This document shows, piece by piece, positions 1 to 64,000 of a stretch of DNA of 64,000 nucleotides. Origin of the DNA: Ophelia neglecta (taxonomy: Eukaryota). The stretch covers positions 83,452,001 through 83,516,000 of the forward strand of contig OZ260664.1 of the NCBI GenBank assembly GCA_965285935.1, given 5' to 3'. Both the position numbers and the translations under genes were made by a program. The notes under the pieces were generated by a model. It saw only the letters and a list, made by a program, of their open reading frames with translations, ran no database searches and was not told the DNA's origin. How positions within the stretch are numbered: the stretch's first letter is position 1; every line of letters begins with the position of its first letter.

Positions 1-3000
1 GCCCACCGGAGATATTACCTTGCTTTGGGGAATACAGGTTGATAACCAGATTCTCGATGGCACTGAATGCCTGATCATCAGATTCACGTCCGAGGGTGCA
101 AAGAGAGAGGAAGTGCCTTGGACCTTTTTCTAGAACAGTCTTTATGACAGTTCTTTTACCAACCGAATAAAAGCTGGAAGTGGTGTCACATCCAGTAGCA
201 GCGTGTAATCCGGGTAGTATAAGGCATAGTTCCTTTCCTAGCTTATCTGCAAGATCATGAATTGGGATAAACCTGGCATTGTTGACACCGGTTACCGTAC
301 TAGTGTGCCCCACTCTCAGCCAAACCTATTGAAAAGAGAGCTTAAAATTGATATGAATTCAAGCATTTTCAAATCAATCTACTTATATATTAAAGACATG
401 TAAGTCCATGTTATCAATTTTCCAACTTACTTTAGTATTTTCCATTTTAGCTTTGTAATGCAACAGCAACACCAGCACATCCGTATCATCACACAGAACA
501 ATGATATTTTTGTTTTCCGCAGCTGAGGTGAGGGCATGAAATACAATTCGCGTATCAGCCTCCTCATGATTGCAACTCATTTCTGGAACAATATGGCTAT
601 TCTCATTTTGCACCAACATAGTTTCTGTTCCATTCGGACGTCCGCCTGCAAGGTATATTTTCTGGTGGTCAAGAAGATGATGTGGGGCACTTGTGACTAA
701 AAACTCACACACATAGGCAGCGAGGCTTGCTTTGTTATCACACAAGGATAAAAACTTTCGCCAATTGGGTATATCTCTCCCTCCAATCACGCTGACCTTG
801 GGACTAACTGAAAAACAAAAGATGATAAAACCTAAAATATAAAATGTACAGATAATGACAAATTCAGTAGTGTATTTTTTTAATATAGTTTAAAACAGTC
901 TTTATTGAACAATAAGTGAAATCATAACCTTTTTCTCCAGCGTTTTGTCGGCGAAGTCTCTCTGCACTCTTAGTCGAGTTTGATATATCATAGCGGTCAA
1001 AAACATCTATCACGGTTTCAGCTTTTTCAAAACACCGGAGAAGATTCTTCATATAGACACCAGCCACATCCTGAAATGTTTTACACTTCGACACATCCAT
1101 GGACTGAATCACTGACATACCATCACGAATGTAAACGGTCTGATCTTTTTGGAGTGAATTGATTTCTTTTGGAACAACTATTTCTTCTTCTAAACGGTGC
1201 ATTAGTTCACTTTTGGTGGATTTTCTCATTTGTCCGTCTTCATAGAATAGAGAGAGAGGTACTGATGTGACTGGCTTTTCTAGAAGTGTGTCCAAAGTGA
1301 GTTTTCGTTTTTGGGTAATCACAAGTGCACGCCTGAAGAGAAGTTCTGGTGCAATGGAAAGAGGTGTTTTCATCCCCTTTAGAGATACTTGGTTTTTCCT
1401 TCGCATATCTTCAAATGTTTTGAGTGTAGATCTCTTCACTGGCTCATAAAACCCTTTAGTTTGTGCAAATGACATACGTGTGTTGACAAATTCTGACGCC
1501 AGACTTTTGCCTGTTTCTGTCGCGCTAATCAAAGCCTCTTCGATGTCTGGTGTAGAATGGACCCCACTAGCTATATTTATAAGGCAGTTTGGCAAAACTT
1601 CAATGTCAAATGGGTTTGTCATACAATCGAGCAAATGTTGCTTCATTTTCCTGACATCTTCTTCATCTCGTTTCATAGCCCCTGGTTGAGATTGCGAATG
1701 GGAATCGTCTTTTTCTGTTTTCAACCCACTGCGTCCTCTCATTACCTCATAGTATGCTCCTAAAATATGCCTGGTCAGAGTCCATCTCACAAGGGCCGGT
1801 TGTTTCATAGTCAATCCTACGATCCCACTCTTTCCCTTCGCATCACGTATTACAGTTTTTTCGGTACCCATATCACTCCAAATACCATTGAATGATCCTG
1901 CCTTTTGTCGAATGCTGAACTGGCCATCAACCAATGCTTCTTTAGCCATCTGGGGGATGTCTTTCATGTCCAAGAGATATGTGGGAAGCCACCGAGAATA
2001 GTTTTGTTTACTACAAACAAAAAAGTATGGAAGCATTGCCCTTGTAGTGGATAAGTGCAATTTCCAATCTCCCTCTCGATCTGCCCTAATATTGGACAGC
2101 ATGATGCCTAAAGATTCAATAAGCATATACCAGAACTTGAATGTAGGATGTTGGGATCCAATCTTTACAAAATCATCCAGAGCAGGGATGAATGAGTTAC
2201 TTAGAAGATTTTCGAGACATTCTGTGTCTTTGCCTAAACTTCCAACTTCTACTTCTTTCCGTGCAGCTACCAATTGAACCATGATACTAGTGTCAATTTG
2301 ATGTGTTTCAAGAAAAGTATCAATTAGGCATCCTGCAAGAACTTCATATGTCAAGGTGAGACCGCGCACCGCTCTGTTGAATTGTTTCCCTTTAAGCATC
2401 TGGTAGGCCGTTGCCTCTGCATATGTTCCCGAATCAACAAGTAAATCATGGAGGCCAGCGTTACCCCACATTTTACCAAGGCATGCAATATATGTGGACA
2501 GGGTATGAAAGCCACCAAGGCGAAGAATGTGATCAGGGAACTCGTCTGGTTTCCCCCATTTTACTTGCTGTGCTACAGCGTAGAGTTGTTGGTCCATAGT
2601 CTGCACTCCAAAGGGCTGTCCTAGCTTTTGGACCATCCGTTTGTGTTTCACCATTGTTGTGTAAACAGTTTGGAAATCAGACGGCTTGGCCTGAATGATT
2701 GGTGCATATGCCGTTCTTGTAATGGCCTTCACATCGTTTGATCGCTTGCAATTATATCCGGCCCAAAGCGGTACTGGCTGGGGTGCAGCTTGTCTATTTC
2801 CTTCCACGGATGATGCCCAAGATGATCAGTTCAAGCAGCGCATCAAGACCCAGGCAAGATCTTTGGTGGCAAGACTAACGTTCTATGAAAGATGAAAAAA
2901 AATATGTAGAGTAAACTTAAGCTGTGTTCATTAGATTAGTTTTTATTTTAAAAGGGATTTGAATATGATCTAATGAACAATTTGATATTCTACCCGAGTT

Positions 3001-5190
3001 AATTCATGTAATGCCTACCTCAAGCTTGAGTGAGTCCAGGTAGGCCATCGGGTTCGGTGTCACTGGTGGGCACGGTCTCTGTGTAGGTTTCTGATAAGCC
3101 ATGCATTCCGTGTCCAGTTTGACCATGTCAACAACATCAAGACTTCTATTCTTAGACTTTGGGATGGGCCTTTCTGGTGAATGATGGCTTCCTTCCTGAA
3201 ATATGACTCTGGCCATGGAGTGGAAGGTGTCCTTGCCATTTATTGTTTCAGCGTTGATATCGATGTTATCATCTCCCTCTTGTATTAATGCTCCTCCAGC
3301 TGTGATAGGCGTGATCTCGGACGGTACGTATGTTGTGTTGTGACTTTGCTTGATTTGTTCATCAGCAGCTGATGTAAGAAATTGGCGGACTGTATCATAT
3401 GAAGTTGTAAATCCATGGGAGTGCAGAGTATCTATAATGTCTCTTCTGCCATTTTGATAGTGCAATTGTAATGCTAGGCCTAATTGGCATGGAGTGGTAA
3501 TATTTCTGCTTGAATGGATTATTGCCTCAGAAATAGCTAAGTACTTTACTTGCTTGTCTGGTTTTGAAACAAAATGGTCGCATCCGCTTAAAAACGCCTC
3601 TTTGTCCAAAATCCACTGCACTGTGGTCTTCAGCAAATCTGGAACAAATTTTTCCGAGGATGTAATGGACATTTCGTCTGTAGTTGGAAAGGTACTCCTG
3701 TCGTCTATTGAGTCCATAGCTTGACGAATGTACCCGATGGCCTGATGTAGAATTTTGAGCTTGTGTGTTTCATCCTTTGTTTCTGTAGTATCAGCATTGT
3801 TTTCCTTGACATAATCATTTTCAGTGAGCTCAAATTGTTGAATTGATTGTAATATTTTTCCCATCTTTAAACTGCTACTGCACACAACACTGGAAATGCC
3901 TGGTCCATGTCTACTGATTATTTTGATGGTGTTTCCAAAATGAATCTCAAGCCGTTCTTTTAGTCTTTGTGATGAGTAAGCTGTTGGGTCGCCCAACTGT
4001 GATCTATACATTGCAAGTAAGTCTGTGAGACGGTAAACCTTTCCCTTATTCATTAATTCCTCTGTGATTGTATCTACCAGTCTATAGATCGAAGAAGCTC
4101 TGACGTCAGCTGCGCGTCAGAGCGTGGCAACGACCTGACGACGGGCTTCTGTGGGTATACACAGTTTTTTCAAGATGGCGGTGATAAGCGTTTCGTGTAT
4201 AGCGGCGTTCTTTGCCGGCGAAGAAAAACTGATTAAGAAAAGGGAAAATGCGTACAAGTCTAAGCGATTAGAAAGATTTACCTATTTTCTCATAGACTTA
4301 CATGTATTAAGCTTTTAATATTAAATAATGTCTCGCAGCTTGTCCTCACAGGTAGGAAACCGAATAAATCGGCAGATCTCTCGCTGCCTTTGGTGGTTGC
4401 AGAAGGGCGGAAAACACTGCACAAATGGTATAATCACCTTAATCAGAGCTTTCGGTTTCCACAAATGTAGAAATCAGTCAGAATCACGCATAAATACTGG
4501 ACTAAAACACAAAATCATCGGAGCTGATATTACGACCGTGTACTTTAACATGTACCCAACATGGCGGCAATGATTGTTTGTCTCCAGCGGGAGCAGTAAC
4601 TAACAATATCACGTGATAAGTGACGTCATCCTTCTTCAATCTATTGAAGGCTTCGTCGTAATCTGAAGTTTGGAATGTTTTCTTAAGAGCAGCCTGGATG
4701 TTTCGTCTGCTTAAGTATGAAGCTTTACAATTATTGTGGTATTTGGCATGGTGTTTTGTCAGATCCTCTTGATAAAGGTTGTCCATCAGTTTGAAGTCAT
4801 TTTCTGGATTGTGGCTTTGAACTGTTGCTCTGTTTTTTTTTGTGTCACCGTGTGCATATACTTATTCCCGCCTTGATACAGTTTTTGACAAAATATGCAT
4901 TTTTCCCAATCAATAGGAGTCACCAAGGCCCTCGTTGTCGCCCGGTCTACAATTTGATTGTCACTATTTCCCTTTGGCAGGTTTTGTACACTTGTATACG
5001 TTTGGTAGCAACTTCGATGGTATGGAATACTGTCAACATTTTCTGGGTTTACATTTTCCTTCTGTATTAATCGCTGCCGTAAAGGTGAGTCGTTTCGCGT
5101 TGCCGAGACATCAAATAATCTTTTTCTTCCTCTGTTGCCCGCAAATCGTATTTCCTCGTTTTGATTAGGTGTTGTGCAAATAATACACAT
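1..5190 (-). pseudogene. AcademX transposase/XPG-nuclease gene, disrupted; exons approx 5190-3019 (interrupted by 4086-4642), 2882-929, 807-431, 325-<1
   Basis: N-terminal CxxC/YHxxC modules, DDNID, TMDQQLY, LRLGGFH, DVFDRY, HEEADTR, DDTDV and an H3TH-like HAATGCDTTSSFYSVGK motif in the last visible exon. Frame-preserving GT-AG introns at 3018-2883, 928-808 and 430-326. Lesions: a frameshift near 4800, a TE insertion, and an in-frame TGA at 2828-2826. Confidence 0.85.
4086..4642. mobile_element. Internally deleted ISL2EU (PHIS group) non-autonomous element
   Basis: Imperfect TIRs AGATCGAAGAAG..TGACGTCA / AGATTGAAGAAG..TGACGTCA with AT duplication at 4084-85 and 4643-44. Removing it restores the Academ frame (DEAFNR-LVDTITEELMNK). 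It holds convergent ORF stubs: + 4175 MAVISVSCIAAFFAGEEKLIKKRENAYKS and - 4431 THAP-like PFVQCFPPFCNHQRQREICRFIRFPT. Confidence 0.75.
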
Positions 5191-6221
5191 TGAGCTACAT
5201 TGCCCGTTTCTTCAGTGGAATTGGAGTATCCATCTGCGATAAAGAAATTTGCTAGAACCATGCAGTGTCAAATTATTTCACACCAGTGTATAAAAGTATA
5301 GGTCCCCTAACTGAGAAAGCCCCCGAAGGATGGTGTAGGGCAGTTAACAATATTAATGGTAGGGATGTGTAGCTGGAAACTCAAACTATGGGGTCATTCT
5401 TAGAGCAATGCCTCTGTAAAACCGACTCTTTCTTAGTGTCTTATTATTGCATTAAAAGTTGCAAAATGGCCTGTGTTAATATGTGTGGCGGTAAGGTGAT
5501 CCATTTTTGCTCAAATATTACCGCCAGCTGACAATCAGTGAATGTAGCTTCCCATCAACAAAGCGGATTTATAGATAGTTAGCCTTGAAACATATATTCA
5601 TTCCAGTGGATCATACATGTAGGCCTATGGTTCCGGATAGCCGTGCCCCCCACCCCCACCCCCAAGGAAAGAAGTCGCCAACTTAAAGCCTTGTCATATC
5701 AATAACTCGGGAAGTGATAAGCAAATATTTTAAGACCGGAGGATGTATGAAACCAAGACTTACCTAATGTATTCTTGATATATTATAAAACATGTATACT
5801 ATCCAAGTAAAAAGTCTGAACGAATACTGTAACTTAAATGAAATTTGATGGTATTGCTGTTGAGAATTGGTGAATACCAAATATTCGAAAAGGAATGCGG
5901 GGTATAATATATAACCACCCATTTGAGATTTGGACAACTACAAGCCCACCCTTGCGGCATAACGCTATCTACTTGTGTAGAATGGAAGCTTATTGGAAGG
6001 TTATGTACATGTACCGAGTGCTTAACTCATTCGCTGCTGACTTGTTTGACAGGCTCAGGGGCCTTCAGTGCTGAATTAATTTAAGGAATTTTCAACAGAA
6101 ATGTATAATTATAGATTGTGGGCAATGCACAAGTTACCTTTGAAAAATATGTTGAAAGCTATATATCAATAGATAGCCAAGACACACAGCTACCCTTTGC
6201 AGTAGGTAACAGGTGAAAAAT

Positions 6222-7199
6222 TCCATGTTACCATGGTAACGAGCCAAATTAAACACAGATTTGGCTTTTTTTTAACGTTTTTCCAAGATATTTAAACGAC
6301 TGCCCTAAATTATTGAAGTTAAATGTAAAAAAAAGTTTCAAAACCAAACCCAGTGGAAGAGTGATGTAATACCTTGTCAAAATTTGCACCTGACAGGTGT
6401 TTTTTGGGAAGAGGTAAGGGTGGGAAACCTTGATTGGATTAATGCTCAGGTAAGGTATTTGGTTCGTGCAGTACACACATTGCACTATATTTAGGTAATA
6501 CACATGTTGTGTTTCAGGTGTGAAGAGAACCTGGAGGTAAAATAAATATATAATCATGGCACATTCATATACACCTATGGTCGTTACCTGGTCTTTGCAG
6601 TGGGTACCAGGTGTAAAACTCCATGTTGCCATGGTAACGAGTTACACTAAACATAGATTTTGGCAATTTTTTGACATTTTTCAAAGAAATTTGAACTACT
6701 GCCCCAAATTATTGAAGTTAAATGTAATAAAAAGTTTCAAAACCAAACCCAGTGGAAGAGTGATGTAATACCTTGTCAAAATTGGCACCTGACAGGTGTT
6801 TTTTGGGAAGAGGTAAGGGTGGGAAACCTTGATTGGATTAATGCTCAGGTAAGGTATTTGGTTTGTGCAGTACACACATTGCACTATATTTAGGTAATAC
6901 ACATGTTGTGTTTCAGGTGTGAAGAGAACCTGGAGGTAAAATAAATATATAATCATGGCACATTCATATACACCTATGGTCGTTACCTGGTCTTTGCAGT
7001 GGGTACCAGGTGTAAATCTCCATGTTGCCATGGTAACGAGTTACACTAAACATAGATTTTGGCAATTTTTTCTGACAGGTGTTTTTTGGGAAGAGGTAAG
7101 GGTGGGAAACCTTGATTGGATTAATGCTCAGGTAAGGTACCTGGTTCTTGCAGTACACACATTGCACTATATTTAGGTAATACACACATTGTGTTTCAG
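6222..7199. repeat. 399-bp tandem repeat (about 2.5 copies) inside the piggyBac
   Basis: CCATGTTRCCATGGTAACGAG at about 6222, 6621 and 7020. Near-identical ORF translations offset by 399 bp. The third copy is internally deleted. Confidence 0.92.
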
Positions 7200-7528
7200 A
7201 TTTAAAAAAATAATTCCATAAATTACAGTTTGATCACTTTTTATTATGCATCGTACATCATCAATACTGTAGAACAAACAATGTTTGACATTTAATAAGT
7301 TTTTTTAAAATTTGTGTTGGGTTGGCCTAGCAAAGTTAAAATCACTATACTTAATTCAGTTTATTCTAAAGCCTAAATATGACTAGATCTAATTGCACAA
7401 ATTTAAAAGAGATCACTACATTAGAAAGTATGTCAAATCATAAATATCTATTCAAAGTGCTACAAGTTGTACTTCCTCATGGCAGGCCAGGTTTTGCCTT
7501 TTCACTCCAATCATTGGCTGATTTATAC

Positions 7529-8457
7529 CTAAATTGGTAGCTCAGCCTCAAGGCGATCATAAAAGGCCAGGTAGTTTTGCTGTGTGTGGTAAATTTCAAA
7601 GCAAGGTACCACACACAGCGAAACTTTACAGACCTTGCAACGGTATATGGATTCTTTCCGTCGCAAGGGTCTGCCCGCTCCATTTCCCCTCTTGGAAGAA
7701 CTGCAGCACTTACAACGTAGTTGTGCATGCAGCTTCTTACCAGATGGGGGGTTGTGCTCCATCCAGTGGCCAGCTGAATGTGTCAACCTTAATATAGGCA
7801 CATTCATTGAAGGACGACCTACTTTGACGCCCTCAAGGTCAGCACGTTCCAGGAGAGCGTCAATCAGTGCCTGTATGTATTTGAGCTGACTCAAAGGAGC
7901 AGCAACCTGTTTCTCATAACAGAAGGATAAAACTCATTGGAAAAAATAGGATCTTGAGACCAATAGCTGCCAAAGGTTGGACGTTCGTCCAATCCCATGG
8001 CAAAAACAAGTGCAAGAAAACCAAGGAGCTCGCCAGAAGTGGTGTCCCTCCACTTCTGGACGCGACTGAACTGAGGAAAATCATAAGCAGCAAGAACCTG
8101 GCCAGCGTACTGGTTGGTTTCTCTGGCCAGTAACTCAAAGAAATCATCATCCAAAAATAACTGAAAAAAATCAAACACATCAAAATCATCACAATTGATC
8201 AAAACTTGCCCGGCCTGGTGGCCAGTAAACGGTGGAATGTTTGGCTGCTGGTCCACCGAAACCCAGCCATCAATTTCACCATCATCATCGTCATCGTCAT
8301 CTTCTTGGCTGCTATCTCCATCTTCATTTTCATCATCACTCCGTTCAGCCTCTTCTTCGTCTTCACTGCCAGGGTCTAAGGTCACTTCCTCCACCTCATC
8401 ATCCCATCCCAAGCGTTGAGGGGCCCTAGCTATCCGTCGTGGTCTTGCAGCTGCCAT
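7529..8457 (-). pseudogene. piggyBac transposase lacking the catalytic core: acidic N-terminus/start of DDE_Tnp_1_7 joined out of frame to the C-terminal Cys-rich domain
   Basis: ORF 8457-7891 has FFQLF..RETNQYA..W..T..EL..F..L..MG..YWS..MRNR. ORF 7894-7529 has CKCC..CKVC..LC..PCFEIYH. The DDD region is missing at a junction near 7903. Confidence 0.88.
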
Positions 8458-9164
8458 TTATCTATAGGAATATTTTTGTTATAATGAGAAAATATCACGT
8501 TTATCTTTTCCAATGCTTATTGAATTTTAATATAGAATATGAATGTAATTTCCAAAAGGTAACAGCTTTATTTTGGGGGAAAACAGTGCACTGATACTGT
8601 AATAATTAGTATTTTGCAGAAATTTCTGAGGCATTGTGCTTATATATAGAGTAGCTAAATTTTCCAGGGTTTTGATACAAAATTAACTAGAATTAATAAT
8701 ATAAATGTATACCACCCATGAAATCACAAGTTTAACACAGCTTTCTACATACCAAGTCATCAGACATATTTTCTTTGAAGATATTCCACCCCCTAAGATA
8801 TATGAATGGCGAGCAACATGAGACCCGTGCACACCCATCAACATATGATAGGGGGTACTTGGCATCTTTAAAAGACCTTACCAGACCTGGGATAAAATAA
8901 TAAAAGTAACATAATTTTCTTCGATATCATTGACCCCCTGATACATTCCAGTGTGGCATGACTGAAATTGGCATGTTTTGTCCTCATTTTCCTCTACATT
9001 TTCCAGCATCGGGATATGATCAGGGGGTCCTAGAGGTAACCGCCTGTAAATAACAAAGAAAACAACTGATGTAAACAACAAAAGAATCGATTATGTTCAA
9101 AACAGTTCAATGTCAATAAAAACAAAACTATAGCTAAATGATTGCTTAAAATTTTGTCACATGT

Positions 9165-9405
9165 ATGTCACTTTTGCCATAAGGAATCTCACCCAACAGC
9201 AAGTAGATATTCGGATTTTGTAATATGGTTTTAGATGGTTAAAAATATCAAGGAAGTGTCTCGAACGGTAGTACCGGGGGGGGGGGGGGGGGGGGGGAGG
9301 CGAAGTATATTTTGGAGGCCATTGTCTTTGACATTTAAAATCTACAAGTCTACAGACCGAAGCAACTCGCAATGATGGAAAAATCATCTATAGCAAAAGG
9401 GACAT
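9165..9405. mobile_element. Possible small MITE nested in the piggyBac
   Basis: Inverted repeat ATGTCACTTTTGCCATA / TATAGCAAAAGGGACAT around about 240 bp. Confidence 0.4.
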
Positions 9406-12400
9406 GCACAGAGAAACGTTTAATAAAACAATAATAAGCAATTTGCAAAGCCAGTAAGCCTACCTTTGCCAGTGTATTATACAGGGAACACTATATTGCT
9501 ACCTGGTAAATTGACGATAAAAAGGAAAAGATATGTTTAAGTTCCGAAATAATTTGGTTTCCTACAATACTTCAGCCTTGTCACTATTATTATCGATACA
9601 AAGAATTCTAATTGTGTTCCTTTAGTTTTTGGTGACGAGATTTAGAATCTGGACAAATGGGCGATATTACAAGTTTGCCACAAATATATCAATTATTCCA
9701 TTACTTTCATCAACAATATGAATCCAATGCATCAGTATATTCATTAGATGTTCAAATGAAGTAGAAATGATAATAGTTGGACACTACAGGTGACATGTAA
9801 ATTAAAACAAATGTTTGTGTCATCAGTGCATGTCGAAACTTGATGGCCAAATGCGGTCACTGGGTTACACAGATGTGTAAACATTACTTGTACACACCGG
9901 GAAAACTAAAGGGAATAAACGGAATAAATAGTTTTTGCTATTATTCCCTGTAAAGGAGAGGTCAATCCATAAGCACAAAGCGATTTTTTATATTTCTTCA
10001 TCAACACAGGTTTAATAAAGGTTGGGAAATATTGAAAAATTGCTGAACTTACCGATGGAGAAATTCGCCGGGACTTCTGTCGTCTGGAAAATTTCCTGCC
10101 GGAACGAGCGCACAGCGTTTTCCCGGGAAAGTTGAACGAGCCAATCAGTGATCTCAAAATGCCATAAGTGGGCCATCTTTCCAGTGACGTTAAATTATCA
10201 GTTGAAACGTGTGCACCACGCAGGGGGCAGCTGCCCCAAAACAATTTAAGTCGTCCACGGCTACTTTTTATCGCTCATAATCCAAAGTAAACACGACCGG
10301 TGATACGGGAAAATAGGCATAAGCATCAAAGCGGGCACGTGCAAAGTTCGCAAAGTAAACAATTTGTTTATTGCTGTTTTTTAACTATTTTTTTCCTTTT
10401 TTTGCGTGAAACTATATAACTGATGTGTTCTATATACCATGTCTTCCCGTCAAGTAAAATTTTAGCGAGTTATGTTATTGGCAAATGTATTTAAACATAT
10501 TTTACAAGTATCATGCTGCTGCACACCCTCACGACGTATATATACGTCCGTAGCATAGTGCGTGCTTTTGTTCATGACGTATATATACGTCCGTAGCAGC
10601 GAATGAGTTAATGGTTTAAATAAGGGGTGGGGTGAGGAGGGGGGGGGGGGGGGTTACTGTGAGACATATATATTTTACACAAATAAGGATACCGGTGCCT
10701 GATATGGTTACAAGAATATGCACTGCCTACAAAACGGGACACTTTTTTTTTAAAAACAATAACCTTTTGGGTTAATATAGGATCAAAACTTCACTGACTG
10801 TATATCATTCTATCTATATGCTCTATCTATATACAAATATTGATTAATACACCAATTTTAACAACTCCAATGTTGAGTGTTGGTAGATATAGAAATTATT
10901 TGATCAAATCTGTTGACGGCTTTAACTTACCGTCGTCCTTTACTCTATCGCGTCCCTTTGTTTGGCTCCTGTGCTTTTCTTTCCTCCTAATGCCGGTATG
11001 CTCAAATTTACCAACATGATGTCATCAGCACAGGTAATACATCACTATTGCCATGACAATGGGTGCCAAGTTCATCTCATGCTCAAAATATTTCAGCAGA
11101 GATATCATTTTTTATTCATATTTATTCTATTCACTCACATAGTATTCTTAATTTATAAACATACCCTGTGAATTTTTTAATTGGTACCAAAATAACTGCA
11201 TGCATTTTTTCATATTGAGGTTTTTGCTTTTATCCTCATTTCTATAGTAACAGTTTTAATGACACTAAATACCATTAGGATGCTCTTATAACCAACCATC
11301 CTACTATATACTGAATGTGTCTTCTTTATTTTTCACATCTATGCTTTGTTAGAGATATGATTCGCTAAAATAATACTAAATGGAAGTTACAAGAAATGTT
11401 CCTAATTGAGGAAAAAAGTGCAGAGAGCGTTCGTTTCCATGGCAACGTGTAATCTGCGCATGATGAGAGGATGTCCCAATGTTGAAGATATTTCCCTCAT
11501 GTTAATGGTTAAAATATTACTATGTTAAATATAATATTTTTCAGTTAAAGCGCATATTGTCACATGTGGTTATTGGAAAATGGCGACACCCGTTACCATG
11601 GCAACCTGGCCAATTTCGCCCTTGTCTTGTCAAAAATTAACAAGGGTACATCCTGTACCAAATTTTGTGTCTGCCTCGTAAATGCACCCATCGTGTAAGA
11701 ATTGTTTAGATTTATGTTACTGGTAGATGAAAGGAAGATCCATTTGCACATCATTGGTTCCACCTTAAGTCAAAATCAGCCAATTTTAATTCAATGAGGG
11801 CATTTTGAAACTTTCATAAATTAAAAACTTTTGGGATAAATCCGATTTTTCTTCGTCCAACCCCTTTAGCAATACATTGGAAACATTTACTCTTCTTCAC
11901 AGGATAGCAAGGTTCTAAAGGGATACGCACATTTCATTCTGCTAAAGTTAACATTAACAAAAAAGTAAAGGGAAAAATAGCGGTTTATAACCCCTCAAGT
12001 CGTAACCATGGCAACCAGCCAAATGTTTTTTATGCAAAAGTCTAAGGTCAACCCATCTCACACACTGCCATGTTTGTTTAAAGTTTTGATTTGTATTTCT
12101 GAAATCTATTGCATTTTAATGAAATTAGGCAAAAAACAGTGATTGTTATGTTTTCTTTGTTACCATGTATACGTGTGATGAGATTTCCTTACAACAGGCT
12201 AATTCTGGAAGCCCAAGTCTTCAGCATCAAATTGGTACCAAATTCAGCCATGTATACCGCCGGAACTTTATATCTCAAATTTTCACCCCGGTTCTACTCG
12301 TCTAATATGATTGACTATGACAAGCGGCTCACACACATAGCTGCACATGGCCTAGTTGGCATCTGAGTGACAGCAGCGACCGTCTGTTATCACGGGAAGA

Positions 12401-15400
12401 AAGTTTATTACCACATTGAAAATTTATTACCGCATTAACTGCTTATGCTTATGACTAGGAAGTATAAAACTAATTTACTGGAACAAATTAGGAGTATTAC
12501 AGCCGGTCCATACAACTCCAAAGCCGGGGAAAATCCCCGGGTACCGGCTATTAAATACATCACTGTTACGAGGTTACACTGTGACCCAGGTCACTCACCA
12601 TGCTTGTGTATTTGATGAAGTTCTAAAAATATCTAAAATGGGCTCTCCGAGTCCGGACTGACCTCCTTAGAAATGACATGACTGATTTTTATGTAGTTTT
12701 AATACCAGCTTGCATGACCCTAGTCTTTTACCTTTGGCATTATGTGTAATTAATTATGGCCACTGATAATTAAACCAGACTATTAAACCGCCCTTGGTCC
12801 ATTTATAGGCCAAGTGCTGACTATTCATCATTGAACATGCAACTCTTCCATTAATAGCAAAGTTTTATGTAGTCAATGAAATGAAAGTTGGTGACTGGAA
12901 AACAGGTAAATGGGTACCCCTGATTCTAGCCCTCCCCATCCCCTTCCTATCTCCTGCTTTGAAATAGTACAATTAATTATGATTCACTCAATTGCATGGT
13001 TTTGAATAACATCATTGTTAAAAAAATTGAAGGATTATTGTGAGAAGATCGATTTCTTATCAATAGAACTAATCTAAATATGCAAAACTCTCGTGTGGTG
13101 ACATGTGTTTATTGTGCAGTGGACATGGCAGGACCGTGGGAGAACACACATAAAACATGACTAGGGCTTGGACTGGAGGTTGTCATTTTATCACGCCTTC
13201 CTGTATGATAATAAGGAATAAATCACCCCACGGGGACAGAAGGATAACTTGATTAATAATGACAGACATATATATTGAATTACTTGTAATGATTAATTAA
13301 TAGAATTCCTGGTCACTGCAGAACACTTGTGCTAAGTACATAGTGTGCTAAGTACATAGGATCATCTAAAAAAAGTGCTTGAAAATATACCAGTTATACA
13401 CCGTTAAGACACTTATATAGGTCAATTTTTACTAATCAAAATTTCACAGTAAGGCTTTAAAACTCTCAGTATGTTCTTGATCCCTCAATTTTCAGTTAAG
13501 GCCACCACATCATTAAAGTTTTATTTTCCAAATAAAAGTGTGTTGCCTAGATCAATGAAGAGGTTCTGTCAGTATAGATGTATTATATGTAATTGAGTGC
13601 ATGCAATTTATATGAAATATCTGTAAATATCAAGAATATTGACAGGTCAGTGTTTAAGGTATTTTGCTACTTATATATCTCACACAACTGTGGGTTTGTG
13701 AGCTGGACGCCTTGTCCCCCATCCCTCCTCATGTGTCCTCCACACCTCCTCAGGTGTCCCACCACCCCTCCTCAGGTGTCCTCCACACCTCCTCAGGTGT
13801 CCCACCACCCCTCCCCCACCCCTCCTCAGGTATCCCCCACTGATAAGTGAACACAGTGGTGGACAAACATTTTACTGATCAGGGATAGTTATCAAAAATT
13901 TGAATATTTTTTTTATGTAATAGCAAATCAATGTTTCAGAAAAATGGCAAATTTGACAGATTGTTAAGTGAAATGAATAAATGTAGCTCAAATAAATGTG
14001 TGCAATTTGTAAACCTTTGAATGCAATTAAAGTGTGCTTTGTCAGGGTTATTGTTTTATATTTTACTAGATCCCTGCGAAAACAAGATGATATATGTATG
14101 CCTATTTTTCAGTCAGCATTCATTTCGATAAAAAAACAGCAAAAAGTCCCTTAAATAAAAGCTTTTCAAGTTAACAAAAACTCAAGAAGACACTATGATG
14201 GAGTGTTAGGGGAAACAAAGTGTTTTTTCAATAGTAAATTTATATTTTTGAGCATTCACAATCCAATGACAAAACAAGGAAGTTTGTAAATGAGCTGAAC
14301 AGTTCACCTGCCTGCCTGTGTCATCATTCATATAAATATAAAATTTGGTCCTTGTGAATTGACTTGTGCAAAAAGTGTGCCAGAATTGTCAATTGGTTGT
14401 ATGAAGTGTGTCTGGTACGATGTCTTAGACATATTATTACAGGTACATCTGACACAGGTTCACCTGCATCATTGAAACTTGCTGCACCTGTTTTGAAAAA
14501 TGGCCAGTCCACAGACAGACAGATCTTTATTCGGTTACATGTATGTTTATGGAAATGTATTGATTCAAAGTAGAATGTAAATGTACATAACTCACATACT
14601 GGAAAGAAGGACCTCTCTACGAGTACTAGTGAACTGAGGGGCAGTGTGTGTAACATTAGGTTGAAAGGGCCACTCTAGTGATTTGGATGGAATAAAGGGT
14701 TGAAAGCGGTATTCTGCTCCTTCAGCCAGGCTTTGCACTATTAGATGTTTTTCAGTTTGATTCCAACAGGCAATGGGTGTTCAGTGAATTTTTAAAAAAA
14801 GGTGTTTTTTAATATAAAAAATCAGTGTTTTCCTGAACCAGTGGGGTGAATTTTTTACCAGAAATGAGTGGAAAAGGGGGTACTTTTCAAAGATGTTTAC
14901 TTTCCCATGCCTTCCTTTCTTAACTGGAGGGCAGGCCCCTGGTTAAACCATAATCAGATATTAATCTACAGTTTACCATTATATGATATTAATCTAAATT
15001 TTACCATTATCAGATATTAATGTTTATTTTAATATTGTAATATATAAGGTCCCCTGATTTGTGAAGGACATATCCAGTCACCAGACCAGGAGAACATTAG
15101 ATGGCTGCAATTAAGTTATACAGGTCAATTTATGCAATATTCAATATCTATTGATGTATCAGAGATTAAATGTTAGTTAGTTAGTTAGGCTTTGTCCATT
15201 GTAAAAATATAAAATGACATAACACCAGCTAGCCTATCATTAAGACAATTGCCTATCACAACTACAATGAATTATGTATTGAACAATATAAGCAGCAGGT
15301 CCATGCTTCCCATATCATACTTCCATCAAATGGCATCTAATATCACTTAAACCTGATGGTAAGTTAATGACAGGCAGGTGGGCAACAGAACACCTCACTT

Positions 15401-15484
15401 TTTAACTAACACAGTGCCTGGTTAGTAAAACAAAGATTAGGCCCCATTGGACAAAAAATTTCTTTTATTTGTGAAGAGACTGAT

Positions 15485-15580
15485 GAAAACTGGAATGGTT
15501 AGAGTATGAAAGATTATATGATAAGTTTCGTAGAAAACTGGAATGGTTAGAGTATGAAAGATTATATGATAAGTTTCGTA
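15485..15580. repeat. Perfect 48-bp tandem duplication
   Basis: GAAAACTGGAATGGTTAGAGTATGAAAGATTATATGATAAGTTTCGTA twice. Confidence 0.95.
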
Positions 15581-16875
15581 GATTTGCACCTGCCTCATAT
15601 GCCCTCCAGTTTATTTTTGGTGGTGTAAGAAATGGTCATAATGTTCTTTGTGGTAATGTAGGCAATTGAATTTATCTCCAGACAATTAGGATCATTTAGT
15701 CCAATCATACATATCAAGGACCTACATTCACACAAGCCTCGGACTGTCCAATTCTAGTTTTGATTGTCCTTGCTTTCTGTGTGCAGCCCCCTGACATTTT
15801 CTGGAAAGCCCTTTGGCGCTCATTTGCACACTCGGCTGCAGCAGTGGACTGTCATCAGTGCAGTGTCCTTGGTTGTCGGCCTGGCGGCACACGCAGACTG
15901 AGATCAGACTCGGTGGGTAGATTATCTGTCTACCTGGATACCTAACCTGAGATTACCTGGGCCCACCTGACGGCCATCGTCTGCTGATAACCTGTTAGGG
16001 TTATATCTGTACAGGTATGTCTGTTAATCCCTGTATCAGTGTGTGCTGGCTGTATGTTAAGGATGTACCACTTTCAGGTTGATGATTTCATCTTTAGACA
16101 GAGAGAATTACACGTATTACATCAATAGGCTTTGTGTTTATTAATGGCAACTGTAACATTGTCACTTTATGTTATGTTGATGTTATTATATTTTATTAAC
16201 ATTTTACTTGTGCAGGTATATGTATGTTACCTTGGTGCGAGTGGCCCTATCTCAGTATTCCTAACTTTAATTCTGTTATTTTGTATCAGAGCTGCATCTC
16301 ATTAGGCCACAGGTGTGACACACACAGGCGTTAAACTAAATTTGAGAAACACAGATCAATATGAACTGTATTAAATACAAATAATATGCTATAGATGGGA
16401 TTCTTCCTGGGCTGGATATTGTCCTGACTTACAGACGGTCACTGTTGATAATTTACATGGTTATCAGTAGATTCAAATGACAAATAGAGTTGTTCCCTGC
16501 AGTATTCACCTGATGGGAACTGTCCCAGTTGAACAGTATAGTGGTGGGGATGATTCAAGTCTAGACTCAGTCACCTGTATCTCACTGTAGACTTCATCAT
16601 GAAAATGACCACTAGATTTATTTTTTTATGCAGGATATGTACATTTAGGGGTGTGTTACAGTAATTCATTTAGTATTATGAATAGGACTGTTTTGTTCAG
16701 GCTGGCTGGCTTGCCGGTAATTCTTTCAACCCTGAGCAAACATGACTAAATGCGTTTCAAACTTCTGTAAAAGCCTGCTGTGGAAGAGTTTGAATTCCCC
16801 ACTTCAGTTCACAAGGTATTCATTTCTGTGATATTTTAGTTCACTTATCCACCTATATTGTGCTTTGGTGAACCA

Positions 16876-17053
16876 CAGTGAAACCTGTAAATTGAGACCA
16901 CTCAAGGGACTGGTAAATGCTGGTCTGGTTATAGAGGTGGTCTGTTTACTTAGGTTATTTTACATTGAAAGTGTACATTATGGTATTCACATTAGTGGTC
17001 TGAATTTACAGGTGGTGTGATTATAGAGGTAGTCTTTAAGGCAGCTTTCACTG
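16876..17053. mobile_element. Tc1/mariner-pogo type MITE (CAGTGAAACCTG termini)
   Basis: CAGTGAAACCTG...CAGCTTTCACTG followed by TA. Same family in inverse orientation at 46228-46697. Confidence 0.75.
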
Positions 17054-17203
17054 TAATTAAGGTTTTTAAAAAACAGCCCAACCCAAAAATAAGTTGGGGT
17101 TTTTTCAATCCATTGGCTCTCTCTGTTGACTATAAACAAATGGTATGACTTTCTTTTCCGAGGTAGAACCAAACATTATTCTGACTTGCAGTTGGGACCG
17201 TTA

Positions 17204-18013
17204 CCGTACATTCTGTTATATAAGACTACCGTGCAATAAAGGACGCACCCCTTGTTTGAAGATAACTTGGGCCCTTTTCTCAGAGCTGAAATATTTTCTT
17301 AAAACCCCTTAATTAAAGTCGCACCGCTTTTCTTGGAGGCACTAAGTGCGTATGGCTTGGTACCTGATACGATTTGGCGCGCAGGGACGCAGTACTCGTA
17401 GTAAACAAACTCTGTCACAAACATTCCCGGAACAAGTGCTAGACTAGCCTCTAAAGCTACGGCCAGCGTGCATTCACAAGAAATACGTGTTAGATTGGTC
17501 TTTGAAGTCTGTCGATTGCGTATCACCGGCGCCGGCCTAGGCCCCAATTGTTAACAAAAAACTGTGAAAGTTCCCGGTTATCAGTACTAGTAGTATAATA
17601 GAACAGTGTTAACTCGCTTGCATATAGATGGCGTCACCAGATAGTGCTGAAAAATACTAGTACTTCCTGTTGTGTTTAAAGCCATGCAAACGAAGTAATG
17701 ATTATGCTAGTGAATATATTTGTTCGTTTAAAAAGAATTGCCATTCAAAAACCAAATAATGGTAATTATGTTATCTCACAATTAACCTGTCATTTATTAG
17801 AAATCAGATTATATCGACAATCATCATATTTGGTTAAACGCCTATTTTCGCCCATTGAAGTTCTGCATGAATTCTGCCCACCCATCGAGTTTTCGTGAAA
17901 ATTCTCAGTAATACCATCTATTACAAGACGCAACCCTTATTTCCTGCTAGATTTTAGGCTTCTAGTACATCTGAAATTGCCAAAAAACGCGTCTTGTATA
18001 GCAGAATGTACGG
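17204..18013. mobile_element. pogo/Tigger-type MITE
   Basis: TA-CCGTACATTCTGTTATATAAGAC ... GTCTTGTATAGCAGAATGTACGG-TA, with a CpG-rich interior. Confidence 0.85.
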
Positions 18014-21000
18014 TATTATGTTTTATCTATGCCTGTGCTGCCATCTCGTCCATGGCCAAAATCCCTCTACTTTTGTTTTGTACTTCTCTGATATAAATGA
18101 CATGTGTAGTTTTATATAGGCAAGGATGAATTTAAAACTATACATTGAGAATACAAACTGAGAATCAAATGCCTGGAAAGTATAAAATTTCACCTGCCTG
18201 ACCCTTGCATTTACCACCATGGTTTTTTCATTTACCCAAATCACAAGATTTATTTTTCAGATGGCTTATGTTGTGAACCTCGAGGAAAACCATCACATTA
18301 GATTTTTTTAGAATTTTCCATTTGTCAGAGAATACATTAGAGTTAGCTACACGAATTTTTGAATCAATTTACATAATAATTTCAAACTATTTTCCTGTTG
18401 GTAAAAAGACTGATGATATTCTGCCAATAATGATTATCATTTTTAGAGTTTTGTGAAAATGTACATATGTTAGACTGTTTTTGTATGTAGTATTAGGCCT
18501 ATATATGTGCCAGTGATAGCGTGAATTAAAACACTTCCCATTCAAGTTGTTGGGAGTGACACGTGTTAAAGGCCATTAGCAACATCCTAAGTGATTTTAT
18601 GATGATGATGAGCTGGGTAGAATTCAGTTCTCATATACAACTTGGTGAGACAAATTAAGATATCAGTCTTGCATGAAACTGTGTGATGTTATTAATATAT
18701 GTTACATTACTTTCCTTTGCATCTTTTGTCATTATTTCTTTACCTGAAAAAAAAATCCATTCAAAGGTTTGAATTATATGATATGATCTGGATAGTGAAA
18801 GGCTTTCCCAGTGAAATGGTTACAAGCTTTTATGCTGCGTGGGAACTTTGAAAGACATGTTTTACTAGCTCGGTTATTAATGATTTAGGGAAGGGGACAC
18901 GGGGGTCAGGACCCATTTTTTCTTGCTACAGATTGTTGCTAAGAGTGCCTAGAAGTTATGGGATGTGGGCAGTCTGAGGGCTCAACCCCTCTTGACCCAC
19001 CTCCGGCAGAGTGCATTCACCCCGAGGATATTTTACTTTCTGTTAAATATACCCACCCCCACCACACACTCTCAAACGCCTGTAAGACAGGGTACATAAA
19101 CATTGTGAAAAACTATTTATCAAACCTAAAAGAAAGTGAGATTCATTGAATACAAAACAAAGCACTTCCACCATTTGTAAAATATAGTGTATTTATAATT
19201 ATATCATACAAAAAATACAAAACGTAATTTCTATGTCCAGGAAATTCCCTTCAGATTTCCCCATTTAACTTTAAGAATATAAAGACATTTACAATTTTAA
19301 CAGCTAGACACCCTGCCACCACCACAAACTCACATGTGTTTAAGGCAGCTGTAGTATCTGAACAAAGCATAGGAGTAGTGATAATTAAAGTGCTAGTAAA
19401 TGTATTGAAACAAGACAAAGCACTTCCTTCTTAAGCACTGTATAATGTACCTATGACATACATGTAATCAAAAAAACTTTAAAATTAATTTCTATGTCCA
19501 GGAAATTCACTTCAGATATCTCCATTTGACATCCAGGATATAGATACATGTATATCGGTAACAGTTATTATTATGTCTTTACTTTCTCTGTTTTCTGATG
19601 GCTTCTATTGTAATGTTCTTTGTGTACATGTACATATTTGGCCTATACAAACCAAATGCTACTAACGCAGTATAGCCTGTTGGGGTATGAGCATTGCATG
19701 ATAGAATAATGATGAAGTCTTGTTATAGTTAGGAGAGATTGCTAGTTCATTTTCCAGTCACTCATTAGTATTTTCCCAGACTCCTCCCAAAAAAAACGTT
19801 GGTAAGGAAGTGATATACTTTAAAGTTTATATGATGGAAATTTCCATCTTGTAGCTTTAGGCATCATGGCGCAGACCTTGGTGAAAGTGCTGAGTCAGCA
19901 ATTTATTCCATATGCTTACATAACCCTGGCTGATTCAGATATTTAGTCATGCACATGTATATATGTATGTATATGTATATGATGAATATATCATACATTA
20001 AGTCGATTTATTTCTTATTCTGTGAATTGTTAAAATAACATTTGGGATAAAAATAATCTATATATATAGACCAAGCTAATTTATGACTCTGCGTGGGTTT
20101 GTATATTCAAAGCCAGATTCACTTTTTACCAATTCTGTCAGCTTTTATATTCGAGTTGGAAAAATCAATATGGTTACCATAGTCAGCTCCATTTACCTGT
20201 CCAGAACCCTATGATTCATCTTGTGAAGGGGTGATTATGGAGACATGGGAATTCCACTGAGGGGACAAATGAGATGGCTGGAATGTTCCAGGAAAGGTAG
20301 TCACAGGCAGGCAGCTAGAGTATGAATCCTCCTGGGTAATGGAGTAACCAGTAAAGGTAGACATATTGGTATGAGCATTGTCTGCTCATTGCCATGATGC
20401 AATGTTTGGCTACTGACCAAGAGCTATGTCTGGGAGTCATTCTGGTGCTGATCATGGTTCAACCATATACATGTATATAGACATTAATAAGAATGTAGAT
20501 GGCCATTTTAAATTGCTTCTACAACCAAGTTAGCAACATAACTTTTCAGTCTTTATGATAATGTCTGGTGTATACAATTGAGACTTGTTAATTAAGCCCT
20601 GCTTCAGGAAATGTATAACATTTATAAAAAAAATATCATACCAATATAAATCAATGAAAAATATCTATAGTTAATTCATCCATATTTATTTATGACCCAA
20701 GTTGTCAAGTTCTCCATGCGCTGAATTGTATCAAGGAGCATTCCCGTCTTAGAAGATGCTTGTACCTTTACAATTGATCACAGGGTCACTTAAATGTAAA
20801 TAGATTGAAAATAATTATCACATTGATATTGGCATGCCCATACTTTTATGATTTGACCACCCATTGTTCAGTACATGTATTATCATTAGGAGAATAACAA
20901 TGTGCCCACCATGTAGCTGTACAGGGACATGTATCTCATTGATTCATAGTTTATCTGAAAGAACAAGTAAAGTATTGTACATAAGCTTATTGAACCGTTT

Positions 21001-22975
21001 TAAGACAATGTCCAGTTACAGAAACTATTGAGCAGTATTGATATTTTGTTGAGAACATTCACAAGCATGAAGCTTTCAGTGATGTTCCCTAATTGATCTT
21101 CTTTCAATTTTCTTTTACAATTCCGGTACATAGAACACAAATTGCATACCGAATTGTTTGGGATAAGTTTCCATGTCATTATGAGTGACTAACACATGTT
21201 TTTCTGTTCGTAACATGGCATTTTTCTCCAATTCTTTATGATACTTAAACAATATCAGACCTAACGGTACTAACTTGGTTATAAATGGTGATGTAGCATA
21301 TACTTAAAAAATGAATGTGACCTCAGAAAAGAATTAACTGTAACCCAGGTTAATGTTCTAATAGCTTGATGGGCTCTTAGTACATAGAAAACGGTACATG
21401 TATGCCACATTTCCGTTTATAAGTCAACATCAGAGAAGGAATTACATGCACAATATTTATAGTAGGCTATGGAATATCACAGGAAAGGCAATACATGATG
21501 TCCTAACCCATACATTGCTGAATAAAGGGAAATGACCTACTGTTCTGGACAGAAGAAAATTCCATCATAAGCTTTCTATGAAGTACTGTATACATTGATT
21601 AAGTATGAAATAAATATTGGCCTTCAGAAATATGAAGTGCTATCCAGAGCGTGGATTCTGAACGCTGATGTTGGTTTTTTTGACAGATGGTAATACCACA
21701 TCGCATGATCATCACTAGTTAGCTGTGACTGTTCCAATGAGCCTCCTTTGTGTGAGCAGCCAACCAATATTGTGGTTTAAGTGTTGGTTTGGTGGGAGTC
21801 GTCCAGTGATTATCACACCTAAGGGTCCCCAGGGGTCATTGTGGGGTTATGCCCCATTTCCTACACCCTTTTTTGGGTGGCCTGTCCATTCTAAGGACTC
21901 CCCTGAGGCCATTTCAATTTTCTATCATTTACAGACCCTTTGAAAAGCAAACTTTACAGTGTGGCACTGCAAATTAAATTCCAATGTCTTTTACCCCCTG
22001 TGGTGCATAAAAAAATTACATCCCATTTATGCTCAATATACGGTTATTGCATCCTTGAAGCGGCAATGCAGTGTATGCTATTTATTTTTAGAATTAGTGT
22101 TTTATGCAATCATTATTTTTTAGAATTAGTGTTCTCTGCAATCATCTGTACTTTTTGTATTCAGTTTGTAGGAAATGAGACCTCAACATCATGGATCTGT
22201 TACTGTTATTTTTCTACTGGTCTCATAAAGAAACATCCTTAACATATTTGTCATGGATTTCATTGTGTCTTGTTAAGGGTTTGTCCTTGGGGTTCATTTG
22301 CCATGCATCTAAGGTAATATAATTTGTACATTGGATAACATAGCTCAATTAGTTTCACATTCCTATTGAACTAATGACTGCATTCCAATTTAATACATTC
22401 AATCTATTGATTTGGATTGTTAATACCAAGGTCAGATGGTGTTCCTGGGCCGACTATCTCGATACATAACATGTCATTTACTTAGACCTACTATGTGCAT
22501 GTCAGAAACATGATATGGTAGAAAACTACTTACAAGTCAAAATCATCATGTAAATTCTGGAACTTTGAAGACATTATCATCGGATATTTCTTGTTATTAA
22601 ACTGCCATTAAATATCGTGAAAAGTGTATATTCAATTTAATCCCTATCTCTTTCAATTTAATTTTATCCCTGTCTCTTTAATGTACAAGTCCAGTGCCAA
22701 GGTATGCATGTTTCATGGTGCATGCCACATTAATAATATCATACCTCTCTAGAAAAGCTGATAACCCCTTAATTTTATTTGTCCTAATTAAATGTTGTCA
22801 TTTATGCAGTAGACGCAGCTGTTTTGACTTCTACCTTTAGTAGTGAAGTTTTATTTTCATGAAAACTTAATGGTATCACTGGATGTTAATGTGTAATGTT
22901 GATGCATGAAATTTTGCTGCTCTTTATTTTGCAAATATATGTCTTGGGGCAACTTGTGAAAATAGCCTGCAGGAG

Positions 22976-23125
22976 AGAATCTCAGGGTTTCCAGGAGCAA
23001 TGTACACAAACATATAGTCTATATAGAATCTCATGGTTTACGGCATTGAAGTACACAGACATATAGACTGTTTAGAATCTCACGGTTTACGGCAGTAATG
23101 TACACAGACATATAGACTGTTTAGA
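22976..23125. repeat. About 49-bp minisatellite, 3 copies
   Basis: AGAATCTCA.GGTTT...GTACACAGACATATAGACTGTTT repeated. Confidence 0.8.
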
Positions 23126-25217
23126 GACAGCATGTGGCACAATTCTTGTCACTGTACCTTGCCAAGTGGTATATATATATATAGACTCCCTTTTAGCCAT
23201 AAAAAATAAAGTTAATTTCCTTTATTTAAGTCCAAAACCTGGGGTGCAGTTCAGGAAGGTTGCAGAATTAAGTTTTTGACTTAAGTCAGTAAATAACAAT
23301 GGGTTTTGTACACATTCTTGTCTTAGAGCTGAGTCTGAGACAAGAATGTGTGCAAAAACTATTGGCAAAAACTTTAGTCTTCAGCCTTCCAGAACTCAAC
23401 CCCTGAATAATTGACAGAAGTGAAGCCTGTGCAGGTCTCTCTCTATTAGTCCATAAGGAAGCTTCCAAATCTATTGTCTCAGTATCACCTGCACACATGT
23501 AACCTGGGACCAGATACATGTAGGTATAAGGTGATACTCTGTAAGAAGGACGGGAGAAAAGGCCACAGTTTCTTCTATTCTACGTGCATAAAATCCCCAA
23601 ATTTAAGGTGCAAAGGAAATTTATATCAGGGTATATAGGCAAAGGCAAAGGTACAAAGGTGTTAGCAAGCTTAAGACTGCAGGATTATAGTGATGTGGCT
23701 GTGGAGGACTTCATGGGGACAACTTTGGAGATGAAAAGTTCTCACAAAAAAAACCCCAAATACTGAATTATAAAGTAGATGGTTCTGAGGAGGACTTGGT
23801 GTACAGTTTTTCTAGTTACATGGAAAGACGCAGTCGTGAAGTCTTTCTCGTGGGAATTTCCAGATCTCTGTCATTTCACCTGCTCATTTAACCGGTCTAT
23901 AGAATCAGCAGCCCTTCAGTTTTCTCTAAAAAAGGATGCAAATTAATATGTCTACTTAAAGTGTATCCATTGATAATGTGTGTCTTTCCATGCAGACTTC
24001 CTCCTTTGTCTTCTGCCATATAATGGCCCAAAGGCAATGAAAATGAATTCACAAATAAATTGACATTTGTCTGGCATTGAAATTGATTAAATTACTTTAC
24101 TTAAAAAAGCATAAGAACTGGAAAACACATCATGTACCTTTAGTATATATGTATATTCATGTAGTCGTAGGCACACTTAAATGGAGCGGTGTTCTCTTCC
24201 TGAATAGCCCGTATTAATTGTCACAAACATGAAGAGCTTGACAGTAGTTACTGCCCCAAGTCATGGCATATTACTGCAGATTTCAAATTCCTTTTATTGT
24301 TGTGGACACATGATGACAAGATGATATTCACAGATGATAAGGACAGCTAGTTGAGGTTCCATCTGCACTGCATGGGACTGTCCTTCCAGACAATTCAATC
24401 CCCTTTACGCACAGAGCTAATAACAACCCAGACAGATATTATGACATTCTAAGGACAGATGGCTGGAAGACGTAATACTATGTCAAAAGAACCTAAATTT
24501 TTATTATGTGAGCAAGGGAGTAAATGTAATTTCTGGTCTCCATTGCCTCTCATTTACCTTGCATGCTGCCGATAATTGAACTACTTAATATTTCTCATTT
24601 AGAAACCAAAATACTGGTACACACCTCACCCTAATGTGAAAGGGAATAATATGGGTTCATATTGATGTATAATGTCACATGTGCCGGTTATCACAAATAT
24701 TAAAGACCTTTCATTCATCTTAAAGACAAATGCATCTCCACTAAAAATCCTAAAATTTTTAGAACAAAAAGTTGAAACATCTGCTGTATCCCAGGCCAAA
24801 CTTTTTTCTTCTAAATAAGTTGCAGTGCAACAAACCATTATAATTAACTAACAATTTCAGTCAAAGGGTGACAGTCAGATGTGAAAAACACTCAAAAATG
24901 TATTAAGAGAGAAAAGGGTTTGGCCACCACAGCGTGAAGAACAGTTTTCCGATGCTTTATGAAGTTCGGGTGATGAAAGTTCTTACATCATGAATCTATG
25001 ATGTCAATTCTTGGTTGAAAATGATTGATCATTATATGTTTTTGTCAGAACAGACTGCACCTAAGTAGATGAAAGAAACTTTGTGACGAGGTTTGACTTG
25101 CATTTGTAATTTAACAATTATATGTTAAGTAGTTTTTAATGTCATATTAATTCTATTGCCCTGGCTGATTTACGTTGGCCTCAGGGAAAAGACCCTCCTT
25201 TTTGTCCAGAGACATCC

Positions 25218-26204
25218 CAGGGTTCATTTTTTACAGAAAAGGCAGGGGGACATTTGTCCCCAAGGGGCTGATCTTGAGGGAACAAATAACTATTCAGGGG
25301 GACAATATTACACACTGTTATTTAACCTAATCTTTAATATGTAATATACAAAGCAGTAAGGTAAGCAGCTAAGACCAGAAGTATATTTTAATATTAATAA
25401 TATAGGCCTATAAGTTTATACCTACTATAGGTATAAACTTATAGGCCTATACATCTTGATTATCCGTGATCGATAATAGCTTCATATCTATTTTGTCCAG
25501 TGGTAAACTATGCATCTTTCATAATTTGACATATTTCTGGAGAGGCATTTTAGTACATTACAAGGCATAGGCGAATTTTCCTTAGTATTTTATATAGGGC
25601 CTATGTTGCCGGATCAGGGAATTAAGTCAACCTCAACTTGTGACATCGCTTGACCCCGGCGCTCGAAATGTCAAGAAATGTGTCTTTGCCGGCGTTAACA
25701 TTGTACCAACCTGCTTCTGAAATGCGGCCAAGATGGTATTTTGCCTCATTATTTTCTTTGGCGGCATTTTGTTTTGATCTGCCCGACACTGCTGAACGCC
25801 AAAGATCGCCGACCGCTCAGTTACCGCGACTTGACAATGTGCTCATTTCCGCGCGTTTCGTTCCCTCGTGTGGAGTCAGCCTCTAGCTGTAATGTAGTAG
25901 TATAATACCCAGGGCTACGACCAGCAACGCACCGCAACGAACGGTCCTCACACTGCCTTGTAACGAACTACTGACCTCGATTCAGTACGGGAATAATGTT
26001 ATGTCAGTTGAACTCATCGTGTCGGACGTACCTCGTTACACTGGCGATGTAGTAAAACCAACAAATAGCGCAGATAAGGCTCCGCGATCGGCTGACAGCG
26101 CCATTTCGGCCCGCGCCATTTCGGCGCAAAGCCAGGTAATTTGGGGGGACATTGAGTGGAAAAATGCGCCCAGGGCGCACGGCGCGTCCAAAAAATGCAC
26201 CCTG
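25218..26204 (-). mobile_element. hAT5-type non-autonomous element with 5-bp TSD
   Basis: TIR CAGGGTTCATTTTTT / CAGGGTGCATTTTTT. CATCC duplicated at 25213-17 and 26205-09. CpG-rich promoter-like region. Short - strand exon 25767-25711 (MPPKKIMRQNTILAAFQKQ) followed by a GT donor, resembling a transposase N-terminus. Confidence 0.8.
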
Positions 26205-26209
26205 CATCC

Positions 26210-29200
26210 ACTTGAGGGTTTGGGATGTCTCCCAGAGGAGTGGCATATCTCCTCCCTGAGGGAGCCCCCTCCACAGACAGCCTCTTGAGGGTTTGGGATG
26301 TCTCCCAGAGGTGTGGCATGTCTCCTCCCCGAGGGAGCCCCCTCCACAGACAGCTACTTGAGGGCTTGGGATGTCTCCCAGAGGAGTGGCATATCTCCTC
26401 CCTGAGGGAGCCCCCTCCACAGACAGCCTCTTGAGGGTTTGGGATGTCTCCCAGAGGTGTGGCATGTCTCCTCCCGGAGGGAGCCCCCTCCACAGACAGC
26501 TACTTGAGGGTTTGGGATGTCTCCCAGAGGTGTAGCATGTCTCCTCCCTGAGGGAGCCCCCTCCACAGACAGCCTCTTGAGGGTTTGGGATGTCTCCCAG
26601 AGGTGTGGCATGTCTCCTCCCGGAGGGAGCCCCCTCCACAGACAGCTACTTGAGGGCTTGGGATGTCTCCCAGAGGTGTGGCATGTCTCCTCCCTGAGGG
26701 AGCCCCCTCCACAGACAGCTACTTGAGGGTTTGGGATGCCTCCCAGAGGTGTGGCATGTCTCTTTCCTGAGGGATCCCCCTCCACAGACAGCCTCTTGAG
26801 GGCTTGGGATGTCTCCGTGAGGTGTGGCATGTCTCCTCCCTTAGGGAGCCCCCTCCACAGACAGCCTCTTGAGGGCTTGGGATGTCTCCCAGAGGTGTGG
26901 CATGTCTCCTCCCGGAGGGAGCCCCCTCCACAGACAGCTACTTGAGGGTTTGGGATGTCTCCCAGAGGTGTGGCATATCTCCTCCCTGAGGGAGCCCCCT
27001 CCACAGACAGCTACTTGAGGGTTTGGGATGTCTCCCAGGGGTGTGGCATGTCTCCTTCCTGAGGGAGCCCCCTCCACAGACAGCCTCTTGAGGGCTTGGG
27101 ATGTTTCCCAGAGGTGTGGCATGTCTCCTCCCGGAGGGAGCCCCCTCCACAGACAGCTACTTGAGGGTTTGGGATGTCTCCTAGAGGTGTGGCATGTCTC
27201 CTCCCTGAGGGAGCCCCCTCCACAGACAGCTACTTGAGGGTTTGGGATGTCTCCCAGAGGTGTGGCATGTCTCCTCCCTGAGGGAGCCCCCTCCACGGAC
27301 AGCTACTTGAGGGCTTGGGATGTCTCCCAGAGGTGTGGCATGTCTCCTTCCTGAGGGAGCCCCCTCCACAGACAGCCTCTTGAGGGCTTGGGATGTCTCC
27401 CAGAGGTGTGGCATGTCTCCTCCCTGAGGGAGCCCCCTCCACAGACAGCTACTTGAGGGTTTGGGATGTCTCCCAGAGGAGTGGCATGTCTCCTCCCTGA
27501 GGGAGCCCCCTCCACAGACAGCTACTTGAGGGTTTGGGATGTCTCCCAGAGGTGTGGCATGTCTCCTCCCTGAGGGAGCCCCCTCCACAGACAGCTACTT
27601 GAGGGTTTGGGATGTCTCCCAGAGGTGTGGCATGTCTCCTCCCTGAGGGAGCCCCCTCCACAGACAGCTACTTGAGGGTTTGGGATGTCTCCCAGAGGTG
27701 TGGCATATCTCCTCCCGGAGGGAGCCCCCTCCACAGACAGCCTCTTGAGGGTTTGGGATGCCTCCCAGAGGAGTGGCATGTCTCCTCCCGGAGGGAGCCC
27801 CCTCCACAGACAGCCTCTTGAGGGCTTGGGATGCCTCCCAGAGGAGTGGCATGTCTCATCCCGGAGGGAGCCCCCTCCACAGACAGCTACTTGAGGGTTT
27901 GGGATGTATCCCAGAGGTGTGGCATGTCTCCTCTCTGAGGGAGCCCCCTCCACAGACAGCCTCTTGAGGGCTTGCGATGCCTCCCAGAGGAGTGGCATGT
28001 CTCCTCCCGGAGGGAGCCCCCTCCACAGACAGCTACTTGAGGGCTTGCGATGCCTCCCAGAGGTGTGGCATGTCTCCTCCCGGAGGGAGCCCCCTCCACA
28101 GACAGCTACTTGAGGGTTTGGGATGTCTCCCAGAGGTGTGGCATGTCTCCTTCCTGAGGGAGCCCCCTCCACAGACAGCCTCTTGAGGGCTTGGGATGTC
28201 TCCCAGAGGTGTGGCATGTCTCCTCCCTGAGGGAGCCCCCTCCACAGACAGCTACTTGAGGGTTTGGGATGTCTCCCAGAGGAGTGGCATGTCTCCTCCC
28301 TGAGGGAGCCCCCTCCACAGACAGCTACTTGAGGGTTTGGGATGTCTCCCAGAGGTGTGGCATGTCTCCTCCCTGAGGGAGCCCCCTCCACAGACAGCTA
28401 CTTGAGGGTTTGGGATGTCTCCCAGAGGTGTGGCATGTCTCCTCCCTGAGGGAGCCCCCTCCACAGACAGCTACTTGAGGGTTTGGGATGTCTCCCAGAG
28501 GTGTGGCATATCTCCTCCCGGAGGGAGCCCCCTCCACAGACAGCCTCTTGAGGGTTTGGGATGCCTCCCAGAGGAGTGGCATGTCTCCTCCCGGAGGGAG
28601 CCCCCTCCACAGACAGCCTCTTGAGGGCTTGGGATGCCTCCCAGAGGAGTGGCATGTCTCATCCCGGAGGGAGCCCCCTCCACAGACAGCTACTTGAGGG
28701 TTTGGGATGTATCCCAGAGGTGTGGCATGTCTCCTCTCTGAGGGAGCCCCCTCCACAGACAGCCTCTTGAGGGCTTGCGATGCCTCCCAGAGGAGTGGCA
28801 TGTCTCCTCCCGGAGGGAGCCCCCTCCACAGACAGCTACTTGAGGGCTTGCGATGCCTCCCAGAGGTGTGGCATGTCTCCTCCCGGAGGGAGCCCCCTCC
28901 ACAGACAGCTACTTGAGGGTTTGGGATGTCTCCCAGAGGTGTGGCATGTCTCCTCCCTGAGGGAGCCCCCTCCACAGACAGCTACTTGAGGGTTTGGGAT
29001 GTCTCCCAGAGGTGTGGCATGTCTCCTCCCTGAGGGAGCCCCCTCCACAGACAGCTACTTGAGGGCTTGGGATGTCTCCCAGAGGTGTGGCATGTCTCCT
29101 CCCTGAGGGAGCCCCCTCCACAGACAGCTACTTGAGGGTTTGGGATGTCTCCCAGAGGTGTGGCATGTCTCCTCCCTGAGGGAGCCCCCTCCACAGACAG

Positions 29201-30853
29201 CTACTTGAGGGCTTGGGATGTCTCCCAGAGAAGTGGCATGTCTCCTCCCTGAGGGAGCCCCCTCCACAGACAGCTACTTGAGGGCTTGCGATGCCTCCCA
29301 GAGGAGTGGCATGTCTCCCCCCTGAGGGAGCCCCCTCCACAGACAGCTACTTGAGGGTTTGGGATGTCTCCCAGAGGTGTGGCATGTCTCCTCCCTGAGG
29401 GAGCCCCCTCCACAGACAGCTACTTGAGGGTTTGGGATGTCTCCCAGAGGTGTGGCATGTCTCCTCCCGGAGGGAGCCCCCTCCACAGACAGCCTCTTGA
29501 GGGCTTGGGATGTCTCCCAGAGGTGTGGCATGTCTCCTCCCTGAGGGAGCCCCCTCCACAGACAGCTACTTGAGGGTTTGGGATGTCTCCCAGAGGAGTG
29601 GCATGTCTCCTCCCTGAGGGAGCCCCCTCCACAGACAGCTACTTGAGGGTTTGGGATGCCTCCCAGAGGTGTGGCATGTCTCCTTCCTGAGGGAGCCTCC
29701 TCCACAGACAGCCTCTTGAGGGCTTGGGATGTCTCCCAGAGGTGTGGCATATCTCCTCCCGGAGGGAGCCCCCTCCACAGACAGCCTCTTGAGGGCTTGG
29801 GATGTCTCCCAGAGGTGTGGCATGTCTCCTCCCTGAGGGAGCCCCCTCCACAGACAGCTACTTGAGGGTTTGGGATGTCTCCCAGAGGTGTGGCATGTCT
29901 CCTCCCTGAGGGAGCCCCCTCCACAGACAGCCTCTTGAGGGCTTGGGATGTCTCCCAGAGGTGTGGCATGTCTCCTCCCTGAGGGAGCCCCCTCCACAGA
30001 CAGCCTCTTGAGCGCTTGGGATGTCTCCCAGAGGTGTGGCATATCTCCTCCCTGAGGGAGGCCCCTCCACAGACAGCCTCTTGAGGGCTTCGGATGCCTC
30101 CCAGAGGAGTGGCATGTCTCCTCCCTGAGGGAGCCCCCTCCACAGTCAGCTACTTGAGGGTTTAAGATGTCTCCCAGAAGTGTGGCATGTCTCCTCCCTG
30201 AGGGAGCCCCCTCCACAGACAGCCTCTTGAGGGTTTGGGATGTCTCCCAGAGGTGTGGCATGTCTCCTCCCGGAGGGAGCCCCCTCCACAGACAGCCTCT
30301 TGAGGGCTTGGGATGTCTCCCAGAGGTGTGGCATATCTCCTCCCTGAGGGAGCCCCCTCCACAGACAGCCTCTTGAGGGCTTGGGATGCCTCCCAGAGGT
30401 GTGGCATGTCTCCTCCCTGAGGGAGCCCCCTCCACAGACAGCCTCTTGAGGGCTTGGGATACCTCCCAGAGGTGTGGCATGTCTCCTCCCTGAGGGAGCC
30501 CCCTCCACAGACAGCTACTTGAGGGTTTGGGATGTCTCCCAGAGGTGTGGCATGTCTCCTCCCTGAGGGAGCCCCCTCCACAGACAGCTACTTGAGGGTT
30601 TGGGATGTCTCCCAGAGGTGTGGCATGTCTCCTCCCTGAGGGAGCCCCCTCCACAGACAGCCTCTTGACGGCTTGGGATGTCTCCCAGAGGAGTGGCATG
30701 TCTCCTCCCGGAGGGAGCCCCCTCCACAGACAGCTACTTGAGGGCTTGGGATGTCTCCCAGAGGAGTGGCATGTCTCCTCCCGGAGGGAGCACCCTCCAC
30801 AGACAGCTACTTGAGGGCTTGGGATGCCTCCCAGAGGTGTGGCATGTCTCCTC
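26210..30853. repeat. 73-bp GC-rich satellite array (about 63-64 monomers)
   Basis: Monomer ACTTGAGGGTTTGGGATGTCTCCCAGAGGTGTGGCATGTCTCCTCCCTGAGGGAGCCCCCTCCACAGACAGCT. Strict 73-bp period with no visible indels. Confidence 0.98.
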
Positions 30854-33419
30854 ACATTACTCAATGACAACTTTTTTGTATCAAGTAATATGGTGAAATA
30901 TGATTTACAAAATTTATTCAAGAAATTTCTCAGTTTTCAGTATTCTATCAAAACCTATAGATATTAATGTTAGGCTGTTTTCACTTTTTGCTTCCCTTTA
31001 TTATCAATCATTTTAAGCATAGAATTGACATCCCAAACGGATGATGTAAGTGCTTTCATCTCTCAAACATCATAACGCACCGGAAAACTATTCTTTTCGC
31101 CGTATTGGCCAAACCCTTTTTTTCCTTAATGGGTTTTTGAGTGTCTTTTTTACGTTTCACTCTTCATTCTTCTGCCGAAATAACTAATTGTTTAGAAGTT
31201 TGTTGCATCGCAAATTATGTTGAAATAGAAGTGTTTGGCCTGGGGTACAGCAGATGTTTTTATTATTTTTTTTGTTTAACAAGTTTCTAATCATTTTATA
31301 CAGCCAGCATCCCATCAGTTTAACCAAACTGGGATGAGGCAAAATAAAAAGATCTATTGCCAATCAGCAGCTCTTCAAGGGAAGATACTGTACCTATAAC
31401 ATTGTTAAACTAGATTCAAAGAAATCTACATGATATATACTAGTATACAGATCCTGTACATTGTACATGTATAGTACAGTTTAATTCTAGAGATTGGTGC
31501 CGGTAGACTTGCTCTGAGTAGATAATCCTTAGTAGAAGAACTTAGACGCATGTTGAATTTTGCGGGCATAGCTCCAAAACACAAAAAAAAACTGCATTTA
31601 TATTTTTGTGCATCCACCCATTAAGATGAAGATAAATCTAGTGGTAGGTTCCTTTTTGTTGGCCATTGAATTTGATCACATCTGCTGATCTGGGCAGCAC
31701 AGAGCCTATGATGTTCATATGTGTTCTTCCACCTGCTCTGGGTTCTGATATTATCATTGCTTTCAATGTTATGACATTACCTGTATTATCATTAATCTGG
31801 GACCCCTTACAAGGTGAAGGTGTATCAAGTTGGGTACTTTTACTACATCAATCCTTTCATATACAAAGCTGCACTGCCCTCATTATATTCTTGTTGATAT
31901 TTTTTAAGGCACATATAGAGATAATGTTTTGTCAAGGACTATAACTGTACCCACTACAAACTGCAGTAAGCAAAGACTTAAATATTAAAATGTGCATCAC
32001 AACTAGCTGTGAATCATTTATACAAACGTGATATGGATATGGATTGTGAACACAACATAGTGTCCACATTGAGCGTATTACCTCCTTTTGATCTGCAGAC
32101 ACTGTGTCATTGATCATACTGTGAGTTATTCCTCCCATATGGTGTCTTTACTGTGTACAAAGTATCACTGGTATTCTGTACATCAATCAGCAACACCATC
32201 AGGTAAAAGGTGATATCCAAACATTAGACTGAAAGAAGCTGTAAAGGTCTGATTTAAGGGAGATGACTTAAACATGTCCCTGAGAATATATTCAAACCAC
32301 TAGCAGCATACTGAATAGTTGACATGGGGAGAAGGGAGCATCATTGACATTGAAAGTGGTAAAAGTAAAAGTGCCAGGGAGGGGGGGGGGGGGGGTCACT
32401 GCCATATACATGTATGTTTGATTTTGGAGGTTCTGCAGGAAAGCCCCCCACCTATAACAACGTAAAAATCTGCTACCTTTTGGTATACCTTCAGCACAAA
32501 GCTGCTCTGTATCACGGGTTAAGCTCACAATTGTCATATTGAGGTCAAACCAAGTCTTATCAAAAAAGATTTCAGGCCAAACTCTCTCCCTCTTAACAGA
32601 CATTTAACATATCCTCCTGAGGTGCATAAAATTTGCCTACAGAAAAGTCAGTTATAATGGTTGTTTTTTCATGGAAAATATCAGTAACATTGGGTATTGT
32701 TTTATCACCCCCAAATCAGCTCCCTTTTGCACCATTGGAGGGTGCATGGTACCTCCCCACCAATTTCATAAGGGGATTCCTCCTCCCCCTCCCCTGGTAA
32801 AAATTGTCTAGAAACATTTTGTTTTGTCTTCATCAGAGTTTGTTAAGACTTTTACCCTATTGTTATTTCTATTCATCTGTGTTAGAGGATCTCACACTGT
32901 CCAGTCTCATGGTTTTGTGAGGTGAGATTTCTTTACAGTTGAACACTCCTCTTGTGTTGAATATATTGTCATCTAGTCAGAGGAGATGAGAGCTATCAGA
33001 TGACAGCTGGGAGGGCTGGTTCTGCACATAGCACTCAAGCTATTCATATTTTAAATTGCTAAAGTTCATGTTTCAATGTTCATGTAATTTGTTGAACTTG
33101 GATAATGGCCATCTAGAATACAACTGATGACTCCAAATAAAAGGTGGCACCCGACTCATTTATTTGGAAGAATGCTTGATAAATTATGGCCTAAAATGTA
33201 AGATCTTATTTAAATATTTGTTAGAGCCACACCATGTTCTGCCTTTTATTGCTAAATGTGAAATTACAGTGTAGTTTATTCTTGTGAACTCTGCACAAGA
33301 TACACAGCCATTATTTGAACGTCAGGTGAGAAAAGGGCGAGAGGTTTAGTAACCAAAGATTTCTGTTCTGATAACTATGGTTGCTGTTATGTTCATTCCT
33401 TGCCAGTGTGTTAAATCTC

Positions 33420-33535
33420 CCATGGCCCCTCAGAAGGCCATATATCTGGACCCTCCTGATAAATACACACCTGGCCCCTCAGAGGGCCATGTACCTGGAC
33501 CCTTCTGATAGATACACACACCTGGCCCCTCAGGT
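33420..33535. repeat. About 50-bp tandem repeat, about 2.3 copies
   Basis: TGGCCCCTCAG...CTGGACCCT.CTGATA.ATACACA repeated. Confidence 0.7.
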
Positions 33536-33879
33536 GAACAGTACCTGTGTCATCTACCCATCCACCGCGTGCTCTGACAGGCTGTAATTACCCTGTTATG
33601 AAGGTCGACATAGGTCATGTCATGCAACCCAATACGAGCCTGGCGCCCACTGCTCCTTCCTGTACACCACTCCTCCCCCAGGGCATAGTCTGCTTACCTG
33701 AAAGGGGCAAGTGAAACAAATTACCTATAATCAAGTCCAACCTGTTCCAGCTCCAGACCAGTTTTAACTTTAAACCTTACCAACTGTCATCTGTTACAGA
33801 CAGTAGTGTGGCAGAATAGAAACAAGGTGTCATGAATTTGGTTTAAACAGAATGGATTAAATCACCATATTTGTCATGG

Positions 33880-34685
33880 CACTGACAACAGCAAGACTCT
33901 AGGACTGATAACATCAAGTCTCTAAACAAGTCTTTAGGACTGACAGCAGCAAGTCCTTAGGACTGATAACAGCAAGTCTCTAGGACTGACAACAGCAAGT
34001 CTCTAGGACTGACAACAGCAAGTCTCTAGGACTGATAACAGCAAGTCTCTAGGACTGACAACAGCAAGTCTCTAGGACTGGTAACTGCAAGTCTCTAGGA
34101 CTGATAACAGCAAGTCTCTAGGACTGACATCAGCAAGTCTATGGGACTGAAAACAGCAAGTCTATGGAACTGATAACAGCAAGTCTCTAGGACTGACAAC
34201 AGCAAGTCTATGGGACTGAAAACAGCAAGTCTCTAGGACTGACTACAGCAAGTCTATGGAACTGATAACAGCAAGTCTCTAGGACTGACAACAGCAAGTC
34301 TATGGAACTGATAACAGCAAGTCTCTAAGCAAGTCTCTAGGACTGACAACAGCAAGTCTCTAGGGCTGGTAACAGCAAGTCTCTAGGACTGATAACAGCA
34401 AGTCTATGCGACTGACAACAGCAGGGGCCTGTTGCATAAATCTTGTTTATCGTCTGAACGCGCTAAGTTTGAGGGTTAACTCTTTCTAGTCCGTTTATTG
34501 GGTTGCATAAACCTAGGTTAAAAGTTAACCCGTTTAATCACAGGTTGAAACTATGGCAATCCAATAAACACGACAGCAGTTAACGAGTTATAATAAACGA
34601 GGTAAATATTTTAACCCGTTCAAATCTAAACAAGATTTATGCCCCAGGTCTCTAGGGCTGATAAGAGCAAGTCTCTAGGACTGAT
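33880..34685. repeat. 23-bp minisatellite interrupted by a MITE
   Basis: ACTGAYAACAGCAAGTCTCTAGG, more than 20 copies. Confidence 0.95.
34425..34644. mobile_element. PIF/Harbinger-group MITE with CAG TSD
   Basis: GGGCCTGTTGCATAAATCTTGTTTA ... TAAACAAGATTTATGCCC (right TIR partly deleted), with CAG on both sides. Inserted inside a minisatellite unit. Confidence 0.75.
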
Positions 34686-34984
34686 CAAAACTAGTCACAG
34701 TGAATGATGAGAATTAGTCAAAATGACAGATAACACAAATTTTGCCTACATTTGTCCTGTCAAACAATGGCTGGTGGCCTGCCGGGTTTGTCGAAAATAG
34801 CACAACTTAATGTTATTATGACTTCAATACATGTATATCCATATTTTTTGGGGTCTGAAGATGGGTCACTTTTTGGCATTTTGGTCACCAATGTATTGTG
34901 TTTGAATTACACCATACATAGGGTATTGCATGATCCAGTTTGAATGAGAGGTCACCTTTATATATATATATGTATATACACTTG

Positions 34985-35162
34985 GCTTCCAGGTCATACA
35001 TGCATATCCTCTTTAACAGTGCAATGTATTTAAGGCATTGAAGTGAACATTTCATCAATCATACTTCTGAGAGTTCAGGAGGCTCTTCTTTCACTGGGCG
35101 GCCTAGTATAGTAGGGTTATTTACACGGAAACACAGCCTAGCGAGCATGCTTCAGCCAACAG
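34985..35162 (-). repeat. Young interspersed repeat (SINE/LINE 3'-like), copy 1
   Basis: About 120 bp identical to 43915-44038, with the match continuing after an indel. Confidence 0.85.
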
Positions 35163-36363
35163 GCAAATCCACAACTGGCTCATATGTAGATCATCAGAGA
35201 CAAGGAACCTTGTGTGAAGAAAACAATGTATTCTTAAACCAATTTATGTGTCAAAAGTCAAACTAGTACCATTTCCATTTTGATGCATAAAATCCCCCAA
35301 AGCATATAAAAGTAAGCAATAGTGGTAACATTTTGCCAGATAAATTAGGGCATGGGCAATTATAACAGAGAAGACGGTGCAAGTAGGAGTTTATAAGGTG
35401 ATACCACTAGCATAGCATACGGTATTGATAGGAGTTGATGAGGTGGTACCAGTAACTTTAGAGTGTATATGAGTGTGTATCTGTACAAAGGTGGCTTTCT
35501 GTATCAAGGGAAGGAGTCATTTAAAGATCCCCACAAGGCAAGAAGCTTAATAGGTAATGATGTAAAGAGCCTGCAGCACAGGTCCTTGTGCCACTTGTAA
35601 ATTATAATTACCAATTAGCAGTGCTGCCCTGCCTGACTAGTTATATTTCCAGGTAAAGCCTACCGTACTCTCTCGAAAACTAACCGCACTCCAATATAAA
35701 CCGCGTCTGCATTTTTTGCTTTTAATCCCACATTTTTCTCCAAATGAAACTAAATTCCTAAAATCCCCAAATTAAACCGCGCCAAATTCTGGTAGTACCG
35801 TGCTAACATTGAAAACGTCATCAAGTGCGACAATCGGGGCGGGAAGCAGCCAATGAGATCGCATTGTGCAGGTTTGTGTAAGCTTACTAATCCTAACACT
35901 CTTATCTCTGACTAAAAACACAATTGGCAGACTGTTGGTTTACAATTCCCAATTAATACGCAATCAAACTAGGCGTGAACGCAGACAGGGCTGGTCATCA
36001 AAGGTGTGAGTTTGCCACGAAGCAGCAACTGCATTCACACTACGGCGCCAATGGCCCGCCATGTTGTGGATTCATCTACCACGATCACGGACTGACCACA
36101 CAAAAAGCCGACAGTTAGTCTACACTGGCTAATCCTGTATCCATAAATAGTACAAAATAAACACACATGAATAGATGTCGAGTATCTAAATTGCTTTTGT
36201 AACTTTACAAAAACATGGGTGGCTTTGCAATTACTTTTGAGGACAACGTATAAATGGCAGCTCGGTTTTCAACTGATCACTCACCTCTTGAGATTCGCTA
36301 TATGCATATCACGACTTTTCACTGCGCTACACATCGAAGATATACCACAATCCATGAAGCAAG

Positions 36364-37985
36364 ATGCCGCCAAGAAGATCGTACACAGTCAGCCAAAAGC
36401 TGAAAGTGATTGCTCGGTTCGCCGAGTTGAAGAATGCTCGGGCTACGGCCCGTGAATTTGGATTGTCAGATCGCCAAGTCCGAGACTGGGTTAAGTCGTC
36501 GGAAAAACTGCAAGAACAGCCAAGGAATGCAAAACAGCTGAAGGGAGCCGGCCGAAAAGTCCGTGACCAAGGCCTTGAGGACACCCTGGCCGAATGGGTC
36601 GATCTTCAACGCAAGGAGGGGCATGCCGTCTCTGGGCCACTCCTGAAGATTCAAGCTAAGAAGGAAGCTACCGCTCGGGGTCTTACCGACTTCAAGGCCT
36701 CAGAGGGCTGGCTAGGGAAGTTCAAGGCCCGTCAATCCCTTACCACCCGGCGAAGAACTTCCCTAGCTCAACGGTTACCCAAGGACCACGAGGAAAAGGT
36801 GCGTTTTAAAATCTTAAGATAAAATACATGTAATAATTAGATGGACTACCAAACTCCCCTATTTTAAGTAGGCTATATCATCCAGATCATTCTAATTTAT
36901 TTGGTTACGAAACTAAATTACCATCATGATAATATATTTACTTAATATTACACGGATCATCGGGATAGTTTTATTACCCAACCATATTGCCAATGTCGAC
37001 CACTATAAATTACCATCATGATAATATATTTACTTAATATTACACGGATCATTGGGATAGTTTTATTACCCAACCATATTGCCAATGTCGACCACTCTTA
37101 CCAGCAAAAAAAATTAAATTTATATTTTTATTTTTACAGATCCTCAGCTTCCATAGATTTGTGCTCAAAATGCGCGGTCGGCATCGGTATGCTTTGTCGC
37201 AAATCTACAATATGGATGAGACGCCGATGAAGTTCGACAGTCCGGCCACCCAAACCCTCAACAAGAAGGGAGAGAAGACAATACAAGTGAGAACAACCGG
37301 GGCCGACAAGAAGGGATTCACAGCTGTGCTGACTTGCACAGCGGATGGCGGGAAAGTTGTTCCGCATGTAATCTTTAAAGGCGTCCGAAAGCTGGGAGAT
37401 TCTTGCCGTCAACCTGGCGTAGTAGCCAAGGTCCAAGCAAAAGGGTGGATGGACGAGGATGGCTGCCTTGCTTGGATACGTTCCGTATTTCCCCTGGGAT
37501 CCAACGAAAGAAAACTTCTAGTCTGGGACAGTTTCCGTGGCCACTTGACGGACTCTGTCAAGAACGAGCTGACTCGTCGTTTAGTGGATACAGCGGTGAT
37601 ACCAGGTGGCCTCACTTCGATACTCCAGCCATTGGACGTTGCCCTCAACAAACCATTCAAGGATAAGATCAAAGCTATGTGGCAGCAATGGATGGTTGAG
37701 GGCAGCCACACTTACACACCAGCCGGACACCAGCGCTCCCCAACAAAGGAGGTTATTATAGGATGGGTGAAAGACGCTTGGGCTGCCATCAGCAGTGAAA
37801 CCATCCAAAAGTCGTTCCTGAAGACTGGCATCAGTAACGCATTGGATGGTACACAAGAAGATGCTTTGTGGGAAGCTATTGACACTGACAATGATTCTGA
37901 CAGCAGTGATTTTGAGCCGGCTGCGTTGTCCGACGACGATGGCGAGGAATTTTGGGGTTTCGGGCCAGAGGACTTAGTGAAATGA
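36364..37985 (+). CDS. pogo transposase, 426 aa, join(36364..36798,37140..37985): Brinker-like DBD + CENP-B HTH + DDE_1
   Basis: RRSYTVSQKLKVI, FKASEGWLGKFKAR, NMDETP, VWDSFRGH, IPGGLTSILQPLDV with 35 residues between D2 and D3. Phase-0 GT-AG intron 36799-37139 gives DHEEK|ILSFHRFV. Confidence 0.92.
36914..37095. repeat. 92-bp tandem duplication in the transposase intron
   Basis: TAAATTACCATCATG...GTCGACCACT twice, one mismatch seen. Confidence 0.92.
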
Positions 37986-39462
37986 ACACGATAAAAGTTA
38001 AACGGACATTTTACCAGGCATCTTTGCCTTCTGGAATAATGTTTATTATGGTAAAAGACAGTTATCGCTATGGCCAATATAGGTCTATAGTCTATAGGCT
38101 AACATAGGCTAAGCTAGAAAATTGTCCTGAACGAAAGTTGTTAATAAATGTCTGTATATATTGGCCTAAGTTTGATAGTGCCTTGTTTATTGTCCTGAAG
38201 TATACTGAAGCCTCACGAAAGTTATTCTGTTAATAAATAAATGTATGTATATAAGTTTAATGGTGCCTTGTTCATTTTATGCGGCTTTTCATAATTTTTA
38301 TTTATGTGTTGAGAACTCGTCACTAGTGATTACGACTCAAAGTATGGCATGCTCTGTATCGTTGAGCATGCGTAAGGAGAAGGTTCCTCAGCGTTCTCGT
38401 GGTTTACAAGTCCTGCTCCACCTGCAAATATACTTAAAATAGATCAAAAATACTTCATACGAGGATTTATTTTTTTCTGACTAGCAATTCTTCATCAGAT
38501 TTCTCAGAATTAGTGCACAGTGCATCAGCATAATGATTGCCAATGATAATTGATAATGATTTGAATGTCACTCTAAACTACTACCACTTCCATGTAAAAC
38601 TCCAACCACGATCTGATGACTAATGCAACAGGTGGAGCCATATGTTCCGTAATGTATATAGCGGCCTGCATTTTGCTTTTAGTGATCGTTATGTCGATTG
38701 GAAATATCATCTAAAAACACCAAAATGACATTAAGCAAGCCCGAGATTAAGGTTAATGGTTAGATTATAAACAAATAACACTACGCAGTTGTTGTGTAAA
38801 GTTTATTCAATAGTTTTAATGTATTAAATCAACAAAGAAGATGATTGTAATACCATGTGCTCATTATCGCCCAGCTCCGCAGTGCACTGGCGATCGATCG
38901 TGTGGAAAGAAAACTGACTTTGCTGAGCTGCTAACTCTAATTTAAACCGCAACCCCTTTTTTGGCCCTAATTTGCTCACTTTTTCTGATCTGAAAACGCC
39001 TACTAACGCGGTTACCAATCGAGTGAGCACGGTAACTAAGTATGGAGGGTTTTTGCTCAAAGAAGAAAAACATTCTATAAACACATAATACATGTATTGG
39101 TTGTACTATAGAAATGATGAGAATGTAAAGACATAAGAAGTTGGGGGAGTCTTCTTCTTTTACTAGAGTAGGCAGATTTTATGCAAAATCAATCATCTAC
39201 TTTCCAAGGAGTAAAGAGGTTTGGTTGTTATATCTGGTACATCTCAATCAGTGGAGGCAGGTGTTCATGAAGGACACTTTCATCTGCTTAGCAGTTCAAT
39301 CAGAAGTGAAGTTTCCTATATATCTTTCCTATAACCATTATGGAGATTAATTTATAGTTTGGCACAAAACAGCCAACAAATAACCAGAATTGACGTTGGA
39401 TATGCTGTGGATTTGACTAATATATTTGATCAAAATTCCATTTCTCTGTTTCTCTGTTACAG

Positions 39463-39588
39463 ACTCTTGGCCACTGAGATATTGTATAACTACGGCTAGA
39501 ATTTGACCTGAAGATTTAGCAAGAGAACTATAAGTGATACTCTCTTTGGTTTGGATACAAGCAGCTAGATCTCTAAATCATCAACAGG
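39463..39588 (+). other. Candidate non-coding exon of a host transcript
   Basis: Strong acceptor TTTCTCTGTTTCTCTGTTACAG and donor GG|GTAAGT. Stops in all three frames. Confidence 0.45.
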
Positions 39589-41987
39589 GTAAGTCTTGGG
39601 ATATTGCTTCTGAATACAAGTTTTCTTGTCTTTCCTGATCTTGGACAATCCTGATGTCTGTCTACAATACATGTCTAAAAATAATAATGACAACAATATT
39701 TCATTGCCCACCTCTTTTTTTGATGAAAAAAAAGAAGGAATATATATCTAGACACATTGGACATCTGGTAACCCAAAGACCTGCACTTATTTATCACCCT
39801 TGACTCTTGAGACTTGTCCCTCCACATTCCTAATTAAAGCACTGCACACTGAAACAGTTTTGTCTTTTGTGGTCTGCTTAGGACTAGGACATTTTTGGGC
39901 ACTTTTTACAAACTTACTATTTTATATATCATTTTTATTTGTAGATACAATCACCTTATAAGGATAATTGTTAGGTTGTTACCATCCAGCAACTAGGTAC
40001 AACAAAGACAAATTAGTACTTCATTCATTATACTAGCCTTTTTTTTAATTTCCAGTTCAAAATAAATTATAGTCGCCATGGTACAAACAAAAAAATTGGA
40101 GAAAAAAACATTTGAAAAGTTAAGAATAAATAATTGCAATGAAAAATGATAGTAAAAAAAGCACAACATAATGAGAGTTAATTACAAGTAAGGTAATACT
40201 AACAACATTTGGTAATAACATTAGGAGAACATTGGGGGCTAGAAGCTAGCACTCATGGACAATAAAATCTCCTGCTCAGGGCCAGGTGCTAATGATATAT
40301 TAGGGCTTCTGTTTAATTTCAAGCATTTATTTGTAGATCTATATATCAATTGGCAGTTACATAGGTCATGGGATTACTGTTTCCAATAATGATTGTTTGA
40401 TCAAGCCAAAGAAAAGAGAAATCCATTCGTGTTTCATGACCAAGGTGCGTTTCCTGGAGTATCAATAACCAGGGGTACATTATTTATTCATCCTTTGAGC
40501 TGGTGATTCTAGCTTCAGACCTGTTCATAACAGTTCAAGTGGGCTCTAAAAACCAATTTGAATGTTTGCTGCCTTTTATTGATCCATCTTCTTCAATGAG
40601 TTAGAACTGGCTTCTCAATTGGTACTTAATAGCTGTAATGTCCTCCTTGGATCAGTGGATAAACTTGTCAGGCAACTGTGGTTTTAGTAATAGTAAGACT
40701 TGAATAGGTCATCAAACATTTAACGAACATTCACACAACTCTCACTCAAACCACAAAACATTAATCTTTAACCCTCCCAGATCTGTATATTGTACATGTT
40801 GTATGTAGATATTTATTATAGTAAGTGAATTGTCTGTTTACAAGAATATAATATTTGAGGTTTGATCCCTCGAAAGCCCCTATTCCATAACTGTTGACAA
40901 GTAGCTGAAGCTGGTTGTGAACTAAGATTATATATAAACAGTATTGTTTGTTTACTCTCATGTTTGTAAACAGCATCATGTAATGTATAACCGACCTGTC
41001 ACAGCTTTTAATAAATGAACATGTACATGTAAAGTTAAATACTAATCAAATTCCAGTACAATATTGATTTGACTGCTATGTTATTACTTCAGTCATGGCT
41101 TCTTTGTGAGCAGCCAATTATTCAGGAGATAAATAAATATTTGTCACACTTTTTAAGAAAATAATTGTGGGCCTTCTTGTAAAATGACTCCTGGAACTCC
41201 AGTTTGAGGAAATCACCAGGATATTGACTGTACTGATCATGATATAAAAGACTGCCAGCAGTCTCTTGGAGGATACTGATCTATTTGTCAACATGTAGTG
41301 ACAATGATCATTATGGCTGGTTGAGTCAACTTTCAGAGCTAGTTGTTTGTTTTAGAAGTTGTCTCTGGCATCCTGTTAATGGTCCTGGTTAATATAAATA
41401 CTGATTACCTATTGTTACCTCCTGGGGGGGCTGCCGATGCTTCAATCTCACCTTGTTTCCTCACAAATCAAATGATGCCTCACAGTGACATATGATGATC
41501 TCATGTCAATATGTGTATTCACTGAGGAAATAGTGTTCCCAGGTATTAAAATACCTCTGCAGCCATATTCCAGAAAACTGTGCAACATTGGAATAGGGCT
41601 GTTAAGAATAAAGCTGTCTTGCTCTTTATTTACTTTGGAAACAATTCCATATTGTTAATTGTTTATGAAGTATATGTAAAAGTATATGTTTTTTTATTAA
41701 GTGTTTTAGCTGCAATAATATTTTGAATATAATAATTAACACTACTCAAATTTATATTAATTTAGGATGGGCAACTTATGAGAGGTATTATAAAACTTTA
41801 GATTGTCCATAGATGTCTTGAATTAATTTTGAGGGTTCTTGTATAAAGAAAAATCCCGGTATAAAATGTTCTTATGAATAATCAATGTCAGCGTTGTTGT
41901 GTTCAAGGCCAGAATTACAAGACTGGTTGAGTTGCCTCAAAGTCCCTTATTAGGTGACAACCTGCGGGAAGGTTGTTTATTCCCCAA

Positions 41988-42226
41988 GGCCTGGTTTCTG
42001 GAAGCAGTTTGAGTTTGGGATTAGATTAGCCTATTGTCGATTACCTGCATAAATTATGTTTCTGGAATATTCCCTTTGACCGGGACTAAGTTAAAGACCC
42101 AAATGGTTAGGTTAAGGACCAAATCCAGCTTCTAGAAAACCCAGATTAGTCATTGAGGCCAAGTAAGCCCTTTAATCCTGATTTATATCTGAGTTATGAG
42201 TTAAGACCCCTCCCAGAAACAGGGCC
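41988..42226. mobile_element. PIF/Harbinger-group MITE
   Basis: GGCCTGGTTTCTGG ... CCAGAAACAGGGCC followed by CAG. Inverted homolog of 51885-52121. Confidence 0.75.
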
Positions 42227-43829
42227 CAGGTACCAAGCCGGTGTAGATTAGAATGATAATCAATATTTTACTTGCTCTCTACCGAGACTTGATACAACTC
42301 ACTTTTTTCCCCATCATTATGATTCTGATTCTCTAGGGTTACCTGTCATTTGCTTTTGCATGGCAGATATATTATGGATGTGACTTTCACTGCACCCTGC
42401 TCCATTTAAATTATTGTTTATCACCCCTATTTATGGGTATCTTTATATTTTAAGCTTTCAAGCTTCAATCCTTCTTTTGCTCAAACATTCTATAATTTAA
42501 TGTAATATATAGAACAAAATTAACCATTTTTTTTATTGATAAATCAGTTAAACTGTAAATAATATATGTCCTAATGTTTATTTGACAACAATAAACTAGC
42601 AGTGCTATTTATTTCCTAATCATATTATATAACAACTTAAAGAAAGTTCAAGGAAAGTTTCAAATTGATGTACATGTATATTTATTTTGAAAGTGATAGC
42701 TATGAATTTCGTTGAGACAAGTGTCTATGACCAGAAGGGGTAACAGGATTCCTAGGATCTATATTCAAGGCTGAAATGGTTGATTTATTATCATTTTGTT
42801 GTTGTAGTCATAACAGATTTCATCTGGGTGGGTGTCACTTCCTGGTAATGGCTGGCTTTGTGTTTGTCTAGAAATGAGTTTACAAGATCATGAATAACTG
42901 ACACTCCTTCTAGAATTGATTCCTCAGCCTCCAGCCAGCAGGACATGTTTTTAACAGAGCTATCTTAGCTTTCATAAAGAACAGATTTCTGTGTTTGATG
43001 TCAGGTGCAGGTTCCAAACACTGATGACATTACACTGGTGATTTAACAAACCCACACAGGAGCAGGGTTGCTAAGTTCTGGTTATCCAATTGTAGGGGGA
43101 TTTGTCATTTTTAGAGGTCTCTGGGGGGTCAAATGGAAGGTTTTCCTTGGAAGCACATATCCAAATGTGGGGATCATGGTATGCCTGAATGTACAGTACC
43201 AAGAGCATTGTTTTGTTAGAAAGGCACCTGACCTATAACATATTAGAATTGCCCATTTGTGGTTGCATCAACCCAAAATGAATACAAGTAAAATTTATCT
43301 TGTACAAATCATTTTTGACACTATTGTAACTGAATTCCTGAATTCATAAGCAAGAGCAAATGTCAAATGATTTCTTTCAAAAGCCAAGAGCAATATCTGC
43401 CAAAGCTGTGTAACAGTGAAAAGCTCTTCATTCCTGTATTATTATAACACACAAAAACATACTCCACGGACTGGACACTTCAAACCTTTCTCCATGTGCT
43501 CAATGTTCCAGGATTTTTATCAGTTCCAAACAATTTGGGCCAGACCCTAAAACATGAATAAAGTGAGGCCATATATAGGGGAAATTTATAAATCTATGCT
43601 CAGGCTACTCAGGGTAAAAGTGTTTGATAATAACTATAAGTTGTGGATCTCACCAGGGGAGTAGGTAGTTTTAATAGATACATGGATAAAATATAATTTA
43701 ATTGTTTATTTCTATATACCACAAGACACACAGATACATTTTGGTATATCAAATACATAAATGGAGAAATAACTTAAGGGATTTTATCATATTTTAGGCG
43801 GCAGATGGGGTATGGATTCCCCTCTTGAT

Positions 43830-44120
43830 CATGAATGAATTGTTATTCAAGTATCAGCACACACTGCGTACCACGAGCCAGTCTCAATAGAAAGTCACCC
43901 AAACATTTACCATTGCTTCCAGGTCATACATGCATATCCTCTTTAACAGTGCAATGTATTTAAGGCATTGAAGTGAACATTTCATCAATCATACTTCTGA
44001 GAGTTCAGGAGGCTCTTCTTTCACTGGGCGGCCTAGTAGACAATCCCGTGTGAACATTACGAGACCTTCATGGGTTATTTACACGGAAACACAGCCTAGC
44101 GAGCATGCTGCAGCCAACAG
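43830..44120 (-). repeat. Young interspersed repeat (SINE/LINE 3'-like), copy 2, with (TTCA)n-like tail
   Basis: Matches 34985-35162. The - strand ends ...TTGAATAACAATTCATTCAT. Confidence 0.8.
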
Positions 44121-46227
44121 ACACGACTGACCAGTAGACTCCTAGACAGGCAAGGAAAGGAGTTGGCCCTTCTGTAAAGAAAACACAAATTATATGTGCA
44201 GATCCTGCTTTTAAATTGGATGGATAAAATATATTGTAACAGGATATAATTCACTGTTTTCCAAGTCTACCAGAGTAAGGATCTAGTATTAATAGGAGCT
44301 AATAAGGTAAGGATCTTAACATCCAAGTTTGCATGATTGTCTGCAATAGGGGCCCAGTACATACTCCCTTCAGTCAGGTAACTCAAAATAGAAGTGAAAA
44401 GTGTAGTCAATACAGTATTGTAGGAAGACATCACACTCTGTTGGAACTATACTAGTTTGTTGGGGACATTTCCAGACCCCTACCTAATTTCATTGTTATA
44501 TTAAAGTATTCATTTTCCCGCATGTAATGGTTTACTTTTATGCAGTTCAACTGTGTCCATATTATATGAATGTGTTGTTTTTATATAAGTTAATATTGTG
44601 ATAATAATATGCATAGGTACATGTATTTCTTGTAAAATAATATTGAGTAGGTCTTCCTGGATATGGTGTAATAGAAAGATTCATAAATAATAAGAAGAAG
44701 GACCCCAATCATTGATCATATCAGAGTTTACTACAACAAGTAGCCATTGCTCCGTAAAAGCCAGCTGTGTTGTAAACTGTCTCGCAATCACCAGATCTAA
44801 CGACAACCTGCGCCTTATGTGAAGCACCAGTTTGCATTTTTCAGTATATGGCAATTTTAACATTGTCATGGATGTGCATACTACACAGATTTAACCTTAA
44901 CTAGTTTTTTATTCAAAAATGAAAGTTCATTTAGCATAATTGATGGATGCCCTAGTCTAATGGAACCAAAGCATTATGAAATAACTGGCGACCCATTGAA
45001 ATGTGTTTCGTAGGCTGAGTCAACCGATTTATGTAAAATCAATAACTGTCCTGACTCGGAAAGGTCACATTTTCATATCTGGAGCAAACTACGCAATAGC
45101 CAGATCTATTTAAATAGGGACAGCCTGCCTGCTCAGCAGTTAATGCTCAAGTGATGAACTTAATGTACTACGATCTTTTCCATAGACATCAGAGCCTTAT
45201 TAGTTTCTAGCGTGGACACCCAAAGATTTGGGAATCAAAACTTGGGAAAAGATGTAATGGTGATAAAGCTACTAGTTGTAGTGGTAATATAAAACAAAAA
45301 CTTCTACATCAAGGTACAGTAAACCGTTGTTAACATATGTAACATGAAAATTTTGCAATAATCATGAACGTTTTCTAGCTCGCAAAAATACATGTGGTCT
45401 ACAGTAAGCACTGATTCATCTATGTGGATGACATACTGTTTTGTGCTCTTCCTGCATATGGCCAGGTAATGCAATAATTAAAAAAAAACTATATGGCCTA
45501 GGCTGGCAAAAAACAGTCTGGGCAGGCAAAAGACAATCTGGGCTGGCCAAAGACAATCTGGGCTGGTCAGGCAAAGAAGTCTGGGAAGGCAAAAAAGTCT
45601 GAAAAACAAAAAAATAGTCTAAGCATGAAGGCAGGCAAAAAAAGCCTGAGCAGCACAATACACTGGCATGTAAGGTCCAGGGGAATAAAATACTGGGAAG
45701 GCATGTTTGCCATGTGTATCTGGACAGAAAAAGGCCTTTTTTTACAGATGATTTTGTTAATACAGATGATTTTTGCCTCCAAGGTTTGCATAAGAGCTCA
45801 AAAGTGTTTTAACAAACCATCACATTGTTTGCTTTTACAGATCTGTGTGATTATATAGTGGATTTTTGCATCTAAAACGACATTAAATATCTGTGTTTTT
45901 CATCTTAGATGATAGGATCAACTTGGCATTCAACAGTTAATATAAAACAGCCTGATCATCACACATTTTATTGACTTGTTTTGGCAGCTCAAACCACAAA
46001 ACATTGATCTTTTAGCCTTAGAGCTGTGTACCTGGAGCGGTTTACATTGTATGGGGTGATTATTGTGCTACTGTTTGTATGTGTGCATAGAAATTATGTT
46101 TATTATGTGATCAGGGGAGCGATTTCTTCTGCTTGGTAAATGTTGACGAAAGCAAAGCTGGCACTAAATAGCTATATAATGAGACTTAAGCATGGGGATG
46201 GGTTGTTTGGTTACTGTCGGCATAGTA

Positions 46228-46697
46228 CAGTGAAACCTGCCTTAAAGACCACCTCTATGATTTTGTATACTTTCAATGTTATATACCGTATACATTCCAA
46301 TAAGCGCCCCTGCTCTAATAAGCGCCCCCCCCCCCCCCCCCACAGAGTTTTTGGGGCAGCAGAAGGTCCATAAATGTCATATAGATTCCGCCGGCCGATG
46401 GGCGAAAATAAAACAATTTTGCGTATACATACCACTTTACTGCAAAAGCCGAGACAAACGATCAATTAAAACAGTGTCAGTTGACGAAAACTCAATCTCA
46501 CAAGGGATTTCCAGTCCACGGAAATGTGCCCTAATAAGCGCCCCCCGTGAGTTTTTTTTTAGATTTCTGTTCCTATTTCTAAGTGCCATGGGGTGCTTAT
46601 TGGAATGAATACGGTAACCTGTCTAATCAGACCACCTCCAAAATCAGACCAGTATTCTCCAGTCCCTTTGGTGGTCCTTAATTTACAGGTTTCACTG
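46228..46697. mobile_element. CAGTGAAACCTG MITE containing a nested MITE
   Basis: TA-CAGTGAAACCTG ... CAGGTTTCACTG-TA. Confidence 0.85.
46286..46614. mobile_element. pogo-type MITE nested in a MITE
   Basis: TA-CCGTATACATTCCAATAAGCGCCC ... GGGTGCTTATTGGAATGAATACGG-TA, with internal AATAAGCGCCC repeats. Confidence 0.88.
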
Positions 46698-48436
46698 TAT
46701 GTGGAAAGTACAGCATTTTACCTGCCTCTGTTGTTAATGAATATACCTGCACATGTCCCTGAAAAAACAGTACTCATGTAATATTGATTTGAATGTAGTT
46801 AGCTACTAGGTCTTTTTCATGTCAGCCACAGCCACTGTTCTTTGCTGAGCAGTCAATAATTCAGGAGATGGATTTTACTTGGTTGTTTTCATTGTGAGCA
46901 TGCATTCCTCTTGTTAAATAGTGGTCGAAGCTACAGTTTAAGGACTTAAATGCCTACACTGGACTGTTTGCTATTTTAAATACACCTCATTTATTAGGGG
47001 AATGAGATTTACATGAAATAGGAGGATCTCCGTGTCTCCTGGTCTCGCTAATATCAGGCATTAAGAGCTTAAACATAGATTTTGAAACATTTTTTGAAAG
47101 CCCAAAGACTGACCTCGCTATGACAATAATAGTTGTCTCCTCACAACCTCATTTGCCGGATTTTAACGTGAGCCCAACCCCTACCACTGTGAGCAGGGTA
47201 ACACAGATATGGTCGTGCAGTTCACTTTAAAAGTAATGGACACACATCAGTCTTGTTTGTTTTAGGCATCGCCTGAGGGGTGTTTTAAAGTGGTACAGAT
47301 TTCTGTAGATACAACATGAGTATCAATTGGTCCCTTAGGCAAAGAGAGGCGGACTTCCCATCTTGTCTTACTTCTGTAAAATCAAATGGTGCCTCTAGGT
47401 AACACTGTCATGTATGTCATCATCAGTGTAAAATGTTGAAGTAAGTTGTGTGATGTTTCGCATACAATATTACTTATAACAGTTACTAATTAGTTAAAAA
47501 GTATCTCTGTTTTTCAGCAGAAGTTTGTTTTCACTGCTGGAATAAATCATTAAGGAACAAAATGCCTAATTTATTTAAATTGAAAGCCATTATATATAAT
47601 CAGTGGACTGTTTGAACTACAAGGGTTTAAACAATTGATTTGTGTAAGAGAGATTCATACACTCTTGTTTAGTTCCCATCAATCAATATTAATTCATGTG
47701 TGTTGAGGAGTACATGTATCTAGGATTGAAGCTCAAAATGATGACCAAACTGACAATTAATCGATATGTGTGTTCTTCTGTTAATTTGGTTGTGGTGTTT
47801 CGATTGTCCATAGAAAAGTTGAGTTATTTTTAGGGTCCTGCTATCGGAGGACATAATTGAATATTTGTATGGTTTCATGAATAATTTATGGACAAAGCTG
47901 GGTATTCAAGGCCACATTTAAAATAACATCCTAGTCTCACAAAAGTCATTATCATCCAGACAATACCTATTGACCAGGAAGTGTGAAGCCAATTACACCC
48001 TGTGTCCGTGATCGATGTATGCCTGGTAAGGTGTACTTGGTCAGTATCTGAGGTAACATGAATGGGCATTTTGGATGGGCAGAGTTACAGCCCTCCTCTC
48101 TCCCCATCTTCTCTCAGGGTGTGAAGCCAGTTACACTGCGAGTCTGTGATCCATGTATGCCTGGTATCGCAATGGGCATGAACAGGGATTGGTATCGGCT
48201 GAGTAACATCCCCCCCCCCCCCCTGACCCTTCTGTCTTATCAAATGATTTTCTGGAGTGTGGTGGGATGATGTATTGTTGTTTAATAAATGCTCATCTTT
48301 AACAGTATTACATATTCCATGTCGTCAATGCAGGAAAGGTATCTGACTTAAAACAAACTGCAATGAGCATGCATTGCCACGACAGATAGCAGTCACCGTA
48401 GTCCCTGAAAATAAATGGGGCACATACATATCTATA

Positions 48437-48614
48437 CAGTGGTCCCTGTGATGACGGGACCCTCTGATGAAGGGACTCCCTCTGACCACAGGACATTTTT
48501 CAATGCCCTTGTCCTATCTTTTCTATGTTAATGACCCTCTGATGAAGGGACACCTGCTAATGAGGGACACTTTTGCTTGGATTTAGAGGTGTTCTTATAT
48601 TGAAGGGACTACCG
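48437..48614. mobile_element. Tc1/mariner-pogo type MITE
   Basis: TA-CAGTGGTCCCT ... AGGGACTACCG-TA, with internal GATGAAGGGAC repeats. Confidence 0.7.
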
Positions 48615-50654
48615 TATTTCCAATAAAGGGAGGCAGAGGTCAATATCCCCCATTTACACTCAGGCCTGTGTGTTTGCTCATTCAATGAGCCTGCGATTTA
48701 CAATTGTAAGGCACGTATGATATATTGTCAAATAGCGTCTGTGACTGGGGACAGGAAGTCTGCTGCCCTTTGTAAACGTACCATATACCATATGTATTTG
48801 GTAAAAGGGTATGAATTGGAGTTTTTTTTTTGGTGATTAACAACACAAGGCTTTTAAGGCAGGGTCCAACTTCTTTGCCCCTGCAGATGCTCCTCACCAT
48901 CCTGATGTTAAGGTTTAGGCATATGAGCCATGGAGTACAAACACATCTATGAATAACACATACATGTATATACATAAAAAACCTATTACAGGTGGATCTT
49001 GTAGGCTTTAGAAATACACTTTCAATGTAATCTCATTGGTGGAGACCATATCCCTTAGTGCCGTTATGAATGCATTTTGTCACACACCTAATTTTTGGGA
49101 TCATACACATATATGAGACAAACCCTCAAAGTGGCGTCCGTCCGCATATTGCTGTGTTGTCAAATGTTGAATTTTTATACAAAGATATGATCCCTACATG
49201 CTGTATTAAGGCAGTGTATTTTCAAATGTTTCATTCTTGTGCCTATCCAGTGCTTGTAGTGGAATGCTAACATTTTTCCATTTGGTGGTAACCAGTACAT
49301 ACAATATATCATGGAATGAACAGAAAGTCATGAATGAGTAGGACTAAATGACTAAATGACTACCTGTCTTAGGCCTACAAACGTATCTTGTCATCCGAGC
49401 AGTGCATGAAACCGAAATAACTAATACTTTCACTGTACAATAATAGTAACTATTATAAGAAATCTCCACTCTTCTGGAGCCATATCTTTATATCATTGAC
49501 TATTCTATTGTTGCATGTAATTACTGTCCCATCTTAAATGGTGTATAAGTGCCCAGTTTCACTGCCTTGAAGAGCCATTATCTCCTTTGTTTTCTCCTCT
49601 GTGGCCTCTCCCCTTTACTACCTCCTTTAACCTTGTTTGTAGGTCAAGTGGAAATCGCCTGAAAGCCATAATGGTCCATACTGGCCACTCAATTATATGC
49701 ACACACATATCTGGCTCTGTTAACAGTTATTATGGTGTCCGATCAAAGAAGATTTGGTCAATAAACCAATTTACATTCAAATGGTTGGTGCTTTGTTTTC
49801 TATCTTTACACTAGGCTAGTTTTTCTGTGGTTTGGCTTTGATCTCAGTTTAACTAGTCAAAACCTTACAATTGAAGAGTGGGTTTTAAAAAAAGTACAAA
49901 AATACCATCATTGTACTTTTTCCAACAAGAGAGGATAAAACAAAGGGTGAAAATTCTTTGTAAAAATGTCCCGACTAACAAAGGAAGTCAGACCAACATT
50001 GATGAGGTTACCAACAATGATGGAATGTGCTGCAAGTATAAGAGTTGCGATTCTTTGTGATTTTCTTTTCATTTCGCTATTAAAGCAAAGAACCGGTGCA
50101 GCTGAGAAATTATACAATGTTTCTCCTGCTTTATATATGGTGGGAGTTCTTTGACAACTGAATAATGACTTTTTTTAATTATTTTGCTAAAGTATTTTTA
50201 TTGTCACAGAAGTGTTGACAAAGTTAGCAGCTCATTTATCTTGTGATGATTGTACCAAAGAAATTTAAATGTATACACTGAAACAAAGGTAGATGATATG
50301 TCAAGATTACTTGTGAAGCATTTTCAAATAAATCTTGAAAAATATAGCAAAGAACATTCAAAGCAAGTAGGTGGAAAATGTGAGAAATTTATTAATTCAC
50401 ATGACAATTAAATTGATGTTTTTTACAATGGTTTTGCAGAATATGATTTGATACATAAAGTAATAAGGGTATATATTTAGGTTTTTTTTTATAAGAAAAA
50501 TGTCATGAATTAGTGCCAATCGTCATATTTGTGAATTGAGTGACTGGCAACCATTTCCATTATGTAGAGTATATGCCTTATTGTGCTGTACAGTGTTTGT
50601 TGTTGACTTCTGTGATGTTTAACTGATTCCTAATCGTACCCCATCCTCTCTCAG

Positions 50655-50792
50655 CCATGAGCTGTACAGTGTGGGGCTCACTGACAGGCCAGGTGTGTCA
50701 GGGACACAGCTGTACCTGGATAACTCTCAACACTGTGTCTGGCTGCTACGGAAACACACAGAAAGTGGAAACATCCTAGCTACCAGCCAAGG
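50655..50792 (+). other. Candidate exon of a host transcript
   Basis: Acceptor CCATCCTCTCTCAG, donor GG|GTAAAG, locally raised GC and one open frame (HELYSVGLTDRPGVSGTQLYLDNSQHCVWLLRKH...). No recognisable homology. Confidence 0.3.
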
Positions 50793-51884
50793 GTAAAGCT
50801 TTTATGTCAATGTTTGTCAACTCTATGGCACCCGATATCAGATTCAGGTGCTTTCATGCTTCCAAATTTGCTAAGAAAGGAAACTTTTATGATTCAAGAG
50901 AGTGCAAGACTTATTTAAATGCAGGTATAATATGTGATGACAATGTTGAGAAAAAGCGTCCACCTCATTATCAATATTCTACTCTTTCACTCCTTTCTCT
51001 TCAAGATGTCAGTAGCATTTGACAAGAAGGACATTGCAATAGATGAAATGTGACCCTTCCTAGGTAAAAATAAGAATCCCCAAACACAGCTTGCCTGTTT
51101 TCAAACCCATTTTAAAAGCATAACAGTATTTAAAATTATCTGATCAATTTGTAATAATAACTTCCTCTAATATCACATCAATGTTTGTGAAAGCTGGTAT
51201 TGGTTTGGGATTAATTTCCATTCAAAGAACTCCCCATTCTCCACACGCCTCCACCTTTAATGCCAGGGTACACTGTACCTGCCTGGTTTACCTTCTCTGG
51301 TATCCTTGCCGCCAAGTGTATGTTACATTAGGACAGTGGGAGGACACAGGGACCTTTTAACCCTGGTGCCGTGGACGTAGTCTCCTCACAGTGTCCTGTG
51401 GACAGAAGACACAAAAAGCCATCACTGGTAAAGGATGCAAGGATCATGTGTCTCTCATAATATTTGTTTTGAGGCTCAGACATGTTGGACATAAGAATGG
51501 ACAATTTCAGAACAGACTGTTCCATAATGCTCCTTAATGCAGAGTTTGTTAGAATAAAAGGTATGGCTTACCTGGGAGTTCCAAGCTACAAGAACCCATT
51601 GTCGTGAGTTTAGGTCATTGCATTGAATTTAGATTTGATTTCAAGAGTCTGCTTTTGTTCTATTAAAATTGCTTTAAACCTAATAGAATATGATTTGTTC
51701 ATGGTTGATAAACATTCTTCTTGCTACATGTAACTCTCGGAGCTGAGATGCTAGAGCGTGTATGTTAGTAATATTTTGTAATGTTCTTTCTTGCAGTTTT
51801 TATCAGCTTGAGGAGGGAATTTTGAACTAGGTCAAAGGTACTTGAGACCTTGTCTGATCCTATTTCTTTGAGGCTAGCATGCAG

Positions 51885-52121
51885 GGCCTGGTTTCTGGAA
51901 GCTGTCTTAAGTCTTAAACAGATGTTTAATCAGGATTAAAGTGCTAATCGGATTTATCTTACTTATTGGGGTTTTCTGAATGCTGGATTTGGTCTTAAAC
52001 CTGGCCATTTTGGTCTTAAACCCAAACCAAGGCAATGAAAACACTGCCTGATAAGGTCTCGGCTAATCAGTAATAGACTTATCTAATCCCTAACCTTAGG
52101 ACAGCTTCCAGAAACCAGGCC
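51885..52121. mobile_element. PIF/Harbinger-group MITE with CAG TSD
   Basis: CAG-GGCCTGGTTTCTGGAAGCTGTC ... GACAGCTTCCAGAAACCAGGCC-CAG (perfect 22-bp TIR). Confidence 0.88.
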
Positions 52122-55100
52122 CAGGTGGCAGAGGTCATAAGGAGAGTATCACATGACTCAAATGTGTTTGTGTGTGATGCTAGCATTCAGCTTCAAGGTG
52201 ATATGTAGGGTCCTTATAAGGACAACAGGTTTATGATGAGAACATCATTGAAGCCCTAAGCTACACCTTGTGTCGGAAGATATCAGTGATTTTTCTCTAA
52301 ATTTCAAAGGCCACTTATGAACTCTGTTATGAAAACCACAACACAGTGTTTTAATAACTATTTTAACTATGCACTGTGGTGGATAGTGTACCCTGAACTT
52401 TTATCATGATGAATGTCATTCACAATACCTTTACAGTTCACTTCCACCTACAAAGGGACAGCTTTTTAATTTAGAGAACTTTTCAGTTTCACTACAAGTG
52501 TGGAGGCCCCCACCATACCTCTTTATTAGTTAATAATTCAGGTGTGTGACCACATTATCTGGCTCTCAGACCAAGGTTCTCTGCCTCATGCAGTTTGATA
52601 CAAATGTAACAGTAACTAGGCCTACCCAATTATTTTCTATTTCTTGTATCTGAAAATAACTCTTTGTGAGCTTTTGATAAGAATTTCACCAGTGAAGACA
52701 ATTTGGCAACTTTTGTATCATACATGGATTGATAGATGTTGTACAAAGTGTTTTACCAGGCAAATGTGTATGATTTTCCATCAGTTTAATGGTCCTTAAA
52801 AACAACATTTAACAAACCCTAAGGATTTTCAATTGACATGAATATATGCGACCTTTTCATAGAAAAAGACATTGGACTATCATTCTGAATTGTAATAAAG
52901 TGTGTGAAAGGGTATCATACTTTCATACAGTCCTTCTCATTTAGTCCAGACAGACATTTAGTAAAACACACATTGAATTCATGTAGATTTGCATCAGATT
53001 CAATCCATCTCTACATGTATTATGATGCCATCCCCCTGATAGAAGGTATATTATCTGATGTCCTACTAGTGATCAGCCCAGCCCATACCTGGGCTGGCAC
53101 CTGGCTATATGTATATAAAATACAATCTACAGTTGGATTTGTTTCATTTTATTTGATTGATGTGCTACATATATTCTGGTACTAATAGCCTAATTTAAAT
53201 AATATTTTCCAGATGCTGGGGATATTACTGAGAACCATTCATAACGACAAGGTTTGAGGGTACATGGATGTGTTTCAAGAGCAGTAACATGCTACTGATC
53301 ATAATCCAGTACTACCAAATCTTGTTTTATTTCTTTACTGGCTTCTATGAAGATGTGGTCACGAGTGTGTTTGTATAAAACATGGGTATTTATGAGATCT
53401 TATCGTGTATGTATGTATGTACAACAAATAGAACAGTGACCGTGTAAGTTAAAGACACAATGGCTAGGTACAATCTATTTGGATATTATGTCTCATGCAC
53501 TCACAAGGTTACCTCTGATTGGGGATTGTTACTGGCAGGGGGTAGAGTGGAATAATTCTGTCTCTTCACTTTGTTTCTGGAACGTCTGTCTAATTCTATT
53601 GTCAGGTGTGTTTGTCTAGGGATGCTCGTCAGTCATGACAATGTTAAGGTGTTCTGCATGTCCCTGTCAAACACCATTCAGGTCCTGACATTTAAACACA
53701 TTTAAACTGGATGTTCTCAGGCTACATCTTCTCTCATTGTTTACCATGTTCAGTTACATCAGCAGTGTTTGGTAGAGGTCACCTGAACACTCACTGTCTG
53801 AAGGGCAGGCCATTCAAACTATTAAACTGTTAAAAACCGATGGAGTTCACATCTCCATCAGTGCTCTATGTAATGTCACATACTTGTCGGTAAAGTGCAC
53901 ATGTGAAAAGATGTCAAATAATATAAAGCAGAGAATAACTGTATACATTTAATAACTGTGAGACCTTGAATCTGCAGAATTAATATGCATGTTATTATGG
54001 CAATGGTCTCAGACAACATGGTCTCAAACTATCAAATTATTTTGTAGGGAAAAACTTGACAAAATTGCAGAATCTGCAAATGTTTTATGCAACAAAGTAT
54101 GTTTTACAGAAATAAAGATGTCATGACTAATACCTAATTTTATAGATTATTTTTAATCACTTTTTTATTTTTAGCTAGGGTAGAAGTAGGTTGATATTAA
54201 TAATAACTGATAGTGAAAAAAACAACAAAAAGTTAAATCTGATATTTTTCTGAGGAACTGCTACATTCTTTTGCTTTTCACATCTTTTAGCATGCCTGGA
54301 GTAATTGTGACATTTTCCTCAGACCAACTCAAGGAGTAATTGTTACACTATCCTAAGGCCAAACTGGCTCAAATGCAAGTCATTGTATAAATGACTGATC
54401 AGAATTGTTATTTTTTGCTGATTTGTATTACTGAATAAAAAAACTAATCAGTATGCTAGAAAAAGATGCTATGCTACAGAAGTATTCCTGTAACAAAGAG
54501 GGTTCAAACTCCTTTATCTTGTTAAAGTTGCACACTTTTTCCTACAAAAAGTGTTCTCAACTTTTAACACTGGTGCACATCAGCTGGTGATGGGAATGAA
54601 TGTCCTGACCGAGTGAATCACGTCAGCCGAGGGTGTAAATGAGAGGGTAAAACGAGGGTTCAGCGTGATTGCCCAGCACCCAAAGTGAGTAATGGGAGGC
54701 AATTTTCTGCTTTTTACATAGATAATGATAGCCCAGGGCAGAACAAAGCACTTGTTACTGTTGCCTCTATATAAAGGAAGATCAGGTGAGAAGCCACGGG
54801 GAAAGTGTCTTGATAAGCAGTGCTTACCAATAAAATGGGAGGAATTGAACAGAAGAGGAGGGGCTGGGGCGAGGGTAGATAAGACTAGAGCCAGGCCACA
54901 TTAGGAGGGCCCATAACTGTGAAAGTAAGGCAACTAAATGAGCCATATACAACAGGGATTGTCAGTGTGCATAAGGTATATAAAGATTTAAAGGGACATG
55001 GCACTGAAGTTAGATACAGTGCAGTATAAACATGGCAGTAAAGAACCCAAGTGCGTAGTGATATTTTACAAACACATACAAGTTTACAGAAATGATTATG

Positions 55101-58100
55101 TATTGTATGAGCAATACTAAAATGCATAGCCCATTCATGAAACATCTCCCCCCCCCCCCCCCCCCTCCCTTTTTATCTTACTGATATCTCAACTGGAAAG
55201 CAGTAGTTTTTCTCACCAACTGTCAAACTTCAAGTGTCTGTAACCGATAGTTATGGGAGGTGGTTTAATATAGAAGAGTGGCTTCCACCCCAGTTGTCAT
55301 GACAAATGAAAGCAATTACCCCCCATCCCCACCCCAAACATCCAGTTGCCCTTCAGATATGGGGCCATGAGTTAACACTTAAATAAAAAACAATGCTTGG
55401 GTTGTAAAAGTAACATCAAGTTGTACAAAATGGGAACAAAAAATCCCTGGCAAAATTGAGAGACAGGCCTTTATACTTGTATCTTAGAACATACTCGTTT
55501 AATGAAAAGAAACCTTATTATATAGCAATGCAAAAACTCATATTGTTGTTCTGTATTGTAAAACCTCCAGTTTGTTGGTATATTGGGTCCTAAAGCTTTC
55601 ATTAACTTTATTGTAGATAGAAGTTATTTTCCTTGTTGAAAAGATCTGGGATCCTTTTGATCATCAGCTGTCCTCTTTTCCCAAATACCACAATTGCTTG
55701 AAAATGAGGCACACACACTTTATCAGGTTCTTCAGCTTAGTGCCTAACTTTACTAAAAGCCTCAACATGTGTATGAGTGCATGGATTTGATGGACCCATG
55801 TTGTTGTTGATGTTTAGAATATTCAAGATCTCTTTGAACCTATTGAGGGGGAAAAGAAGGAGTTATTTAAAGTATCCCTCTTTTGTATCTTCAGTGATAA
55901 CTGTTGACTTAATATGCCATGATCTGTATATTATTAAGACAGATTTACAAATGATGCAATGACCCGTGAGAGTATTCAGTCACAAACAGTAGACTTCAGC
56001 TCGACTAGTCTTCCCAATTCTCTGGTTTGTTAAACCATGCTCCTTGACTATTGTGTTCTGGTCTTTACCTTTGGGGTGTTAACAAGGTTGCTAAGGAGAC
56101 CAGGTGAGACCAGCCTGTAATGTATCAGAAGTTTAATGGTGTACATGTGCCGATCCAATGGACAGTTGAGAAAAGGGAGGGACTGACTATAAAGGTTCAT
56201 CAGGCATTATTTGTCCTGAGTTTGGTGGGAGTTTTAACAGGTTATAGGTTATATGTATCTATTCTTATGATTTTTTACACAATTTTTATTCACTCCAATT
56301 ATCATGATGGTCAAAATGACCATTGCCCCATATGGTTCTTTTCAAAAAGTGATTTTGTATATTCTATTCTAAACCTCCAACATTTCTGCATTTTGTTGGG
56401 AATTCATTCAATGTCGTGTTTGCAAAGACAAAAATGTACTCCAGAATCCTAAATAATAAGTGTTTGAATAAAGACTTGAATAATATAAAATCTTTATCAT
56501 TCATCTTTAATTCATTGTTTGCCTAATTTTGTGAACTAGAAGTCAGTTAAACTTATTAACTAAGAAGTACTTTTGATGTCTTTGCAAGTAATGTTAAGGT
56601 TAGCTTGGTCATGATTTCTGAGCAGATAAAAAATCATGTTGGTGACCATCCAATCACTGTCCACGCATCCACAAATGTTATTTTTGACTTGTCAAAAAAC
56701 TATTAGTTCTTCCAAACAAGACACAGGAGTGGATACCCAGCCAGCAAAGCCATTGGCTGCAGGCTCACAAACATCAATCCTCAGTTCCCAGATGGTATAT
56801 TCATGTGTTGGTTTGGTTCGACAATTATAAATATGCATGCCAACCTTGACAAAACATAGTGTTATTGAGTTGTTACCAAATATGTTCTTGTTTGCTATCC
56901 AATTCTCACCTGTGGGTATGTCAGTTCATTGATTCGACACCTAGTGTTTATAGCAGAAGCTGAGGGATCAGTCAAGCTATATCAAACAAGGAAACTAATA
57001 TATGCAGAGTTGTAAATACAAAAAGCAGTTTAAGTGTGCCAGTACACTGAGTGGGAGGGGGGGGGGGATTAACTGAAAGAATATCCACATGAAATCCCAA
57101 ATGGGTTATACAAAGACTTGGCAGATATTACAGAAAAAAAACAATATTGTCCATAGAATATTTAAGTAATTATTGATATACATGGAATGTGCCTCCAAAG
57201 AAGACTAACTTACTTCTGACTAGTTTTTAATGCTCAAAACTCAAAAGAGAAATTAATAATTAAATTTCATGTTTACTATATCACTTTATCTTAAACTGAC
57301 ATGGCAGCTAATTGAAGGATCTGGTTAATTTATGGCATTGTGCAGTGGTCAATGCAGCAATCAGTGTTATTGTTTAAATGTGACTTTATTAATTTAGTAA
57401 TTATAGACCAAGATCAGCAAATCATTATCCAAAACAACTTATTACTGGTATGTGCAGTACTTTGTCCCCATGCCCATCCACATTGGGATTCCGGATTATT
57501 ATTGACCAGCAGTTTATTTCTCGGCCTTATTTCCAGCAGTTTTCCATACAAGTGGTATATTTTGTTCATATAATTTCTGGCCATAAATTGTAGCCATAAG
57601 TGGCACTCGTTTTCTTGCCTGGGGCTATCAATCAATGTCATTTAACAATAACCCTAGGCATGTTGCCATTATTAACCATTATTAACTGGCAATAAATAAT
57701 TAGCATTTTAATTGTGATGAATTACTTGGACAGGTGGCCATTGCTGTAAATTCCTGAGTTTGTTTGCTAGTCTGATTGGACGGCTAGAGGAGGTCAGCCC
57801 AGAAATTGTTTGTCCATTGTAGCTTGATAAATAATTGGTTTAATTTCCTGGAAAAAGCTGATCGGGTTTCTGTAAAAAATAATGGTTTCAGATGGTGGAA
57901 TCTGGTAGAATAGAAAACCAGACAACACATGAGTGGTATATTAGAAAAAGATTGGATGCTTTATGTTCCCTGTGAGGCAGTAAGGTCAGACCAGGTCAAT
58001 TCCAGCTCTAGGCTGCACATTTTTATAAGAAGTACAGTAAACTAGAAACATTCTGCGAACTGCAAACATTCATGCATCAGTTTTACGATCATCCTGAAAT

Positions 58101-61100
58101 ATCTAGTTTACCAAAAAAATTTCCTGTGTACCATTACCCTACATACCCTCCTTTCCATAGAAAGTTTCTCTAGCATTTCTGGGTGGCAATATATTTTGTG
58201 GTGAAAATATAGAGAAAATATGATTTGTGAACATCATTGTTTTAATTTATTGCACATGTATGTGTATATCAGAATAATAATGCAGTCTTTATCAAGTTAT
58301 TCAATGGTACATGTATCAACATTTGATCAGTTATATCAACCATGAAAATATTAAGACTTAAAAAGTACTCGTGCATGCTAAATAAATTCTGCAGACAGTT
58401 TATTAAATGATTGGATAGGGGCACATTGACCAGTGTGTATTGATCCTATTTGTTATCATATTTGTTATAATAATTTGTTATTACATCATGGTATAATATT
58501 GAGGTAACTATTTTTTGGCCAGTGTGTATGTTTTCCATTATCTCTGTGATCTCTGCCTGATCAGGCCAGTTCTGGTTCCCATATGGTGCTCTGATATTAT
58601 CACTGTTAACAGGGTAATATCAGGTCATTAATATAAGGTCATCAATCAAAGACTGACTCAGGTGAACCTGTAAAACAAAGACAAGATCATCAGAGTGCAG
58701 TCACGGCTGACTGGGAACTGGTTATATTGAAAATGATGCATCATAGTAGAAAATTGACCTTCCATAAATAGTGCTTTCATAGATAGCTGTCATAGAAGAG
58801 TGATTGATCAGACTCAGATCATTTAGCTATAAACATGTGGTCTAGCTGTCCCAGGATTCCCTGAGTTATTTAGCCATCTCTCCTGAACCCTACAGAACCA
58901 CATGGCGATGGACAGTGCTTTTGTCTGGTGATACCAAAAAACCAAGGTCAAGATTCAGATCCCTAAGAAAATTAAACCACTACATCACTGTCCATTGTTG
59001 TTAGGCTTTCTGGTCCTAGAGGAAATCCTATAAATGGCCATTCTCAGGTGATAGCCTCATTTTAAAAAGGTTTTTTATTGTGTTGTGAACTAGTGATGTG
59101 CCATTCAGACAATAAACAGTGTACTGCAATAAGACAGCAAGGATCACAGACGATGTTCCCATGGAAGTCTAACCTCATTGTCTCCATTGTATCCTAAATG
59201 AGTCGACTCGTATTCCATTTAGCTGTGGACATTAGTTTATGACCAACTAACATTCTAACATCAATTCATATTGGTGTCATCTTTCTCTTTCTTCTGTGAT
59301 TTGCAGAATGCCTTTGTGTTATTGGACACTCAAGTGTAATATTTGACACCATAGTTATTGCTTTCACATATTTTAAGCAGCATATATTACCCATCTTATG
59401 AAGTGAGAACCCTTTACGAGACTCAGTATTCCAGTTCCAATAACATACCTGATGCAGATTAACACTAGAGAGCAGATTATTTAATTATATTGTTTAATTT
59501 AATGATTAGATTTGCTGGCTGTTTCTCTTACCTTTTCCCTCAGGTGTGCCATTTACCTGAGTCTACGTGGTGATAAATCACGTGGTCCTCTCAGTTAGAG
59601 TATCTGTGCCTGTGCTAGTAGTTGTGTTCGGTGCTCTGACAGGCAGTAATTGCCCTGTTAATGAAGCTCATCAAAGGTCACAACCTTTTACCCAATAATG
59701 ACACGAGCCCTACCACCTCTACCTGTAGTGTTGTCGGGGTTTTAGCCGGGGGTAGTCTAGGTTATATTGACTACATGAAATGGAGGTGGAGAAAACATCA
59801 ATTACAACAGGTACAAATTGTCTCTTTTCCAGAGTTTTATCCATATCTCAGCAAGACGGAATGCCTCTTTTTGTCCCTATGAGTAAAAGTTCAAGTGTAT
59901 GGATGAAAGTGGGATAAGTAATTTTAAATATCAATGACCAGGTGAATGCTGACTTCATTATCACTGTATCTGTTAACTAATGTATTAATTTAATACGCAA
60001 GTAGCATTTCATATATTATGTTATAATGAGTTTTCCCTGTGTTTTCCCTCAGAGCATTGTTTAAGAGTTATGCCCCCTGTGAGACACATATTAAAGTACT
60101 TAAGACTGATTGACTTAAGGTAAAACTCATTTCAAAGGGAACACTTGGAACCCCCTGCCAGAGATTTTGTTGTAAGGCAGCCTGTGAACTGTTTAGTATA
60201 TTAAGTATGGGTGAAATGGACTACTTTTTATTGACGTTCAAATCACTCAAACACAATATAACTTTGAAGTCAGTCTAGAGCATTAAGTCTCGTGTAGGCC
60301 AATAGGTATTCTCACTGATCTGAGGTGGACGTGTTGACTTGTCAAATAAGGAGATTAGTCCAGTGAGAGCTGGTCCATGTCTCTCCCAAAGAGAACGTTC
60401 ACTGGACATCCTGTCCTTTGTAACTGGTCACAACTGGCCTGGGATTTGAAGTTCTGAACTAGACAATATGAAGATAGCATTTCTTTTCTGTTGGGTTAAT
60501 ACAATAATGATGTCTGTAACCTGATGAACCACACCACTGCTAAGCCTAGTCGCTCCATCCTCTCTTTGTGTAGGACTCTTTGGCCATTCATTTTGACCAA
60601 GTCTTTTTCTCTACATTTTTCGAATGCATTCAGTAAATTGATACATGAAAACTGATTCTCAGCATGCACACACTCTCGTTCAACTATTCCTTGTGTAAAA
60701 CGGTCTTTTAATTAATTTTCTAAGCAGGTAAATATTAAGTGTAAGGTTCCATTTCATGGATCAAGAAGGATGTTATTACTGCTTGTTAGTGTACATCCTT
60801 ACAGTAAGTTGAATTCAGTATTGAATTTGAAAGGAATAATAATAATAGTATGATACCAAAAAAGTAATTTGTTATGTTTGTTGACTGATGGGTTCCAAAT
60901 GTTGTTATCACAAACGAAAAGATCATAAAGGGCAAATATAAGTCTAGTTAGCCATATCTTTGGCTGACTTAGTGGGCTTCCTTTATTCCTGTCTACCACT
61001 CATAGACAAGTGGTGATGTCACATGACCATTCAACACCCACAGCCCTATGGCTATCATAGGGGTGGGGCATTTTCATATAATTTGTAATTTATATGTAAA

Positions 61101-64000
61101 ATGTAGACTAAACGGTGACCTCATTGGTTGCAGGTTTTATAGTTACGATAGGAGTGATGGTTTCTCACCAGCTGTCTTTGGGGATCACTATCAATAGGGA
61201 CTGTGGCTTTCATGTCCACAGATCCATGGGGGCTAGTCTAGGAACAGGGAGTGTGGCTCTCATGTCCACAGATACGTAAGAAGGGTTAGTCAATAGGCAA
61301 AGATACTGTATGGGCTTCAAACATGGGACATTCACATTGGTAACGAAGGCTCAGACTGTTTTTCACAATGATTCACAATGAAGGTATTAACTGGCTGTAC
61401 GTAATTCTCTTTCTACCAGCTCTCTTTTATAGCTGCTCCCTTCAGGGCAGATAATTTGAGAATATATTAACATCCATTCAAGATTACAAGTGCCACTTTG
61501 GTAATCAGTCCAGATTCTCCTTTTAGACAAGAGCGCAGCAAGTCTAGCTACCGAATCATTAAGTCATTCAGAAGGTCCCAAATGTCTTAGTTTGAAGAAA
61601 AACCATCAAAGGTTTCCCGAAAGATCATCACCGGCTGACACGCAATCACCAAACACCTCATCGCGTGATAGGGGGTGTGATTGTGGGTGTGATTGGGGGT
61701 GTGATTGGGGGTGTGATAGTGTGGACAGGATTGTCTCCATCGGAAGTCACTAGGCCATGGACATATTCTTTCATGGTGTGCATACTTATACTCTGCCAAA
61801 GGGGGAGTGGGAGGGGAGTCGGCCTGGTCTCCAGTAGCCTTACTTGAACTAGTTTGTCAAGTTTAAGAGCCCTTAGCAAGGCAGTTTTTGAAAAGCAGGC
61901 AACATAAGAATATCATTTTTTTTATAGAAGGTAGGTGACATTTTTCAAAGTAGTGCCCTAATTTTAAAACAGACTTTTAAAGCCTTAGCTAAGCATCTTC
62001 ATCTACCCCCTTCCCTCCCTCCCTGGGTGAACCATTAACCCCCCCCCCCCCCCACTTCCTTCCCTTGGTGAAACATTAAGGTTTTTGGAGTAACAAGGTA
62101 TCAATCATACTTCATAGTGTCCAAGAGTTTCTTGTTTCACACAACTGTCATTTGTAACACCTTCAAACACAACTCCAGACTTGTACTGGTCATATAAGTA
62201 TATATTTAGTCAAATCATAGCTTTGGTACATGCATACCACTTAGGCCCAACCTGTCAATAATTTCTATATTTTATGCATATAACCGGTCTGCAATTAATA
62301 GTATTCTGCCTCTTGTTTTGTGGATTACCAGTTTTGTATGTGGAATATCATTTATTAATTATACTTCCCAGCTTCCTAAAATATTCCCTTTTTCAGTTGC
62401 AATCTTTTCAATGTAAAGCCAGAGCTGATGATTTATGGTCCTGTCAGAAGCACATCATAAAAACATATAGTAAATTAAATATTTACCCGAGTACAGGTCT
62501 ACTTTATCTTGGTAATCTTCTTTTTGAGAAATTATTCCTGGATTTGTTTTAATCATTTAGGAAAACATATCTCTGTCCTTTTTTCAGTAATTGATGGCTA
62601 GCAAGGTGTTGAAAGCAGTTATGTTGTTTTAGTCAGATATATTGATCATCTTGAAAATGTCACTTGTTACCTTAGTAACCAAGGACAACAGTGATCTGTT
62701 TGTTATGACAAACTGTCACCAGTCGTGGTTGAGTGAAGATATTGATGCTAATTCCCAAGGGGTCCTGTTGTTTTAGATACCACCCGGGGCATGCTTTCAG
62801 GTGCAACTTCTTTTATTTATTGAGGACCTGATGGTAAATATATATGGTACCTTCAGGCAGTTATTGATAATAGCTATTGACCATCTTCTACTATGATTTA
62901 CTACCCCTGCTTCAATAGCATCCAAGGGACAAGGGCTAGGTTGTCTCTGAGCCAATGAGAAACTTACATGTATTGAAGGAGTTAGGTGAAAAACAAGAGT
63001 CTGGTAACCATGGCAACATTAACTCAGATGAAGGATTCATTCCTTAAGGTCCCAGTCACAGTCCAGATCTCACACCCTCATTCCTGCCCCCACACCCCAA
63101 ACCTGCCCCTATGCCCCATGCCTGCCCCTATGCCCCACACCTGCCCCTACATCCCATGCCTGCCCCTAACCCCACCCCATCCCACCCCGCCCCTACTCCC
63201 CAGAATGGCTGAGAGGAGGTTTTGACAGCTCCTCAAGCTGTGAGTTATGACACTGTTTAGTGGTAAGCCTTACCATAAACAAGATACAGGACAGGAACCT
63301 TACCTCTTGTTATGTGGTTGTGGGGGTAGGAGGGGCTCAGGTTACAGTACTTTGTACAGAGTGAATCTAACAACAATGTACGTCTGGCTCCTTCAATGGA
63401 GTGGGAGGGTAGAACCTCTTCTATACTTGTGTTAATGTCAATCTAGACCTGTCAGACACAATATACTGTCCCTAAAATAATCAGTGAAAGCAATATGGCT
63501 GCTTGATGAAACAATGAACTGAATTGTATCCCTTAAGTTTGCTGAATACCAATTCTTGTTAATGTTAATCATTATGTTGAATGAGTTCTCCTATGTGTGC
63601 CAGTCATCAAATGATCACTGCTTTCAAATAACCATATTTGGGTCATAATTCATTAAACACTGTCTTAGAAGAATGCCATTCATGTTTATTCAAACAATTA
63701 ACAGGTCTGAATGAAAACAGTATGCCAAACCATATTGGTACCCTGAGCTTTCCAACCTGACTGAGTTCAGTCTCCATTCTAGGTGCTTTACCGATTTCTC
63801 TTAATTAGCTGTCCTTTTACAGGTAAGTAGTAAATGTAGAAGGCTCTCTCGGGTCAATCTGGCTCTTAACCTTGTTTACAGACACACTGGAGAGCCCTTG
63901 ATAGCCATTGGTCCATAGTGGGCAGTCCGTTGGTGTATCATTGGCACTTCAGAGTTAAAAGGGTTAATTTGCCATTTGATCTCAGATTGATCAAGGTGTT

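Follow-up and report, generated by a model that had tools for sequence, protein, structure and literature searches.

Structure of the locus

The window, by which we mean the whole stretch of 64,000 nucleotides that was analysed, belongs to an assembly of 762 Mb and holds a GC-rich tandem array with a DNA transposon directly to its left, both of them enclosed by a pair of old inverted arms. The following features were delineated (coordinates are positions in the window).

24742..25032, plus strand: left arm; the inverted pair is old and was found nowhere else; 221 of 288 columns agree in the alignment with the right arm (K2P 0.28)
25033..25178, no strand: left inner spacer of 146 bp; along the diagonal of the arms, identity is 34% versus a mean of 29.5% (sd 4.8)
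25179..25217, plus strand: decayed remnant of the likely ancestral unit, a direct copy of monomer phases 46-73
25213..25217, plus strand: left target-site copy CATCC; the empty allele has one CATCC only
25218..26204, plus strand: non-autonomous DNA transposon of 987 bp with CAGGG...CCCTG ends, hAT5/hAT6-like; member of a dispersed family with target-site duplications (TSDs), missing from the second allele
25401..25451, no strand: perfect 24-bp inverted repeat within the transposon; several other family copies have one too
26205..26209, plus strand: right target-site copy CATCC, as read in the letters of the window
26210..30853, plus strand: GC-rich minisatellite with a 73-bp unit, found at a single locus; 63 units and a further 45 bp
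27378..28910, plus strand: recent block duplication in the array; units 17-26 equal units 28-37 exactly (lag of 11 units, 803 bp)
30854..30999, no strand: right inner spacer, 146 bp, between the array and the right arm
31000..31298, minus strand: right arm of the inverted pair, from the same alignment; no third copy found

The array, 4.6 kb in size, was reported by TRF at 26210-30853 with a period of 73, 63.6 copies and 94% matches. It had initially been annotated as homogeneous, a description that does not fully hold: 41 types occur among the 63 full units, with a mean pairwise difference of 5.6% and a difference of 3.8% from the consensus. A DNA search of the genome with the monomer returned one candidate region, the array locus itself. 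A pattern covering one half of the unit gave 63 matches at the locus and 1 elsewhere (control, 1), and the pattern for the other half gave 64 matches at the locus and 0 elsewhere. A candidate second monomer locus on contig C9 was discarded, as it consisted of a 21-bp match only. Minisatellites are tandem units of tens of base pairs at one locus with interspersed variants, and this is the make-up of the 73-bp array; the several monomer loci or very long arrays of a satellite were not found in these searches, which yielded one 4.6-kb array and an extra pattern match at control level. The array behaves like a locus-specific minisatellite bearing a later insertion polymorphism, and no dispersed satellite was seen.

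Local background rates were taken from 40 spaced 10-kb samples (400 kb in total). Thirteen tandem arrays, amounting to 7.8% of bases, were present in these samples, and such arrays are common in the genome. Inverted repeats of at least 150 bp were present in 11 of the 40 samples. None of the eight arrays with both flanks sampled lay between inverted arms, so an array between arms is not a common setting. Coding roles were set aside for the array, in which long minus-strand open frames are a by-product of the repeat, and for the arms, in which all frames are shorter than 75 aa. Rfam over 23000-33000 produced 4 matches, all far under gathering scores, and unusual folding of the monomer was likewise rejected (z of -0.3 for two units).

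The transposon and the allele that lacks it

The insert at 25218-26204 has CAGGGTTCATTTTTT as its left and CAGGGTGCATTTTTT as its right terminus, 14 of the 15 terminal bases matching as inverted repeats, and the ends of its family read CAGGGTTCATTTTT. We take CAGGG ends to be hAT-like. The family is dispersed, with at least 69 matches (40 of the 72 candidates scored) and 26 left ends (control, 0), and its closest copies diverge from the window transposon by 1.4 to 2%. Both ends were present in 21 of the 30 fetched loci, and these 21 represent 20 distinct ones (L047 and L052 being one locus). Exact TSDs were of 5 bp at 7 of the 20 (window copy included) and of 6 bp at 9, the latter corresponding to 8 events because L029 and L032 share flanks; the remaining 4 had none. 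Short terminal inverted repeats on a dispersed family are as expected of hAT5. The ORF lists of 12 longer or divergent fetched loci (4 ORFs scanned against Pfam) contained no recognisable transposase, so that hAT5 remains a likely label for this element. The transposon showed no clear preference for hairpins, with z < -2 at 3 of 17 rebuilt empty sites (window site included).

Three public runs of one sample (X1, X2, and X3), which may be the source of the assembly, covered the insertion site. In all three runs, a contig joined 25212 to 26205, skipping 992 bases (987 + 5), and continued 29 bases into the first monomer. The X1 empty-site contig comprised 926 bases, that is 892 + 34, which leaves nothing in between and hence no excision footprint. 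Empty-site depth was 24.5 in X3 (expected, 24.1 for a heterozygous and 35.4 for a homozygous-empty site) and 20.6 in X2 (expected, 18.9 and 24.9, respectively), and it fits a heterozygous insertion in both testable runs. The two alleles differ by 3.1% and 6.0% in the two flanks, and indels set the second allele apart in the left inner spacer (25038 and 25098-25147).

The coordinates of the short-read contigs suggest that the empty allele likely carries an array of its own, with the caveat that such contigs can be mosaic and that extra units could be collapsed in the assembly. An X1 contig over 30810-31227 with 25 differences places an identical right array junction on the second allele, and four unaligned bases precede 30810; this speaks against an allele with a single unit, because the contig would then match at 30809 and merge with the left contig. 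In each run, the left contig ended at phase 29, which is where it would stop if two differing first units branch at phase 30. A 103-base array contig with 12 differences, recovered in 3 of 3 runs, fitted 0 of 62 same-phase assembled windows (4 to 11 differences, one with 13); its clipped last base falls at phase 31, which is G in 64 of 64 assembled units, and the assembled array had no unitig of that length. Unit variants other than those assembled were present in the contigs, from which the copy number of the second allele is not readable, and summed contig depth across the array was rejected as a substitute, a depth sum being no copy number.

The array does start, as initially annotated, at the first base after the target duplication, 26210 directly following the right CATCC (26205-26209). 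An insertion within 5 to 10 bp of an array edge has a chance of 2 to 3% for a 25-copy family, and one within 50 bp a chance of 15% (observed distance, 5 bp), figures that were derived from 26 array edges per 400 kb and hold per family, with many families at play. That flush position, improbable per family, is what favors an array that arose or expanded in the repair of a transposon-made break, the empty allele being explained by later precise excision or conversion. The clean empty site in 3 of 3 runs, the indications that the empty allele has a separate array, the greater divergence of the array than of the transposon and the lack of a 73-bp array at all 29 other fetched family loci (three of which show two weak monomer matches) all count against this origin, which we consider very unlikely. 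A birth of the array tied to the transposon is unsupported because the empty allele is found in three runs and likely has its own array. Since the transposon is absent from the second allele, it is likely to be a late arrival and not the creator of the array.

The remnant, the arms, and the origin of the unit

Removal of the insert leaves a hairpin, GAGACATCC-13 nt-GGATGTCTC, in agreement with the initial annotation. The last 9 bases of the remnant form a perfect stem (9/9) with monomer phases 14-22, whereas within array units phases 65-73 pair with phases 14-22 at 6 of 9 positions only; a perfect 9-bp stem in this flush position occurs at 21 of 58,801 background positions. The remnant had been described as a degenerate inverted copy of part of the monomer. 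Ungapped, 24 of 39 positions do match in inverted orientation, but a score of this size lies at the upper limit of what chance gives: 4 places in the window outside the array reach 24. With gaps allowed, the inverted score was reached in 6 of 2040 windows of background sequence and in 11 of 2000 shuffles. The remnant is a direct copy as well: in direct alignment anchored at the array start, an anchor picked after the alignment had been seen, it exceeded 1590 of 1590 background flanks (10 of the last 13 nt matching), and without the anchor the direct match was not significant (254/2040). The two descriptions are compatible, since part of the unit is self-complementary, with CCTNAGG pairing with itself.

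The remnant begins at phase 46 and the array stops at monomer phase 45. Remnant and first 45 bases therefore make up one 84-bp segment, and the total closes to a whole number of units. Between remnant and unit, we counted 4 substitutions across 28 aligned bases and gaps totalling 11 bases, a divergence that makes the first duplication old and leaves the proposal of a satellite caught being born without support. As judged from these alignments, the monomer likely derives from a local hairpin-bearing segment. The perfect stem of the remnant may be ancestral or may have been perfected later.

The arms, approximately 290 bp long and 77% identical, are real (alignment score matched by 0 of 500 shuffles), and as long terminal inverted repeats they have the form expected of the fold-back/MITE class. 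The pairing initially annotated thus stands for 24742-25032 and 31000-31298; its outer limits do not, the extensions toward 24724 and 31620 being at chance level (118 and 246 of 500 shuffles, respectively). A 10-bp inverted word at 24714/31621, tried as an outer limit, was also at chance level, and no significant terminal match was found beyond the arms. A continuous fold-back between the arms had been envisaged as well; the 146-bp inner spacers lack inverted homology, their global score being equalled in 698 of 1000 shuffles, and none appeared when the letters of the second allele were used (score, 22; shuffle mean, 16.6; sd, 9.3). Directed conversion between the arms was rejected, since second-allele changes and assembled letters agree with the other arm at similar frequencies. 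In this count, which covers only second-allele differences listed and aligned within the arms, 5 second-allele letters versus 9 assembled letters resembled the other arm on the left, and 7 versus 5 did so on the right, with 2 resembling neither.

In the assembly, the 84-bp hairpin segment is centred between the arms with 146 bp on each side, and with the array collapsed, the axis of the hairpin lies about 4 bp from that of the arms. The proposal that the monomer came from the axis of a palindromic element is retained in part: a local hairpin segment midway between the arms is its likely source, and a fold-back element was not seen. The central position, and a divergence of the remnant from the unit (4/28 plus gaps) of the same order as the 23% between the arms, speak for an array born at the centre of an inverted duplication, where young, near-identical arms would have folded back and the loop would have been broken and repaired by tandem duplication, the transposon coming late. 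The inner spacers speak against it, as they show no inverted homology and so leave their equal length without evident cause; so do the left-spacer indels of the second allele (25038 and 25098-25147) and the frequency of local inverted repeats of at least 150 bp (11 of 40 samples). We regard such an origin as unlikely, and the exact equality of the two spacers at 146 bp is probably due to chance. Doubtful, too, is a minisatellite born at the midpoint that kept its progenitor hairpin beside it, with the 6/9 stem of the units appearing as if a weaker hairpin were needed and with the transposon placed later in the stem.

A further possibility is a fold-back or MITE family, comparable to Tetris or miDNA4, that carries the monomer and disperses it, the arms being its long terminal repeats. 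Inverted arms do enclose a tandem array here, and TTAA lies near both outer arm ends (24720-24723 and 31321-31324). Such flanking copies are expected of an element that targets TTAA, a motif frequent in AT-rich DNA. Two DNA searches of the genome found no third arm copy and no dispersed family, three motifs common to both arms (3 mismatches allowed each) returned the two arms only, the monomer was not found elsewhere, and the termini had no significant match. A blank in such searches does not prove rarity, and each motif had a probability of about 0.4 to 0.65 of catching a copy 12 to 15% diverged; on these catch probabilities, a family of some size and as old as the arms is unlikely and a lone relic is possible. 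It is also possible that the arms are the last surviving copy of a much older family. Dispersal of the array by a fold-back family, as initially suggested, is unsupported because the searches located arms and monomer nowhere else, and we consider it very unlikely. Two outcomes that would have told against the initial annotation did not appear: the monomer formed no arrays genome-wide, being confined to a single locus in the searches, and the arms did not prove to be separate insertions with their own TSDs. Its central idea nevertheless fails on the empty allele.

Proposed history and known systems

The locus is probably best read as a single-locus minisatellite that originated when an 84-bp hairpin segment was duplicated in tandem and afterwards amplified, with the transposon inserting later at its left edge in a noncausal role. 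The single locus of monomer and arms, the empty allele, the phase closure and the block duplication were observed directly, and from them we infer four steps. An old local inverted duplication would have given rise to the two arms. The segment formed by 25179-25217 and phases 1-45 would then have been duplicated in head-to-tail orientation with the assistance of its hairpin, replication slippage or unequal exchange being the probable route, and the founding copy would have lost 11 bp. On both alleles, slippage, unequal crossing-over and conversion may subsequently have enlarged the array and brought about a partial homogenisation of its units. Finally, the transposon would have entered the remnant on one allele and duplicated CATCC. 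The order of divergence agrees with this history, the value for the transposon (1.4 to 2%) being lower than those for the alleles (3.1% and 6.0% in the flanks) and the array units (5.6%).

No new mechanism is shown by the locus, which reflects mostly ordinary repeat evolution. It is a tidy case in that the progenitor of a minisatellite is still legible beside the array and an empty allele orders the events, and it warns that an array flush with a target duplication need not be transposon-made.

In the groups to which the transposon was compared, hAT5 and hAT6 are described as being defined by 5-bp and 6-bp target duplications, respectively (PMC12730594, PMC9004415). The window family resembles them, as these sources outline them, in its short terminal inverted repeats and in duplications of 5 bp (hAT5) or 6 bp (hAT6), and differs in making both lengths, with no transposase recognised to place it. 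Because the two groups are defined by these lengths, their co-occurrence in one family would matter for classification if a transposase were found. A literature search by title and start of abstract, with Repbase Reports outside its scope, gave no match for mixed 5- and 6-bp duplications in one family, and we claim no absence from it.

For the array itself, a slippage origin of minisatellites has been proposed (Haber and Louis 1998, via the review PMC6947457), and the model as relayed there needs direct repeats of 5 to 10 bp on both sides of the unit. The locus is like the minisatellites of that account in local head-to-tail duplication followed by amplification through slippage, conversion and unequal crossing-over, and in the block duplication and interspersed variants of the array. 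It departs from the model as reviewed in that the units and the left end contain CCT(C/G)AGGG while on the right, where no short direct repeat survives, the array ends one base short of it, and in that the progenitor segment bears a hairpin. For molluscs, array flanks with fragments of the monomer and junctions lying in palindromes are among the features reported (PMC5139131). Tetris, a fold-back transposon of Drosophila virilis with the TIR-220 satellite, is described as dispersed, with the repeats within its terminal repeats (PMC4079207). Going by that description, the two cases share inverted arms tied to tandem arrays of kilobase size; here, in contrast, arms and monomer occupy one locus and the arms flank the array instead of containing it. 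The miDNA4 and Xstir satellites derived from Xenopus MITEs are presented as multicopy, with monomer and array forms at many loci (PMC12628747). As portrayed there, they too have a tandem unit between inverted ends, theirs in few or many copies, whereas no second locus was found here. Set against satellites of fold-back elements and MITEs as these reports depict them, the window locus stands without a dispersed carrier, which is their defining trait.

Allele divergence on either side of the 73-bp array

The assembled allele, which carries the 987-bp transposon, and the transposon-free second allele differed by about 6% to the right of the 73-bp array (window 30810-31315), versus about 3% to its left. 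Right of the array, 12 differences were counted within 133 bp (30944-31076).

Other repeats and DNA transposons in the window

The following further elements were identified (window coordinates, with strand for coding features):

383-5211, minus: two large reading frames (653 aa, 370 aa)
7529-8457, minus: piggyBac-like transposase, broken (PF13843 and a weak PF13842 match)
36358-37985, plus: Pogo/Tigger-like transposase (HTH_Tnp_Tc5 and DDE_1)
23241-23403: 163-bp fold-back with nested arms of 38 bp and 31 bp
33881-34696: second minisatellite, 23-bp unit, ~87% matches
16875-17055 and 46226-46698: diverged repeat pair
34985-35165 and 43915-44123: diverged repeat pair
41988-42227 and 51884-52121: diverged repeat pair

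By appearance, the 653- and 370-aa frames look like a large DNA transposon, which we would guess to be Academ-like; a Pfam scan of both frames returned no match. The Pogo/Tigger-like frame is broken close to a 92-bp tandem duplication (36914-37096). The fold-back is probably a small MITE, and the 23-bp minisatellite includes a separate fragment at 34645-34696.

Genomic copies of the CAGGG-ended family

Two copies of the family on different contigs, L029 (C12:71.74 Mb) and L032 (C1:149.37 Mb), had identical flanks and target duplication and, because these are common to both, represent a single insertion duplicated together with the surrounding DNA. Several copies with rearranged ends and flanks in common (L042-L045, L085, and L086) were spread over about 1.2 Mb (C5:1.0-2.2 Mb), where they likely lie inside a bigger repeated unit and were transported by it. 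Nested in another copy, L087, was a retrotransposon (positions 1470-5654 of that locus), presumably DIRS-like, whose frames matched reverse transcriptase, RNase H, and tyrosine recombinase in Pfam with weak scores.

Among 20 distinct full-ended loci of this non-autonomous family (within L023-L052), to which the 987-bp transposon at window 25218-26204 belongs, target duplications were 5 bp at 7 and 6 bp at 9. This mixture puts a single CAGGG-ended family across the definition of the hAT5 and hAT6 groups, which are separated by 5-bp and 6-bp target duplications, respectively.
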